Assembly (NCBI GenBank): GCA_029565395.1
Contig: JAKQOG010000028.1
Span: 8,362-72,361, forward strand
Direction of reading: 5' to 3'
Origin: Candidatus Hydrogenedentota bacterium
GTDB taxonomy: Bacteria; Hydrogenedentota; Hydrogenedentia; Hydrogenedentales; CAILVY01
DNA length: 64,000 nt
Below the pieces are notes generated by a model, which saw nothing but the letters and a program-made list of their open reading frames with translations, was not told where the DNA came from and did not search any database. Numbering within the stretch: position 1 is the stretch's first letter; each line of letters starts with the position of its first letter. Positions 1 through 64,000 of this stretch are shown piece by piece. The translations under genes and the position numbers were made by a program.

Positions 1-549
1 CAATACCGCCAGTACCTGGAAGCCACGGGGGCGCCCGATCCACGGTTCTGGCGGGACCCTCAATGCAATGGCCCCAACCAGCCTGTTGTCGGCATCTCCT
101 GGAAAGAAGCCCTCGACTACTCCGCTTGGGCAGGGAAAATGCTTCCCACGGAGGCACAATGGGAATTCGCCGCGCGTGGACGGCAAAACCGGAAATACCC
201 TTGGGGCAACCTCCCCCCGGATTCCACCCGCGCGAATTTCGCTGAATACCTGGGCATGCCCTCCATCGTTACCATGCATGAAGACGGACGCACTCCGGAA
301 GGCATCTACGATCTTGCCGGAAACGTGTATGAATGGACCATTGATCCCTTCGTTCCCTATCCCGTCCAACGCTACAACCCCCAAGCCTGCGCCAATGCCC
401 CCCGGCGCACGGCCCGGGGCGGTTGCTGGAATTCAAAATCCAACGAACTTCTCTGCACCTTCCGCAAAGGGCTTTTCCCGGAAATCCGCGAAAACACCGT
501 CGGCTTCCGCTGCGTTATCCCCGCCAGCCGAAATATCCATCACGAGTAA
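1..549 (+). CDS. FGE-sulfatase (SUMF1-like, formylglycine-generating enzyme family) domain protein, 5-prime truncated by window edge
   Basis: Frame 1 is open from base 1. The translation (..GISWKEALDYSAWAGKMLPTEAQWEFAARG..YPWG..GNVYEWT..RGGCW..GFRCV) carries the conserved FGE-sulfatase domain motifs. Confidence 0.85.
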   Translation, partial: QYRQYLEATGAPDPRFWRDPQCNGPNQPVVGISWKEALDYSAWAGKMLPTEAQWEFAARGRQNRKYPWGNLPPDSTRANFAEYLGMPSIVTMHEDGRTPEGIYDLAGNVYEWTIDPFVPYPVQRYNPQACANAPRRTARGGCWNSKSNELLCTFRKGLFPEIRENTVGFRCVIPASRNIHHE

Positions 550-639
550 AAACCGTAATTATCTCCAGCAACTGCACCTTGCTTCCCGCATTTCGAATCC
601 AGGACAACAACTGCAAACCTGCAAATCCCCGCCCTGCCC

Positions 640-656
640 GTTCCATATTATGGAAC
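640..656. promoter_or_regulatory. Perfect 8-bp-arm palindrome GTTCCATA-T-TATGGAAC, candidate operator upstream of the TerB-like operon
   Basis: The inverted repeat was read directly. It lies about 22 bp upstream of the putative -35 element and about 80 bp upstream of the first ORF of the cassette. Confidence 0.35.
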
Positions 657-677
657 GCCGCCAGACGATAATCCTTC

Positions 678-707
678 TTGATTTACCCATGTATCGCATC
701 TTATTAT
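678..707 (+). promoter_or_regulatory. Putative sigma-70-type promoter of the TerB-like cassette
   Basis: TTGATT (678-683), an 18-nt spacer, then TATTAT (702-707). It is followed by the RBS GGGAGGGA and ATG 735. Confidence 0.4.
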
Positions 708-734
708 ATTAATGTGTTCTGGAAGGGAGGGATT

Positions 735-860
735 ATGAAGTACATGGTGAGAATGGGTTTGGAGCTAGGTGTTGCATTTGTCGCATTAACGGTATTCACA
801 CAAACAAAAATGAAAAATAAACCAAAAGAAACTAAAGAAGGGAGAAGCGTATGTTTTTAG
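735..860 (+). CDS. 41-aa micro-protein with one hydrophobic helix and a Lys-rich tail
   Basis: ATG 735 lies 4 nt after a strong RBS (GGGAGGGA). The sequence MKYMVRMGLELGVAFVALTVFTQTKMKNKPKETKEG.. has one TM-like segment. Its stop (858-860) overlaps ATG 851 of the next gene, which suggests translational coupling. Confidence 0.4.
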   Translation: MKYMVRMGLELGVAFVALTVFTQTKMKNKPKETKEGRSVCF

Positions 861-1255
861 CTTTGCTCAACAAACCACAGAAGAAGGCTTTCTGGACGCT
901 CGCAAACGCATTCGTGGCAGCTGATGGAAAACTTGATGCCTCCGAGAAGACAATGCTTGACATGATGAAAAAGGAGATGGGGCTGGATTCGGAACCCAGA
1001 TTGGACCGTAGATCCGCAGACTCGTTGTTCGCCATCTTCGATACGCGGCAATCCAGAATAGTAACGCTCTTAGAAATAATTGGCTTGGGCTACTCTGATT
1101 CCAAGTATTCTGCAAGCGAGTGCGAATTCGTTGCAAGGATGTCCAAAGCATTCAAAATTACGCAGAAGGAGGTTTCTGTCCTGGAAAATTGGGTATCCCG
1201 ACAGTTAGCACTCGTGACCGAAGCACACGCGCTCATAAGCGGAAAGGGGAAATGA
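851..1255 (+). CDS. TerB-like (tellurite-resistance TerB / DjlA N-terminal type) domain protein
   Basis: 134-aa ORF with RBS GGGAGAAG. It contains two TerB-type helix pairs with the ADG-x3-4-E signature (VAADGKLDASEKTMLDMM and SDSKYSASECEFVARM). Confidence 0.75.
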   Translation: MFLALLNKPQKKAFWTLANAFVAADGKLDASEKTMLDMMKKEMGLDSEPRLDRRSADSLFAIFDTRQSRIVTLLEIIGLGYSDSKYSASECEFVARMSKAFKITQKEVSVLENWVSRQLALVTEAHALISGKGK

Positions 1256-1256
1256 C

Positions 1257-2264
1257 ATGCCATTGCCACTTCTTATAATACCTATTGTCTTCGGTTCGGG
1301 TCTCTGGGGCTTATATAAGGGAAGCCGAGCGGTGAGTGATTCTTCTAAGGCATCGAAACTGAATACGGAGGCTCATGAGGTTTTTCGGACGGCATCAAGG
1401 AAACTTAAAAATCAGAAACGACTGACAACAAATACTCTTGAGGAACTCGGCACGCTCAAGCTAAATGCATGGAAGAACCAAATACGGCGATTCGTGGATG
1501 TCTTCGGAAAGATCAAAAATGTCGAGATTACTGGAACAATTAGCAGTCAGTTTGCACTAAAGGGTTTTGTGAAAGATGATCTGGCTGAAATGCAACAGAT
1601 TTCGCTTCATGCAACGGAGATTCTAGGAGGTGGAATAGCAGCCTTAAGTGCTGGCGCATTGGCAGGTTTTGGCGCCTATGGCGGTGCAACCTTGCTGGCA
1701 TCCGCGTCTACAGGGACGGCGATCTCAACTCTGTCAGGAGTGGCGGCTACAAATGCCACTTTGGCGTGGTTCGGTGGAGGCGCCCTTTCGGCGGGAGGTC
1801 TTGGAATTGCTGGCGGTACTGCTGTCTTGGGAGGGATTGTGGCAGGCCCCGCGTTGCTAATAGGAGGAGTGATTCTGTCAGCAAAGGCCAAGCAAAAACT
1901 GGCCGCCGCACATAGTAATCTTGCGGAAGCATCGGAAGCTGCAGAACAGATGAAAAACGTCACATCTACTTTGAAAGGAATCGAGAAAGTCACTGTTGAG
2001 TTTTCAGAGTTGATTGGAGAATTAACCCCCCGGGTGAAAAAACAGATTGATGGATTAGCAAAGCTGGTTCAAGAAAATGGTAGCGATTATACAACCTATA
2101 CTCTCTCACAACGGAAGAAAGTTCATTTGACCTTAGAGTTCACCTATCTTCTAAAACAAATCCTGGAAACCCCACTCCTCAGTAAAAACGGAGCCCCTAA
2201 ACGTGGTCTTGCAGGAATGTTGGAGAGTTTTCGAGACACGCAAACGAGTCTTGAGGGAACCTGA
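1257..2264 (+). CDS. Glycine-zipper / coiled-coil membrane protein, family not recognised
   Basis: The ATG lies one base after the TerB-like stop (TGAcATG). The protein has an N-terminal TM helix (LPLLIIPIVFGSGLWGLY) and a helical region of about 100 aa. A Gly/Ala-rich hydrophobic block of about 95 aa follows (ILGGGIAALSAGALAGFGAYGG..GGLGIAGGTAVLGGIVAGPALLIGGVILSA), then a helical C-terminus. Confidence 0.7.
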   Translation: MPLPLLIIPIVFGSGLWGLYKGSRAVSDSSKASKLNTEAHEVFRTASRKLKNQKRLTTNTLEELGTLKLNAWKNQIRRFVDVFGKIKNVEITGTISSQFALKGFVKDDLAEMQQISLHATEILGGGIAALSAGALAGFGAYGGATLLASASTGTAISTLSGVAATNATLAWFGGGALSAGGLGIAGGTAVLGGIVAGPALLIGGVILSAKAKQKLAAAHSNLAEASEAAEQMKNVTSTLKGIEKVTVEFSELIGELTPRVKKQIDGLAKLVQENGSDYTTYTLSQRKKVHLTLEFTYLLKQILETPLLSKNGAPKRGLAGMLESFRDTQTSLEGT

Positions 2265-2275
2265 AGGGAAATTTT

Positions 2276-3715
2276 ATGCCCGAAAATAAGAAAAAGAAAT
2301 CGAAGGCCAATACTCTTAAGACAGCAGACAATGCGGCTGCGCTTGGAAGCGCTCTTGTTGGCGGGCAGGCAACAGTGCTTCAGGCAGCCGCAACGGATGC
2401 CATGGTTGATGGAATGGACAAGTTCCGCGACATGGTTGAGCGTGTTGGAAACAAGGATATTCGCTTCAGGGCAGGCCACCTTTTTGAGACGATACTCGCT
2501 GCAAAGGAGAACGCGTCTCTGGCAGGAACTGGGTCCAAAGTGCGTGTAATTGTCACTCATCTTGACCACAGAAACACAGTGCCTCAGGATCTCGAATGGC
2601 AGGAAGGAGGAAGAATTCTTGCGGAAGGTCAGGCAAAATTCACTGCTGCATTAGGTGAAAATGGACTTCGTAGACTTGCTGAGGCAGTCAATGATACTAA
2701 ATATGATGGAATGCGATTATATGTTCCGGCAGACCGTATTGAACGAGTCAGGGAAAAACTCCTGGAGATGGCCAAAAACTCGACGGATACGGATATGAGT
2801 CGCAAGCTTGAGGCAACAGCTAAACGGCTGGTGGATCATGATACGGGTATTCGTGAAGTTCTCTATGCCGACAAAATGCCGGAAATCTATGCCCTTGGGA
2901 ATGAGGTATCTTATGTCTTTCGTGAAGCCGCAACTGCTGGTGCTTGGGCGGCTGCCTCTGGCGCTATCGTGGGTGGCGGAATATCACTCGCAAAAAATGC
3001 ATATTGCCTAGCCAAAGGAGACCTTTCCAAGGAGGAAGCGGCCAAATCCATCATTGCTGATGCAGGAAAAGCAGGTGCCCGTAGTGGAGCCTCTGGCATA
3101 ATTGGTGCCAGTATACGATACGGAGCTCAGAAAGCGGGATTGAATGCACTGGCAAAATCCAACGTCGCGACTGCTGTGGCAGCGGGTGTCATTGACTGTG
3201 GAGTAACCATATGGAAATTCGCCGAAGGAGAACTCACTGCCGAAGAAACAATGGAGAAGCTCGGTCAAAACGGCACCAGCACCATTTCCAGCATTTATGT
3301 GGGCGCTGCCGCTGGCGCGATCTTTGGACCCGTGGGAGCAGTGGTGGGGAGTATTGCAGGATATTTGGTCGCATCAAACCTGTATCAGGGGTGCCTGGCG
3401 ATTCTTAAGAATGCTCGATTGGCAGAAGAACAGGCCAATCGAATAGTAGCTATCTGCGAGGAGTCCATCCGCCAGATGCGCTCACAACGTGAGGAATTCG
3501 AATCTCTCTTGGAGAAGAATATTAAAATACGCCGTCAGGAGTTTGCTTGCTGCTTTGCTGCAATTGATGGTGCACTTGAGAGTGATTCCCATGAGAATGC
3601 TATTTCTGCTGTTGCCGATTTTCTTGGACTATTTGGCAAAAAACTCAAATTCCCCTCATTTGAGGAATTCGACGCTTTTATGACCAACCTAAATGAGCCG
3701 TTACGACTTGACTAG
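2276..3715 (+). CDS. Membrane protein with soluble N-terminal domain, two glycine-zipper hydrophobic blocks and helical C-terminus, family not recognised
   Basis: The ATG lies 11 nt after the previous stop, with RBS GAAGGGAA. The N-terminal ~200 aa are soluble (FRAGHLFETIL..DLEWQEGGRILAEGQAKF). Two hydrophobic blocks follow: AATAGAWAAASGAIVGGGISLA and IYVGAAAGAIFGPVGAVVGSIAGYLVA. Confidence 0.7.
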   Translation: MPENKKKKSKANTLKTADNAAALGSALVGGQATVLQAAATDAMVDGMDKFRDMVERVGNKDIRFRAGHLFETILAAKENASLAGTGSKVRVIVTHLDHRNTVPQDLEWQEGGRILAEGQAKFTAALGENGLRRLAEAVNDTKYDGMRLYVPADRIERVREKLLEMAKNSTDTDMSRKLEATAKRLVDHDTGIREVLYADKMPEIYALGNEVSYVFREAATAGAWAAASGAIVGGGISLAKNAYCLAKGDLSKEEAAKSIIADAGKAGARSGASGIIGASIRYGAQKAGLNALAKSNVATAVAAGVIDCGVTIWKFAEGELTAEETMEKLGQNGTSTISSIYVGAAAGAIFGPVGAVVGSIAGYLVASNLYQGCLAILKNARLAEEQANRIVAICEESIRQMRSQREEFESLLEKNIKIRRQEFACCFAAIDGALESDSHENAISAVADFLGLFGKKLKFPSFEEFDAFMTNLNEPLRLD

Positions 3716-3791
3716 CTTGTTTTTACAGATAAAGTTGCGGATTTTTGTTAGAATGTGGTTCTGCATGTGATAAAACGCGAGCGGATTATCA

Positions 3792-4397
3792 CTATTCAAG
3801 CTCATTCCATTCTTTTTTCAGGTATGCAAACAGCTTCTTTATTTGATACGATTTATTTAATCCTGTCTTGCACCAAACCGCGAAATGCTCGCAGTTGTTG
3901 AACATCAGACTGTAATTTTGTTCTCCCAAACGTGAGTATGCCCGCTGGACGGTTTCTTCTGGGGAAAAGAGTTGATGTTGGGAGCGGCCAAGGAATTCCA
4001 GCAGCAATGGAATTACATTATCTTGGACAATGGTCCTTTTGGCATTCACCTTTGGCGCCGAAACAGAAGGTTTTTTCTTTGTTTTCTTTTTTGCGGCAAA
4101 AGCCAGCACAAAATAGGACGTGGACCCTTTTAAAAAACAGTCCAGAGATGTCTTCTGTATGATGGCATTTCTGCCTATTTCAGATTCCCCGGTATAGTGA
4201 ATAACCTTGTTCCACCCCACATAAACGCCGTAATGCTCGTATCCAAGGCTTCGTTCCACACCTATGATATCCCCCTTTTTCAGCTTTGCTTGCTTCTTCT
4301 TACATATGGAAGGGGAATCACTCTCATCCTTCGGGAATACCTTGTCAAGTGCATATTCTGCAACCGTTCCAAGAACCAAGTGTCGAATCCGTTTCAT
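3792..4397 (-). CDS. LRAT/PLAAT-like NlpC/P60 superfamily thiol hydrolase or acyltransferase
   Basis: His box YEHYGVYVGWNKVIHYTG and Cys box FNNCEHFAVWCKTG. NCEHF is the signature of the LRAT/HRASLS(PLAAT) branch. A Lys-rich insert (AAKKKTKKKPSVSAPKVNAKR) separates the boxes. The gene is convergent with the TerB-like operon. Confidence 0.8.
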   Translation of the reverse strand: MKRIRHLVLGTVAEYALDKVFPKDESDSPSICKKKQAKLKKGDIIGVERSLGYEHYGVYVGWNKVIHYTGESEIGRNAIIQKTSLDCFLKGSTSYFVLAFAAKKKTKKKPSVSAPKVNAKRTIVQDNVIPLLLEFLGRSQHQLFSPEETVQRAYSRLGEQNYSLMFNNCEHFAVWCKTGLNKSYQIKKLFAYLKKEWNELE

Positions 4398-4627
4398 AAA
4401 ATTGCTCTTTGTTCTCCTTGCAGTCGATGATCATATCATTTTCTACGGCGCAATCCTTAAACGATGCAAAGTTTCACGGTGCACTTCGGGAAGGCGCAGT
4501 ATTCGATGCCATAGAAACCACTGAACTCTGCCAGGCGTAAAAGAGCATGTCGATTCACAAAAAGAAGATATTCTCCTCAAAAAAACACAGCAGACTGCGT
4601 TTTTACCAAAAGAATGCCTAAAATTGG

Positions 4628-7138
4628 CTAAAACCCGGCCTTCCCTACTTCCAGTTCGATGGTGCGCGACATTTTTTCTCCCGGGGCCAGCGTCACCGGT
4701 TTCGCCCAGACCTCGCACTCCAGGACATTCAGATACTCCGGATACGCATAGAGCCAGGTGTAATCCGTGCCCGCATCATCAAACCGCTCCGTTACCTGGA
4801 GTCCTTTTGAGCCCGTCAGCATCCACTCCCCTTTCGGCGCATGCTGATCAAAATAATGCTCGCCTTCCCGCAGCCCGGCGATGATGGGCGCCATGTCCCG
4901 CTCCACCGTCAGCCCCGCGCGATCCGTGAACCGCACCCGCGTTTTCGCGAGTTCACCCAGATCCAGGGCGAGATGACTCCGCACAATCTGTTCCTTCGGT
5001 TTATCCGTCGTGTTCGTCACGTCCACCGTAACCCGCAGTTTCGGCTGATCCTCCACCAAGCTCAGCGTCCGCCGCACCAGCATCCCGCGGGGCGTCTTCA
5101 CCTCCATCGCCACCGATGTTGCTGTCTTCTCCACCGTTTCAAACCGCTCAAAGAGGCATTCCTGCCCCGTATCGAATTCCGTGCCGATCCGCGTCTCTTC
5201 CCCCCCCTCAAACGGAAAGGCCAAATACCGCACCGTGTTATATGCCGTGACGCTCTGCCCCGACGCATTGTCCGCCACCCGCAGCGCGCGCCCGCTAAAG
5301 AAGGGCACCGCCTGCACCGTCAACGCCGCATTGCGAATGGTCTCCACCGGCACCGGCGCATTAATCACCAGTCCAAGAACCGCCAATTGCGCCGGGTCCC
5401 CGCCGTGTTCCCGAAGCGTCGGGAAATTATGCTGCTTCATCCGGTCAAGAAACGTCATGATTTCCGGCAACTGGGCAATTTCCCCGTTAAACGACAGACG
5501 ATCCTCTTCCAGGGTGAATCCATTCCTGGGGAAAAAGCGGGCATAGGTCAGCGGCATCCGCGCCACACGGACACGCTCCAGCAATTCCGCATCCGCCTTC
5601 ACCGCTTCCTCCGCCTGATCAAAAAGCTCCCCGGCCCGCGTCATCACCTCGTCCGTCAAGTACCCCTGCCCCGGATTCGTGTAAAGATGCATATGAATGT
5701 TTTCATTCTGCACCTTGTCATGCAGCAGGGTGATGTACTGATACATAGGCCCGGAGGCCGCGCCATAATATCCTTCGAGAAAATCCTGAATAAGCGCTTC
5801 CGGATCCTGATCGGGATTCCACAACAACTTCATTCCGTAATACGGGCGTAACAATCCAAACTCCCCCCCGGCAGGCCCCATTCCCTGAAGAAACATGCCC
5901 TCCACGCCAATGTCACGGTAATACTTCATATCCGCCGCCATTGCGCGGAAATTCGGAAACGGATTGAAGTAATGCGCAAAATCCACGATGTAATGCCAGA
6001 CGTACACGTGCGAACAGATCTTCGCCCATGCCTCGCCCCGGCGCTTGTACTCCGCATTCAGTGGACACGACGCAATCGGGTGGCTGTCGCATGACGGAAA
6101 CATATGGCACAGCCACACCGCAATATTCGGATGCATCACAAGCCCTTTCGGCGGCTCTTCCGTGTACATATACGCCAGCGTGCCAATCAGCTTGCCGGGA
6201 TACACCTTCGCTGTCCGCTCCGCCAACTGATTTAGAAACCAATACTGCGTCCCGCCCCGCGTGCCATACCGTTCATTGATCTCCCTGCATTTCGCGCACT
6301 GACAATAGTTGTAACAATCCATCTGTGAAAAATTATGTTGCCGCGCGTTTGGGTTGTCCGCCATCCGCTTCAACATCCGCTCCGTCACAATCTCCAGCAC
6401 ATCCGGGTTCGTCAGGCAAAGCTGCGTTTCCGTTTTGCGCCGAACGCCTCCAATCTCCGAAAAATATTCCGGGTGCGCATCAAAAAACTCGCCCGGACTG
6501 ATAAAGTTGAAATAACTGTGGCAGATCCCGTCAAACGCATATTGGATCCCCTGCGCATTATCCGGTCCACCGCTCCCTGCATTCTCCCCCTGGCGCGAAC
6601 GAAACTCCGCGTCCCCCCCCGGCCAGCCATACGTTGTCTGACGGTACGCAAACACAGGCTTTTTAATAGTATCCACCTCTGGCAACAACAATTCACTCGC
6701 TTGCGGCGCCTTCGTCACCCCGGGGGCATACCACCGCACCCCCAAATACTGCTCGATAAAATCCCGGACCCCATACAACGTTCCGGCCGCCGAAGTTCCC
6801 GCGATCACCAGATGCGGCGAAATGGCCCGCATACAATATCCCTGCTCGCCAAGCTGTTCCGCTGCCGGCGATACCCCCAGCGCCTCCGCTACCGGGCCAC
6901 ACCCCAGCACAATCATCGGAATGCCGTCTCCCGGCTTATCTGATGTAATCGTTAATTCAACCCCCGTGCAGGCTTTCACATAACTCTTCAATTCCTCCGC
7001 CGCGACTTTCTCTGATGGACTCGCCCCCGCCTGAAGCACAATCACATACGCGCTCTTTCCTTCCTTTACCATCCACTCGCCATACACGGCTGTCATTACC
7101 AAAAGACAAACAAACAGACAACCAATCACGCGCTTCAT
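4628..7138 (-). CDS. DUF4838-like secreted protein (glycoside-hydrolase-like), signal peptide
   Basis: Start refined to ATG 7138 (RBS GGGAGA; MKRVIGCLFVCLLVMTAVYG signal peptide). The N-terminal region (KSAYVIVL..AAEELKSYVKACTGVEL..TLYGVRDFIEQYLGVRWY) is typical of DUF4838. It is a paralog of 18501-20765. Confidence 0.8.
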   Translation of the reverse strand: MKRVIGCLFVCLLVMTAVYGEWMVKEGKSAYVIVLQAGASPSEKVAAEELKSYVKACTGVELTITSDKPGDGIPMIVLGCGPVAEALGVSPAAEQLGEQGYCMRAISPHLVIAGTSAAGTLYGVRDFIEQYLGVRWYAPGVTKAPQASELLLPEVDTIKKPVFAYRQTTYGWPGGDAEFRSRQGENAGSGGPDNAQGIQYAFDGICHSYFNFISPGEFFDAHPEYFSEIGGVRRKTETQLCLTNPDVLEIVTERMLKRMADNPNARQHNFSQMDCYNYCQCAKCREINERYGTRGGTQYWFLNQLAERTAKVYPGKLIGTLAYMYTEEPPKGLVMHPNIAVWLCHMFPSCDSHPIASCPLNAEYKRRGEAWAKICSHVYVWHYIVDFAHYFNPFPNFRAMAADMKYYRDIGVEGMFLQGMGPAGGEFGLLRPYYGMKLLWNPDQDPEALIQDFLEGYYGAASGPMYQYITLLHDKVQNENIHMHLYTNPGQGYLTDEVMTRAGELFDQAEEAVKADAELLERVRVARMPLTYARFFPRNGFTLEEDRLSFNGEIAQLPEIMTFLDRMKQHNFPTLREHGGDPAQLAVLGLVINAPVPVETIRNAALTVQAVPFFSGRALRVADNASGQSVTAYNTVRYLAFPFEGGEETRIGTEFDTGQECLFERFETVEKTATSVAMEVKTPRGMLVRRTLSLVEDQPKLRVTVDVTNTTDKPKEQIVRSHLALDLGELAKTRVRFTDRAGLTVERDMAPIIAGLREGEHYFDQHAPKGEWMLTGSKGLQVTERFDDAGTDYTWLYAYPEYLNVLECEVWAKPVTLAPGEKMSRTIELEVGKAGF

Positions 7139-7324
7139 AACGAAATCTCCCTTGTCATTTGCGGTACAAAGCCTAGACCCCCCTTCCCCCAAAAAAGGTT
7201 TCAGCAGAGAAACTATCGGGATCGCTATCGCGTGCTGGTAATTCTAATACTATCTTTAATCAGACCGATCCGGCTGATCCGGCTGATTGAGAAATTCCAA
7301 CTCCTGCACAAAGGCCCAAATCAT

Positions 7325-7353
7325 AAACCCTGAACCCCAAAACCCTAAACCCT
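7325..7353 (-). repeat. Telomere-like heptamer repeat (minus strand AGGGTTT-AGGGTTTT-GGGGTTC-AGGGTTT), G-quadruplex motif
   Basis: Read directly. The minus strand has four G3-4 tracts spaced 3-4 nt apart, overlapping the stop codon of the MFS gene. Confidence 0.6.
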
Positions 7354-8709
7354 ATCTTCCTGATTACTCTCGTGTAATCCCACTGTGATCCACGCAATCC
7401 GCACCAGCGTCCTCACCGGCAACGCGGGATCCAGCAGCCACTTCATCGAGAAGTCAATCGGCCGGCCGTCCTGCACCACTTTTAAACAGGCCATCGCGCA
7501 TCCAAGCCCCATGACGCCCGCGATCACAAAACACACACGAAATCCCCACATCCCGAAATGATCTATCAACAAACCCGCCAGAATAGGCGTTGTACCCAGC
7601 GTGAGCGCCGTCCCTATGGTCCACAAATTCGTGTACCCCACCCGGTGCGCCTCCTCCACATAATTCAACATGGCCCGGTGCGCCCCTATCCAAAACGCCG
7701 CCCCAAAAATGCTCATTACTATTATCATCGGCGCCAGCGCATAGATTGTCCACGGCGCGCCCGGATACAGCCCCAAGAACACGAGCGCGCCCATCGCATG
7801 ACCAATGAGCGCCTTCGACATTGCACGCCCGCTCCCGCTATGATCCGCGAACCGCCCCCAAAATCGAATCGTCAGCAAAATTCCGAAACTGCCCGCCGCC
7901 GACAGAATCATCACGTTCTGCGGTTGAAGATGCAAAGCATCGCGCAAATACAACACATAGGCCGCCCCGAACCATGATAGCGCGGAAAAACACAACGACG
8001 CCGTTATCACAAACACCATAAAGCGGCGATCCGACAACGCGGCCCGGTGCGGCAGCAGACCTTCCCGGAATGAAGAAACTCCCGCCTTCCCTTTCCCCCC
8101 GGGAATCCGCGACATCCCGATCAGACTGATAAATCCCGCGGAAATGCCCAAGGCATACACCAGCAAAAACCGCCCGACTCCGGGATCTCCCATTAGTAAT
8201 AAGCCCTGCGCCAGCATCACCAGGATATTGATCAATTGCGTCAGCGCCGATTCTCCGCTGAAATAGATGCTCCGTTCCTCCTCCAACACCACTTCATGCA
8301 GCCACGGAAACCAGCCCCCGGATCCCAGCGCGCGCATCAGGCAGAACGCCAGCGTGGAGCCCATCAATACATACCACCCCGCTATCTGCCCTCCATATTG
8401 GATTGCCAGCGGCATCAAAAACACCCCGCACATCACCAGATTCCGCGTGAGCCATGCCGTGAACATCACGCGTTTCGCCCCCAGACGCGCAATCGCCGGC
8501 GCCGTGAACACCACCAGCAGCGTCGAGAACGGCGTCAGCGAATTCAGAAACCCCACCCACGACGGCGGCATGTCGATGTGCCGGGCCAACAGGATCATCG
8601 CCGGACCAATCAGGCACTGCCACGACACCACATTGAATGCGATAAACACAAGGAAACGCCGCGACGCCGGGCTCAGCTCGCGCAAATTAGATATGACGGG
8701 AAGTTGCAA
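7345..8709 (-). CDS. MFS-type transporter
   Basis: 454-aa ORF with about 12 hydrophobic segments of MFS-like composition. The start is a TTG at 8709, so the exact start is uncertain. Confidence 0.8.
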   Translation of the reverse strand: MQLPVISNLRELSPASRRFLVFIAFNVVSWQCLIGPAMILLARHIDMPPSWVGFLNSLTPFSTLLVVFTAPAIARLGAKRVMFTAWLTRNLVMCGVFLMPLAIQYGGQIAGWYVLMGSTLAFCLMRALGSGGWFPWLHEVVLEEERSIYFSGESALTQLINILVMLAQGLLLMGDPGVGRFLLVYALGISAGFISLIGMSRIPGGKGKAGVSSFREGLLPHRAALSDRRFMVFVITASLCFSALSWFGAAYVLYLRDALHLQPQNVMILSAAGSFGILLTIRFWGRFADHSGSGRAMSKALIGHAMGALVFLGLYPGAPWTIYALAPMIIVMSIFGAAFWIGAHRAMLNYVEEAHRVGYTNLWTIGTALTLGTTPILAGLLIDHFGMWGFRVCFVIAGVMGLGCAMACLKVVQDGRPIDFSMKWLLDPALPVRTLVRIAWITVGLHESNQEDRV

Positions 8710-8884
8710 AGGCGATTCGCTCCACCAAAACCATCACCAGGATCATACTCCATGCATATATCCCGTGGGAAATCGCAAGGTTCCATGATCTTCTCAAGCC
8801 CAATATGTTTCAAGAAGCCTCCAATCGTCACAGTTGACCATTTATTTCATTCATGAGAAAATACAAGTATAAAGGAGCGCTGTG

Positions 8885-9133
8885 ATGCCCGTTATTGCGA
8901 GATTTTACGGAATCGTGATCAAGATGTATTTCAAGGAACATGGGATTCCTCATTTTCATGCCGTCTATGGGGAGTTCAATGGGGTCTTTGAGGTTGAGAC
9001 CCTTGAGATGATCGAGGGGGACTTACCCAACAGGGCGATCAGGTTGGTAAAAGAATGGGCTGAACGTTACCGGCCAGAACTGCTGGAGATGTGGAGAACA
9101 CAACAATTCAGGCAGATGCCAGGATTAGAATAG
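8885..9133 (+). CDS. DUF4160 domain protein
   Basis: The translation MPVIARFYGIVIKMYFKEHGIPHFHAVYGEF.. matches the DUF4160 signature (FYGI.I.MY..EH.PPHFH). The start is taken at ATG 8885. Confidence 0.8.
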   Translation: MPVIARFYGIVIKMYFKEHGIPHFHAVYGEFNGVFEVETLEMIEGDLPNRAIRLVKEWAERYRPELLEMWRTQQFRQMPGLE

Positions 9134-9134
9134 A

Positions 9135-9398
9135 ATGTCATCCTACCCAAAAATAAAAAGCGTCATCCCGGACGAAAAAAAACATCTGATTGTGACGTTC
9201 TCAAATGGCGTTCAGAAATGGTATGACTGTTCACCACTTTTGGATTCACCTGTATTCAGCCCATTACAGGATGAGTGGCTTTTCAAAGCTGTTCAAGTCG
9301 ATTCCGGGGGGTATGGCATTTCCTGGAACGAGGAAATCGATCTCAGCGAGTCCGAACTCTGGGAAAACGGTCACGCGTATCCCGCCTCGGACAAATAA
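9135..9398 (+). CDS. DUF2442 domain protein
   Basis: 87-aa ORF starting 1 nt after the DUF4160 stop. The DUF4160/DUF2442 pairing is a recurrent two-gene module. Its 3-prime end overlaps the convergent isomerase gene by 28 bp. Confidence 0.75.
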   Translation: MSSYPKIKSVIPDEKKHLIVTFSNGVQKWYDCSPLLDSPVFSPLQDEWLFKAVQVDSGGYGISWNEEIDLSESELWENGHAYPASDK

Positions 9399-10285
9399 CC
9401 CCGCACTATCTGCGCCGACTTCCGCACTTCCTCGATCACGGCATCATTCGATTTTATCTTGTACTCGAAGTGCATCGAGATTGGGCCTTGGAAGCCCGCT
9501 CCCCGCATAATCTTCAATACCGCCACCGTCGGCGTAATCCCTTCCCCCAGCGGGCCCCACTTCGGCTTGTCCTTGTCCCACACAAAATCCTTCACCGCCA
9601 TCATCTTCACCAGCGGCGCCATCAGCCGCGCCGTCGTCTGCCAATCCCCATACCCGCCCTCCACCATGGCGTGGGCAATATCAAAATTCGACCCCATATT
9701 CGGCGAGTGGATAGCCTCCAGCATCCGGTGCAAATCCCATACCGGCCCGCCCACATTCAGCAAGCCCGAATGATTGTGATACCCCGCCGTCATCTTGAAC
9801 TCCTCCGCCACCTTCGCCAGTTCCCGCAGCCCCTCCGTAAAGGTATCCAACTGCGGAAGAATCGGCCCTTCCATGTCATATCTAAGCCCGCCCACCCGGA
9901 AATATCGAATCCCCAGTTTCGACGCCGCCTCCAGAATCGGCCGCGCGTCCGGGTCACTCCCTTTGTTCAGGCTGGTTGTGATCATGTACACCTCCAGCCC
10001 TTCCGCGCGGATGGCCTCCACCGCCGCGGGCAAATCTTTCGCTACGTTCTTCGGCTCCACATGACCTTTGCTGCGCACCGTTAAATCAAATCCGTCCAGC
10101 CCCACCTCACGCCCCGTCTTCGCCAACTGCTTGTAATCCAAGAACTGCAAATGCTTCGAGAACGCGCATACCCACGGTCCGGTCTTTTGCTCCACCGCAC
10201 GCGCCGCGGAACCCACCACCGTCCCATACGCCGCCGCACCCAAGGCCCCCGCCAGAAATACTCGACGGTTTACTGTGGTATTCAT
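9371..10285 (-). CDS. Sugar phosphate isomerase/epimerase (xylose isomerase-like TIM barrel), twin-arginine signal
   Basis: Start at ATG 10285 with RBS GGAGGA. The TAT motif is NRRVFLAGALGAAA. The body (..GYHNHSG..FDIAHA..) is typical of the AP endonuclease 2 / xylose isomerase-like TIM family. Confidence 0.85.
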   Translation of the reverse strand: MNTTVNRRVFLAGALGAAAYGTVVGSAARAVEQKTGPWVCAFSKHLQFLDYKQLAKTGREVGLDGFDLTVRSKGHVEPKNVAKDLPAAVEAIRAEGLEVYMITTSLNKGSDPDARPILEAASKLGIRYFRVGGLRYDMEGPILPQLDTFTEGLRELAKVAEEFKMTAGYHNHSGLLNVGGPVWDLHRMLEAIHSPNMGSNFDIAHAMVEGGYGDWQTTARLMAPLVKMMAVKDFVWDKDKPKWGPLGEGITPTVAVLKIMRGAGFQGPISMHFEYKIKSNDAVIEEVRKSAQIVRGYLSEAGYA

Positions 10286-10326
10286 ATTGACTTTCCTCCA
10301 TCCAGACTCAGTGATCACTGGCTTTC

Positions 10327-10356
10327 GGGATCCGGGATCCGGGATCCGGGATCCGG
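10327..10356 (+). repeat. (GGGATCC)x4 heptamer tandem repeat
   Basis: Read directly: four perfect units plus GG. This gives G3-N4-G3-N4-G3-N4-G3 on the plus strand, and each unit contains the palindrome GGATCC. Confidence 0.9.
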
Positions 10357-10375
10357 AAATCCAAAATCATCATGG

Positions 10376-11287
10376 TCATAGCCATCTTTTCTCCATCACT
10401 TCCATCACATGGTCTACAGTTATGCTGTCCAGGCAACATGCATGCTTCCACGGGCACACCCGCATATCCGGTTCAACCTCCGCCTTATTCCAATACCCCT
10501 GGCATTCCTGCGTACTCCTGATCGGATAAAAATTCGGCTCATTTTGAATCAGAATATCTGGTTCCGTCGGGCCAAACAACCCCACCACCGGCGTGTTCGC
10601 CGCCAGAGCCAGATGCATCAGCCCGGAATCGCACGAAATCAATAGATCCGCCTGATGCAAAACACACGCCGCCTCGCGCACACTTGTTTTATCCATCAAG
10701 TTAAGCCCCACGCCAACCGGCTCGGTATTCCGCCCCAATTCCACCACCCGCGCACCACGGGCCTGCAACACCCCGCATAACTCCCGCCAGCGGTCCATGC
10801 GCCAGTGTTTCGTCGGCCAGGTAGTTCCAGGAGCCACCGCCACCACCGGTCCCTGTCCTTCTGCCAGCCCCTCCAACAACCCCGTGCTCCAATCCTGAAA
10901 ATACACATGCGGACGCGACACCGGCATCCCTACGCCCGCCACACGGCAATAATGCTGCAACCGGTACACATCCCTCGGCGCGCCCCGCAGCAGCACATAC
11001 CGGTCCACCACCGCCGGAACCGCATTCACCGAATCCACAAAGGGGTGCTCCTCAAAAAGCTCCGGGAAATTCGTCAGCACGGAAATATAATCGGACGGAT
11101 ACTTCGCGCGAAGACTCTCAAACACCGGCAACGCCATGATTTCATCCCCCAGCCGCCAGCGCAACTCAACCAGGATTGTGCGGGGCGCCCCCACCATGCG
11201 TTTCAACGGCCACCGCACCGCGCGCGTCATCCGCCGCACGCGCCGGCGTATCCGCCCAAACTGATCTTCATACGTTTCATCGTGCAT
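10376..11287 (-). CDS. Glycosyltransferase family 9 (heptosyltransferase-like)
   Basis: GT9 hallmarks: LGDEIMALPVFESLRAKYP, PGTTWPTKHW, and DSGLMHLALAANTPVVGLFGPT. Start taken at ATG 11287. Confidence 0.8.
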   Translation of the reverse strand: MHDETYEDQFGRIRRRVRRMTRAVRWPLKRMVGAPRTILVELRWRLGDEIMALPVFESLRAKYPSDYISVLTNFPELFEEHPFVDSVNAVPAVVDRYVLLRGAPRDVYRLQHYCRVAGVGMPVSRPHVYFQDWSTGLLEGLAEGQGPVVAVAPGTTWPTKHWRMDRWRELCGVLQARGARVVELGRNTEPVGVGLNLMDKTSVREAACVLHQADLLISCDSGLMHLALAANTPVVGLFGPTEPDILIQNEPNFYPIRSTQECQGYWNKAEVEPDMRVCPWKHACCLDSITVDHVMEVMEKRWL

Positions 11288-11366
11288 AAAACCTATTCTA
11301 AACAAAGCCCCCCGTGAAAAACAGAGCGGCATTCACCCCGCCTTTTCATATACAATCTTTCCCAAC

Positions 11367-13220
11367 ATGGATACAGACGGTCAAGATCAGACCTTTCATC
11401 GCCGCCTGCTCTACGGCGCGGCGCTCTGGGTTTTCGTTTGTATCATCGCCGTGCTCCTTCGCGGCATCCGATGGGACGAAACCTACGAGCACGCGCAACT
11501 CCTCGCCGGACAAGTTCCTTATCCAGAAGATCACCCCCTCCGGCTCTATGTGCACAACGCCTTCAGTATCCAACCCTTCCTATCCGCAGGAATTCTCCTC
11601 TGCGGTGCGGGTCCCCTGATTGTCTGCGGACTGCGCAACATCCTTTTCCTGCTCGCCACTCTCCTCCCCGTGTATATGATCACCGCACAAGCCACTGGCC
11701 GCACCCTGTGGGGCCATGCCGCCGCCGCCCTCCTCCTCCAAGGCATCCTGCTCGAATTTGACGGAAGTTACCCTACTTTCGTCTGGCCCGAACTCTACTC
11801 CAACGGCCATATCGGCGGCGCCTGGGCGCTGATAACCGTCTGGGCCTTGCTCTCAAACCACCTGCGTGCCGCAAGCCTCCTTTTCGGGCTTATGCCCTGC
11901 ATCCACCTCGGACAATGGCCCCCCGTCGTGGTTGTGTTCTCTATATTCGCCCTTTTTGAACTTCACCAGCGGAATTTCATAAAAATCCGGCCCCTAGCCG
12001 TCTATACCACCCTCGGACTTCTTATCAGCCTCCTCTTTTTCATAACGCAACGCATTTTCTTTCACGAAAACCTCCCAGCCGCTTCCGAAAATGATCTATG
12101 GGCCATTTGGAAAGGATACACCTTCCATTTTGATCCCCATCGCCGATTCCCGCCCGCCAACGGCCAAATCCTCCTTTGCGGAATGCTGCTGTTATCCGGA
12201 GTAGCCGCGTGGAGAAAATCCGAATACCGCCGGCTCTGCCTCGGTTTGTTTCTATACAGCGCCGCCATCGCGCTCTGCGTTTGGGGCATTATGCTTGCCC
12301 AAATCCTCCTGGGAGAGAACACCCCCTTCCTCCTCGTCTCCTGGATGCCCTGCCGTCTCATCAATCATCTGCCTCCTCTCTGTCTCGCACTCATTATCAG
12401 CGTGTTGGCTCCCCGCCACACCCTGTGGATCATCGCCGCGCTTCTCTTCGCAACCTTCCATCCTTTTCTTAAACCCCTTCTCGGCGCGTCCCTCTACACC
12501 CGCTACCTCTCCGGCGGCGAATGCATTCTCTTCGCACTCTATGGCGCCGCCCTATGGACTCTCCTCCTTCCCGGCTCCCGGACCCCGGATTCCAAATCCC
12601 CTCTTCCATTCCTAAGCCTTCCTGCCTGCCTTCTGATCATAGCCCTCTCCATCACCCTCGGTTTCTTCCATCAATTCGGCGCGTGTTGCATGATCTTGGG
12701 AATACTTGCGGCCTGCCTTTTCAACCATCTCCCAAAATTCCACATACTATCCCTATCAGCCTTGGCCACCGCCATCCTGCTCGCTCTTGTTACCGCGGTA
12801 TACCACCAAACACAATCCCGCCAACAACTCCCGATTCCTCCTTTCGATCAACAGCTCCGCACAACCTTAACAGACGAACCCAATGCCATGCTGGTTGGTC
12901 CGCCTGACACCCTTCTGCTTCAAGCCCATACAGGCCATCCCATCCTCGCAGAAAGCGCCACGCCCTCATTAATCAGTTATATTCCCGCCCTCGGCCCCGG
13001 CATCAACCGCCTCTACGAAGATCTCTACGGCATTTCATTTCTGAATCCTGCCTCCTCGTCCACCTCTTGGGATCAGATCTGGTCAGACCGCACACTCCAG
13101 GAATGGCAAACCCTTTCCCATCAATACCAATTCCACTATGTAATCTCGCTGCCTTCCATTAAATTACAATTGCCCATTCTTTTTGATACCGACGGCGCCA
13201 CGCTCTATCAAATTCCATGA
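11367..13220 (+). CDS. Polytopic membrane protein (more than 12 TM segments) with C-terminal soluble domain, possible GT-C-fold glycosyltransferase or polymerase
   Basis: 617-aa ORF, highly hydrophobic, divergent from the GT9 gene. No specific family motif was recognised. Confidence 0.65.
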   Translation: MDTDGQDQTFHRRLLYGAALWVFVCIIAVLLRGIRWDETYEHAQLLAGQVPYPEDHPLRLYVHNAFSIQPFLSAGILLCGAGPLIVCGLRNILFLLATLLPVYMITAQATGRTLWGHAAAALLLQGILLEFDGSYPTFVWPELYSNGHIGGAWALITVWALLSNHLRAASLLFGLMPCIHLGQWPPVVVVFSIFALFELHQRNFIKIRPLAVYTTLGLLISLLFFITQRIFFHENLPAASENDLWAIWKGYTFHFDPHRRFPPANGQILLCGMLLLSGVAAWRKSEYRRLCLGLFLYSAAIALCVWGIMLAQILLGENTPFLLVSWMPCRLINHLPPLCLALIISVLAPRHTLWIIAALLFATFHPFLKPLLGASLYTRYLSGGECILFALYGAALWTLLLPGSRTPDSKSPLPFLSLPACLLIIALSITLGFFHQFGACCMILGILAACLFNHLPKFHILSLSALATAILLALVTAVYHQTQSRQQLPIPPFDQQLRTTLTDEPNAMLVGPPDTLLLQAHTGHPILAESATPSLISYIPALGPGINRLYEDLYGISFLNPASSSTSWDQIWSDRTLQEWQTLSHQYQFHYVISLPSIKLQLPILFDTDGATLYQIP

Positions 13221-13224
13221 CACA

Positions 13225-13290
13225 TTGAATAGGACCTATAGGACATATAAGTCATATAGGTCCTATTCAAAGGTTCTTGTTTTTCCTTTT
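13225..13290 (+). terminator. Hairpin terminator candidate
   Basis: A perfect 16-bp inverted repeat, TTGAATAGGACCTATA (13225-13240) and TATAGGTCCTATTCAA (13255-13270), lies 5 nt after the stop codon. A T-rich tract (TTCTTGTTTTTCCTTTTT) follows. Confidence 0.55.
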
Positions 13291-13357
13291 TACTTCTCCC
13301 CTTCGCGCAGTGTATGTTTACTTCTACATCTAAACTCACAAGAGTCGAAAGCACAAC

Positions 13358-14635
13358 ATGCGAATTGGAATCATCGGAGCAGGCATATCCGGCTTAAGCG
13401 CCGCACTCGCCTTGCGAAAACGCGGCCACGACGTCACAATTTTCCAGCGCGAAGCCTCTATCGGCGGACTGATCAGAACCTTCGACTTCGACGGCCTCCC
13501 TCTCGAACACTTCTATCACTTCCTTTGCCAAACCGACACCGGCTACTTCACGCTCTGCCGCGAACTCGGTCTCGAACACCTTATCCGATTCCCCCGCGCA
13601 CGCACCGGCTTCTACCACGACGGAAAACTGTATCCCTTCACCACCCCCCTCGACTTGCTCCGTTTTGCGCCGATCCCCTTCGCGCAACGCATCCGCTTCG
13701 GCCTCTTCGCACTCGAAGCGCGCCTCCGCAAGGAATGGACCCAACTCGATGAACTCACCGCAAAACCCTGGCTCATCGACCGCCTTGGCCGCCGCGCCTA
13801 TGACGTCATCTGGGACCCTCTCCTCACCCTGAAATTCGGACACTACCACGACACCATCTCCGCCGCATGGGTCTGGCACCGCCTGCACCGCGTCGCTCAA
13901 TCCAAAGGCCGCATGGGCTATCTTGAAGGCGGCACCGCCCTGCTCCTTGACACTCTTGTAAAACGCCTCGAAAACGACGGCGTTGCCATTCACACCAACT
14001 GCCCCGTCACCCGCATCAATGAAGAAAACGGACACATCACCGGCCTCTCCTTCGACCACCACCCTTCCTTCCAATGCGGCCAGGTGATCTCCACCGTCCC
14101 CCTGTCCGTCCTCGCCGATCTATTGCCTCCCGGCTGGAATGACTACGCCGCACAACTCCGCCAAATCCACTATATCGGCGTTGTGTGTCTTGTCCTCAAA
14201 CTCAAGCGCCCCATTTCCCAAAACTTCTGGCTCAACGTGAAGGACCCCCGCGCTCCCTTCAACGGCATCATCGAATACACCAACCTCAATCCTCTCCAGG
14301 GAAAACACGGCCATATCGTCTACGTCCCCTACTACGTCCCCACTGATCACCCCTACTACACCATGGACGATTCCGCCCTCTTTGATCATTCCTGGGACGC
14401 CCTCAAACACATCAACCCCGCCCTCAACGACACCGACGTACTCGCCCGAAAAATCACCCGTGCCCCCTACGCTCAGGCCATCTGCACCACTCATTTCCTG
14501 AAACTCATGCCCGAACACCTTGCCCCCCTCAACGGCCTCCACCTCCTCGACAGCACCTTCCTCTACCCCGAAGACCGCACCCAATCCGGCCATATCCTCA
14601 AAGCCAACGCCTGCGCGGAAGACATCGAACTATAA
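13358..14635 (+). CDS. FAD/NAD(P)-binding oxidoreductase (amine oxidase / phytoene desaturase-like)
   Basis: N-terminal dinucleotide-binding motif MRIGIIGAGISGLSAALAL..V.IFQREASIGG, with length and composition typical of the family. Confidence 0.85.
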   Translation: MRIGIIGAGISGLSAALALRKRGHDVTIFQREASIGGLIRTFDFDGLPLEHFYHFLCQTDTGYFTLCRELGLEHLIRFPRARTGFYHDGKLYPFTTPLDLLRFAPIPFAQRIRFGLFALEARLRKEWTQLDELTAKPWLIDRLGRRAYDVIWDPLLTLKFGHYHDTISAAWVWHRLHRVAQSKGRMGYLEGGTALLLDTLVKRLENDGVAIHTNCPVTRINEENGHITGLSFDHHPSFQCGQVISTVPLSVLADLLPPGWNDYAAQLRQIHYIGVVCLVLKLKRPISQNFWLNVKDPRAPFNGIIEYTNLNPLQGKHGHIVYVPYYVPTDHPYYTMDDSALFDHSWDALKHINPALNDTDVLARKITRAPYAQAICTTHFLKLMPEHLAPLNGLHLLDSTFLYPEDRTQSGHILKANACAEDIEL

Positions 14636-14981
14636 GGCGCCCGGTATCCATTGACATCTCTCTGCCAACTTCATGAAAAAATATTGCACTTTCGCAAGTT
14701 CGTGTACCGTTGACAAGGGTGGCACTATGTCGAGATTACCGCATCGCTACATTCCTGCTGCTCAGAAAGTGGATGTGTTCGGGAGGGCGAGGTTTATCCG
14801 CCGTAGGAGGGCTCCTGCTGAGCAACGCAATCTCGCCGGATTGTCAACCGTGCATGGTTCCGAGATTGCTTTATCGAAGACTCCTGCCAAGAAAGTCCCA
14901 TACTTCCCGTTCAAAATCGTCATTCCCGCGAAAGGGACTTTCTAGAAACTTTCTAAAAATAGAATGATGTCCTTCTTTCGG

Positions 14982-15043
14982 CCCTTCGGGACTACTTTGG
15001 CGAAGATATCCTCGACCCAGGGTATCGCTACGCTTGCCCTGGG
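14982..15043 (+). repeat. Hairpin (REP-like) module: CCC-TTC-GGG hairpin plus CCCAGGG-loop-CCCTGGG hairpin
   Basis: The stems were read directly. The second hairpin (15016-15043) has loop core GGGTATCGCTACGCT, which matches the reverse strand of 54216-54245 at 14 of 15 positions. Confidence 0.4.
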
Positions 15044-15197
15044 CCACATTCTTACCATATTCCCGCTTTATGATTATGGTTACGCTGCACTTGATTCACG
15101 TTAATTGTGCATTGGTTGTTCGCAAACCAAGAGCAAAAGAGTTACTATTCCCGAAGGACAATTTTATGAACAACTACGGGACGGGAGGAGCGCAGCC

Positions 15198-16235
15198 ATG
15201 CCGTTGACCATTCAGGAGACGCCTCCATCGATTGTTGAAGGAGGGCGATTATGCACAGGTGCGTTCCGAGTGCCTTTCCGGCGCATGAATTTTATGGATG
15301 CCCCCGGACTGGGCGGTCCGCTTCGCCGCATTCGCCTTAAAGAGTGGATTGGTTTTGGCATCTCCCATCCCGAATGGCATATCACGACGTTCCTGCTCGA
15401 CGCCAAGATAACCGCTTCCGCATTGTTCCAGGCATTCCATAGGGGCACGAACGATTCGGTAAAACACGTTCAGGCACGGATAGGGGGAACCTGGCGCCTG
15501 CCCGAAACCATGTGGAATGGACGATGCGAATTCACAAAATCCGGCTTTCGCATCGCGTGTCATCATCATCTTGAAGCGGGCGCGCATCACATCACCGTCG
15601 AGGCGGCCGCCACACGCAACATGCCGGCGGTTGAAGCGGACATTACCCTCACGGAGGATATGTCCCGCGTGCCACCGCTTGTGGTGAGCCTGCCTGTGGG
15701 CGAACGAAACAGCCTATACACGCACAAGGCGCTCATGCCCGCCTCCGGCACCCTTCGCATCGGCGCGGATGAAATCACGCTCGACCCCGCGCGTGATATC
15801 GCCATTTTGGACGAGCACCGCTCCTTCCTGCCTTATCGCACCACATGGCGCTGGTGCACCTTCGCGGGCTATGACACTCAGGGGAGGTTGGTGGGGCTTA
15901 ATTTCGGGGACCACGATTACATTCCCGATCCGGATCATTGGACCGAGAACTGTATCTGGGCGGGGAATACCCTGTCCATGCTGGGCGCTGGAGAGCTTGT
16001 ATATGACCGCACCGGCCCCATGAAGCCATGGCATATCCATGATCGCCAGGGCCGGGTCGACGTTCGCTTTTTCCCCGAAGCGAAAAAATCCGAGCGGCAT
16101 AATCTTGTTCTTCTCCGTATGAATTACTTCCAATGCCACGGCCATTTTGAAGGAGTTGTCATCGACGCAGCAGGCGAAAAAATCCCCGTAGATGGATTTT
16201 ATGGTGTTGCGGAGATGATGGACGCGCATTTCTAG
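15198..16235 (+). CDS. DUF2804-like protein
   Basis: Start refined to ATG 15198 (RBS GGGAGGAG). The motifs LKEWIGFGISHPEW, RTTWRWCTF and ENCIWAGNTL resemble the DUF2804 family. The family call is from memory. Confidence 0.65.
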   Translation: MPLTIQETPPSIVEGGRLCTGAFRVPFRRMNFMDAPGLGGPLRRIRLKEWIGFGISHPEWHITTFLLDAKITASALFQAFHRGTNDSVKHVQARIGGTWRLPETMWNGRCEFTKSGFRIACHHHLEAGAHHITVEAAATRNMPAVEADITLTEDMSRVPPLVVSLPVGERNSLYTHKALMPASGTLRIGADEITLDPARDIAILDEHRSFLPYRTTWRWCTFAGYDTQGRLVGLNFGDHDYIPDPDHWTENCIWAGNTLSMLGAGELVYDRTGPMKPWHIHDRQGRVDVRFFPEAKKSERHNLVLLRMNYFQCHGHFEGVVIDAAGEKIPVDGFYGVAEMMDAHF

Positions 16236-16564
16236 CACTTTCCCTAATGGGATGCTGAATCTGGAGGCTTTCAAGCCGTATTATTAATTTTGTATCTGCG
16301 CAAACTGATATTTCCGCCGTCTTTTTTGTTAACGATCTTGTACATAATTAAAGGGAATACAAAAACCCAGAGCTGTTTAGCATACATGTTTCGAAAAGCG
16401 TATCTATCTGGCGTACAGGCAGTTGTGCCGCAAGAAATTTTTGTCAGACTACCTTGGAATCCCTTGAAGTGTGTATCCATGTTGAAATTGCGATACACTA
16501 CCTGGCTAGTGTGCGATCAAAAAAAGATGTATTTGTTGAACAGTCACTTTTACTGATTAGATGT

Positions 16565-16593
16565 TTGACATAATTAGCGTTGCGTGATAAAAT
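16565..16593 (+). promoter_or_regulatory. Near-consensus sigma-70-type promoter
   Basis: TTGACA (16565-16570), a 17-nt spacer, then TAAAAT (16588-16593), inside an AT-rich 600-bp non-coding region. This predicts a leader of about 240 nt before ATG 16843. Confidence 0.45.
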
Positions 16594-16785
16594 TGGAATG
16601 CTTTTCTCTCATGGGTGAAAGACCATGGCTGCGCTTGTTAATGAGAGAAAACATGTTCCGTAGTAGATGGACTCAGAAGGTGAGTCTATAGGGTGCATTC
16701 TAGCGGGAAGGGAAAAGTATAGTTTCTTGCGTCGTTCATGGTAACACGGGAGTAGTGTCTCTTGTGGGCTGCCTTATCGGCGCAG

Positions 16786-16824
16786 GGCGTGATGTTTCAA
16801 CATATTCGGCGTGATGTTTCAACA
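16786..16824 (+). promoter_or_regulatory. 17-bp perfect direct repeat GGCGTGATGTTTCAACA x2 (22-bp register) abutting the RBS
   Basis: Copies at 16786-16802 and 16808-16824. AAGGAG lies at 16829-16834 and the ATG at 16843. Confidence 0.5.
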
Positions 16825-16842
16825 AAATAAGGAGCAAAAACG

Positions 16843-18357
16843 ATGCGTGGGGCTAGTAAGATTTTGTGGTTTGGGGCCTTCAGTCTGGTTGTAACGGCTG
16901 TTTTAGGGCTTCTGGTGGGATGTCCACCGCAAAAGGATGTGACTTTGAATCCGAATGGTGACTGGGACAAGGAGAATTCGCATCCATCCTGTGGAGAGGC
17001 TTCGCTGCAAGCGCTGACGGCGGGTCAGCATTACGATGCCGGTTCGGTGGTGATCTCGAATGATGTGAACTATTTATACGTCACCTATGCGACCACCGGC
17101 GGGTGGGTTCTCACCCAAGCCCATGTTCATGTCGGGTTCAGCGACACGGACTATCCGGGCTATGGGTCAGGCAATAGCGCGCCTATTCCCGGGCAATTTC
17201 CTTATAATACCGACGATGATCCCGGCTTTACGGGTTCGGTAACGGAGTACACCTTTGTTGTTCCGTTGACGGACCTCGAATTGATGTCGTGGGACTGCGA
17301 CATTTCGCTCTATGTCTTTGCCCATGCGGCGGTGTCGTTGCTGGATGATAACGGCAACGTAATTCAGAGTGAAACGGCATGGGGCGGCGACACCCCCGGC
17401 GAGCACAGCAACCGGTGGTATCTTGTGGCGGCCTATACACTGCAATGCTGCGGAGGCGAGGGCGAAGGTGGTGAAGAAGGCGCTGTAGAAGGCGCCGTCG
17501 AGGGTGAAGGCGCGGAAGAGGGCGCTGTGGAAGGCGCAGTTGAAGGCGAAGGCGCGGAAGAGGGTGCTGTGGAAGGTGCCGTCGAAGGCGAAGGTGCGGA
17601 AGAAGGCGCTGTAGAAGGCGCCGTTGAGGGTGAAGGCGCAGAAGAAGGCGAGGGCGCGGTGGAAGAAGGAGAAGTCGAAGGCGCCGTGGAAGGTGAAGGC
17701 GAAGGCGAGGAAGAATGTGGCTGTGAGGGATCGATTACCGAGTTGGTGCTCGAATATTTCCGGTCCTGCGAAGCCATGGTCCACATCTATCCCAAGAACA
17801 TGCTTCTGGGTCCGCTCTTCGAAGGCAAGGTCAAGCCTCACGAACAAATCACGCTCCAGGGCGATATCCTGGCGCCGGAGATCTACATCTTCGTTAACTA
17901 TCAGGTGGACTCGAAAATTATCACCGATTGCAGTTCGCAAGTTGGCCCCGGCCTGTTGATAGGCGACTTCAGAGTGGTTTCGGGCAAGAGCGGCAGCCTT
18001 GACCTTTGCCCCGTGATTCAGGAATACGAGTGCAGCGCATGTGACGGCGGCGTGACCGAGCTTACGTTCGAATACCTCGGTGACGTGGAGTGCATTCCGC
18101 TCACCGTAACGCAGGCCGGCAGCATCATCCCCTTCTTCTGGGGGTGCGTGGAACCCAACGCGGAACTCACCGTCAATGGCCCTGGCATTGATGGCCTGTT
18201 TCCTCCCGAAATCTCCATATGGGTTGGCGCTCAGTATGCGGGGAATCTCGACACCAGTTGCGAGACGCCCATCGGCGCCGGCTGTATCTCGGTAGGGCCT
18301 CTGCTCATTACCGGCGGCAAGAGCCTCAACGGCGGATACTTCTGCCCCTGTCAATAA
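16843..18357 (+). CDS. Lipoprotein with acidic EGAVEG tandem repeats and Cys-rich C-terminal domains
   Basis: Signal peptide with lipobox (LGLLVGC). The central linker has four 14-aa repeats. The flanking domains were not recognised. Confidence 0.8.
   Translation: MRGASKILWFGAFSLVVTAVLGLLVGCPPQKDVTLNPNGDWDKENSHPSCGEASLQALTAGQHYDAGSVVISNDVNYLYVTYATTGGWVLTQAHVHVGFSDTDYPGYGSGNSAPIPGQFPYNTDDDPGFTGSVTEYTFVVPLTDLELMSWDCDISLYVFAHAAVSLLDDNGNVIQSETAWGGDTPGEHSNRWYLVAAYTLQCCGGEGEGGEEGAVEGAVEGEGAEEGAVEGAVEGEGAEEGAVEGAVEGEGAEEGAVEGAVEGEGAEEGEGAVEEGEVEGAVEGEGEGEEECGCEGSITELVLEYFRSCEAMVHIYPKNMLLGPLFEGKVKPHEQITLQGDILAPEIYIFVNYQVDSKIITDCSSQVGPGLLIGDFRVVSGKSGSLDLCPVIQEYECSACDGGVTELTFEYLGDVECIPLTVTQAGSIIPFFWGCVEPNAELTVNGPGIDGLFPPEISIWVGAQYAGNLDTSCETPIGAGCISVGPLLITGGKSLNGGYFCPCQ
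17452..17712 (+). repeat. 42-bp (14-aa EEGAVEGAVEGEGA) in-frame tandem repeat, about 4 copies plus degenerate EG-rich flanks
   Basis: The period was read directly in both DNA and protein. Confidence 0.9.
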
Positions 18358-18403
18358 CCGCGGCGGAACCGGCGGCAGCCGGTGACAAATAGAAGTGAAT
18401 TCA

Positions 18404-18436
18404 AGGGCGGCCCCCTAAACGGGCCGCCCTTTCTCT
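18404..18436. terminator. Bidirectional hairpin terminator between convergent genes
   Basis: AGGGCGGCCC (18404-18413), loop CCTAAAC, GGGCCGCCCT (18421-18430), followed by TTCTCT. Confidence 0.6.
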
Positions 18437-18500
18437 ATGAAGACCCGCAGAAATTTTTCCGCGGATAGAATCGGCGCCAGCTTTTTGCGGCAGGGTGCTT

Positions 18501-20765
18501 TCACCGTACAAAAAACACGCGGTCAACGAATACCGCATTAACCGCGTCTTGATTGTTCATGGGCGCTACCCAAATGTACATATCATCATGGAGCGAATAC
18601 TGTCCGAGGTCGATTACGGCATATTTGTCCTTGGTTTCTTCTATTGTCAATACCTTCTGCGCAACGGCGGCTTTTGCCTTGGAATCGTATATTCCCGCCA
18701 CGCATGCGTTGCCGCTTTGCACCTTGGCGTCACAGCGAACCGCCACGTAAACACGAGCAGGGCTCATCGCCGCAATGTCCGCGGAAATGGGGTACTGGAC
18801 AGCCCACTGTCCGTGCGTGGCGGGCATGCGGGCGGCCTTGCCGTCCGAGGCTGAGGGATCGTCGGTTAACTGAGACCAGTTGCCTACACCGGCCAGGGAA
18901 AAATCGTTGTCCTGAATATCCACCCATTGATCTTCGGGCAGGTTTTTGCAGAGTTCCGGCACAGCGGCCGGCGTCTGGAATCGCGCGCGCAACACCGTCT
19001 CAAGATTTTTAAAGGGGTTGCCTTCCGCGTATTGGCCCACATTGAAGCCATTGCAAGTGGCGATAAATTCTTCGCTTGCCGCAGCAGGATCTGCAGGGCC
19101 TGCAAACGGCTCGTGGCGTAAGCGCGCGGTGCGTTTCAATCCCGCATAGCGATTCAGCCAGGCATAATCGAGCGGCAGGCGTGCCCGGCGAACACGCATA
19201 CTCAACACAGGATCGCTGGCTACCGCTTTTTCCGCTTCGCTGAACAGCACGGTGGCTTCATTAAGGTCGTCCAGTTCCAGCCATGAAGAGGTGTCCTGCG
19301 CATAACACCGCATCGTGGCGCCCGAACGCCCGATGGCGTCGTGCATTCGATCAATGTAGCGGCGCAAAGGCCATGCGGCGGGGCCGTAGTAGCCATTCAG
19401 AAACTCATCGATAAGGGCATTGGCGTCGCGGGAGGGTTCCCACATGAGATGGGCCAGCAGCCATGCGCGCAATTCGACAAAGTCGCCGCAGGAGGAACCG
19501 GCATCGCCCTGCTCAAAAAGACCGATGGCCTTGTTCGTGACGAAGCACCGGATGTTGGGCGCAAGCACCTGCAGGTTGGGGTGTGGCAGCAGGTATTGCG
19601 CAAAATTGGTGACATAATCCCAGATATACAACTGATGCGAGATGGAACTCCAGGCTTCGATATCGCGTTTGAAATCGGCGTTCGCGGCGCCCATGGCAAG
19701 CGGCTCGGGAAACGTGCATTCGATGGAACACAGGCGGACGATGACATTCTCGCGGGGCCGGGCGATGTTCGGGGCCTTGCGCGTGTATTGGTATGCCAAC
19801 GTTTCCACTAAGACATCCGGAAACTCCTTTTGGATCCGCTCGGCCACGCTGTTCACAAACCGGATCAACAGGCCGGACGGCGCGCCTTCTTCCTTTTCGA
19901 TGGCGGAACAGGCAGCGCATTGACAGTTCCCCCCGCAATCATTCTGCGCAATCGAGATGATGCCCGCCGTGGGGTCTTTTCGGATCCATTCGAGCGCGTT
20001 TTTTACGAGTTCATCCTGCATGGCGGTGTTGGTTAGGCACAATTGCGCGCCATCCGAAACCCGCTTGCCGTCAATCTCGCTGTACCACTCCGGATGCGCC
20101 GCGAAATATTGCGCGGGGGGAAGCAACTGATAAAACGTGTGGCACCAGCCGAGGATGCTGTAATGCCCGCCGTACTCCGGCGAAATGCGCTCAAAATGGC
20201 CATTGCACTTGCAGCGCGCGGCAAACGTCCCGTCAAACGCATCGCGATAGAACGCCTCGCGGTACTGGAGCACTGGCGTGTACACCTTCTCCATCGCCGG
20301 AATCTCCAGCGTCGGCTTTGATGGAATCGTGCTTTCCGTGGACGACCACCACCGGCAGCCCACCACGTCCTCCAGAAACGTGTACACGGCATAGAGCGTT
20401 CCGCGCGGCCACCCGCCGGACAAATACAGCGTATCACCCTCGGTTTTGATGACAATGCCATCATGTCTGAGGCTCGCGAAATCCACCTGCGGCAACGCGG
20501 CCTGTACCCGCGCACTTTGTCCCACAAAAATATACTTGCCTTGGGCAGGCGCGGCGTTTTCTTCCTGTACCGGCAACGTTGCGCCCGTCACCTGTTTCAG
20601 AAATTCCTGCAACTCCGTCGCAGCCGTCTTTTCCGCAGGAATCGCTCCATCCGCCACCACGATGGTGTATTCCGAAACGCCATCCCGCGACAATACGAGC
20701 GCATCCGCCGAATAGGTAACGAAAGACAACACTCCAATCGCAAGAACCACGAAAAAAATACGCAT
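18501..20765 (-). CDS. DUF4838-like secreted protein, paralog of 4628-7138
   Basis: Start at ATG 20765 with RBS GGGAGAAG. Signal peptide MRIFFVVLAIGVLSFVTYSA. The N-terminal region (SEYTIVV..AATELQEFLKQVTGATL..TLYAVYTFLEDVVGCRWW) is collinear with the other copy. Confidence 0.8.
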   Translation of the reverse strand: MRIFFVVLAIGVLSFVTYSADALVLSRDGVSEYTIVVADGAIPAEKTAATELQEFLKQVTGATLPVQEENAAPAQGKYIFVGQSARVQAALPQVDFASLRHDGIVIKTEGDTLYLSGGWPRGTLYAVYTFLEDVVGCRWWSSTESTIPSKPTLEIPAMEKVYTPVLQYREAFYRDAFDGTFAARCKCNGHFERISPEYGGHYSILGWCHTFYQLLPPAQYFAAHPEWYSEIDGKRVSDGAQLCLTNTAMQDELVKNALEWIRKDPTAGIISIAQNDCGGNCQCAACSAIEKEEGAPSGLLIRFVNSVAERIQKEFPDVLVETLAYQYTRKAPNIARPRENVIVRLCSIECTFPEPLAMGAANADFKRDIEAWSSISHQLYIWDYVTNFAQYLLPHPNLQVLAPNIRCFVTNKAIGLFEQGDAGSSCGDFVELRAWLLAHLMWEPSRDANALIDEFLNGYYGPAAWPLRRYIDRMHDAIGRSGATMRCYAQDTSSWLELDDLNEATVLFSEAEKAVASDPVLSMRVRRARLPLDYAWLNRYAGLKRTARLRHEPFAGPADPAAASEEFIATCNGFNVGQYAEGNPFKNLETVLRARFQTPAAVPELCKNLPEDQWVDIQDNDFSLAGVGNWSQLTDDPSASDGKAARMPATHGQWAVQYPISADIAAMSPARVYVAVRCDAKVQSGNACVAGIYDSKAKAAVAQKVLTIEETKDKYAVIDLGQYSLHDDMYIWVAPMNNQDAVNAVFVDRVFFVR

Positions 20766-20942
20766 GATACTTCTCCCTCGTTTCCGCGAGTATACGGTTG
20801 GCGCAGATTGGTTCTGCGCATGAAAAATGCACGCTTGGAAAGACCCGCTATAGGCCGCACGGAACATCCCTGCGGAACACATTAACGAAGACGCAGGGCG
20901 CCTTTCGGAAGCACAGTGCCATAAAGCATCCTATCCATTTGT

Positions 20943-22547
20943 TCATGCAGGACCAGCGCCTGGACCATAGCCATCATCTGTTCCAGCGTCGGGGTGATAA
21001 CAGGCAGAAGTGAAAAATTGAACAAGACGGAGCAATTCCTCCAATCCAATGCTCCAATCTTGAGGATTATAATCCGCCCCGTAAACTTCGCAGGTCTGCT
21101 CCCCCGCACCCGGCGCATATCCATCTTCCGAACCTGCGTTACAATGGATCCCGCCACTGTTATAAAACTGTATCAACCGCAACAACTCCGAAAGGCCGAT
21201 TATCCAGTCCCTATTCCGATCCACATCATGCTGCCCCATCAATGGAACAGGATAAACAGATAGACTCGCGCCATTTGAGTCCAGTGTCGTTACACCATCG
21301 CTTACCGTACAGCTATATACCCCCGCATCGGTTTCCACCAGCGGCCCCAGAATATTCACCATCGCACTGGGCCAGCCGAGCGAGACGCCATCTTTTTTCC
21401 AATCATAGACAATCGCTCCCGCTCCTCCTTCCACCAGAATCGTGGCTGCCCACGACATGTTCACGTACAAAATCGACCCCAGCGGCTGTTCAACAATGAC
21501 CAAAGGCTCAACTTCTTCTCCTTCCTGTGGCGCTCCCTCTATTTCGCCTTCCACCCCGCCTTCACCGCTGTCTTCTTCAAAATACGCCATTACTATCGTG
21601 GCAGCCGTCACACCGGAGAGGGTGTATTCATTACCGCCCGCAGGAACAATATTTCCGTTTGATGCGGCTACGTTGGTGAGTAAAAATCCGGGGTTCGGTG
21701 TTACACTCACGCTAATGGAATCGCCCGGAGAACCACTCTGTGCAATGTTGCCAGGGCCGGAGATGGCGCCGCCTATTGCCGGGTCTGCTTGATAGGTTAC
21801 CGTATAGCTTTGCGGGGAGAGAAGCTGGACATTATCCAGCAATATGGTGCTGTCCCCTTGGGGATTGGTGAAGTGAAAGGTCAGGGTATTATCCCCCATC
21901 GAATCATACTGAAACGGGCCTGCTGAGACATAATGAAACACGCTTGGATTGGTCGATATGGTTACTGGTCCATACAGTGTTTGCGAACCGAGGGTGGCGG
22001 TGAGGTCCATCGAAGGATACGAAGCCCTGTTGTTCACATGGAACACCAGCCGAAATGAACGTCCGTGGTACAGTCCGCCGATGGCTTGCGACAATGTGCC
22101 GCCGCCCTGTTTCCCGTATAGTTGAGCACCGTGCGGGATCGGGCCCAGTCCGGAAGTATAGAACGGGCCGCTCGAGTCATTCAGAAGACTTCCAGCCCCG
22201 GCATTCCAACCGGTGACGCTCGTGGTGTAATGCGGCCAGCTTTCGGGCAGCGGGTCCGCCTCGAAGCTGGGATTGTTAACCAGATTAACTTCTCCCTCAG
22301 CCATATCCGTGAGGGGCTGCCCGTCACGCCGGTAGTTTTCCCCCAGGACACCATGAGGTTGGACTTGCTGCGCGGCGGAGCGTGCATTGCCCAAGTCAAC
22401 GCTCTGGGCGCCGCCGGCGTAGACCGCGGGAACGACAATTGCCGCAGATACCCCGCCCGCGATTACCGTCAATACAAACAGCGACGGCCAGCGGCCAATC
22501 ACTGTGCGGCGTCCTTTGATTCCGTGTCCCTTTAACATATCCATCAT
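20943..22547 (-). CDS. Secreted multidomain protein: CBM/galactose-binding-like, InlB-B-repeat-like and Ig-like domains, acidic linker, C-terminal dockerin/EF-hand-like module
   Basis: N-terminal signal anchor (WPSLFVLTVIAGGVSAAIVVPAVYA). The NPSFEADP.. jelly-roll-like region and an I-set-like segment (YDWKKDGV..AGVYSCTV) follow. The last 95 aa are homologous to the C-terminus of 30171-35138. Confidence 0.75.
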   Translation of the reverse strand: MMDMLKGHGIKGRRTVIGRWPSLFVLTVIAGGVSAAIVVPAVYAGGAQSVDLGNARSAAQQVQPHGVLGENYRRDGQPLTDMAEGEVNLVNNPSFEADPLPESWPHYTTSVTGWNAGAGSLLNDSSGPFYTSGLGPIPHGAQLYGKQGGGTLSQAIGGLYHGRSFRLVFHVNNRASYPSMDLTATLGSQTLYGPVTISTNPSVFHYVSAGPFQYDSMGDNTLTFHFTNPQGDSTILLDNVQLLSPQSYTVTYQADPAIGGAISGPGNIAQSGSPGDSISVSVTPNPGFLLTNVAASNGNIVPAGGNEYTLSGVTAATIVMAYFEEDSGEGGVEGEIEGAPQEGEEVEPLVIVEQPLGSILYVNMSWAATILVEGGAGAIVYDWKKDGVSLGWPSAMVNILGPLVETDAGVYSCTVSDGVTTLDSNGASLSVYPVPLMGQHDVDRNRDWIIGLSELLRLIQFYNSGGIHCNAGSEDGYAPGAGEQTCEVYGADYNPQDWSIGLEELLRLVQFFTSACYHPDAGTDDGYGPGAGPA

Positions 22548-22908
22548 CCTTCTATTCAAACACCACTATTTTGGTCCTGGTTCTTGTACACAATAGATGG
22601 GCTAACGCTTTACAGATATCACGCCCCTCCCTCGCCTTTCCCATTATGAGAAAATAGCCTTGCCATTCCATATTCTCCACCATGATGACTGACACTTTGA
22701 GCATTCACTATCGCACAAAACATGGCCAATCACAACCCTTATGCCGGAAAAGATGGGGATTATTAAACATCCGGCCATTCAAGAGTGTCCCACCTGGAGA
22801 TGTGACCTACTATGTTATGGGGGTTTTGCTTTTCTGAGTGTTTTGTTTTGCGGCTTGGTGGCGTTGTGTGAAAATCTTCTGCGCACGGCGCCACAAAGCG
22901 CACAAAGA

Positions 22909-23124
22909 TTACGCGACTGAGATTATACTCGGATCTCGCGAGCCTGATGGCGCATTTTCCCTGGTCATGCGCCACTTACGTGCCGCTATACTGTCCGAAG
23001 TCTCCAGTTCCTGCCGAATACGGTCACGCTGCTCGATGTCTGACAAACCTTGAAACTCTAGCCGCAGTTGAGCCTGGATTTCGTCTTTCAATGCGACACA
23101 ATCAATATCATTCTTTTGTTTCAT
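22909..23124 (-). CDS. Small protein, paralog of 23205-23411 (putative orphan antitoxin-like)
   Basis: MKQKNDIDCVALKDEIQAQ..LSDIEQRDRIRQELETSD..AARKW aligns with the upstream small ORF at roughly half of the positions (by eye). Confidence 0.5.
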   Translation of the reverse strand: MKQKNDIDCVALKDEIQAQLRLEFQGLSDIEQRDRIRQELETSDSIAARKWRMTRENAPSGSRDPSIISVA

Positions 23125-23204
23125 GTGAAAACCAACTCCCTAGGGATCAGAACTTCAATGGCCCGAAACCAATAAAATCACCTCATCCCGGCGCGCCATC
23201 GCCA

Positions 23205-23411
23205 TCAGGGCATGTTTCTCGGTGGCGAATAGGTGGTCTTGGACGAAATGCGGCGCCACCAAACGGCTGCGGGGTGTTCTGAGGTTTCAAGCTTCTGCTG
23301 AACACGTTTGCGGATTTCGTCCTGGGACAGGTCTGCGTATTCCTTTGCATGCTGCGCTTGGATGGTTTCCTTCATCGCAACGCAATCAAACTCTTTGATT
23401 TTGGCTACCAT
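23205..23411 (-). CDS. Small protein translationally coupled to the PIN gene (putative antitoxin)
   Basis: Its ATG overlaps the PIN stop (ATGGTAG, a 7-nt overlap). The 68-aa product is helical and charged. Confidence 0.6.
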   Translation of the reverse strand: MVAKIKEFDCVAMKETIQAQHAKEYADLSQDEIRKRVQQKLETSEHPAAVWWRRISSKTTYSPPRNMP

Positions 23412-23863
23412 GTTACGATCTCCTGAGGCGATCTAATCTCAATCATAGAATATCCTTCGAGCGCATTTACTGCGTTGAATTTCCTGATCTTGTCCAAATG
23501 GACAATATGCTTGAAGTTCCAACTGACGATGATGTCTGCGGCGGCGACGGTGGCCAGTGCCACGTGAAGTGCGTCATCTTTAGAGGATTGCCCCACAACG
23601 CCAGCGTTCAAGTAGCATTCCTGAAGACGATAGGCTTCATCCGAACGAATGATCTGTTCGACACAATCCCCAGGGAGCATTTGCAACACTTCAGCAACCG
23701 CGGGCGGCGCTTCTAGCAGTTCATCGGCAAGCAAGTCGGAAACCAAAAGGACGATTTCACCCTGCTCCGCCATCTCCAACAGCTTTCGGCTAGCCTCGGC
23801 GAATATGTCTTCCAGACATCCCCCGACTACGGAAGTATCTATATATACACGCAATTTTCGCAT
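23405..23863 (-). CDS. PIN-domain (VapC-like) ribonuclease toxin
   Basis: MRKLRVYIDTSVV.. (first acidic residue), ..LLVSDLLADEL.., ..DDALHVALA.., ..IVSWNFKH. The conserved acidic residues follow the PIN pattern. Confidence 0.8.
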   Translation of the reverse strand: MRKLRVYIDTSVVGGCLEDIFAEASRKLLEMAEQGEIVLLVSDLLADELLEAPPAVAEVLQMLPGDCVEQIIRSDEAYRLQECYLNAGVVGQSSKDDALHVALATVAAADIIVSWNFKHIVHLDKIRKFNAVNALEGYSMIEIRSPQEIVTW

Positions 23864-23977
23864 TCACTATGCGCTCCAATGAACATCGATGACGATTGTA
23901 GACCACGAGCCTTGCACGATCAAATAATCGTTTATTGAAGTTTTATAGACTTTCTCGCAGATAGGAATAAACATGAA

Positions 23978-24100
23978 TTATTCCAGCCCATAGTTTACGA
24001 TATTGTATTGGAAGGTGGGGTGTTTGATCTCCAAATGTTCGGCGGGTTTGGAGCGGTTCCAGTTGAATTTTTCGAGGGCGCCGAGGATGAGTTCGGATTG
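23978..24100 (-). pseudogene. Fragment of a sigma-54 activator C-terminal Fis-type HTH (last ~40 codons plus stop)
   Basis: The minus-strand translation is ..SELILGALEKFNWNRSKPAEHLEIKHPTFQYNIVNYGLE*. The intact gene end at 25263-25385 reads ..SELIRGALEKFHWNRSKAAEHLGLKRTTLQYKIKKYGLE*. A hand alignment matches about 100 of 123 nt. No upstream AAA+ body is present. Confidence 0.65.
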
Positions 24101-24117
24101 ATAAATTACTGCAGGCG

Positions 24118-25227
24118 TCACTTGATAGGGTGTTTGTTGTCTTTATTGGTCTGGGGTGGCATATCGGTCTCCTGCGATGCGATCTCATCAAGTTTCTTTC
24201 GAAGACGTCTCGATACACTAAAAAACGGAGCATAGATCAAAATTCCTATGCCGAGTAAATACAATACGATTATGAAATTTATACAATAATCCCAGGATGT
24301 TTTTAATGGGAGCATCTTAATCAATGGCCATACTAAAAAATAGCAAATATAAGCAAAATATCCTAATGTAGCGATAATTCTAGCTTTTCGAAGCGACAAG
24401 AGCATCTTCTCGATATCTGCCCGTCGTTCTCCAAGTTCTTTTCGCGATAAGGTTATTCCCTGCTCAGCACAGATCATCACTCGACTTGGAGGTACATACT
24501 TTAGAAAAAGTGCGGTTATAACTTCGGGCTTTGGGCCAAACCATAGTTTGCTTCCATCTCTTACATCGCAGCGGAGAACAACCTGGCGATCTGGAAGTTG
24601 CAGAGAGAGATGATAGAAGTCGTCATGGAAATGACTCCACCGTTTTATAGTCAATTGTTCGACATCGCTCCATGAAAAAGTCCAGGCTGTTCGCCACAAA
24701 CGTACGGTTATGCCTCCGCTGCAACATCGTACTCGGGTTCCAAATGATGGCCTGACCGGCACCGTAAAGGCAATTTCATCATCAGTATCAAGCGGGGTGA
24801 TCGGTGGCATCAACGATCGACAGAAATTTAGCAGATACTCACAATCTTTGTCTTCAAGATAGAGGAATGAAAGTGGTTTCAGACTTTGACAGTCCCAAAC
24901 GAACACGAATGTACTTGGCAGTCTTCGTTGGCGGGCATTTCCATTTTGGAAGCACTCCCAAGGCCAATGACGCCACCCTAGAAAGCGCCGTCTTGAGATA
25001 CCGCGAGAATCGACCGTTAGACGCCAGCGAAAAAGCCACAATAAAAAACAAACAGAGATAAAAAGAAGAAAGCTCCAGACCACACAAAGTGCTGTGAGGT
25101 CTTGGGAAACGGAATCCTTATTCGAAATCCACCACACTAACGGAGGCGCGAGTAGTGCAGCGGCAAAAATATAATAGGCGCACCGTCGATACTTTCCTGC
25201 AAGCCTGAATTCTTGACGTTCAATCAT
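24118..25227 (-). CDS. Membrane protein of unknown function (2 N-terminal and 2-3 C-terminal TM helices flanking a soluble region)
   Basis: Start refined to ATG 25227, because the longer ORF would overlap the upstream regulator gene. The gene is AT-richer than the flanking DNA. No family was recognised. Confidence 0.65.
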   Translation of the reverse strand: MIERQEFRLAGKYRRCAYYIFAAALLAPPLVWWISNKDSVSQDLTALCVVWSFLLFISVCFLLWLFRWRLTVDSRGISRRRFLGWRHWPWECFQNGNARQRRLPSTFVFVWDCQSLKPLSFLYLEDKDCEYLLNFCRSLMPPITPLDTDDEIAFTVPVRPSFGTRVRCCSGGITVRLWRTAWTFSWSDVEQLTIKRWSHFHDDFYHLSLQLPDRQVVLRCDVRDGSKLWFGPKPEVITALFLKYVPPSRVMICAEQGITLSRKELGERRADIEKMLLSLRKARIIATLGYFAYICYFLVWPLIKMLPLKTSWDYCINFIIVLYLLGIGILIYAPFFSVSRRLRKKLDEIASQETDMPPQTNKDNKHPIK

Positions 25228-25262
25228 CTTTGCAGTCAATTCCCCTAATGGCTTCAATATTC

Positions 25263-26648
<1,386 letters not shown>

Positions 26649-26706
26649 GCGTGGTCCTTAAAGGTCTCCCTAGAATCTACCATGCCCGGGGCTGGGGGTC
26701 AAAATT

Positions 26707-26769
26707 AGGCACGAGGCATGAGGCATGAGGCATGAGACATGAGGCATGAGGCATGAGGCGTTAGGCGTG
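26707..26769 (+). repeat. (AGGCATG)n heptamer tandem repeat, 9 units (5 perfect)
   Basis: Read directly: AGGCACG, AGGCATG x3, AGACATG, AGGCATG x2, AGGCGTT, AGGCGTG. It lies in the divergent intergenic region between the sigma-54 regulator and the methyltransferase. Confidence 0.9.
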
Positions 26770-26844
26770 AAAACATAGAGGAGCATGTATAGAGAGGTTG
26801 ATGTATACTGGTCACCATCAAAAGCAAATATGAGGAGGCTGCGA

Positions 26845-27798
26845 ATGACCATTGGCAAGACGGTGTATGAACATTACAACCCGGCGGGGAAAGGGGTGGG
26901 TCTTTTTCCGCTTGTGTCGGGATGCCGTGTGTTGGAAGTGGGCTTTGGCAGTGGAGATCTCCTCAGGGCTCTGGCGGCAGCGGGGAATGAAGTCTATGGC
27001 GTGGATGCTGGTCAGGACATCGTTGACAAGGCGAAACAGCAGGGACTGACCCATGTGTTTCGCGTGGATGTCAGTGAAGAACCATTGCCGTTTGACACCG
27101 ATTTTTTTGACGCGGTTTATTGCTATGAGGTCCTGGAACATCTCACCAATCCGCACCGGCTGTTTTTCGAGATCCGGCGCGTGCTGAAGCGGGATCATGT
27201 TCTGTATTTTTCCGTGCCCGCGCAAGAAGTGGATATGGGCTATGGCCAACTGCGGCACACCTTTGTGTATCCCGGCCTGTTGGAGAAGCACAACCTGGAG
27301 CGTTTCTTCATGCAGATGTATTTCCGGATTGACCGGATAATTGACGCCGGGCCCACCGATTGGCTCCTTGGCCACAACTATGCGCTCATCAACAAGAAAG
27401 ATGACTGTAAGCCGGATGTGGTCGAAGTCATCATTAAAGACATGTCCGTACACGAACTCTATCAAGAGGTGCTGACTCCGGAGGCCCTCCGGCGCGAAGT
27501 GGACCGGGAACTTGCCAACTATGCGGTAATCATGGAGGATTGCGTCAAGCGAAATGATATGGCATCCTTTGAAGAGTTTCTGAAGTTTATTCTAAACGCC
27601 TATCCGAAAGAATATCTCTTTTTCATCCGATTCGCCCAACGGCTTATCGCGCGGTGCGCATTACTCCCCGCCACGAAGATCCTGGATGGCGTTTTTCAGA
27701 AGGACGATGTCCCGCTGTCCGTTAAGCAAGAGATCAAGGGGGTATTGGAGGGCATCATGGCCGATTTTTCCTCAAAACGACAAGACATCTCTTCGTAA
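26845..27798 (+). CDS. Class I SAM-dependent methyltransferase with extra C-terminal helical domain
   Basis: Start at ATG 26845, 5 nt after GAGGAGG. Motif I is VLEVGFGSGDL, and the post-I and II regions are GVD..FDAVYCYEVLEHL. Confidence 0.8.
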   Translation: MTIGKTVYEHYNPAGKGVGLFPLVSGCRVLEVGFGSGDLLRALAAAGNEVYGVDAGQDIVDKAKQQGLTHVFRVDVSEEPLPFDTDFFDAVYCYEVLEHLTNPHRLFFEIRRVLKRDHVLYFSVPAQEVDMGYGQLRHTFVYPGLLEKHNLERFFMQMYFRIDRIIDAGPTDWLLGHNYALINKKDDCKPDVVEVIIKDMSVHELYQEVLTPEALRREVDRELANYAVIMEDCVKRNDMASFEEFLKFILNAYPKEYLFFIRFAQRLIARCALLPATKILDGVFQKDDVPLSVKQEIKGVLEGIMADFSSKRQDISS

Positions 27799-27811
27799 AA
27801 ATAAGCAGACG

Positions 27812-28147
27812 CTATTTTTTGAAGAGATCGTCCAATGTTTTGGGTTTTGGCGCGGAACCGCCGAAAAGTCCGTCCAAGGCTTGGCGGGCTTGGTCTTTTT
27901 TAGTTTCGGAGGCGTTTCCGCCGGGAATCGTGTCCGCGAATTCAAATTCATCGCAGAAATTGGCCCCCTTGCGGTCGCCCACCCATTCCGTGTTGGGAAT
28001 TTTACATTCATTATGCAAGGAAGGATCATGAAAGCGGCAGTTGAGGCAGCAGTGCAGATACGCCGAGCATTGGGCGCAAAATTCTTTCACGCCCGGTTGG
28101 CGTTTTACGCTCACCCATTCCGTTCCGCATTTATGACATTGTTTCAT
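27812..28147 (-). CDS. Cys-rich (zinc-ribbon-like) small protein
   Basis: 111-aa ORF with CxxC pairs (CHKCG, CAQCSAYLHCCLNC, C..C) and a disordered Lys/Gly-rich tail. Confidence 0.6.
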   Translation of the reverse strand: MKQCHKCGTEWVSVKRQPGVKEFCAQCSAYLHCCLNCRFHDPSLHNECKIPNTEWVGDRKGANFCDEFEFADTIPGGNASETKKDQARQALDGLFGGSAPKPKTLDDLFKK

Positions 28148-28242
28148 AATAGGAAAGAGTAAGGATTGAGAGTAGAGGGTGTCAAGAATCGAAAAACTTG
28201 GGACAGCCCCGTCTCGTCACGCGTTTTGTGTGACTCGATTGG

Positions 28243-29148
28243 CTAGATGTGTAAGTCGCAGATAGTGTTGCTTTTGAAGACGACGGTGCGCGCATCGATC
28301 TTTTTCGCGCCGGAACGCAGGTAGTGCTCGATGCTCATGCCTTCTTTCAGCCGGATTTCCTGTTCGCAGGGGGGATCGAGCGTGATGGGTTTCACGCTAT
28401 GCATATTCCGAATCGCTTCGGCGGCGGTTTTTCGGATTAATTCCTGCGCCGCGTTGGGCGAAAGATGCAAGGCAAGTTCCAGGCCCAGGCCCTGTTTCAC
28501 CACCGCGCCAAAAATGTTCGGTACGAACGTTTTGGCTTCCGCCACGGCCTTGTCGTCACCGGAAATAAATACCACGGGCACACCAAAACTTCCTGCCATA
28601 TAGGCACGGGCGCCGAACTCTCCCACCACCTGTCCGTTGAGTTTGTAGTATTCGACGGTTTTCGAGGAGTAGGTGTGTGCGAGCGGGGCGTCCTTGGTCC
28701 CGGCCATGGCGTGTTGTCCGATGAAAAACACGGCATCAAATGTGTTGTCGAGGAAATACGGGGGTTTTATGGGTCCTCTCGCGATTAGCTTTGCCTTCGG
28801 ATGGAATTCCATAACGTCGATACCGCCGTTGCCATGCCCATCCCATACAATGACCTCCGCAACCGGCGCCGCTTCGAGAATTCCGTCCACGGCCGCGTTG
28901 ACTTCGGCGGTGAGCAGTTTCATGGCCTGCGCTTTGGATTCCGGCGTGGCTTCATCCCGGGTTTGATCAAACCGGGACACCATGGCCGCGCCTTCGAGAT
29001 CCGTGATCATGTATATTTTCATGGGTGTATTCCCTTGGGTTATGGGCGGCGCCGTGCCTTCCGGCGCATGGGCGCAGCCCGTGAATGCCCATGCGGATGC
29101 GCCGGTCAATGCCGCTCCAAAAAATTTTCTCCGTGAGAGCCGTCTCAA
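28243..29148 (-). CDS. Peptidase M55 (DppA-type D-aminopeptidase) family protein with TAT/lipoprotein-like leader
   Basis: The core, MKIYMITDLEGAAMV..VWDGHGNG..FIGQHAMAG.., is typical of M55. The N-terminal extension RRLSRRKFFGAALTGASAWAFTGC looks like a TAT signal with a lipobox. The only in-frame upstream start is TTG 29148. Confidence 0.75.
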   Translation of the reverse strand: MRRLSRRKFFGAALTGASAWAFTGCAHAPEGTAPPITQGNTPMKIYMITDLEGAAMVSRFDQTRDEATPESKAQAMKLLTAEVNAAVDGILEAAPVAEVIVWDGHGNGGIDVMEFHPKAKLIARGPIKPPYFLDNTFDAVFFIGQHAMAGTKDAPLAHTYSSKTVEYYKLNGQVVGEFGARAYMAGSFGVPVVFISGDDKAVAEAKTFVPNIFGAVVKQGLGLELALHLSPNAAQELIRKTAAEAIRNMHSVKPITLDPPCEQEIRLKEGMSIEHYLRSGAKKIDARTVVFKSNTICDLHI

Positions 29149-29172
29149 ACGCCATATCCTTTTAATTTGTGA

Positions 29173-29931
29173 TTATGCCGCCGTGCCTCCATCGCAGGCA
29201 ATGATGGCGCCGTTCGTGTAACTGGAGGCCTCCGAGGCCAGATAAATTGCGGCGCCCACCATTTCTTCCGGATGGGCATGGCGGCCCATGGGCGCGCGCT
29301 GCACATAGTGATCGTGAATTTCCGGAGTATTGATGAGCACGGAAGCGAAGCGCGTGTCGGTCAGGCCGGGACAGATGCAATTGCAGCGCACATTGGAGCC
29401 GCCCAGTTCCTTGGTGATCACTTTAGTCAGCATGATCACCGCGGCCTTCGTCATTGAATACACCCCCATCATCGGCGAGGGCGTCAATCCTTCAATTGAG
29501 GCAATATTGATGATCGAGCCGCCGTTTTGTTCCACCATCATTTGCGCGGCGCGTTGCGCCATCAGGAAATACCCTTTGCAATTTACTTCGAAGGTCTTGT
29601 CATAGGCTTCTTCCGAGGCTTGGATAAACGGACCGAAATAGGGATTCGTTGCGGCATTGTTCACCAGCACGTCCAAACACCCGAAGTCCGCCTTGATCCG
29701 TGCAAATAGAGCGTCCACCTGATCCGATTTTGCCGCGTGACAGGCAATCCCCACGGCCTTTCCTCCGGCATCATTAATGGACGTTGCTACGGCGTCCACG
29801 CCCTCTTGTTTGCGTGAGGATAGAATCACCGTTGCGCCTTGTTGCGCGAATCCCCTGGCGATGGCCTCGCCGATGCCTCGGCTCCCGCCATTAATCAACG
29901 CTATTTTTCCCGTTAAACTGAAATCCACCAT
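29173..29931 (-). CDS. SDR-family oxidoreductase (classical short-chain dehydrogenase)
   Basis: TGKIALINGGSRGIG (TGxxxGxG), NNAA, and the catalytic YSMTK (YxxxK). Start at ATG 29931 with RBS GAGGAG. Confidence 0.9.
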   Translation of the reverse strand: MVDFSLTGKIALINGGSRGIGEAIARGFAQQGATVILSSRKQEGVDAVATSINDAGGKAVGIACHAAKSDQVDALFARIKADFGCLDVLVNNAATNPYFGPFIQASEEAYDKTFEVNCKGYFLMAQRAAQMMVEQNGGSIINIASIEGLTPSPMMGVYSMTKAAVIMLTKVITKELGGSNVRCNCICPGLTDTRFASVLINTPEIHDHYVQRAPMGRHAHPEEMVGAAIYLASEASSYTNGAIIACDGGTAA

Positions 29932-30170
29932 GCCGCTTCTCCTCATCAGGCTCGTTTTTCGTCAGAGCGGCCGCCGCTACTGTATAAAGCGGACTCTCTC
30001 TATCGGCCGCCCGTGCGTGTCATGGTATCACCTCTTCAGGGCGCCATGCCATGTATGAAAACTGTGCATTCTGCCATAAAAAAACCAAGACACATCATCA
30101 TGTCTATGGTATACTGTTTATGTGTAGTTTCCGGCGTACAGGGCGCTGGAAGAGAGGAGGGTTAAAGAGT

Positions 30171-33100
30171 ATGGATACGAGTCACTTTTTCATGCGGGCT
30201 ACGTATGTTGTGGGAATTTTAATCAGTCTTTTCTTGGTCGTGACCGGAGTCCCAGTGATGGCCTCGCCACCCGAAGAAAATCAAGATACCTGTCCCACGG
30301 TAACAAAAGGGAAGATGATTCCTGGCAAAGCCCTTACAGATACCGAAAGAGCGTTGGTGCTCTTGGTGGAATTTGCCGGCATAGACGAGTTCGATTACAT
30401 TTCACCTTCTGGCGAAGGGGAAGGCGAGGGCGAAGGGGAAGGCGAGGTGCCCAGTTCATCCACCTGGGATCCCCTGGGACAGGCGGACAGCAGTGCAAAT
30501 ACAGGTTCCCAATGCGATTGTTCACTGCTTGGGATACCCTCACAACGATTTACGATGGCAGGGCCCCTGCATAATCAGATCCCGCGTCCCCTATCGGCAA
30601 CCGATGCTTCGGTTTCAAGTATTTGGACAGAAGATTTCTCTCCACAATGGTACCAGGATCTTCTTTTCGGGGATGGCGTAGTGTTTGATTATTCCCGCCA
30701 GGATAGTTCCCCCGTATACATTGATTACACGGGCAAGTCGGTGCGGAACTATTTTCTAGAGATGTCGAACGGTCAATACGATGTGACAGGAGACATTATC
30801 GGGTGGCTGCCGATGCCCCATTCCACGGCGTATTACGGAGCGGATTGTTGTCCCGGTGGCCGATCCGGGGCAACCACGTATGATAACGGCCCCATCGCTG
30901 GCACAGGCGCTCCGTCAACGTTGGTGAGGGATGCGTTGGATACACTGGTTGCCATTCAAAATACAATACCTGGGTTTGATTTCAGGAACTATGACGGGGA
31001 TGGCGATGGCGTTATTGATCGCTTAATTATCATCCATGCGGGGTTGGGGGAAGAAGAGCCTTCCACCGAATTGCTGAACCGCACGGATTACGGTGAAAAT
31101 GCTGTATGGTCGAGGGCAGGTGCGTTGGCCCCGTATCTGGTGGATCCTATAAACAACATTTCCGCGAGCCTCTACGTTATGTTGCCGGAGAATTGCGGCA
31201 TGGCCGCAGTAACCTATCAAATTGCCAGAGCATTAGGTGCAGACAATCTGGGTGATCCAAACAATAATGGATACCCGTCTGCTGGATTCTGGACGCCGAT
31301 GGCGGATTATATGATGGGGTTTCCAACCGGGTTCCAACCGGCGGCGCTGGATCCTCTGACGCTGGATGAATGGGGCTGGCTAAATCCAACCATAGTCTCC
31401 GATCCCGCCCAGACCTATGAAATGTACCTGAATCAAGCCACCGGCATTCCCCCTATAAAAGACAGCCTCCTTCGCAGCATAAAAATTGCCCTGGAGGATG
31501 GTCATCTTCCCCTGGCGATTGCTCCCCAGGGCTCTTATGGCTGGTGGGGCGGCAAAAAGGACCTTAGTAATGCCATGATGACCTTGAACACCCCCATTGC
31601 GCTGCCTGCTTCTCCCGGTGCAACCTTGAGTGTGGATATGGTCTATGATATCGAAGACGAGTGGGATTTTCTGTGGGTGCAGGTCTCACCAGACTCAGGG
31701 ACCACGTGGAATACCCTTGCCAATACAAATACCACTTGTACCCATGTCTCGGGATGGATCGGCTCGTTATACGGGTTCCCGGAGGATATGTGCGCGGCCA
31801 ATATTGGCGGATTCACGGGCTATAGCCCTTCATGGCCCGATTACAGCACGGAAATTTTTGATCTTAGCCCGTATGCGGGACAGAGCATTCTGATTCGTTT
31901 CTGGTATATGACGGATTGGGGTACCGCGTATGCGGGGCCGTTTTTGGATGATATCCTGGTGGCCACGCCCGGCGGCACGTTATTCTCGGATGATGGAGAA
32001 TCCGGTGGCGGCAACTGGACCTATCAAGATCCCTGGTTGTATGAGGACGGCACCCAGGCCTTCACTCACAATTATTACCTCCAATGGCGCAACACCACAA
32101 GCACGGGAGGGTATGATTCCGTTTTAGGCGATCCCAATGGGCCGTTCGGCTCCGCCAATACGGGAATGCTTGTGTGGTATAACAACAATTTCTTTGAGAA
32201 CAATGATATCTTCAACTATTTAACAAACAGTCCGGGATTTGGCCCCAAGGGCCGGATGCTGGTGGTGGACGCACATCCGGAACCCTATCGTGATCCGTAT
32301 TGGGAAGCCTATGGGTACCATAATGAGGGTGCAAATATTACCGGCCAATGCCAGATGCGTGACGCACCCTTCAGCCTGAACGATTCGGTCAGTTTCACTT
32401 TGAACCCGCCCTATGTATTCGGAACGGAGCCCGTAACCTTCGCGGGACGTCCCGCCGCAAGTGCTTTTCTGGATGCATACGGATATTATCCCGGCTCAGA
32501 ATATATCAACCGCGGACCGGGATATAATCCTCCGAGTTACAAATGGGTCACCCGGCAATGGGATTCCAGTGTGGTGATCCCATCTAAGAAGTTCTATGGC
32601 ATTAAAGCTCCCGGATACGCGGCTAACCAGGAATTCAGGTACCACGCTAGCCGGGCCACCGGTGGCCGGTTGGGGGCGTATTGGTTTGGGTCTGGCGTAG
32701 GATTAGGCTATGACGGCGGCACGGGCAATCCCAAGGATGCGCCGGAGGGTCCCGGGCAATACGGCTGGAAAATAAATATCCTGAACCAAACGGATGGCGG
32801 TGCTACGCTGGCCATCTGGAATTCCAACTACAATGAACCCAATTATGCGCCTCGATTGGACACGATTCCGGCTCAAGTGGCCTATGAGTTGGCTCCGTTG
32901 GAAATTGCACTGCACGCCCTGGATCCCAATGATGATCCGCTGACGTTCTCCTGCCGGAATCTGCCCGAAGGCGCAATGCTGGATCCCGCGACAGGCGTCT
33001 TTACCTGGCAGCCCGAGGCGGGCCTTGCAGGCACCCACTGGGACCTGGAGATCGCAGTATCGGATGACGGCACTCCGAGGCTTTCGGATGTTAAAACCAT

Positions 33101-35138
33101 GAGCATTGACGTGGTTCCCTATGGCGGTCAAAACGGCAATGCACTCTTGTTTGACGGGGTGGACGACCTGGCCACCATCCCGGATAATGCAGCGATCAAT
33201 CCCGCCCAGTTGACCGTGGAGTGTTGGGTTAAGATGCCCGCGCCGCCGGTGGATTATGGAGACGTCATGTTTTTCGTCTCCAAAGGCGATGATCAAATGG
33301 ATGGCTCCTACCGGTTATATGCGTATAATTGGGGTTCCGGGCCGACATTCAGTTTCAGTCTGGGGCATTACGCGTACGGCTACGAAGCGAGTGTTGCCAT
33401 GGCGATTCTTCCGGATACCTGGTATCACTTGGCGGGAACCTATGATGGGACGAATCTGAAATTGTACGTGAACGGAGAGTTGAAAGATACCGATACGGAA
33501 TCTGGAGTTCTCGTAGGAAATTCGAGCACACTGCTTCTGGGCAGGCATTCCAATGGCGGTTATCCGTATCCTTTCGAGGGGTACATGCAGGAAGTCCGGG
33601 TGTGGAATGGAGCCCGGAGCATCGAGGATATTCAAAGCGCCATGAACTGCATGCTCACGGGTTCCGAGACCGGCTTGGCCGGGTACTGGCCCTTGAATGA
33701 AAACATCTGGCAAGTACTTGCCGATCATTCGCCCACGGCCAACAATGGCGTTCTGGGAACAAGTTCCTCGCTGGAAGATAGCGATCCCTTCTGGATGACT
33801 ACACTCGTTATGGCCACTGAAAGCTGTGGAGGTGAGGGTGAAGGAGAAGGCGCTGTGGAAGGTGAAGGTGCAGCCGAAGGCCAAGTAGAAGGCATGATAG
33901 AAGGCGAAGGCAGTGCCGAAGGCATAGAAGAAGGTGCAGCCGAAGGTCAATCCGAAGGCCAAATGGAAGGCGAAATAGAATGCCCTGGCAACCTTTTAGG
34001 GGATGGCGGTTTTGAGACGGGCACGCCCAACGCAGCCTGGACAGAGTTTTCCCTCTCCTTTGGAACACCATTGTGCAGCGTGGACAAGTGCGGTGGCATG
34101 ACCGGCTCTAATTCCGGCCTGTGGTGGTGCTGGTTTGGAGGAAGTGCGGATGGAGATGACGCCTCCATTGCACAGGATATTGTCATTTCGGCCACCGGTT
34201 CTGCTGCTCTGGAATTCTATCTCCGGATCAGCGATGTGAATTCGACGGGCAATGTAGTTGTGCTCATGGATGGGAATACGGTGTTCAGCGCCACGGAAAC
34301 GGACGCCGCCGGCTATTCCACCTATACCTTGGTGAATGTTGATGTTTCGGCCTATGCGGATGGCAATATGCATACGTTGGCTCTTCAAAGCCATTCCGAC
34401 GGACCAATTAATATTTGCGTGGACGATGTTTGTTTGACGGCTGTATCCGTGGAAGGCCAAATAGAAGGTGAAGGTGTTGCCGAAGGTATGGAAGAAGGAG
34501 CAGCCGAAGGTCAAACCGAAGGCATGATGGAAGGCGAAGGCACGGAAGAAGGCGTTGTGGAGGGCGAAGGTGTTACCGAAGGTACGGAAGAAGGCGTTGT
34601 GGAAGGCGAAGGTGTTGTCGAAGGTGTGGAAGAAGGCGTTGTGGAGGGCGAAGGCGTTGTAGAGGGATCCGAAGAAGGTGCAGCCGAAGGCATGATGGAA
34701 GGCGAAGGTGTTGTCGAAGGTGTGGAAGAAGGCGTTGTGGAGGGATCCGAAGAAGGTGCAGCCGAAGGCATGATGGAAGGCGAAGGCGTTGTTGAGGGTT
34801 CCGAAGAAGGTGCAGCCGAAGGCACGGAAGAAGGTGAAGAAGATATCTGGCAGACGGCGGACCAGGACCAGGACAACCAGATCAGCCTGTCCGAACTGCT
34901 GCGTGTGATCCAGTTCTACAATTCGGATGGATTCCACTGTCAGGAAGGAACGGAAGATGGGTATGCACCGGGGCCGGGCGATACCAGTTGTGTGTTCTAC
35001 GATAGCGATTACAATCCACAGGACTGGCACATCAACTTGTCCGAACTGCTGCGTGTAATTCAGTTCTTCAATTCCGGCGGCTATCACTATTGTCCGGAGG
35101 AAGGCACCGAAGACGGGTTCTGCCCCGGTATCTACTAA
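30171..35138 (+). CDS. Giant secreted multidomain protein: M6 (InhA-like) metalloprotease-like domain with degenerate active site, cadherin-like, LamG and CBM-like domains, acidic repeats, C-terminal dockerin/EF-hand-like module
   Basis: Start at ATG 30171 (RBS GAGAGGAGG) with signal peptide FFMRATYVVGILISLFLVVTGVPVMA. The M6-like blocks are DGDGVIDRLIIIHAGLGEE and LPENCGMAAVTYQIARALGADNL. The cadherin-like segment is DPNDDPLTFSC..GVFTWQP. The LamG segment is ALLFDGVDD..WYHLAGTYDG..LKLYVNG. Confidence 0.85.
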   Translation: MDTSHFFMRATYVVGILISLFLVVTGVPVMASPPEENQDTCPTVTKGKMIPGKALTDTERALVLLVEFAGIDEFDYISPSGEGEGEGEGEGEVPSSSTWDPLGQADSSANTGSQCDCSLLGIPSQRFTMAGPLHNQIPRPLSATDASVSSIWTEDFSPQWYQDLLFGDGVVFDYSRQDSSPVYIDYTGKSVRNYFLEMSNGQYDVTGDIIGWLPMPHSTAYYGADCCPGGRSGATTYDNGPIAGTGAPSTLVRDALDTLVAIQNTIPGFDFRNYDGDGDGVIDRLIIIHAGLGEEEPSTELLNRTDYGENAVWSRAGALAPYLVDPINNISASLYVMLPENCGMAAVTYQIARALGADNLGDPNNNGYPSAGFWTPMADYMMGFPTGFQPAALDPLTLDEWGWLNPTIVSDPAQTYEMYLNQATGIPPIKDSLLRSIKIALEDGHLPLAIAPQGSYGWWGGKKDLSNAMMTLNTPIALPASPGATLSVDMVYDIEDEWDFLWVQVSPDSGTTWNTLANTNTTCTHVSGWIGSLYGFPEDMCAANIGGFTGYSPSWPDYSTEIFDLSPYAGQSILIRFWYMTDWGTAYAGPFLDDILVATPGGTLFSDDGESGGGNWTYQDPWLYEDGTQAFTHNYYLQWRNTTSTGGYDSVLGDPNGPFGSANTGMLVWYNNNFFENNDIFNYLTNSPGFGPKGRMLVVDAHPEPYRDPYWEAYGYHNEGANITGQCQMRDAPFSLNDSVSFTLNPPYVFGTEPVTFAGRPAASAFLDAYGYYPGSEYINRGPGYNPPSYKWVTRQWDSSVVIPSKKFYGIKAPGYAANQEFRYHASRATGGRLGAYWFGSGVGLGYDGGTGNPKDAPEGPGQYGWKINILNQTDGGATLAIWNSNYNEPNYAPRLDTIPAQVAYELAPLEIALHALDPNDDPLTFSCRNLPEGAMLDPATGVFTWQPEAGLAGTHWDLEIAVSDDGTPRLSDVKTMSIDVVPYGGQNGNALLFDGVDDLATIPDNAAINPAQLTVECWVKMPAPPVDYGDVMFFVSKGDDQMDGSYRLYAYNWGSGPTFSFSLGHYAYGYEASVAMAILPDTWYHLAGTYDGTNLKLYVNGELKDTDTESGVLVGNSSTLLLGRHSNGGYPYPFEGYMQEVRVWNGARSIEDIQSAMNCMLTGSETGLAGYWPLNENIWQVLADHSPTANNGVLGTSSSLEDSDPFWMTTLVMATESCGGEGEGEGAVEGEGAAEGQVEGMIEGEGSAEGIEEGAAEGQSEGQMEGEIECPGNLLGDGGFETGTPNAAWTEFSLSFGTPLCSVDKCGGMTGSNSGLWWCWFGGSADGDDASIAQDIVISATGSAALEFYLRISDVNSTGNVVVLMDGNTVFSATETDAAGYSTYTLVNVDVSAYADGNMHTLALQSHSDGPINICVDDVCLTAVSVEGQIEGEGVAEGMEEGAAEGQTEGMMEGEGTEEGVVEGEGVTEGTEEGVVEGEGVVEGVEEGVVEGEGVVEGSEEGAAEGMMEGEGVVEGVEEGVVEGSEEGAAEGMMEGEGVVEGSEEGAAEGTEEGEEDIWQTADQDQDNQISLSELLRVIQFYNSDGFHCQEGTEDGYAPGPGDTSCVFYDSDYNPQDWHINLSELLRVIQFFNSGGYHYCPEEGTEDGFCPGIY
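33828..33980 (+). repeat. Acidic Glu/Gly-rich low-complexity linker (EGxxEG units)
   Basis: GGEGEGEGAVEGEGAAEGQVEGMIEGEGSAEGIEEGAAEGQSEGQMEGEIE, read in frame. Confidence 0.85.
34449..34844 (+). repeat. Long acidic EG-rich tandem-repeat region (about 130 aa; repeated blocks such as GSEEGAAEGMMEGEGVVEG)
   Basis: Read in frame. Near-identical DNA blocks recur two or three times. Confidence 0.85.
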
Positions 35139-35157
35139 ATCTTGATGTTATTGAAGT

Positions 35158-35189
35158 AATCCCGTGGGTCTTTATGGACCCACGGGATT
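35158..35189. terminator. Bidirectional hairpin terminator
   Basis: Perfect 13-bp stem AATCCCGTGGGTC / GACCCACGGGATT with a 6-nt loop, 20 nt after the stop. It has T-rich tracts on one side and A-rich tracts on the other, and sits between convergent genes. Confidence 0.7.
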
Positions 35190-35257
35190 AAATTTATCTT
35201 CGCTTTTCTTTGCTCCTTTTCTTTTCTCGCGAAAGAAAGGAGAACGTTTTCACAAAT

Positions 35258-36637
35258 TCATGCGCCGATAATGCCGAGTGGGGCGTTGGTTTTCCAATTG
35301 CCGCGGGTGAAGTCGGGGAAATCGATTGCGGCGCTCTTGTTGGCGAGGGAGCGTTCGCTGAGTTCGCAAACGGCACTCCAGGCCGCGGCGTCGTATACAT
35401 CCATGTCCATGGGCAAGCCGTTAAGCAGACATTCGATCAGGCGGAAGTCTTCGATGTAGTCCATACCGCCATGTCCGGCCCCTTTGGCGCTCTCATTGTG
35501 TTTTTTCCATAGCGGGTGATCAAATTCATCGTAATAGGCGTCCACTTTTTCATACTCATGATGCGGGCTGCGGCCTTCGATATACACGCGGTCCGGATAG
35601 CCTTCCACGATGCCTTTCGTCCCCTGGACCAAGTTGATGCGGCTGTACGGACGCGGGAGATTGGTGTCGTGCACCACGGTAAGCATCGGGCCGTTCACGG
35701 TCCGGATCATGCTGATATTCACATCGCCGAGGACGTATTTTTCCTGTAGGCGCGGGTCATCTTTCGGAAGATGTTCTGCCGCGAATTCCTGCAATCCCCG
35801 CGACGGACTGCTCATGGACACCAGCGATTCAAATTGATTGCCCCGGTTGATGTTCGTGCATTGCGCTATTGGTCCGAGCCCGTGCGTGGGATACAAATTG
35901 CCGTTGCGTTTTATGGCATGTGCGCGCCGCCACAATCCTTCGCCATCTTTGCTGAATTTCACTTCCCGCAGGTCATGGAGGTAGCCGCCCGAAGCATACA
36001 GAATATCGCCCAGGAGTCCCTTGCGCACCAGATTCAGGGTGAGCAGTTCGGTCCGGTTGTAACAGCAGTTTTCCATCATCACGCAATGTTTTTTCTGTTT
36101 TTCCGCCGTCTCCACCATTTGCCAGCATTCTTCCAAGGTTACTGCGGCGGGCACTTCCGTCGCCGCATGCTTTCCATTTTCCATTGCCGCCACGCACACT
36201 GGCACGTGCCATTCCCAGGGGGTTGCCGTGTAGACCAAGTCAAGGTCTTCCTTTTCGCACATGTGTTTGAAATCCATCGGCCCCTTTGAATAGCCCTTCG
36301 GTTTTGGCTGTCCCGCCTGCATGGTCAGCCGCTGCACATTCTCCACTTTCGCGGGAACAATATCGCACACCGCCTTCAACTCGACACCCGGGATGCGCAA
36401 TAGATTGCGCACATGATTAGTGCCCATGCCGCCGACGCCCACAAACCCCACGCGCACCCGCTTCATCGGCGGCGCGGAGAACGGCCAGCTTGGCGCAGGA
36501 TTCGCCTCATGGGCATCCGCGCCCGCCGCGTTGATGGCCATTCCGCCCAAGGCCGCGCCCATGCCCATGGCGGCTCCCAGACGTACAAAATCCCGGCGGT
36601 TGACGGTATGTTCATTGTTTTGTGTGTTACGGCTCAT
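35258..36637 (-). CDS. Gfo/Idh/MocA-family oxidoreductase with TAT signal (GH109-like)
   Basis: Start at ATG 36637 with RBS AAGGAG. The TAT motif is NRRDFVRLGAAMG. The Rossmann motif is VGFVGVGGMGTNH, and the body resembles NAD-dependent GH109 glycosidases. Confidence 0.8.
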   Translation of the reverse strand: MSRNTQNNEHTVNRRDFVRLGAAMGMGAALGGMAINAAGADAHEANPAPSWPFSAPPMKRVRVGFVGVGGMGTNHVRNLLRIPGVELKAVCDIVPAKVENVQRLTMQAGQPKPKGYSKGPMDFKHMCEKEDLDLVYTATPWEWHVPVCVAAMENGKHAATEVPAAVTLEECWQMVETAEKQKKHCVMMENCCYNRTELLTLNLVRKGLLGDILYASGGYLHDLREVKFSKDGEGLWRRAHAIKRNGNLYPTHGLGPIAQCTNINRGNQFESLVSMSSPSRGLQEFAAEHLPKDDPRLQEKYVLGDVNISMIRTVNGPMLTVVHDTNLPRPYSRINLVQGTKGIVEGYPDRVYIEGRSPHHEYEKVDAYYDEFDHPLWKKHNESAKGAGHGGMDYIEDFRLIECLLNGLPMDMDVYDAAAWSAVCELSERSLANKSAAIDFPDFTRGNWKTNAPLGIIGA

Positions 36638-36853
36638 GGCGCATCTCCTTTTGCGTTTGGCTAGAGTCATGTGCACGCATTTTATGTGCATCGCGCCCCC
36701 TGAGTCCAATGCTTGATACATCGTCTTTGCTGCACGTTACCAAGGAAAGCGATGAAACACGCCTCAGGTGCGAAGAGAGCCCGTTAACAGGTAAAATGCC
36801 ATTGGAATGGACACAACAGGAAAAGATAAGTATAAATGGGTTAAAGGATTGAT

Positions 36854-37984
36854 GTGAGCACGGCGGAACACGAAAACCTGATAAGCATGGCGCGGCTGTA
36901 TGAAACGGCCCAGCGCGCCTACAGCGCCATTCCCTATCATTTTTTCAAGGGTGGATATTCTTTTCCCGCGTGGCATTACTATTTTGAAGTTACCCGCCGG
37001 TGCAATCTGCGCTGCCGCATGTGCCAGTACATCGAGTGGCTCGAAAATATGCCCGCCACCCAACAAAAAGAGGGGGAATTGACAACAGAGGAGTGGCATC
37101 ACGTTATTGATCAAGCGGGTCGGCTGAGTTTTATCACCTTTACCGGAGGCGAACCCTTTGTACGGCAGGATTTCCTTGAACTCCTGCAGCATGCAAGCCG
37201 TAAAGCACGGACGCATTTTATTTCGAATACGACGCTTCTGACGGAAGATCGGGCTGAGGCCGTGGTGGCCCTTGCACCCAAAAAAATGGGTCGATTGGGA
37301 CTCAATTTCGCCGGTACTTCCATTGAGGCGCCGGGCGAACTCCATGACGAAATCCGGCAGATGCCCGGCGCGTTTGAGCGTTCCATGAACGGCGTTCGAT
37401 TATTACGGATCTATCGTGAAAAGGCCGGCAAGTCCTGTCCGGCGATCCATGTGACCACCGTGCTGCAGACCGCGAGCATCGATGTGTTGCATCTTATGCC
37501 GAAATTATTAAAAGAGGCGGGAGTGGACGTAATGAACCTTGTTACGGAAACCCGTATTTTCGATGTGCCCGGATTTGGAGAACGCGATCCTGTGTCCTAC
37601 CGCCGCGACGAGGTTCACTGGCCAAAGATAGAGCGCGGCAAACTGGCCCAGGCGCTGGACACAACGATTGCCAACGCCAAATCGGCCGGAATCGAGATCC
37701 GCCTGCCGCGCATGCCCCGGGAAGCCCTCCTCGACTACTACGATCAGGGTCTTCACTTGGGGCAATTTGAGTGTCGAAATCCCTGGAACACGTTGATTGT
37801 GGGACGTCAAGGCGATGCATATCCCTGTTGGCTGGTGAAAATCGGAAACGTTCGCGAACACACCCTCAAGGAGTTATGGAACAATCTCACGGTCCGAGAA
37901 TTCCGCCAGACTTGTCAAAAACACCTCTTCGCGGTATGCCCCGGCTGTTGTTTTTTGGAACACAAAACCCGCCGGAAATACTGA
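36854..37984 (+). CDS. Radical SAM enzyme with C-terminal SPASM-like domain
   Basis: CxxxCxxC motif (RRCNLRCRMCQY) and a C-terminal Cys cluster (CRNPW..GDAYPCW..GNV..CPGCC). The GTG 36854 start is uncertain; ATG 36887 is an alternative. Confidence 0.8.
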   Translation: MSTAEHENLISMARLYETAQRAYSAIPYHFFKGGYSFPAWHYYFEVTRRCNLRCRMCQYIEWLENMPATQQKEGELTTEEWHHVIDQAGRLSFITFTGGEPFVRQDFLELLQHASRKARTHFISNTTLLTEDRAEAVVALAPKKMGRLGLNFAGTSIEAPGELHDEIRQMPGAFERSMNGVRLLRIYREKAGKSCPAIHVTTVLQTASIDVLHLMPKLLKEAGVDVMNLVTETRIFDVPGFGERDPVSYRRDEVHWPKIERGKLAQALDTTIANAKSAGIEIRLPRMPREALLDYYDQGLHLGQFECRNPWNTLIVGRQGDAYPCWLVKIGNVREHTLKELWNNLTVREFRQTCQKHLFAVCPGCCFLEHKTRRKY

Positions 37985-38028
37985 ATGCAGGGGTAAAAAA
38001 CCCTTAAGATCCTGGCACGGGGAACAGT

Positions 38029-38898
38029 TTAGGAGTAATTGCGCACGCGGGTGGAGATAAACCCGACCTGTCCGTAGCGGACACCCATGTGTTTTGCGAC
38101 GACAGGGCATTTTGCGCGCAGCATCAGAAAAACGTCCCCGGGAAAATCATCCACCGTTTCATAGTTCCCCTGTCCCTTTCCGAGAAGGATACCGGCGCGC
38201 CGCATCCGGGCGAGAAAATGTTCCGGCACCAGATGCAGGGGGCTCCCGACAAAAGCCCCGCCGTTGTCGATCACCTTACAAATTCGCGTAAGCCCCACGT
38301 GTTCGGCATCGGCCATAAGCGCGTCATTGATGATGGGACCGGCTTTCACCACCGCCGTAACCTGGGTGTGTTTGAGCAGTTCCTCGATTAGAATTTTATC
38401 AAAGACAATCTCCCCCGCATTGTCCAGTAAAAACAGCAGATCCGTGCAACTCGCCAGCGATTCCCTGAACGCCGGGGTATGATCCACTGCAAATCGTTCT
38501 TCCATAGCCTGTTCGATGGCGGCACGGATATCGATTTCCTGGGCATGCATGGTGCCGAGATCGATCACATTGCCGGCCGCGGAAAGATGGAGGGCAGCCA
38601 CTAACGGATCCGGGCTGGCTTTAATCCGCTCCCGCATTTCCGCTTCAAGGGCAAGTGCCATTTCATTTTGTTCCCGCTTCGCGTCACGATAAGGATCTTC
38701 GATCCCTGTCAGCCGGGAGGTGATTTCATACGCCACCTGAGACAGCGCCGCAGGGGACTTATCCAGGTCCATCCCCGGCAACAGCACAGCCACTTTGTCC
38801 AGGATATGGCGCTGAAGGGCTTCATCCGCCGTGGCGCGCCGCGCCACCCGCAACGCTTGCGTCACAATGCATTCCAAACAATCTAAGGTCGCTTTCAC
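38029..38898 (-). CDS. DUF89 / ARMT1-like damage-control phosphatase family protein
   Basis: N-terminal CLECI motif, the DNAGEIVFD motif, and the KGQGNYE motif, all typical of DUF89. Confidence 0.8.
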   Translation of the reverse strand: MKATLDCLECIVTQALRVARRATADEALQRHILDKVAVLLPGMDLDKSPAALSQVAYEITSRLTGIEDPYRDAKREQNEMALALEAEMRERIKASPDPLVAALHLSAAGNVIDLGTMHAQEIDIRAAIEQAMEERFAVDHTPAFRESLASCTDLLFLLDNAGEIVFDKILIEELLKHTQVTAVVKAGPIINDALMADAEHVGLTRICKVIDNGGAFVGSPLHLVPEHFLARMRRAGILLGKGQGNYETVDDFPGDVFLMLRAKCPVVAKHMGVRYGQVGFISTRVRNYS

Positions 38899-39169
38899 TA
38901 CAAGTCCTTTCCTGCCGCCAACGCGCTAAGGGTATCGCATTGGAATCCTGTCAGTCCAATGGGGCGGGTGGATGATGGCGCGCGTGACATGCCCTACAGG
39001 AGGCATGGAGGTTTAGCCGGTGGTTCAGAAGTTGCCGTGGGCGTAGCGTTTATGGTATGCTCCGGCCATAAAAATTCACAGGGGTTTCGTCCTTTGTTAT
39101 GGCTTGGGTGCCCGGCGTGTGGCCGGGTGTGCCGGAAACCCCGAGGTTAAACCCAAACGGAGAAGAATC

Positions 39170-39970
39170 ATGCCTATTGTTACCATGCGTCAATTGTTGG
39201 AGGCCGGCATCCATTTCGGCCACCAGACCCGCCGTTGGCATCCCAAGATGGCCCGGTATATTTATGGCCAGCGCAACGGCATCTACATCATCGATTTGAA
39301 GCACACCATGCGCCAGCTTTATCAGGCGTACATGCTGGTCCGCGACACGGTGGCCGAGGGGGGCACGGTGTTGTTTGTCGGCACGAAGCGCCAGGCCCAG
39401 GAAGCCGTACAGCGCGAATCGCGGCGGTGTGGCATGCATTATGTGACCAGCCGGTGGCTGGGCGGCACACTGACGAATTTTAAGACGGTCCGTTCCAGCA
39501 TCCAGGAATTGCTCCGGCTTCAGGAACTCGAAACGACCGGGAAAATCGAGCAATACGGCAAGAAGGAAGCCACCGCGTTGCGCAAGCGCCGTGGGAAACT
39601 GGACAAGAACCTCTCCGGCATCATCAACATGAACGGGACGCCGGATGTATTGTTTGTTATTGACGCCAAGCGCGAAGACATTGCGGTGAAGGAAGCGGTG
39701 CGGCTGGGCATTCCCTGCATTGGCATTGTAGACACGAATTGCGATCCGGACGATGTGTCGCTGCCGATTCCCGGCAACGATGACGCCATCCGCGCGGTCA
39801 GTCTGTTCTGTCAAGTGATCGCGGACGCGGTGCTGGAAGGCCGGATGAAAGGCGAGAAACTTCTGAGTGAGAACCCGGATCGCCGTCCGGCGCGCCGCAA
39901 GGCCGTGGAAGAAGAACCCGTGAAAGCTGAAACGGCCGAAGACGAAGAAACAGTGGTAGAGACGATGTAA
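39170..39970 (+). CDS. rpsB: 30S ribosomal protein S2
   Basis: MPIVTMRQLLEAGIHFGHQTRRWHPKM..YIYG.RNGIYIIDL. The translation is unambiguous. Confidence 0.96.
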   Translation: MPIVTMRQLLEAGIHFGHQTRRWHPKMARYIYGQRNGIYIIDLKHTMRQLYQAYMLVRDTVAEGGTVLFVGTKRQAQEAVQRESRRCGMHYVTSRWLGGTLTNFKTVRSSIQELLRLQELETTGKIEQYGKKEATALRKRRGKLDKNLSGIINMNGTPDVLFVIDAKREDIAVKEAVRLGIPCIGIVDTNCDPDDVSLPIPGNDDAIRAVSLFCQVIADAVLEGRMKGEKLLSENPDRRPARRKAVEEEPVKAETAEDEETVVETM

Positions 39971-40012
39971 CCCGCGCACTTGGAACGCGCTTTTTCTTAA
40001 GGAGAGACGACG

Positions 40013-40687
40013 ATGGCGATTACAGCGAATGACGTGAAGAACCTGCGTGAATCGACAGGCGCGGGCATGATGGATTGCAAACGGGCCCTGACGGAAAACA
40101 ATGGCGACTTTGACAAGGCGGTGGTGTGGCTGCGGGAACGCGGCATGGCCAAGGCGGCCAAACGCGCGGGCAAAGTGGCGGCGGAAGGCATGATTGCCCA
40201 TTATATTCATATGGGCGGAAAAATCGGCGTGTTGGTGGAAGTGAATTGCGAGACGGATTTCGTGGCGCGCGGCGCCGATTTCCAGACTTTCGCCAAGGAC
40301 CTCTGCCTGCAGGTATGTTCCGCGAATCCCCGCTGGGTGGAGCCGGAAGACGTGCCGCAGGAAGTGTTGGAGAGCGAGAAACAGATTTATGTCAAGCAGG
40401 CTCTGGAAACGGGGAAACCCCAGAATGTATGTGAAAAAATTGCCGACGGCAAGCTGAAGAAATGGTACGAGGAAGTCTGCTTGTTGAAACAGGTGTCCGT
40501 AAAGCCGGAACATGAGGGCAAGACCTTTGAACAGTTGATTGCCGAACTTACGGGCAAGTGCGGAGAGAAGATATCGGTCCGGCGCTTCGTCCGCTGGCAG
40601 GTTGGCGAAGGCATTGACAAGCCGGTGAGCAACCTGGCGGAAGAAGTGGCGGCGGAACTGGCGAAAGCGGAAGCGAAAAACGCCTAG
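40013..40687 (+). CDS. tsf: Translation elongation factor Ts (short form)
   Basis: ITANDVKNLRESTGAGMMDCKRAL..VNCETDFVAR. RBS AAGGAGAG. Confidence 0.96.
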   Translation: MAITANDVKNLRESTGAGMMDCKRALTENNGDFDKAVVWLRERGMAKAAKRAGKVAAEGMIAHYIHMGGKIGVLVEVNCETDFVARGADFQTFAKDLCLQVCSANPRWVEPEDVPQEVLESEKQIYVKQALETGKPQNVCEKIADGKLKKWYEEVCLLKQVSVKPEHEGKTFEQLIAELTGKCGEKISVRRFVRWQVGEGIDKPVSNLAEEVAAELAKAEAKNA

Positions 40688-40702
40688 TACAAGGAGCGTC
40701 GC

Positions 40703-41425
40703 GTGGCGGCCTCGATCTACAAGCGCATCCTGCTGAAACTCAGCGGTGAAGCCCTGGAGGGCAAGCCGGGTTCCGGCAGCATCGATTTCGGCATTGTGGG
40801 AAGTCTCTGCGATGAAATTGTGGAAGCCCATGCCATGGGCGTGGAGATCGGGCTGGTGGTCGGCGGCGGCAATATTTTCCGGGGCGCCAAAGGCGCCGAA
40901 ACCGGACTGGACCGGCCCACCGGCGATTATATGGGCATGCTTGCCACCGTGATTAACGCGCTGGCCATTCAAGCCTCGCTGGACAAGCGGGGCCTGCCCA
41001 CCCGGGTAATGACGGCGATTGAAATGCGCCCTGTGGCGGAGCCCTATATCCGCCGCCGCGCCAATCGCCACCTGGAAAAGGGCCGCGTGGTTATTTTCGG
41101 CGCGGGCACGGGCAATCCGTTTTTCTCCACCGATACGGCGGCGGCTTTGCGCGCCAGCGAGATTGGCGCGGAGATTCTGCTGAAGGCCACGAAGGTGGAT
41201 GGGGTGTATGACGACGACCCCGTGACAAATCCGAATGCAAAACGGTATGATCGCCTGGATTACACGACAGTGCTTGCGAAGAAATTGCGGGTGATGGACG
41301 CCACGGCGATCTCGCTTTGCCGCGAGAACAACCTGCCGATCCTGGTGTTTGACCTGAATCGTCCCGGCAGCATTCTGAGTGTATTGAAAGGTGAAGCTAT
41401 AGGCACGTTGGTGCGGGGAGAGTGA
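40703..41425 (+). CDS. pyrH: UMP kinase
   Basis: [23 protein letters not shown].. with a GTG start. The position after tsf is conserved. Confidence 0.94.
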
Positions 41426-41428
41426 ACC

Positions 41429-41986
41429 ATGTTGCATGCGATTGTAAAAGACGCAACAGCTAAAATGGACAAGAGCGTGGAGGCCTTTCAGCAGGAACTG
41501 GGCAGCATCCGGACCGGCCGCGCCACAGCGGGCCTGTTGGATGTAGTGGATGTTGATGCCTATGGATCGCGGATGAAGATTAATCAATTGGGCACCGTCA
41601 CGGTTCCGGACCCCCACCTGATCGCCATTGACCTCTGGGACAAGAGCCAGATGCACACGGTGGAAAAGGCGATTTTGGCGTCGCCGCTCGGACTGAATCC
41701 CTCGAACGATGGAAAAATTATCCGGGTGCCCTTTCCTCCGTTGAGCGAGGAGCGGCGCAAGGATTTGGTGAAGGTGGCCAGGAAGCTGGCGGAAGAGGCG
41801 CGCGTGTCGGTGCGGAATATCCGGCGTCACGCCGTGGAAGAGATCAAAACCTCCCAGAAAGACGGGAAAATACCGGAAGATGACGCGCATCATTTGACGG
41901 ATGAAACGCAGAAGGTCACGGACAAGCACATTGCCCGGATCGATGAAGCACTGGCCGCAAAAGAAGCCGATATCATGGAAGTATAA
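41429..41986 (+). CDS. frr: Ribosome recycling factor
   Basis: ..FQQELGSIRTGRA..LSEERRKDLVK..RNIRR.. is typical RRF. Confidence 0.95.
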   Translation: MLHAIVKDATAKMDKSVEAFQQELGSIRTGRATAGLLDVVDVDAYGSRMKINQLGTVTVPDPHLIAIDLWDKSQMHTVEKAILASPLGLNPSNDGKIIRVPFPPLSEERRKDLVKVARKLAEEARVSVRNIRRHAVEEIKTSQKDGKIPEDDAHHLTDETQKVTDKHIARIDEALAAKEADIMEV

Positions 41987-42066
41987 CGAGATGCCGCACC
42001 CCCACAACTGACGAGTATCACCGCCGTGCAATGCGCCCCTGCGCGTTACGCGGCGGTGTTTTGTTT

Positions 42067-42807
42067 ATGGACGCACTACGCATGATGCACTCCTTAAAAG
42101 ACGATAAACGCATAGACCCGGAAAAGCTTCCCCGGCACATCGCCATTATCATGGACGGGAACGGCCGCTGGGCGAAGCAACACGGGAAAGCCCGGGTGCA
42201 GGGCCACGAAGCCGGCGCACGGAGCGTCCGCGCGGTGATCGAGGCGTGCCGGGAGTTGAGCGTGCCCGTGCTGAGCCTGTATGCCTTTTCCACGGAAAAC
42301 TGGCGTAGATCCGCGGGCGAGGTCAATGCCTTGTTCCGGTTGTTGAGCAAGTACATCCACAAGGAAATCGGGGAATTGCACAAGAATGACATCCGGGTGC
42401 GGTTCATGGGCCGCTGGGAAGGATTGCCAAAACGCGCCGTGGACGATTTGCGCTATTGCATCGAATTAACAAAGGACAACCAGTCACTGACCGTGAATGT
42501 GGCGATAAACTATGGCGGCCGCGCCGAAATTGTGGATGCGGCCCGGAGTCTGATAAAAAAAGGCGTTGCGCCAGACAAACTCACGGAGGAACTTTTTGCG
42601 CAGGCGTTGTATCAGCCTGAATTTAGCGAGGTGGATTTGCTGATCCGGACCAGCGGCGAGGTGCGGGTGAGCAATTTCATGCTGTGGCAGATTTCCTATG
42701 CTGAAATGCAGTTTCCGGAAGTGCTCTGGCCGGACTTCAGTAAGGAGCATCTGTGCGACGCCATTGCGGAATATCAGTCGCGGAAGCGGCGTTTTGGAGG
42801 ACGGTAA
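42067..42807 (+). CDS. uppS: Isoprenyl transferase (undecaprenyl-diphosphate synthase)
   Basis: HIAIIMDGNGRWA..FSTENW.R...EV..L and ..IRTSGE.R.SNF.LWQ..YAE. Confidence 0.92.
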   Translation: MDALRMMHSLKDDKRIDPEKLPRHIAIIMDGNGRWAKQHGKARVQGHEAGARSVRAVIEACRELSVPVLSLYAFSTENWRRSAGEVNALFRLLSKYIHKEIGELHKNDIRVRFMGRWEGLPKRAVDDLRYCIELTKDNQSLTVNVAINYGGRAEIVDAARSLIKKGVAPDKLTEELFAQALYQPEFSEVDLLIRTSGEVRVSNFMLWQISYAEMQFPEVLWPDFSKEHLCDAIAEYQSRKRRFGGR

Positions 42808-43646
42808 TGTTTTTGGGTAAACGCGGAGCGGTGATGCAGCGGTTAATGACCGCCGCGGTGTATATCCCCCTTGTGCTGGCGCTGGTATTGCTTCCCGCGC
42901 TGTCCGTGGTATTTCTGCTGTTCTGTACGGGCATGGCCGTATTGGGCATACAGGAATTCCTAGCGATGGCGAGAATCAAGGGGATAGTGGCTGAGAAGAC
43001 ATGCGCCATGCTTTCTTGTGCGGCGATCATGCTGAGTGCCTACGCGGGCAGTGTGGATATTATGGCGATGGTATTTTTTACGGGCACGGCGCTGACGGCG
43101 TGGGTGCATATTCTGCGCGGCACATGGTCGTTTCAGGGGCTGCTTGCTTCCGTGTTTGGTGTGTTTTACGTGGGTTGGCTGCCGGCCCATTTTGTATTGC
43201 TGCATCGTTTCCCGGCGATTGGCCCGGGATTGATCATCCTGTTGTGTGTGGGCGTGATGTGCTCCGATGCGGGCGCGTTTATTGCGGGAAAAACCTTTGG
43301 GAAGCACAAGCTTGCGGCTAGGGTTAGCCCGAACAAGACCTGGGAAGGGGCTGTCGGCGGTGTGCTCGCGGCTGTATTTGGGGCGCTCATACTTTATCTC
43401 CTGTGCGCCATCTTTGACTGGCAGTGTTATCCGCACTGGAGGCTCATGGCATATGTATTGTCGTGCGCAGCTTTGTCGATAGTAAGTCAGATTGGCGATC
43501 TGGTGGAATCGGTGTTGAAGCGCGGGGCCGGCGTAAAAGACTCCGGCACGATTTTCCCCGGACATGGGGGGGTGTTGGATCGATGCGATGGGTTATTATT
43601 CGCCGCGCCCATGCTGTATTACCTGGCGGCGATCGGCGGGGTATAA
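42807..43646 (+). CDS. cdsA: Phosphatidate cytidylyltransferase
   Basis: The start overlaps the uppS stop (TAATG). The protein is multi-TM and has the C-terminal signature SVLKRGAGVKDSGTIFPGHGGVLDRCD. Confidence 0.88.
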   Translation: MFLGKRGAVMQRLMTAAVYIPLVLALVLLPALSVVFLLFCTGMAVLGIQEFLAMARIKGIVAEKTCAMLSCAAIMLSAYAGSVDIMAMVFFTGTALTAWVHILRGTWSFQGLLASVFGVFYVGWLPAHFVLLHRFPAIGPGLIILLCVGVMCSDAGAFIAGKTFGKHKLAARVSPNKTWEGAVGGVLAAVFGALILYLLCAIFDWQCYPHWRLMAYVLSCAALSIVSQIGDLVESVLKRGAGVKDSGTIFPGHGGVLDRCDGLLFAAPMLYYLAAIGGV

Positions 43647-43648
43647 CG

Positions 43649-44785
43649 ATGTACGAAATGGAAGCGGCGGACATTCAGGAATTCAAGCAGCGGCTGCTGG
43701 AATTGCGTTCGTGTTTGAATGTTGACGGGATTAAGGAGCAGATTGCGGAGATCGAGCATGAAATGACCGCGTCCGGATTCTGGGACGAGCCGGAACGGGC
43801 GCAGAAGGTCATGCAGGAGCTCAAGGCGTTCAAAGCGGTGGTGAGCGCGCCGGATGATTTGCACCGCGAACTGGCCGACGCCGAGGTGCTCATTCAGATG
43901 GCACAAGAAGAAGAGGATGCATCCCTTGGCGGGGAAATCGCGGCACTGCATGAGAAATTAAGCAAGGAAATCCATCAACTGGAACTAAACAGTTTGTTCA
44001 CGGATCCGCGCGATACCAAGCCTGTTCTACTGAGCATCCATCCTGGAGCGGGCGGCACGGAATCGTGTGATTGGGCGAGCATTTTGTACCGCATGATCCT
44101 TCGTTTCTGCGAAATCAAGGAATTTCAGGTGGAGGTGCTGGATTATTTGCCTGGAGAAGAAGCGGGGGTGAAGAGCGTGACGATCCGGGTGGCGGGACCG
44201 TATGCATACGGCTTGTTAAAGTCGGAAGCGGGCGTGCACCGGCTGGTCCGCATATCCCCATTCGATGCGAACAAGCGGCGGCACACTTCCTTCACCGCCA
44301 TCGAAGTGATCTCGGAAATTGATGAAGACATCAGTATTGAAATCCGGGAAGAGGACTTGAAGATGGATGTGTTTCGTTCGAGCGGCGCGGGCGGGCAAAA
44401 AGTGAACAAGACCAGTTCCGCGGTGCGCCTCACGCATTTGCCCACGGGCTTTGTGGTGTCTTGCCAGATTGAACGGTCGCAACACCGCAACCGCGCCACC
44501 GCCTTGAATATGCTCAAGGCGAAATTGTATGACCAGGAAGTGCGGAAGAAAGAAGCCGAACTGGCCTCCCAGCGCGACGGGCAGCAGGACGTGGCCTGGG
44601 GAAGCCAGATCCGCAGCTATGTTTTACAGCCGTATCAAATGATCAAGGATCACCGTACCGGCGCGGAGACCAGCAATGTGGACCGCGTGCTGGACGGCGA
44701 GTTGGACATGTTTATCGAAGCCTATCTTAAGTGGAGTCTGGAACAGCGCAGCAAGAGCGCCCCCGCGCGGGCCGGGGCAAAATAA
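43649..44785 (+). CDS. prfB: Peptide chain release factor 2 (uninterrupted, no programmed frameshift)
   Basis: SPF tripeptide (RISPFD), the GGQ motif (SGAGGQKVNKT), and an RF2-type N-terminus. It is a single continuous ORF from ATG 43649. Confidence 0.92.
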   Translation: MYEMEAADIQEFKQRLLELRSCLNVDGIKEQIAEIEHEMTASGFWDEPERAQKVMQELKAFKAVVSAPDDLHRELADAEVLIQMAQEEEDASLGGEIAALHEKLSKEIHQLELNSLFTDPRDTKPVLLSIHPGAGGTESCDWASILYRMILRFCEIKEFQVEVLDYLPGEEAGVKSVTIRVAGPYAYGLLKSEAGVHRLVRISPFDANKRRHTSFTAIEVISEIDEDISIEIREEDLKMDVFRSSGAGGQKVNKTSSAVRLTHLPTGFVVSCQIERSQHRNRATALNMLKAKLYDQEVRKKEAELASQRDGQQDVAWGSQIRSYVLQPYQMIKDHRTGAETSNVDRVLDGELDMFIEAYLKWSLEQRSKSAPARAGAK

Positions 44786-44810
44786 CGCGGAGAGGAAAAG
44801 AAGGCCGGCC

Positions 44811-46313
44811 ATGGAACAGCAAGAGCATCATTCGACGGAACAGGATCTGCGTCAATTCCGGCTCAACAAGCTGGAGCGCATTCGCGCCCGGGGCGATGAC
44901 CCGTACAAGTATGCCTTCACGCGCACCTGCATGATAGGCGAGGCGCGGGCGGCGTTTGAAGAGGCGGAGGCGAAAGCCAGCGACGGGCAGTCCGCCGGGA
45001 TACCGGCCTCACTGGGCGGAAGAATCGTGGCATTCCGCGGCCATGGCAAGAGCGCCTTTGCGGATCTGCGGGATGAGACAGGCAAGATCCAGGTGTTTCT
45101 AGGTCTTAATCAAATTGGCGAGGCGGCCTATGCGGCCCTGGACGATCTGGATATCGGTGATTTCATCGGCGTGCATGGCATGGTCAAGCGGACGAAGCGC
45201 GGGGAGATCACCATTTTCGCCGAACGGTATGAAATCCTGTGCAAATCGCTGCGGGCATTGCCGGAAAAATGGCACGGACTCACTGACGTCGAGACCCGGT
45301 ACCGGCAGCGGTACCTGGACATGGCCGCGAACCCGGAAGTGCTGGATATTTTCAAGAAGCGCATCCAGTTGATCGCCGCGATGCGGGAATGGCTGGCGGA
45401 TCATGCGTTCTACGAGGTGGAAACGCCTATGCTGCATCCGATTCCCGGCGGGGCCACGGCGCGTCCGTTTATCACGCATCATAATACCTTCGATTGCGAT
45501 CTGTATTTGCGCATCGCCCCGGAACTGTATCTGAAGAAGCTGATTGTGGGCGGTTTTGACAAGGTGTTTGAGATCAACCGGTGTTTTCGCAATGAGGGGG
45601 TGGACACCAAGCACAATCCCGAATTCACCACGATGGAAATGTACGAGGCCTATCAGGATTACATGGGCCTTATGGGCGAGACCGAGGATATGCTCTGCTC
45701 GGTGATGGAAACGGTGCTGGGCGCGGCTACGTTCACCTATCAGGGCATGGAAATCAGCCTGGCGCGGCCTTGGCGGCGCATCACACTCCACGAGGCCATC
45801 CGGCAGTACGCGGGTATTGATCTGGAATCCACGCATGACCGCGATGAAGCGGCAAAGCGTGCAAAAAGCGCCGGCGTGGAAATCACGCCGGCGATGGGCT
45901 ACGGTAAAATCGTGGATGAGGTCATGTCGGCGAAAGTCATCCCGCACCTGATCCAACCCACTTTCCTCTATGACTATCCAATCGAACTCTCGCCGCTCGC
46001 GAAGAAGAAGCGCGGCAATCCGGCGTTGACGGAGCGCTTTCAACCGTTCATCGCGTGCCTGGAAGTGGGCAATGCCTTTTCCGAGTTGAACGATCCAATC
46101 GATCAGCGTGAACGCTTCATGGAGCAGGTGAAACTGCGGGAAGCGGGCGATGACGAGGCGCAATACCTCGACGAAGACTTTGTTACGGCGCTGGAGGTGG
46201 GCATGCCGCCCACGGCGGGCCTTGGCATCGGCCTGGACCGCCTCGCCATGCTCGTCACGGATTCCGCCTCTATCCGCGAGGTCATTTTTTTCCCGCAATT
46301 ACGGCTGGTGTGA
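44811..46313 (+). CDS. lysS: Lysine--tRNA ligase, class II
   Basis: ..RYRQRYLD.., ETPML..IPGGA.ARPF.THHN, FEI.RCFRNEG and ..GLGIG.DRL.M. The prfB-lysS linkage is conserved. Confidence 0.95.
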   Translation: MEQQEHHSTEQDLRQFRLNKLERIRARGDDPYKYAFTRTCMIGEARAAFEEAEAKASDGQSAGIPASLGGRIVAFRGHGKSAFADLRDETGKIQVFLGLNQIGEAAYAALDDLDIGDFIGVHGMVKRTKRGEITIFAERYEILCKSLRALPEKWHGLTDVETRYRQRYLDMAANPEVLDIFKKRIQLIAAMREWLADHAFYEVETPMLHPIPGGATARPFITHHNTFDCDLYLRIAPELYLKKLIVGGFDKVFEINRCFRNEGVDTKHNPEFTTMEMYEAYQDYMGLMGETEDMLCSVMETVLGAATFTYQGMEISLARPWRRITLHEAIRQYAGIDLESTHDRDEAAKRAKSAGVEITPAMGYGKIVDEVMSAKVIPHLIQPTFLYDYPIELSPLAKKKRGNPALTERFQPFIACLEVGNAFSELNDPIDQRERFMEQVKLREAGDDEAQYLDEDFVTALEVGMPPTAGLGIGLDRLAMLVTDSASIREVIFFPQLRLV

Positions 46314-46422
46314 CATCCGTTTCAGGAAATGAAACGCATAAAATGGCACAGGACCTTTTATTTTTGCACGAGCAGGGGGATTCCGGTTACGATAGCATGC
46401 TATTCGTAAGACAGATGAGCGC

Positions 46423-48651
46423 ATGACGGGTCAATGCTCGGATAACGTCCACAAAGAGCCGGGGATGATGGGTATGTCATGGGAAGCGGATCGGATGCCG
46501 GAGGCGGAGACGGATGCCGTAAACAAGAGTGTGGTTGAACCACGCACAGGGCTTATGCGTATTTTCACCAATGGCCCTGTTCTTGTTGGGTTTACCATTC
46601 TTCTGCTGGCGCCGCTGGCATTCGTGGGCGCGGCGTCGGTTAATTACATTACCCGCATACCCCAGCAACATGATGACGGCATCTTTACGGCTGCCGCGGT
46701 TCACCTGCTCAATGGGAAGACACTGTACACGGAGGTGTTCGAGCATAAGCCCCCCATGGTTTTTCTGGTAAATGCCGCCGCCTTGTGGCTGGGAGACGGC
46801 ACCGTGAATTCCGTGCGCCAGGGGCAACGTTTTTTTGCCGCCTTGGGCACGGCGGGCATTGCCCTTTCAATTTATTTCCTGTATGGACGCCGTTTGTTGA
46901 TGGTGGTGTTCGGGGTTCTTTTCCTGGTTGTTTTTTATAATCCAAAACTCTATCACCTTGGCAATTACACGGAAGAATATGGCGCGATTTTTACCATTGG
47001 AGGCGTCTTGTTCGCCGTTCTTTCCAAGAAATTTACGGATGCCCGCCGGTTAATCTGGTGTGCGCTTGCCGGATTCTCCTTTTCGTTTGCCGTGCTCAGT
47101 AAAGAACCCTTCGTATTGTGTTCGCTGCCATGGTTCTTTTTTGTTTTGATACGGCGGGATCTGGGATGGAAGAAATCATTCGCCGGCGGGGCGGTGTTTG
47201 CCCTGTGCGCGATCCTTCCGGGCCTGCTGTTTTTAGTATACCTGGTGACGCATGGGGCGCTGATGGCCTGGTATGACTCGCTCTTTATCAATTTCGGATA
47301 TATTGACAAGCGCACCAAGCACCTGGCCTCGGAGGCGATCTGGGTCCGGCTTTGGAAAAATCTACCGTCCGTGTCCGGCTTCGTTTTCAATGTTTCATGG
47401 ACCACAAAATGGCTGGCGGTTGCGGGCATGGTCTCCGCGTTGTATCCGCCCTTCTTGCGAAAATGCCACGGCGCGCCCTGGGCCATTCTGGCAATGTGCT
47501 TGCTGGACTTCTTTGCCACCCAGCTTTTAGGCCCCATTGGCGGGCACTACTGCTTGCAGCTTGTGCCGTCGTTTATTTTATTGTCCGCGACGGGGGCCGC
47601 GTTCCTGCTGTTTCTTTTCCGGAACTGGCGTTCCATCCAGGTGGCGCTGGTCCTTGCGGCGGCGGTTTGTCTGTGGCGGATGGATTATGAGCCGCTTGCC
47701 GCGTACGCGGAACGCGTGCAAAAGCCGGTGTCGGATGCGCGGATGGACGTGGTGTCGTATACGGTCCGGCAGAACAAGCGTCCGGGCGACACGCTTTATG
47801 TATCCAGCAGCAGCCATACTTCGTATTACACCGAAACAGGGCTGGTGTCGCCCGCCGCCATGTTTTATCCCCACTGGGATTATCTGTTGGATACGCCCGT
47901 GCGCACCGGCGAGGATCGCCGCGCCGCCTTGATTCGCCAACTTGAGGAGAGGCCCCCAACCTTCCTGATTCGATGCAAAGACTCCGAAGCTTCCATTAAA
48001 GGAACGGCATTCCCGAAGTGGGCGCAAGAAAACTACCGGTACACCGGCATAAGCGCGGGCACCGGCAGGTATGTTGCCCGTCTTTTTATTCGGAAGGATG
48101 CGGCTCAGGCAAACGCATTGAAACTTCCCCCCAACCTGCTTGCCAACGGCAACTTTAAGCAATGGAACATGGATAAAACTGTTCCGCTGGGTTTCAGCCT
48201 TTTATCTGGAAGCAAGTCGGCCATACAGCCTGCCCTGGGCGCAAATCAGGAGCCGCAAGGATTGATCCAAACCTGGACCGGCGATGATCAGGGGGAGGCA
48301 TTTAGAAACAGGTTGAGTGGCTATGTGCCCACCATGCAACCGGATACGATTTATCATTTTAGCGTGGTGGGCAAGAATTTCTCTGAAAACACCGTGCATA
48401 TGGCCGTGTGTTACGTGAATGGGTACGATACGCCGGAAATGCGGTTTGCTGTGCTAAGTTCCTGTTTGCTGAAGCTGGAACCCGGAAAAGACATGCAGGA
48501 AGTGGATAGTGAGTTTCAAACTGTTGCGGGCCGTGATGACCCTATGGCATTAGTATCTTTTATTGGAACCCCGGTTAAATTTCCCGGAAAAGTCCTCTGG
48601 CAAGAGTGGAAACTCTATAAAAACGACTATCCCCATCAAGCAGAGCACTGA
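46423..48651 (+). CDS. Polytopic membrane protein, GT-C-fold (ArnT/PMT-like) glycosyltransferase candidate with C-terminal extracytoplasmic domain
   Basis: The first periplasmic loop (DDGIFTAAAVHLLNGKTLYTEVFEHKPPMVFL) resembles the GT39/GT83 DE/DD loop region. There are about 11 TM segments and a soluble C-terminus of about 260 aa. The exact start is uncertain. Confidence 0.65.
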   Translation: MTGQCSDNVHKEPGMMGMSWEADRMPEAETDAVNKSVVEPRTGLMRIFTNGPVLVGFTILLLAPLAFVGAASVNYITRIPQQHDDGIFTAAAVHLLNGKTLYTEVFEHKPPMVFLVNAAALWLGDGTVNSVRQGQRFFAALGTAGIALSIYFLYGRRLLMVVFGVLFLVVFYNPKLYHLGNYTEEYGAIFTIGGVLFAVLSKKFTDARRLIWCALAGFSFSFAVLSKEPFVLCSLPWFFFVLIRRDLGWKKSFAGGAVFALCAILPGLLFLVYLVTHGALMAWYDSLFINFGYIDKRTKHLASEAIWVRLWKNLPSVSGFVFNVSWTTKWLAVAGMVSALYPPFLRKCHGAPWAILAMCLLDFFATQLLGPIGGHYCLQLVPSFILLSATGAAFLLFLFRNWRSIQVALVLAAAVCLWRMDYEPLAAYAERVQKPVSDARMDVVSYTVRQNKRPGDTLYVSSSSHTSYYTETGLVSPAAMFYPHWDYLLDTPVRTGEDRRAALIRQLEERPPTFLIRCKDSEASIKGTAFPKWAQENYRYTGISAGTGRYVARLFIRKDAAQANALKLPPNLLANGNFKQWNMDKTVPLGFSLLSGSKSAIQPALGANQEPQGLIQTWTGDDQGEAFRNRLSGYVPTMQPDTIYHFSVVGKNFSENTVHMAVCYVNGYDTPEMRFAVLSSCLLKLEPGKDMQEVDSEFQTVAGRDDPMALVSFIGTPVKFPGKVLWQEWKLYKNDYPHQAEH

Positions 48652-48752
48652 TTTTTGGGGATACACGAAACGGCCCGTCGTGGAGTAAAATGGGAGCCAC
48701 ACTGTCGTTGGGCGGTTTTTGGGCAGTCAACCTATATAAAGGAGCACGAGCT

Positions 48753-50213
48753 ATGGACAGGCGGTTTGGACGCAGAGCGTTTATGCAGGCGGCGGGCATT
48801 GGCGGCGCGGCAGTATACCTGGGATCGATGCAGGGCATGGTTTCCGCAGCGGCGCCGTCAACGGTGGTCATCAGTCCGGGGGCGCGGAAATCCAAAGTGA
48901 AGGTGGCCAAACTGTATCTGGGCATCCCGAAGGCCCATTGGCCGCATCCAACGATGGATATCGAAGCGGAGCAAAAAAAGTACGAAGAGGAATTCGCCAA
49001 GCGCTCCAAAGACTTTTCCGATATTGATTTTGTAGTGTCGGAACTGGTCACCAAGCAGGAACAGGTTGACCAGCTTCGTGAGCGCTTGGCAGAGGTGGAC
49101 GGGATTCTGGTTATCCACCTTTCCATGGGCATTGTGCCGATGCTGAAAAAGGTGCTGGAAGCAGGAAAGCCAACCATGCTGTTCGCAGCGCCGTATTCGG
49201 GCCATGAGTGGACACAATTCGGCAGTCTGCAAAACACACCGGGCGTAAGACTCGAATGTATGCTCACCAGCGACTTTGGGCAACTTGCGGCGGCGGTGCG
49301 CCCGTTCCGCGCGATCCATCACTTGCGCGAAGCAAAACTTCTGGATGTCACCGCCAGACCGCCTGCGCCAGAGTATGTACAATCGATCAAGGACAAATTC
49401 GGTACGGAGATTGTACAGATTGAAAAGCCCCGTATGATGGCCGCGTATGAGAGCATTGCTCCCGCTGCCGCAGAAGACGAAGCCAAGAGCTGGATAAAAC
49501 ACGCCACCAAGGTGGTGGAACCGTCGCGCGAAGAAGTCGTCAACTCCTGCCGTCTCGCGCTGGCCTTTGAAAAACTCATGGACGAGGAGCAGGCCACGGG
49601 GATCACCGTGGATTGCTATGGCAGCATGTACCGGCAACTGCCCGCGTTCCCATGCATCGGATTCACCCGGCTCAACGACATTGGTTTCGCGGGCATCTGC
49701 GAATCTGACCTTAAGTCCGCCGTCACCTTCATGATGATGCAAAGCTTGTGTGGCAAGCCGGGATTCATCAGCGATCCGACCGTGGACGAATCCAAAGGCG
49801 GCATTATCCTCGCGCACTGTCTCGGTTCCACCAAAATGAACGGCCCGGACGGCGAGGCCAGCCCCTACAAACTGCGCTGCATCATGGAACGCCAGGAAGG
49901 CGCCGTAACCCAGGTGAGCATGCCCGTCGGACCGAAAACAACCCAGGCCATTCTTGTGGGCACGGACCAATTGCGCTATTTCACCGGCGACGTTATTGAG
50001 GCCCCCGATATCGAACGCGGCTGCCGCACAAAAATTAACGTGAAAGTGGACGGCGATATCGAGTGCCTGTGGAAAAACTGGTCGAACGGACTCCACCGTG
50101 TTACCTGCTACGGCGACCTCCGCCCCGACCTCAAACGCTATGCCCATTTCATGGATATCAAACTGCTGGATGAAGCACGGCCAATTACGGTGGAAGAGCC
50201 GAAAGCGGTGTGA
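48753..50213 (+). CDS. TAT-signal exported hypothetical protein
   Basis: ATG 48753 follows AAGGAG. The TAT motif is DRRFGRRAFMQAAGIGGAAVYLG. The body family was not recognised. Confidence 0.7.
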   Translation: MDRRFGRRAFMQAAGIGGAAVYLGSMQGMVSAAAPSTVVISPGARKSKVKVAKLYLGIPKAHWPHPTMDIEAEQKKYEEEFAKRSKDFSDIDFVVSELVTKQEQVDQLRERLAEVDGILVIHLSMGIVPMLKKVLEAGKPTMLFAAPYSGHEWTQFGSLQNTPGVRLECMLTSDFGQLAAAVRPFRAIHHLREAKLLDVTARPPAPEYVQSIKDKFGTEIVQIEKPRMMAAYESIAPAAAEDEAKSWIKHATKVVEPSREEVVNSCRLALAFEKLMDEEQATGITVDCYGSMYRQLPAFPCIGFTRLNDIGFAGICESDLKSAVTFMMMQSLCGKPGFISDPTVDESKGGIILAHCLGSTKMNGPDGEASPYKLRCIMERQEGAVTQVSMPVGPKTTQAILVGTDQLRYFTGDVIEAPDIERGCRTKINVKVDGDIECLWKNWSNGLHRVTCYGDLRPDLKRYAHFMDIKLLDEARPITVEEPKAV

Positions 50214-50268
50214 TCAGAGATTCTGTTGCTCGGTTTGTTCAAAACGAAGCTTTTGGAACAAGCCCGTT

Positions 50269-50287
50269 TCCCAAGTGCAACTTGGGA
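50269..50287 (+). terminator. Hairpin TCCCAAGT-GCA-ACTTGGGA downstream of 48753-50213 (terminator candidate)
   Basis: Perfect 8-bp stem, extendable with one bulge, followed within about 10 nt by TTTTATT. Confidence 0.4.
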
Positions 50288-50360
50288 ACGAGAGGACATT
50301 TTATTCTTGGTTGTTGTACTATTTGAGACAAACTTGTTTCAGTTAGAAAGGGGAATTTTT

Positions 50361-51617
50361 ATGAGTGGGCCATGTATTATTTTAGATAAATCTGCTTTTC
50401 AATCTCTTAAAAAGTCAGAGTCTTTTATTCTTCATAAATATTTCTTTGTGAATGTGCCGCCAGTCCTTGTACTTGAAATCATTGGTGATCTTAAAAAACT
50501 TTCCCTAAAAAAAGATCCTCACAAAATGGTAAGCGAGTATGCAGGCAAGTTACTTTTGTCTAACGGATTTGTAAACACACATTTTACACAGCTTCTCACT
50601 TCATCCCTAAAAGGAGAACCTGTTTTTATGGATGGTCGACCATTGATTGGAATGGGTCGATCATCTTATGTTGAAGGACAAGGCAAAGGAGTTGTTATTG
50701 ATTGTTCCCCAGAGTTAGAGGCAGTAAATAGGTGGAAAGATGGAAATTTCCTGAAATCGGAGGAAATACTTGCAGAAAGATGGCGCAACATTACCCAAGG
50801 CATTAACCTTGAGTATTTGCGGCAAAAACTTCGCGCAAAAGCATTGCGTATTCCTCGAGTTGAGATACCGGAGGAATTGATTGAAATGGTTGATGACTTT
50901 TTATCAAATATATCCAATCCAATAGGTGAACTGTATTGGCTTTTCTTGGAGTTAGGTGTAGCGCCGAACACAATAGAGCGAGCTAGTCTTAGGTGGCAGA
51001 ATTGTGGATATACCAACCTAGTCTCTTTTGCCCCCTATGCTCACCATTGTGTTCGCGTGTCGTTATTTTTCTATATGGGCCTTTTTCATAATTGTCCATT
51101 CACTGGAACACGCGCTACAAATAAAATAGACCTTGAATATCTTTATTACCTGCCCTTTTGTAATGTATTTGCCAGTGGCGATAATTTTCACGTACGTATT
51201 TGCCGTGTTTTTTTACGCAAAGATCAGTCATTTGTTGGAAGGGACGACCTAAAAAGAGATCTAGCCGCTATAGATTCGCTTTGGGTTAAGTTCACCCCAA
51301 ACCAAAAAGCATATATTTGGCCCCCTGAACGTGAAGGTTCAATAGTGTTGGACCTTTGGAAAAAACATGTTGCGCCAGTGAGAAGTGACGATCAAAATCT
51401 AGCGTTTCTTATGTCTAAGGAAAAGCAAGAAGAGATTCTCTCTCGTCTCAAATTAATTAAGGCAACGGCACAGCAAAATGCATCGAGTCAATATGACTTT
51501 TCTCCTATTCACGAACCAGAATTTATTCAAATTTCTCAGAAAATGAATCCAAAAGATCCCTGCCCTTGTGGAAGCGGACTACCTGCGGGCCAATGCCACC
51601 TTAAAAATATCAAATAA
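50361..51617 (+). CDS. PIN-like domain protein with C-terminal SEC-C metal-binding motif
   Basis: Strongly AT-rich gene with ATG 50361 after AAAGGGGA. The N-terminus CIILDKSAF..VLVLEIIGDL is PIN-like (D, E). The later motif IDLEYLYYLPFCNVFASGDNFH supplies further acidic residues. The C-terminus DPCPCGSGLPAGQCH is a SEC-C motif. Confidence 0.7.
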   Translation: MSGPCIILDKSAFQSLKKSESFILHKYFFVNVPPVLVLEIIGDLKKLSLKKDPHKMVSEYAGKLLLSNGFVNTHFTQLLTSSLKGEPVFMDGRPLIGMGRSSYVEGQGKGVVIDCSPELEAVNRWKDGNFLKSEEILAERWRNITQGINLEYLRQKLRAKALRIPRVEIPEELIEMVDDFLSNISNPIGELYWLFLELGVAPNTIERASLRWQNCGYTNLVSFAPYAHHCVRVSLFFYMGLFHNCPFTGTRATNKIDLEYLYYLPFCNVFASGDNFHVRICRVFLRKDQSFVGRDDLKRDLAAIDSLWVKFTPNQKAYIWPPEREGSIVLDLWKKHVAPVRSDDQNLAFLMSKEKQEEILSRLKLIKATAQQNASSQYDFSPIHEPEFIQISQKMNPKDPCPCGSGLPAGQCHLKNIK

Positions 51618-51637
51618 AGTCAAATTTTCATTTCCCT

Positions 51638-54016
51638 TTATGTTCTTTTGAAAGTGATATCCCAGCGGACTTCTGCAGAGGTGGGGCTGCGGAGGACGGC
51701 GCGGAGTTCGGTATCGGTTTGGGTCATGGCGGCGGAGCAGTCCGGGGTTTCAGATTTGATAGTGTCGGCAGACCATCCTGCAGGAACAATGATGCGGAGT
51801 TCATAGGGATCGCCCTCGACGATTTTGCTGGAACCGCTCAGGGTGTTGGCGGCGCTATCCCAATTTTCTGAGGTGATGTCCACGATGCCTTGGGTGATGT
51901 GGCGGTTGGTGCTGAGGACAAAGGGGTGGTCCAACAATGGCCGCACGGCGATTACGCGGCAGGAACCCTTCGGGAGACTGACCGATAATTCTTTTTCAAA
52001 AACGCCCAGCGATTTCTTCTCCCAAAAATCGAATGCGGCATAGCGCGGGGCATCCGGCAGACCGAGTTTTTCCGCGGTGTAGGTGATCGTGGTGTCCTGT
52101 TTCTCATCCCAATTGTAAAAGCCGAGGACATCGCGCCGGACGCCGCTCTGGGTGTCGGTGAGTATCCAAACCTGCGGCAGGTCATGTTCAAACAGATCGA
52201 CGGGCCGCGCTTTAAGGCCATGGTTCGGCAGGATGCGCTTGGCAATGTCGAGCCGTTCCTCGGGGAGATCCGGAAGCCAATCACTCATCACGGTGAGTTG
52301 TCCGCTCAGGGCCACCCACGAGCAAAGTAGCAGAGAGTGTTCCAGCGGCATGGATGCGCGCAGATACACGGGATCGGGATCGTTGTACCAGACGCGTCCG
52401 TGCAGGAAATAACGGTTGCTGCCGTGCCAGGGACCTGCCTTCAGGCTGTTCATATCGGGGCCGTTATCCGGGCCGATGCGCATGGCATCGAGCAGCCCGA
52501 AACTCCCACCGAGCGTGCGCATGTTCTGCGAGACGTTGCATCCCAAAATGAATACATCCGTTCCGGCGGCCAGCCGCACCAGTTTCAAGCCTTCGCGATA
52601 CCGCTCGATGGGCGTCTTTGTCCGATCATAGGCCACGGCCTCGCCAAGATCATCCTTCACATAGCCGTCATTCACGTAGAGGAGATTCGCGCCGGTGCCG
52701 TTCCAGAGTCCATCTAATTTCAGGTAATTGAATCCCCATTCTTTCGTGATGCGCTGGATGGACTTTTGTAGAAACTCATGCGCGGCGGGATTCGTAATAT
52801 CCAGGCACCAGCCCGCCCACTTCGCGTAATACAATCCGCCATCCGCCCGCTTGAGGAAGTAATCCTGATGATCGATCAGCGTATCGCACAGGGGATCCCA
52901 TGCGAAGGGCATCAACCACAGGCCGGGGATGAATCCCAATGTGCTGAGATTTTGCGCGGCGGAGGTCATTCCCGAAGGATAGGGGCCTTCGGGATCGTGC
53001 TGGGTGAAATCGGCATGCGGACCCCACCACCACTTTTTGTTTTGCTCATCCTTGGGCTTTCCGAGATAGTCATCGGTGCGGCCGCGCCGGTCGAGTTCGC
53101 CCCGATCCCGGGATCGGCCCTGCCATTGATCGTCAATCTGAATGAAGTCCAATCCGAACGGTTTTAAGGTTTTCTGCACGAATGCCGCCAGTTCCGGCAG
53201 ATGTTTTTCGTCGTTGGCGCCACCGTGAGGATTGGAGTACCACGTACAATAGCCGCTCGGAATGCGCGGCAGCGTGATGGCGTAGTGCGCGGCGATATGG
53301 TCCGCGTACTTCTCCAGCCCGTCGCGCACGTCGTCAAAATAGCCCACCACCAGCGTTTCGTGCTTCGCTTCACTTTTAGCCGGAATGACCAGCCGGCCGT
53401 AATCGATCTGGGGACGGAGAAGCACCGCGTCCTCTTTCCGCTCGGAAAATATTACGCCATTTCCGCGATCTTGTGTAAGCCAGCCCGCGACGATACCGTT
53501 GCGGTGTTCCACACTGCCCACTGCAAGAAAGGTGTAACTGCCCGGATTTTCCTCCGGTTTCTTTAAGCCTGCCGTACCCAATACCCGGATCGCGGACACG
53601 GGTTCATTGATCTGGATAGAAAGTTGATGCGGCGCATATTCGTTGATAATCATTTCCTGTGCGGTGGTGTTCAACGAGTTTCCGCCAAAGAAAACAAACG
53701 GACTGCTGTCAAAAAGCGTGATGCTGGCTGTGCTTTCCTGTCCAGTGAGCAAGATGCTTTTCCCGGCCCCATAGACAGGATGATTAATCGAAACCACCGA
53801 GGCCGTTGCCTTGGCAAGCGTCCATTTGCCTTCCTGAATAAACGCGAGATTTCCCGCCTTGGACAGAATCTGAAAGATGCCTGTATCCGGCGTGCAGTGA
53901 ACGGCATAGAGCGCATTTTCAATTTTGATTTCGCTGGAAGTATTTGCGGCCATGGCCAAGTTCCCAAATACCAGTAGTACACCAACAATTGCCGATAGCC
54001 TTGTAAACATTATCAT
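51638..54016 (-). CDS. Clan GH-D glycoside hydrolase (GH36/GH27 alpha-galactosidase-like), signal peptide
   Basis: Start refined to ATG 54016 (MIMFTRLSAIVGVLLVFGNLAMA). The catalytic-region motifs are YCTWYS, FIQIDDQW and GFNYLKLDGLWNG. Confidence 0.7.
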   Translation of the reverse strand: MIMFTRLSAIVGVLLVFGNLAMAANTSSEIKIENALYAVHCTPDTGIFQILSKAGNLAFIQEGKWTLAKATASVVSINHPVYGAGKSILLTGQESTASITLFDSSPFVFFGGNSLNTTAQEMIINEYAPHQLSIQINEPVSAIRVLGTAGLKKPEENPGSYTFLAVGSVEHRNGIVAGWLTQDRGNGVIFSERKEDAVLLRPQIDYGRLVIPAKSEAKHETLVVGYFDDVRDGLEKYADHIAAHYAITLPRIPSGYCTWYSNPHGGANDEKHLPELAAFVQKTLKPFGLDFIQIDDQWQGRSRDRGELDRRGRTDDYLGKPKDEQNKKWWWGPHADFTQHDPEGPYPSGMTSAAQNLSTLGFIPGLWLMPFAWDPLCDTLIDHQDYFLKRADGGLYYAKWAGWCLDITNPAAHEFLQKSIQRITKEWGFNYLKLDGLWNGTGANLLYVNDGYVKDDLGEAVAYDRTKTPIERYREGLKLVRLAAGTDVFILGCNVSQNMRTLGGSFGLLDAMRIGPDNGPDMNSLKAGPWHGSNRYFLHGRVWYNDPDPVYLRASMPLEHSLLLCSWVALSGQLTVMSDWLPDLPEERLDIAKRILPNHGLKARPVDLFEHDLPQVWILTDTQSGVRRDVLGFYNWDEKQDTTITYTAEKLGLPDAPRYAAFDFWEKKSLGVFEKELSVSLPKGSCRVIAVRPLLDHPFVLSTNRHITQGIVDITSENWDSAANTLSGSSKIVEGDPYELRIIVPAGWSADTIKSETPDCSAAMTQTDTELRAVLRSPTSAEVRWDITFKRT

Positions 54017-54191
54017 GACTTTCTTTCGTTCATGTTCGTCAATGCCATAAATACCCTGCTCTTCTCTTTGCTGGGGACCAATGTACACATCAGAATAGAT
54101 AAAACACAACCGATACTGCTGCCCGTATCGTCCGTTCCGTGCAAGCGGGAAGCCAGTAGGGTGCGCCGTGCACACCGATCTACCGCTCTTG

Positions 54192-54287
54192 CCCCGAAGG
54201 GGTAAACGAAAGTAGCCGGGGTGTTGAGCGAAGCGATACCCCCGGAAAATGAATTCCTCCATCCTCACCCTTACCCCGGAGGGGTAA
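54192..54287. repeat. Cluster of three GC-stem hairpins (REP-like module)
   Basis: CCCC-GAA-GGGG (54192-54202), CCGGGGT..ACCCCCGG (54216-54245) and TTACCCC-GGA-GGGGTAA (54271-54287). The middle loop is related to 15016-15043. Confidence 0.45.
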
Positions 54288-54453
54288 TAGAAAACATCGG
54301 CGCAATACCTTCACGGGAGGTGTGAGACAGGGGAAATAGGCAGCCAGAGGACAGTCGTCTTTTTCCCTGTGTGCTCTGTGGCTCCGTGTGCGATAGATCA
54401 TCACGCGGAGGCACGGAGATCACCGGGAAAGAACAGAAATAATAGGTCCCTAT

Positions 54454-56526
54454 TTATTTGAACACGCGCACGAAATCGATGTCGCATTCTCCGGGAACGC
54501 CCGCATCGGGGCAATCCTGCGGAAGGCCGTTATACGGCACTTTTCCCACCAGCAGTTCTTTCACAGGCTCGCTGGCGCTGTTTTTCCGGTAGAACACGAA
54601 GAAATACCGGTAATGAACGCCGTCCGTGCTGAATTCCACCACGCCGCGGGCATCATCCCATCGCGCGCGAACCCACACCCAATCCGAGGCGGTATAAGGC
54701 GGCCCGATGACCTGCGTGCCCATGATATCCGCCTGATATTCATTCTTCCGCGTGCCGATGCGCGCGCCATCGCCATTATTCCAGCGCACCATTGCGGAAG
54801 GTCCCCACGACATGCCGCCGTCCGTGCCTTGTTTCAATCGAATCTCAATCCCGTGAAGACTTTTGTTCAGCGGGATGGTCAGAAAGGCATAGGTATTGGT
54901 TTTCGCGGAGATGTGCAGACATCCGTCGCGGATGGAGAGGGGATCCGGGTTTTCGGGGGAAACCGAGCGCGCCGCGTCCGGCATGACATCAAATTCATTC
55001 GTCCACTGCGGCGCGGCATTCCAGTCTGCTCCTGACAAGAACGTTTGGAGATCCTTCATTTTGTCCGCCACACCGGCCTGCCGTTCCCGCACGCGCTGAT
55101 CCACGAATTTTTGCAGGTCCATGGTCATTCGGGGACGGTAGCTATTGACAATAAAATCACGTTTTTGCGGATTTCCGATCAAGGTATGCAAACGCCCATT
55201 GGCCTCCAGCAGCGGTTCTATCAATTCCGCGGTGAGGTCTTTGGCGCTGTTCGTACACAACACGCCGATGCAGTTGTTGATGTTGTAGCCGGACACAAAA
55301 AACCGGAGATAATCGAAGTTGCCGTAGACCGCGTCACGGCCTTCCCCCCGCAGTTGGATGTCGGTATAGGCATCGGCATGCGGCATATACATCATGCCCT
55401 CAGCGGGTCCCAGTTCCGCAGTGGAGTGCCATTCGAGCAGGCCTTTTTCCCCGATAATCGTCCGGCTTTTACGCGCGAGGGCATACAACGCCGCCGGATT
55501 TTCCATATACTGTCCATCGAAATACAGTCCGTCCGGCTTCAGGTCCTGCATCACCCGCGTGATGGCGTCGAGGAACAGCGGCATGTTCTCGCCGTTCACG
55601 ATCGCGCCGGGGCACACCCCTGGTTGGTCATTCACAGCATTTTTTTCTTGCGGCGTTCCTTTCAGAAAATAGAACGGGCTGGTATATACGATATAGGGCA
55701 TATCCATCCCGTGGATCGTGTTCCGGACACGGTTCCATTCATCCAAGCCGAGCCGCGGCACAAAATCGAGGTTCCAATCCTTCCAGAGCATCACTTCGGA
55801 TTGAAGAAGGATCATTGTTCCGTACGGTTTCCAGGATTTCAATTCATCATCGGGCGGATAGGATGATTTATTCGACCAATGCCAGATCACCTGTTGATCC
55901 AGCGAGCGCTGCCAATCATACGGCTTCGGCGGACACACCCCGAAGCACAGCACCGCGTCCGTGGGCAACGCATAACGGGCTATCTCGGGTTGATAGGGGT
56001 CAAAATGGTCGTTGAGATCCGTTTCCGAACAATACAACGCAAATCCGCCCAATTCATCCACCACGAGATGATTATTCTTCCAAGAGGCATTCCAGGCCGG
56101 CGTGATGGCACACTGCACGGCGATTTCGAGCGGTTCATGCACATGAATCAAGCATAATGAGTCCCCATTCACGCGTATGGTCATCTTGGGTTGTTCCGCC
56201 ATGAGCCGGGCAAACCCAGGACCGGAATGCGTCAATTTCAGCCCCTTTACCGGCTTTCCTAGAAGCACTTTTCCAACCAGGCGCTGCTCCACGAGCCGCT
56301 GATGAAAGAGGATTTCCCCTCTGGCTGCGTCAAATGCAATATCCGCACCCGTGGTTTTTACCTGCACGCCGGACTCCACCGGTTTTGCTTCTTCCACCAC
56401 CATCCCGCACTGCGCCTCCGAAAATACCGACGGATCCATCAAATCCTGAAACCGGGGAACAGCGTTTTGCGCCATGGCCCCCGCAGCGCACAACATGGCC
56501 ATCACACACAATGTTACTTGTCTCAT
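54454..56526 (-). CDS. Secreted hypothetical protein (possible glycoside-hydrolase-like barrel plus C-terminal beta-sandwich)
   Basis: ATG 56526 follows GAGGAG. Signal peptide MRQVTLCVMAMLCAAGAMA. No family was recognised with confidence. Confidence 0.65.
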   Translation of the reverse strand: MRQVTLCVMAMLCAAGAMAQNAVPRFQDLMDPSVFSEAQCGMVVEEAKPVESGVQVKTTGADIAFDAARGEILFHQRLVEQRLVGKVLLGKPVKGLKLTHSGPGFARLMAEQPKMTIRVNGDSLCLIHVHEPLEIAVQCAITPAWNASWKNNHLVVDELGGFALYCSETDLNDHFDPYQPEIARYALPTDAVLCFGVCPPKPYDWQRSLDQQVIWHWSNKSSYPPDDELKSWKPYGTMILLQSEVMLWKDWNLDFVPRLGLDEWNRVRNTIHGMDMPYIVYTSPFYFLKGTPQEKNAVNDQPGVCPGAIVNGENMPLFLDAITRVMQDLKPDGLYFDGQYMENPAALYALARKSRTIIGEKGLLEWHSTAELGPAEGMMYMPHADAYTDIQLRGEGRDAVYGNFDYLRFFVSGYNINNCIGVLCTNSAKDLTAELIEPLLEANGRLHTLIGNPQKRDFIVNSYRPRMTMDLQKFVDQRVRERQAGVADKMKDLQTFLSGADWNAAPQWTNEFDVMPDAARSVSPENPDPLSIRDGCLHISAKTNTYAFLTIPLNKSLHGIEIRLKQGTDGGMSWGPSAMVRWNNGDGARIGTRKNEYQADIMGTQVIGPPYTASDWVWVRARWDDARGVVEFSTDGVHYRYFFVFYRKNSASEPVKELLVGKVPYNGLPQDCPDAGVPGECDIDFVRVFK

Positions 56527-56607
56527 AATGTGCTCCTCATTGAAACCTTGAGCATAGCAAAGCCGCACCAGACAATGACATTTGTGCAGGATGAGAAATA
56601 GTTTTTT

Positions 56608-58497
56608 TCATTTTATGCGCGGGTCTATGGAAACCGGCGTGCCGTCTTGGGGAAGATCGGGGATGGGTCCTGCCTGGAAGGTGGCGGGATCGCGCATGCG
56701 CCCGAAGTAGTCGAAGGTAAGCAGCTTGTCTGCGGTGGTGGTTTCCGGCAGAAGGCTGGGGAAATCGCTGAAGGCAGGCAGAGAAGACGCCGAGTTGGTC
56801 ATCCGCAGTGTTAGGGTGTCTATGTCGAAGGTCACGCGGGCATCCACAAGAATCGAATGAAGATCCTGGCCGCGGGCGCGCCATGCGATAAGATCCATTT
56901 CCTCTTTTGGCTTTGCGGGATCGCCGTGTTGCTTGAAGGCTTTGGACGCGTCCGCCATGCCGATTACATTGTAATCGCACAGCGTGGTCTCGTTAGGCCG
57001 TGATATGGCGCCGTTGAAATTCACCAGGATGTTGCCAAACACGCGGTGATGATTTTGATAAGGTGGATTGACCCGCCCGGGATCGCCGAACCGCAAGTGA
57101 ATGGCGTCGCCCGTGCCATTGGCGACAAGATTCTGGAGCAGGATCAGGCGTTCGGCATCGTGTTCGTAAATACCGTTTCCATTGGCGTCGAGGACAATGT
57201 TGTTGTCGCAGACATTCGGTCCTTTATTGATCTCGAGGAAGATGGCGCCCCATTGCGGCTTCCGGATATCGGCGCACAGGTTTTGCGTGATACGCGTGTT
57301 GAGTATTTCGCCGTCCAGCCACAGTGCCGGGCCGTTGTAGGTGCGCAGGATCACATTGCGCCGCACCAGCGAATGTTCCGTTCGATGTATTTTAATCCCC
57401 GCGGATTCACAATGATCCACAATGGTCAGGCCGCAGCAATCGGTCACCAGATTGTCCTCGACAAGCATATGCACGTTGGCCATGTTGTGCCAGCCGGAAA
57501 TGGCCGACACGCCGCAGTGGTGGATATAATTCCGCCGGACGATGTGGTAGCCCTGCATCTCGCCGGTTCCGTACGCCCACCATTGTCCGCCCAGATCCAT
57601 GCCGAGGGTGTTGGCGAAACCAATTTCGCAGTCTTCGATGATCCAGTGATGTCCCCGGGTTGCGCTAAGCAGCCCGCGTTGCGGGGGTGGAATGGGAATT
57701 GGATTAGCCGCATGAACCATGCGCAGCCCTTTGACCCGGATGTAATTCAAATACGGCGTTACCGGCGCGAAAACCTGCTCGCGCGTGGTGATTTCAAAGC
57801 GCTGTTGGCCGGGATCTTCATCGCGGGGCAACCGCGCATAGATGGTCATGCCGTTGTCATCCACCCAAAACCTGCCTGGACCATCTCCAAGTGAAGAAAA
57901 GGCGCCCACCTGGATCAGCGGTTCATCATCAACAAAGATTTGCCCACGCCGGAGTTCGCATCCCGGAAACGTTGTCCACGTTTTCATGTCCGGTTGAACG
58001 GGAAAGTTCTGCAGACAAAACACATTTGCGCCTTCAAAGAGGTCCGGCGACAGTCCCGCCTGCCATATCTTGACGTCCTTGATCTTAAAGGTCTCGCTGG
58101 GCCGCCACACCGGATTCCATGGTACGGAACCTTTAAGAATGACGTCTTCCCCCGGCGCGGCCTCATACGAAATCATGCACTCCGGGCCTGTGCCGCCGCG
58201 CGCGGGCTTCACCCACTCGCGATATGTTCCTGCATGGATGATGACGCGATCGCCCGGTTTCAACACCTCCGCCGCCTTGCTGATAGTCTTCCACGGATGC
58301 TTTTCCGTTCCCTTATTCTTATCCGAAGCTGCATGATGGTGCTGATCCACGTGAAACGTCCGCGTGAACGTCAAGGGTTGTTCCCAGCTTTGGAATATGG
58401 TTCCATCCGGCAGCCGCACCTCTTGCGGATCCGTTACGCCGAGAAGCATGGCTGAGATCGCAAGCCCGCACAATGCTTTAAATAAAAATCTTTGCAT
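56608..58497 (-). CDS. Right-handed parallel beta-helix repeat protein (pectate-lyase fold, DUF1565-like N-terminus)
   Basis: ATG 58497 follows GGGAGG and a signal peptide. The PWKTISKAAEVLKPGDRVIIHAGTYRE motif and repeated beta-helix-type segments are present. Confidence 0.75.
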   Translation of the reverse strand: MQRFLFKALCGLAISAMLLGVTDPQEVRLPDGTIFQSWEQPLTFTRTFHVDQHHHAASDKNKGTEKHPWKTISKAAEVLKPGDRVIIHAGTYREWVKPARGGTGPECMISYEAAPGEDVILKGSVPWNPVWRPSETFKIKDVKIWQAGLSPDLFEGANVFCLQNFPVQPDMKTWTTFPGCELRRGQIFVDDEPLIQVGAFSSLGDGPGRFWVDDNGMTIYARLPRDEDPGQQRFEITTREQVFAPVTPYLNYIRVKGLRMVHAANPIPIPPPQRGLLSATRGHHWIIEDCEIGFANTLGMDLGGQWWAYGTGEMQGYHIVRRNYIHHCGVSAISGWHNMANVHMLVEDNLVTDCCGLTIVDHCESAGIKIHRTEHSLVRRNVILRTYNGPALWLDGEILNTRITQNLCADIRKPQWGAIFLEINKGPNVCDNNIVLDANGNGIYEHDAERLILLQNLVANGTGDAIHLRFGDPGRVNPPYQNHHRVFGNILVNFNGAISRPNETTLCDYNVIGMADASKAFKQHGDPAKPKEEMDLIAWRARGQDLHSILVDARVTFDIDTLTLRMTNSASSLPAFSDFPSLLPETTTADKLLTFDYFGRMRDPATFQAGPIPDLPQDGTPVSIDPRIK

Positions 58498-58596
58498 TTG
58501 AAGCCTCCCATTTGAGCCTGAGTGCACAAGGCTCTTTTCTATTCCCCCTTCCGTTAGATCTGTATCTACCTTCTCTTCACCAGTTTTCAACCACAC

Positions 58597-59523
58597 TCAC
58601 ATGAACTTTTTCGCTTTTTCGATCAAGCGGGCAATGCCCTTTTCGCTGCGATCCGCCGGGAATCCGGGGTGAATAATTTTTTCTGAGCATTTTTCGGCGG
58701 CGCGGACGAGATGCTTGTACGGGCCGCCATGGGGATCTTTGATGTATGCTTTTCTCCGATTGTCGTACGCGAAGATGTTGGAATTAATATTGACGCACTC
58801 TTCGCACGTGGTGCATTTTTCGGAATCTATCCGCGGGGGGACATAACCGTTCACTTCAAAGACTTCCACTTCCGGCGGAGGCAATGTGGTTTCTTTCTTC
58901 GCTGGTGTTTCAGTGGGGATCTCCAATTGCACGGCGGAGGACCGGTTTGCGGAGGGGGCATGAGGCTGGGGCATGGCCGTGGTGAATTGTCTGGACAGTC
59001 CTGCGCGGAATGCGGCGATATTTTTCTGCACAACAGTGTTGGGTGCGCCGCTGCCATGAAGCACCGCTTCGACGGAGGCGGCTTGCACAATGGGCTCAAA
59101 ACTTAAAAAAGCGCCGAGTGACACGATGTTCGCCGAACGATCATTTTGCGCCACTTCCCGGGCAATGTGATTCGCTGGAACAGGAACTACCTTAGCTTCA
59201 TGGGGGTGATCGAACGCTTCGGGGTCGATGATGGAGGAATTGGCGATAACCAGGCCGCCGGAGCGCACAACGGATTCGAATTTGTCAAGGGATTGGCGGT
59301 TCATCAAGATGGCTGCATGAGGGCGCTCCATGACAGGGGAGCCGATTTCCTCGGAGGAAATTTTCACGACGCAGTTGGCGGTTCCGCCGCGCATGGCCAC
59401 GCCATAGGTGGGCATGAAGGTTACATGGCGCCCTTCCCGCAAGGCGGCCTGCGCCAGCAGGTTGCCCATATATAGGATGCCCTGCCCGCCTGAACCTGAC
59501 ATGACAATCTCAAACAACATCAT
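58597..59523 (-). CDS. 2-oxoacid:ferredoxin oxidoreductase gamma subunit fused to a C-terminal 4-Cys ferredoxin-like domain
   Basis: The gamma core is SGSGGQGILYMGNLLA..TYGVAMRGG. After a Pro/Thr linker comes IDSEKCTTCEECVNINSNIFAYDN..AAEKCSEKIIHPG (CxxCxxC plus a distal Cys). Confidence 0.85.
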   Translation of the reverse strand: MMLFEIVMSGSGGQGILYMGNLLAQAALREGRHVTFMPTYGVAMRGGTANCVVKISSEEIGSPVMERPHAAILMNRQSLDKFESVVRSGGLVIANSSIIDPEAFDHPHEAKVVPVPANHIAREVAQNDRSANIVSLGAFLSFEPIVQAASVEAVLHGSGAPNTVVQKNIAAFRAGLSRQFTTAMPQPHAPSANRSSAVQLEIPTETPAKKETTLPPPEVEVFEVNGYVPPRIDSEKCTTCEECVNINSNIFAYDNRRKAYIKDPHGGPYKHLVRAAEKCSEKIIHPGFPADRSEKGIARLIEKAKKFM

Positions 59524-60263
59524 GCTTCGTCGTCCTTAAATACACCGAGCGGATAGGCCTGGCACATCTGGTTGGCAACCCATTTTTGGGCATCGGAGGG
59601 TTTCATGCGCATGTTGGTGCCGCAGGCGGAGAGCACCTCGACAAAGGAGAAACCCAGTCCTTCCAATTGCGCTTCAAACGCCCTGAAAATGGCCTCGCGC
59701 GCTTCATACACCTGATCCGGATCATGGAGGGAAACGCGCTGGCAAAACGCCACCCCATCCAGCTTCGACAGCAGTTCCGCCATTTTCAACGGTGATCCCT
59801 CCCGGTGCAGGGAGCGTCCCGTGGGCGTGGTCGAGGTTTTCATGCCGAGGAGGGTGGTGGGCGCCATTTGCCCGCCCGTCATGCCGTAGACCGCGTTGTT
59901 AATGAAGATTACACATACCTTTTCGCCGCGGTTCGCAGCGTGCATGGTTTCCGCGAGACCTATGCTGGCCAAATCACCGTCGCCCTGGTAGGTGAATACC
60001 GTTAGTTCCGGGTGGGTGCGTTTGATTCCCGTGGCCACGGCCAGCGCACGGCCATGGGCTGCTTCAATCGTGTCCACGTCGAAATATTTATACATCATGA
60101 CACTGCATCCCGCGGAAGCCACCCCGACGGTATGCTCGCGAAGGCCGAAATGATCTATCGCTTCCGCCACAAGACGATGCGCCACGCCATGACCACAGCC
60201 CGGGCAGTAATGCGTGGGAGTATCGGTCAAGGCCTGGGGACGTTTAAATACGTTCGTCTCCAC
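59520..60263 (-). CDS. 2-oxoacid:ferredoxin oxidoreductase beta subunit (TPP-binding)
   Basis: HYCPGCGHG.. and the TPP motif GDGD..NN.VYGMTGGQ. The start is GTG, and a 4-nt overlap (ATGA) links it to the gamma subunit gene. Confidence 0.9.
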   Translation of the reverse strand: METNVFKRPQALTDTPTHYCPGCGHGVAHRLVAEAIDHFGLREHTVGVASAGCSVMMYKYFDVDTIEAAHGRALAVATGIKRTHPELTVFTYQGDGDLASIGLAETMHAANRGEKVCVIFINNAVYGMTGGQMAPTTLLGMKTSTTPTGRSLHREGSPLKMAELLSKLDGVAFCQRVSLHDPDQVYEAREAIFRAFEAQLEGLGFSFVEVLSACGTNMRMKPSDAQKWVANQMCQAYPLGVFKDDEA

Positions 60264-60264
60264 C

Positions 60265-61326
60265 TTATAGCTCCTTGAGTTTTTCGAGAATATCGGTGTG
60301 CGTGGGCACGCCGCCGCCGGGTCTTCCGTGAAACGCCACCTTCACGCCCTGCGGCACAATCGCCAGCACATCCTCCAGCATTTGACCGCAATTCATTTCC
60401 ACCACCAGGATCTTCTTGATGTGTTTCGTCAGGGCGCGCAAGGCTTTTTTAGGGTAGGGATATAACGTGATGGGACGGAACAAGCCGGCGCGGATGCCTT
60501 CTTCGCGCGCCTCCCGAATTGACGTGGAGGCAATGCGCGCTGAGGTGCCGAAGGCGATAACCAGCCGGTCAGCGTCTTCCGTCCATCGTTCTTCGTGCCG
60601 TGGCTCTTCCTCTTCCATCTGCTCATATTTCTGCTGCAAGACGTAATTAAGTTCTTCCTGACCATCGCCCTCGAGATACATGCTGCGGATGTTGCGCGAG
60701 GGCCGGCCGTGGGCGCCGTTAAGGATCCACCCCGATTTGTCATATTCCACGGGGGGATGCTCCGGCACGAGAGTGGCGGGCTCGCGCATCTGGCCCAAGA
60801 TGGCGTCGGCAAGGATCATCACCGGATTACGGTATTTGTCGGCCAATTCAAAGGCGCACACGGTGAAATCGAACATTTCCTGGACATTTCCCGGCGCAAA
60901 CACGAGGGTGCGGTAGTCGCCATGGCCTCCGCCCCGCGTGGCCTGAAAATAGTCCGCCTGGGTCGGTTTGATGCCGCCCAATCCGGGCCCGCACCGCATA
61001 ATATTCACAATCACCGCGGGTAACTGGCTGCCCGCCAGAAAGGAGATCCCTTCCTGCATCAGCGATATGCCCGGCCCGGAGGAACTGGTCATTACGCGCG
61101 TGCCCGTCGATGCGGCGCCCAGCACCATGTTGATGCTCGCCAACTCGCTTTCCGCCTGCAGGAAAATGCCGCCCACTTCCGGCAACCGCGCGGAGAGATA
61201 TTCCGGGATTTCATTTTGCGGCGTGATGGGATATCCGAAATAGGCACGGCATCCCGCCTGCACCGCGCCTTCGGCGACGGCGATGTTGCCCATCGTCAAT
61301 GTCTTGCGTTCGCATCGCTCAGTCAT
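60265..61326 (-). CDS. 2-oxoacid:ferredoxin oxidoreductase alpha subunit
   Basis: GNIAVAEGAVQAGCRAYFGYPITPQNEI..SSGPGISLM.E is typical of the alpha subunit. Confidence 0.9.
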   Translation of the reverse strand: MTERCERKTLTMGNIAVAEGAVQAGCRAYFGYPITPQNEIPEYLSARLPEVGGIFLQAESELASINMVLGAASTGTRVMTSSSGPGISLMQEGISFLAGSQLPAVIVNIMRCGPGLGGIKPTQADYFQATRGGGHGDYRTLVFAPGNVQEMFDFTVCAFELADKYRNPVMILADAILGQMREPATLVPEHPPVEYDKSGWILNGAHGRPSRNIRSMYLEGDGQEELNYVLQQKYEQMEEEEPRHEERWTEDADRLVIAFGTSARIASTSIREAREEGIRAGLFRPITLYPYPKKALRALTKHIKKILVVEMNCGQMLEDVLAIVPQGVKVAFHGRPGGGVPTHTDILEKLKEL

Positions 61327-61525
61327 GGAACACCTCGATGGCGGCTTCCGGGCATACGGTGGCGCAACGGGGACACGCCGTGCATTCCGTGTTGGGCGCC
61401 TCCCGGACCGGATAACAGTCCTGCGCGTTGAGATGATCGTCGATCTCGATATGTTTTTTACGGCAGGCCTCCACGCAAAGGTAACACCCTTTGCAGAGGG
61501 CCGCGTTGATCACTATGCGTCCCAC
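61319..61525 (-). CDS. 2x[4Fe-4S] ferredoxin-type delta subunit
   Basis: Two CxxCxxCxxxC-type motifs (CKGCYLCVEAC; CTACPRCATVCP). It overlaps the alpha-subunit start by 8 nt. Confidence 0.85.
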   Translation of the reverse strand: MGRIVINAALCKGCYLCVEACRKKHIEIDDHLNAQDCYPVREAPNTECTACPRCATVCPEAAIEVFHD

Positions 61526-61693
61526 AAAAGCCTCGCTAGGTCAAAATTCGTGCTTTGTTAAAGGGCATTTACTGTAGCAAAATACGCCTATGTGTGTCAA
61601 TTATAGTATTCGCAGTAGCAACTCCGCGGCACAGCCCTGCACGCGAATTTTTCCCGGCATACCCTCTTCGATTACCCAACGGCATGCGGTTCT

Positions 61694-63868
61694 TCAGGGC
61701 GTTGAGGCGCCGCTCGAAGCCCAGTTGTAGTGCCGTGACAATACAAAGGTGAACGGGTGCTTGAGGACATTCAGCGGCAGTTCGGCATAGTTTTGAAGGA
61801 GAATGCCGTGCAGAATCCGTTTCTCCCCCCCGTTGCTTACCTCAATGGTTTTTTCCGAATCCACGCCGATGGGCCAACGGTAATCGTTGATGGCGGCCAT
61901 TACCGGTTCCATATCGCCCTTATCCACGAAAATGTAGGAATCCATATCGGCGCGGATCAGTAGCGCGAGCGCATTGTCGTTTTCCGGAACGCGGAATTTT
62001 TCCGGGTAGATATGCACCTTGCGCACATCCTCCTTTTCATAAAAAGCGAACTTTTTCACCGGCAAATCAGCGCTGTCGATGATAAGCGAAGCCTGTAAAT
62101 CGGGGGAAAATGCGGATATTTTCCATTCGTTTTGCGCGCGCCAGAGTGGAAAGCCGGTAGAAACCACGCCGACATGCGTCAGTGGCAAGGATTGGTTCTG
62201 AACGAAGAAATTGGCTGCGCGGCGGTTGAAGCGAAAATCACGCGCCTGCCGCAACCCTTCCGCTTTCATGGCGTCCGTGGCATAGAAGGATTTCATGAAC
62301 TGATCGTAGTGTTTATGTCCGCCAAAGATGCCGCGCAACAGCCAGTCGTCTTTCCAGCCAAAGAAATTGAAGTTCGCATCGATACGGCGATTAATTGTGC
62401 CCACATGAAGACTGTTGGCCGCGAAAAGAACCATTAATGGAACCACCAGGAGAAAGCGCCACGGGGCGGGGTGGTGTGCGCGTGTGAAAAGCAACAAGGC
62501 GCACGTGATCGTGAGTGTGGCGAACAGTACTTGCAGCCAGATCATATCGTTGTCGGTATAGCGAAGCAGAAAGGAGGAGTTGATACTGGCCAATAGGCTT
62601 AGTGTTATGAGTAACCCAATGGATTTCCATTGAATATTGAGGAAGCGCAATGTCTTTCCCGACAGCAAGAGACCGATAAGCAGGGCGTGCACGCCCAGCA
62701 GATAGCGGAAATGCCAGACCATGGCCTGCCATTCCAAGCGGTTGTAGTTCAAGGTGGTGGGTTCAAAATGGCGGCGATCTCGAAAAAAGGCCACCTTAAA
62801 ATTAGTCAACAGGTAATGAAATCCCTGTGCAGGCTCGGAATACAGGAGGAAGTGGCAGAGGAAAGAAAGAAAGAATCCCGCCGCCAGGAGTATCGCCGCC
62901 GCCACGAGGCTGTACATCCAATACCTGCTTTTCCCGATCATGAGCAAAAGAATATTTGTGAATGTGATTGCAATGAGCGCCAGCAACACAGGCAACCCCG
63001 CACCGCGCCATTGACTGAACTCGACGCCGTAGTATCCCGCCCAAAAATACCGGTCCCAGTCGTTCATGGAGCGCGCGCAGGGAACAGGTTGTTTCCACGC
63101 CGTGAAAAACAAAAACAGGAAAAAGATCAGCGTGACGACGCTAATAAAGGTTAATAGTGTTTTCCCAGCAGCCGGTATGGTCAGATCAGTTTTTTCCTCG
63201 CGCAGGGTTTCCAGAAACAGGTAGAACACCCCCGCTATCACCACAAACACCACGCTCTGGACCTTGGTCAAGAAGGCGAGCCCCAATAAGAATCCCGCCA
63301 GGAGAAGCAGCGTTCCTTTGAGGCGCAAGGTTCCGGCGCGTGCGGCAAACGCCATGACCAGCAAGGCGAAGGACCAGCACAGGACACTCACCAACTCGGA
63401 CCGGATCATGCTGGCATCAAAAAACAGTGACTCCTGCATTCCCAGGAACAGGAGAATGCCCAGACTTGCCAGCCAGCCCGGACGAAATATAACGGTCATG
63501 GCCAGCCACAGTGCGATCACTAACACCAGCACCAGGAATGGGTACACCAAACGAAGACAGGTGATGAGTTCCGCAACACACGGGAAGGGATTCAGTGCGG
63601 TGAAGAGTTCGCTCATGCTTCCAATAGATATCCAACCGGCCCAATGCCCGATCCGGCTTATGGGTGAGAGAATGAGATATACGCCGAGTGAGGGGTGATG
63701 CACGTGGGCGGGCAATTGCCCGTCTCCAATAAGCAGCGTGTCCAGCACGGGAACGAAATCGCCATCCCAAAGGAGATAATAGGGGTAGTGCAGCGAGGAA
63801 GCGACATAGGCCAGCAGGAGCCCGGCGAGGATCAGGCCTCCGGCCAACATGCCCACCGTACTTTTCAT
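61694..63868 (-). CDS. Polytopic membrane protein (more than 12 TM segments) with C-terminal soluble domain, possible GT-C-like
   Basis: ATG 63868 lies 6 nt after AAGGAG. The N-terminal ~520 aa are highly hydrophobic and the C-terminal ~200 aa are soluble. No specific family motif was recognised. Confidence 0.65.
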   Translation of the reverse strand: MKSTVGMLAGGLILAGLLLAYVASSLHYPYYLLWDGDFVPVLDTLLIGDGQLPAHVHHPSLGVYLILSPISRIGHWAGWISIGSMSELFTALNPFPCVAELITCLRLVYPFLVLVLVIALWLAMTVIFRPGWLASLGILLFLGMQESLFFDASMIRSELVSVLCWSFALLVMAFAARAGTLRLKGTLLLLAGFLLGLAFLTKVQSVVFVVIAGVFYLFLETLREEKTDLTIPAAGKTLLTFISVVTLIFFLFLFFTAWKQPVPCARSMNDWDRYFWAGYYGVEFSQWRGAGLPVLLALIAITFTNILLLMIGKSRYWMYSLVAAAILLAAGFFLSFLCHFLLYSEPAQGFHYLLTNFKVAFFRDRRHFEPTTLNYNRLEWQAMVWHFRYLLGVHALLIGLLLSGKTLRFLNIQWKSIGLLITLSLLASINSSFLLRYTDNDMIWLQVLFATLTITCALLLFTRAHHPAPWRFLLVVPLMVLFAANSLHVGTINRRIDANFNFFGWKDDWLLRGIFGGHKHYDQFMKSFYATDAMKAEGLRQARDFRFNRRAANFFVQNQSLPLTHVGVVSTGFPLWRAQNEWKISAFSPDLQASLIIDSADLPVKKFAFYEKEDVRKVHIYPEKFRVPENDNALALLIRADMDSYIFVDKGDMEPVMAAINDYRWPIGVDSEKTIEVSNGGEKRILHGILLQNYAELPLNVLKHPFTFVLSRHYNWASSGASTP

Positions 63869-64000
63869 GCGTGACTCCTTCTCATGCCCTATGCCTTCGT
63901 AGCATATCAAATTCCACCCCAGGGAACTCACGGTTCCCGTACACCTTTATGCAGGACACCGACACAATATAATGAAAAGTCCAAAGGAAGCCATGTCGGG

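Follow-up and report, generated by a model that had tools for sequence, protein, structure and literature searches.

Does the gene block in the low-GC segment of this 64-kb window (the whole stretch of DNA analysed, 64,000 nucleotides) form an undescribed conflict system, or does it belong to a family that already has a name? The preliminary description knew of no named system with its composition. Here we find that the three core proteins are homologous to DinB, DinC and DinA of the Dionysus system and that two of them also match the PADLOC candidate PDC-M09, so the block can no longer be called undescribed. It is probably a horizontally acquired anti-phage system of the Dionysus/PDC-M09 family with permuted gene order. 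The features are as follows (window coordinates, strand, description):

639–657, no strand: perfect palindrome CGTTCCATAtTATGGAACG (9+1+9) in the upstream intergenic region
678–707, plus strand: weak sigma-70-like promoter match TTGATT-18-TATTAT (9/12 positions)
735–860, plus strand: hydrophobic open reading frame (ORF), 41 aa, with a good Shine–Dalgarno site
851–1255, plus strand: TerB-like protein, 134 aa, DinB homologue (Pfam PF05099)
1257–2264, plus strand: protein A, 335 aa, DinC/PDC-M09A homologue (BLASTP, profile, PADLOC)
1620–1883, plus strand: uncharged Gly/Ala/Ser/Thr block of A, 88 residues (122–209)
2276–3715, plus strand: protein B, 479 aa, DinA/PDC-M09B homologue (profile, BLASTP, PADLOC)
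2438–2800, plus strand: core of the N-terminal head of B, residues 55–175, predicted alpha-beta-beta-beta-alpha-beta (pLDDT >90)
2915–3406, plus strand: glycine-zipper membrane region of B, residues 214–377
3407–3712, plus strand: C-terminal helical domain of B, residues 378–479
3792–4397, minus strand: convergent LRAT/PLAAT-type Cys-His hydrolase or acyltransferase, 201 aa (Pfam PF04970)

The four plus-strand ORFs are separated, in order, by a 10-nt overlap (of the 41-aa ORF with the TerB start) and by gaps of 1 nt and 11 nt, and a purine-rich, Shine–Dalgarno-like sequence precedes each of the four starts, exactly as originally described. The palindrome, first placed at 640–656, exists and is slightly longer than reported. 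It is possibly an operator; the window contains eight palindromes of this type (arm ≥8, loop ≤3), versus about three in shuffled sequences, and related cassettes do not share it in their upstream regions. The promoter proposed at 678–707 holds as a sequence match, but not as a signal above chance (seven promoter-like matches around it versus 4.7 expected). The 41-aa ORF is also gene-called in the sister contig (L081), which gave the only tblastn match, and a counterpart is missing from 25 of 28 related loci. By these comparisons the peptide is lineage-specific and, contrary to the initial proposal, not a conserved component of the system.

GC content is 46.7% in 550–4627 and 54.7% in the rest of the window, making this the lowest-GC 4-kb segment of the window (z = −4.1). 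Tetranucleotide usage in this region is likewise deviant (L1 distance, z = 7.0), and GC3 ranges from 0.36 to 0.56 in the cassette genes versus 0.66 to 0.72 in the flanking genes. The composition of the block is foreign and the cassette (735–3715) was probably acquired horizontally, in agreement with what its low G+C had suggested. The block is bordered on one side by an FGE-sulfatase domain and on the other by a DUF4838 protein, both correctly named at the outset; the former is the C terminus of a 556-aa Ser/Thr-kinase fusion. The window flanks hold ordinary metabolic genes and no defence island.

Dionysus (DinA–DinB–DinC) is an experimentally validated anti-jumbo-phage system of Pseudomonas aeruginosa, described in a 2025 preprint (bioRxiv 10.1101/2025.09.30.679545). 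Its defence requires all three genes, is limited to nucleus-forming jumbo phages of Pseudomonas and is non-abortive, with infected cells surviving and not taking up propidium iodide (bioRxiv 10.1101/2025.09.30.679545). DinA and DinC form foci at the phage early-infection (EPI) vesicle, which the authors propose as the target instead of the host membrane; DinC is an alpha-helical membrane-inserting protein resembling an alpha-pore-forming toxin, and is predicted by AlphaFold 3 to bind the C terminus of DinA (bioRxiv 10.1101/2025.09.30.679545).

The model of protein A shows a hydrophobic helix at the N terminus, long helices and, in the centre, a Gly-rich membrane block. This block (residues 122–209) holds 29 small-xxx-small motifs and a near-invariant signature, ASTGTAIS..VAATNATLAWFGGG, which is also kept in DinC. 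BLASTP aligns A with DinC over 313 aa at 37% identity (E = 9e-45), and the A-family profile matches DinC over its full length (1.3e-91). The TerB-like protein scores 28.1 bits against PF05099 (cut-off 24.4), which bears out the fold; of its two reported ADG..E pairs the first (AADGKLDASE) is canonical, whereas the second (SDSKYSASE) is degenerate. A TerB-family profile constructed from 33 neighbours of A genes matches DinB at E = 1.1e-9. Pairwise BLASTP of the TerB-like protein against DinB gave no match, and this homology is at profile level only.

Protein B has three parts: a head at the N terminus, the glycine-zipper helices and a helical domain at the C terminus. Its profile matches DinA (a partial stored sequence) at 4e-20 over the head and membrane region, a head-only profile does so at 1.1e-9, and the BLASTP alignment (2e-8; ~27% identity over part of B) falls in the glycine-zipper membrane region. 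A full-length DinA-like protein (L085) matches the B profile at 1.6e-61. The hydrophobic uncharged blocks of B span residues 218–239, 292–316 and 329–377; the glycine-zipper blocks ascribed to both large proteins are thus present. Weak matches of B to MamC, DUF6861 and C19orf12 are due to Gly-rich transmembrane similarity.

PDC-M09, catalogued by PADLOC but untested, is defined by its location within BREX, DISARM or type I RM loci. A matches PDC-M09A at 9.7e-31 and B matches PDC-M09B at 1.3e-4; DinC and the DinA-like protein match the same two models at 8e-25 and 9e-21, respectively. The homologies make it very likely that the cassette is a distant, order-permuted member of the Dionysus/PDC-M09 family, with the TerB-like protein corresponding to DinB, A to DinC and B to DinA. 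It differs from Dionysus in its gene order (TerB–A–B) and in the low identity of all three proteins.

We surveyed 80 genomic loci from many phyla, 69 of which had enough downstream DNA and 68 of which were scored upstream. A full-length B gene lies directly 3′ of A in 54 of the 69 loci, and some B-type gene does in 61. TerB, although essential in Dionysus, is upstream of A–B in only 27 of the 68 loci (~40%) and missing from ~60%; a CxxCxxCC protein, which is not in the present cassette, is upstream in 22 (~32%). The conserved core is the A–B pair, tightly linked across phyla, and not the three-gene TerB–A–B module that had been anticipated. The Dionysus gene order was found in two loci (L048 and L055). 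Among 117 neighbouring proteins, the commonest Pfam families are GmrSD_N and DEAD (four each), then ResIII, WYL and recombinase domains, and PADLOC matches include HEC-05/06, SspE and Cas3c. In one locus (L089) the flanks encode a ResIII/RE_endonuc protein and five integrases; two loci are inside a Mu-like prophage (L087 and L088) and another lies among WYL and BrxR regulators (L091). The context of A–B is thus variable, unlike that of a conserved housekeeping operon.

The invariant residues of the B head are E71, N79, D105, Q119, K121 and Y143 (classes G, E, N, D, Q, K and Y in 45 diverse heads), and the usual head carries invariant E/D/QxK residues. A Pfam search of the head gave no match; the nuclease domain of Card1 was matched weakly (E = 0.064), but no longer with a broader profile. 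From its motifs, its predicted topology and that one match, the head possibly adopts a PD-(D/E)xK-like nuclease fold. The best-conserved part of B-position proteins is the C-terminal helical domain. Short partners encoded after A (134–238 aa; L064, L068, L069, L071 and L073) match the B profile at ~370–442 only, that is, at the last membrane helix and the C-terminal domain. In 27 protein clusters an LRAT domain is fused onto the membrane and C-terminal module of B, keeping the C-terminal domain, and these fusions sit in TerB–A–fusion operons. Because they lie beside TerB and A genes, the fusions show that the N-terminal head of B is modular, with swappable enzyme heads among relatives.

Homology to Dionysus supports the original view of the TerB-like and two membrane proteins as a conflict module, and by analogy an anti-phage role in this organism is likely. 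The abortive-infection logic attached to that view fares less well. It would have TerB sense infection and release A and B, so that the host inner membrane is permeabilized and the cell dies before phage maturation. Many defence systems do use membrane-disrupting effectors. The long, helix-flanked glycine-zipper blocks of A and B and the likeness of DinC to alpha-pore-forming toxins fit such a pore, as do weak similarities to these toxins (NCBIfam XaxA, E = 0.016), with SmhB and AhlB among Foldseek matches below significance (E ~0.4–0.6). However, Dionysus, the sole tested relative, leaves infected cells viable and impermeable to propidium iodide, with its foci at the phage vesicle, and a simple suicide pore would need no swappable enzymatic heads on B; we consider this reading unlikely.

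Homology to a validated defence system also weighs against a housekeeping envelope-stress or membrane-maintenance module, in which a TerB-linked metal or membrane stress response would work with two membrane-remodelling proteins and no phage conflict. So do the variable context with its restriction, WYL and integrase neighbours, the foreign composition, the prophage copies, the setting of PDC-M09 within BREX, DISARM or RM loci, and the finding that no TerC, TerD or other ter genes adjoin the cassette. TerB was first known from tellurite and stress loci, the A family is very large (>6,127 homologues) and nearly missing from phages, many neighbours of A–B loci are metabolic, as are the window flanks, and one LRAT protein (P0283) is fused to a PspA/IM30 domain; even so, we judge this explanation improbable, somewhat more so than the suicide pore. 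Far less credible is a toxin–immunity or interbacterial antagonism system with an LRAT/NlpC-P60-type enzyme as toxin and the membrane proteins as immunity or delivery factors. LRAT/NlpC-P60 domains are found in polymorphic toxins, the LRAT gene shares the low-GC block with the cassette and B modules carry LRAT heads. Yet neither secretion signals nor neighbouring T6SS, T7SS or CDI genes are present, the closest relative (L086) has no LRAT gene, LRAT is missing in 76 of 80 loci at tblastn E ≤ 1 (78 at significant E-values), and A, B and TerB are homologous to three components of one defence system.

For the Dionysus/PDC-M09-family reading we tentatively propose, by analogy, a vesicle-targeting, enzyme-delivering mechanism. 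A and B would sit in, or be recruited to, a membrane, with B anchored by its glycine-zipper helices and probably binding A through its C-terminal helical domain; the TerB-like protein may serve as a sensor or regulator linked to membranes or metals. Upon infection, the A/B complex would perforate a phage-associated membrane, and the B head would then act on the contents. To our knowledge, no nucleus-forming jumbo phages are known for most phyla carrying the A/B family, so the target of the present cassette may differ. The head here, of the E/D/QxK type, might be a nuclease, and in other lineages it would be an LRAT-type lipid or peptide hydrolase.

The stand-alone LRAT/PLAAT-type gene was correctly identified (PF04970, E = 2.8e-25), and both catalytic residues are conserved (His in YEHYG and Cys in NNCEHF). 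As a partner of the cassette it stands only in part: its protein is homologous to the LRAT heads of the 27 fusion clusters, which makes a link plausible, but it adjoins the cassette in this organism only and is no regular neighbour elsewhere. It probably serves as an accessory effector or was acquired with the cassette as a passenger. The protein is soluble, has no membrane tail and carries a unique Lys-rich insertion.

The window cassette encodes homologues of all three components of Dionysus, a three-gene anti-phage system of P. aeruginosa comprising DinA, DinB and DinC (bioRxiv 10.1101/2025.09.30.679545). The five ORFs proposed in the preliminary description lie exactly where it had placed them, and the tight packing that it noted was confirmed: the plus-strand genes are joined by a 10-nt overlap, then a 1-nt gap and then an 11-nt gap, and each start is preceded by a purine-rich stretch as ribosome-binding site. 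The cassette and its immediate surroundings are laid out as follows.

139–549 (+), C-terminal part, the only part within the window, of a gene encoding a 556-residue Ser/Thr protein kinase–FGE-sulfatase fusion
L081 (a sister contig of the window) 6604–8274, full kinase–FGE-sulfatase fusion gene
639–657, palindrome
735–860 (+), 41-residue ORF
851–1255 (+), TerB-like protein (134 residues)
1257–2264 (+), protein A (335 residues)
2276–3715 (+), protein B (479 residues)
3792–4397 (−), convergent LRAT gene (201 residues)

Pfam supports both domain assignments made earlier from the sequence, TerB (PF05099, 28.1 bits against a gathering cut-off of 24.4, E = 2.8e-6) and LRAT (PF04970, E = 2.8e-25). 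In protein A, a hydrophobic N-terminal helix is accompanied by an uncharged Gly/Ala/Ser/Thr block of 88 residues, in which 29 small-xxx-small motifs occur; B has three uncharged Gly/Ala-type hydrophobic blocks. The upstream palindrome is present, but its extent is 9+1+9 (CGTTCCATAtTATGGAACG, 639–657) rather than the span first proposed. Palindromes of this type are rare in the 64-kb window, with eight against about three in shuffles, and this one is not conserved in relatives of the cassette. The promoter-like site also exists and matches at 9 of 12 positions, but this is no better than chance.

Dionysus was reached through a literature search on TerB, and its protein sequences were taken from the preprint supplement, the DinA sequence used being partial. 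DinC is described as an alpha-pore-forming-toxin-like protein with four transmembrane segments, DinA as a MAEBL-like protein with a transmembrane region, and DinB as a TerB-like protein (bioRxiv 10.1101/2025.09.30.679545). A aligns with DinC at 37% identity over 313 residues (BLASTP, E = 9e-45), a profile of A relatives matches DinC over its full length (E = 1.3e-91), and the two proteins share an ASTGTAIS..ATNATLAW signature. DinC-type proteins have about 340 residues, a hydrophobic helix at the N-terminus and a multi-helix, Gly-rich membrane block in the middle, and A is one of them. B matches DinA in BLASTP (E = 2e-8), and the partial DinA sequence is matched by a profile of B relatives across both the head, which is the N-terminal domain of B, and the membrane region (E = 4e-20), as well as by a head-only profile (E = 1.1e-9). 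A full-length DinA-like protein from locus L085 matches the whole B profile, C-terminal domain included (E = 1.6e-61), and B is organized as a DinA-type protein, with a head, a transmembrane region and a predicted DinC-binding C-terminal domain. A profile of TerB-like neighbours matches DinB (E = 1.1e-9), and the TerB-like protein in the window operon is of the DinB type; pairwise BLASTP gave no alignment between these two proteins, and their relationship is therefore distant.

Both Dionysus and the window cassette are compact three-gene operons, but the gene order is DinA–DinB–DinC in the former and TerB–A–B in the latter. According to the profile alignment, DinA has an extra coiled-coil insert of about 70 residues that is missing from B, and DinB has 211 residues against 134 for the window TerB-like protein. 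The window copy also comes from a different, metagenomic organism and has the additional 41-residue ORF and the convergent LRAT gene. The jumbo-phage specificity of Dionysus should not be assumed for the window cassette.

A PADLOC search identified another relative, PDC-M09, a two-gene A-then-B cassette (FAM_02775>>FAM_02807, count 380) that is among 145 untested phage defence candidates obtained by ‘guilt by embedding’ in BREX, DISARM and type I RM loci (Payne et al., bioRxiv 10.1101/2024.01.29.577857). A matches the PDC-M09A model with E = 9.7e-31, and B matches PDC-M09B weakly (E = 1.3e-4) and only over residues 221–411, the membrane region. DinC and the full-length DinA-like protein match these two models about as well as the window proteins do. 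Because of these matches and the shared homologies, the window cassette, Dionysus and PDC-M09 appear from their sequences to be branches of one family. The branches differ in that PDC-M09 as defined has no TerB gene, whereas the window cassette has one, and in that the window copy, unlike PDC-M09, is not embedded in a BREX, DISARM or RM locus. We found no mention in the Dionysus preprint of the PDC-M09 link or of a nuclease-like head, and the link is one addition made by this analysis. The preliminary description had rightly recognized a conflict system, but not an undescribed one: the cassette is a distant, order-permuted variant of a family that already includes a validated member, reported in a preprint, and a catalogued candidate.

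The distribution of the family extends far beyond the proteobacterial Dionysus instances, of which 713 (supplement) or 361 (main text) were reported (bioRxiv 10.1101/2025.09.30.679545). The A family is very large and unnamed, with more than 6,127 matches at the level of 90%-identity clusters, and the C-terminal half of B is found in 781 clusters at 50% identity. When one genome per species was scanned, 80 loci were obtained, in Spirochaetota, Thermodesulfobacteriota, Cyanobacteria, Bacillota, Pseudomonadota, Campylobacterota, Bacteroidota and Verrucomicrobiota, as well as in one Pontiella metagenome-assembled genome (MAG) and one Hadarchaeum MAG. A and B are tightly linked: where at least 1.5 kb was available downstream of A (69 loci), a full-length B follows directly in 54 and some B-type gene is present in 61. 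Upstream of A (68 loci with at least 800 nt), a TerB-like gene was found in 27, a gene for a CxxCxxCC protein (about 90 residues, confirmed as PF03692) in 22, both in 12 and neither in 31. The Dionysus order B–TerB–A was seen at two loci, L048 and L055. Several divergent lineages have, after A, a short protein (about 134–238 residues) that matches only the last membrane helix and the C-terminal helical domain of B. Within the B position, this C-terminal domain is conserved best, in agreement with the AlphaFold 3 prediction by the Dionysus authors that DinC binds the DinA C-terminus; they also predict that DinB forms a dimer (bioRxiv 10.1101/2025.09.30.679545). From these counts and variants, the conserved core consists of A and the membrane and C-terminal module of B, and TerB and CxxCxxCC proteins are frequent accessories; this A–B core with optional partners extends what had been reported for Dionysus.

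The 41-residue peptide had been put forward as a component of the system, but it has no counterpart in 25 of 28 related loci and is not part of it. It is not a decayed CxxCxxCC gene either, as no similarity was found, and the window contains neither a CxxCxxCC gene nor a remnant of one. The closest relative of the window cassette, at locus L086 (A 69% and B 64% identical), has the layout CxxCxxCC–TerB–A–B and lacks an LRAT gene; its convergent gene encodes a protein that is similar at the C-terminus to WYL-family regulators. The CxxCxxCC gene of L086 (about 590–870 (+), FPCMRCGNCC...DRGDGICIHL...) lies 5′ of TerB and was missed by the source's gene caller. A and B are not paralogues (hhalign probability 1%). 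One A-family protein, P0031 (434 residues), carries an N-terminal XRE-type helix-turn-helix domain.

The common head covers residues 30–210 of B, approximately, and was modelled as α-β-β-β-α-β with pLDDT above 90. Invariance across 45 diverse heads, that of DinA among them, is confined to G, E, N, D, Q, K and Y residues. In the predicted model, the E lies in the first helix, the D starts the second strand and QxK lies in the third strand, and this predicted layout fits the PD-(D/E)xK nuclease arrangement. A comparable E/D/QxK site is found in TnsA of Tn7. The lone database match of the head was Card1, whose nuclease domain aligns with it at E = 0.064 and in register at the motifs, and a broader, trimmed head profile built to firm up this link lost the match instead. 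The head has no Pfam match, and whole-chain Foldseek searches with B among PDB and viral structures yielded just helical, non-significant matches. We regard a nuclease-like fold of the head as a hypothesis with roughly balanced chances. The strict conservation of E/D/QxK in the DinA-type head offers a testable handle on mechanism. A separately annotated PD-(D/E)XK nuclease adjoining an Azospirillum A gene is not related to the B head.

In some lineages, the head is replaced. At the Alcanivorax locus L041, the gene in the B position encodes an LRAT domain (7.6e-28) fused to the last membrane helices and C-terminal domain of B, and a search with this fusion protein returned 27 clusters with the same LRAT::B architecture. 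Both clusters for which the context was examined sit in TerB–A–LRAT::B operons, one of them among WYL and BrxR regulators. On this evidence, the N-terminal head of the B component is modular. A swappable head, E/D/QxK or LRAT, makes concrete experiments on mechanism possible, and the recurrent CxxCxxCC metal-binding partner provides a further handle.

The stand-alone LRAT protein of the window belongs to the LRAT/PLAAT family (PF04970) by its domain match and its catalytic residues, with the His in YEHYG and the Cys in NNCEHF (the NCEHF motif) both intact and aligned with those of homologues. It differs from the family in a unique Lys-rich insertion of about 35 residues and lacks the C-terminal membrane anchor seen in many bacterial homologues; animal PLAATs carry such an anchor. 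The window protein is soluble; its gene may encode an accessory effector or may just have been transferred along with the cassette. LRAT is not a regular neighbour of the cassette: it is adjacent only in the window organism, is part of the fusion in L041 and lies about 2.6 kb off in locus L018. Another protein, P0283 (241 residues), has an LRAT domain fused to a PspA/IM30 domain.

The lower G+C content noted in the preliminary description was borne out for the block at 550–4627, which is compositionally foreign: its GC content is 46.7% against 54.7% (z = −4.1), its tetranucleotide distance has z = 7.0, and GC3 is 0.36–0.56 in the block against 0.66–0.72 in flanking genes. Its borders have no tRNA and no flanking direct repeats. 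The same locus is present on several JGI and ENA metagenome contigs. The cassette flanks encode the kinase–FGE-sulfatase fusion, a DUF4838 glycosidase-like protein and an MFS transporter. Of the Ter (tellurite-resistance) locus genes terC, terD, terZ and terA, none occurs in the cassette or its flanks.

The neighbours of the family are heterogeneous, with metabolic genes mixed with GmrSD, ResIII and DEAD helicases, WYL regulators, recombinases, HEC-05/06, SspE, Cas3c, ImmA + DUF4411 and integrase clusters; the association with defence islands is a qualitative one. One lineage resides in a Mu-like prophage, where a TerB–A–B cassette (A of 440 residues; L087 3547–6698 and L088 1654–4805) separates the Mu-like prohead protease gene from the Mu portal gene and is thus carried as a prophage accessory module. 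Apart from this lineage, phage genomes and typical plasmids have hardly any members of the family, which was found in no INPHARED phage, on 3 of the 2.9 million IMG/VR contigs and on 2 large replicons, both non-mobilizable; carriage by phages or plasmids is not the rule. Several genes beside divergent A genes look defence-related: a NERD-plus-helicase-like fusion (L075 8541–10517 (−)) and an AAA ATPase + DUF4435-like pair (L064 9569–11379 (+)), both recognized by eye, and a WYL regulator with a separate PD-(D/E)XK nuclease (L085 6162–7127 and 10974–11981 (+), RefSeq annotation).

A and B resemble alpha-pore-forming toxins (XaxAB/YaxAB, Smh, Ahl, Hbl/Nhe and the ClyA family) in having two adjacent genes, helical stalks and hydrophobic helical hairpins, and the Dionysus authors likened DinC to these toxins (bioRxiv 10.1101/2025.09.30.679545). 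However, all similarities of A and B to them are non-significant, both proteins lack signal peptides, and A is set apart by an anchor helix at its N-terminus and by a block unusually rich in Gly, Ser and Thr, the polar residues of which are invariant. All NCBIfam matches are far below their cut-offs (XaxA, E = 0.016, 14.5 bits against 125). In Foldseek, the best PDB matches of A are coiled-coil ciliary proteins (E ≥ 0.019), and B matches SmhB and AhlB at E = 0.4–0.6 with a probability of at most 0.08. Since the membrane regions of both models are of low confidence, this lack of predicted resemblance to a solved ClyA/XaxA/Hbl-type toxin is weak evidence. Searched directly by sequence, the PDB gave no match to A or B, and PHROGs returned only tape-measure-like low-complexity noise. 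A precomputed PF26373 ‘MamC’ label on B reflects a weak match to a Gly-rich transmembrane segment and is not a family assignment. TerB-like domain proteins are also required, by an unexplained mechanism, in Bunzi (BnzA) and Shango (SngA) (bioRxiv 10.1101/2025.09.30.679545). The window TerB-like protein shares this domain with them, but the partner proteins are unrelated, and it matched no PADLOC model, those of Bunzi and Shango included.

Dionysus cuts plating of phiKZ-like jumbo phages more than 10^6-fold and needs all three genes to do so; neither early-infection vesicles nor phage nuclei develop, DinA and DinC gather in foci where infection takes place, and the cells live through infection and exclude propidium iodide (bioRxiv 10.1101/2025.09.30.679545). 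Very few systems, Dionysus among them, have been reported to target the membrane vesicle in which the DNA of jumbo phages is protected at the start of infection. We infer that A and B would form a membrane-active complex aimed at a phage-associated membrane, leaving the host alive, with the TerB-like protein as a membrane- or metal-linked sensor or regulator and the B head supplying an enzymatic activity. Were the heads effectors, the system would deliver enzymes to a membrane target and be more than a simple pore. Juk (JukA/JukB), in which the early-infection vesicle of the phage is perforated by JukB and the effector set includes phospholipases (2026 review, PMC13282480), parallels a membrane-inserting pair carrying nuclease-like or LRAT heads, as a functional analogue in mechanism only and not as a member of the family. 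The A/B architecture would suit abortive pore formation in the host membrane, a reading that conflicts with the Dionysus phenotypes. A housekeeping stress module would fit the history of TerB and the ordinary flanks of the window cassette, but is at odds with the homology to Dionysus, the variable contexts and prophage copies of the family and the foreign composition of the block. A toxin–immunity cassette is unlikely, since export signals are absent and the system can do without LRAT.

An extended form of the phage-membrane reading, which we consider improbable as a whole, is that B/DinA could be a membrane-anchored ‘warhead carrier’ whose Gly-zipper and C-terminal domain dock with A/DinC and whose enzyme head is interchangeable, being nuclease-like with E/D/QxK in most lineages but elsewhere a phospholipase or acyltransferase of the LRAT type; breaching a foreign membrane compartment and delivering a degradative enzyme to it might then be a general immune mechanism. 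If so, given the presence of the family in cyanobacteria, Bacillota, spirochaetes, Campylobacterota, Verrucomicrobiota and a Hadarchaeum MAG, either early-infection compartments would be far commoner among phages than Chimalliviridae or another membranous target would be recognized.

The window contains further low-GC patches. A DUF4160 gene (1.7e-19) is found in a small one (8882–9133 (+) and downstream to about 9400). In the sister contigs L082 and L084, a DUF2442 gene comes next to it on the downstream side; that gene was not called in L081 and L083, and the two genes look like a strain-variable toxin–antitoxin-like pair. Another, at about 22.5–24 kb, holds a PIN_3 protein (8e-6) with a small upstream ORF (23405–23863 (−) and 23943–24233 (−)), probably a VapBC-like toxin–antitoxin pair. 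Two adjacent proteins of 507 and 463 residues (48690–50213 (+) and 50226–51617 (+)) are encoded where the GC content over 2 kb falls to its minimum in the window (about 0.44 at 50 kb). Neither was assigned to a family by Pfam or PADLOC, the second has a SEC-C motif at its end, and the stretch may be another acquired island.
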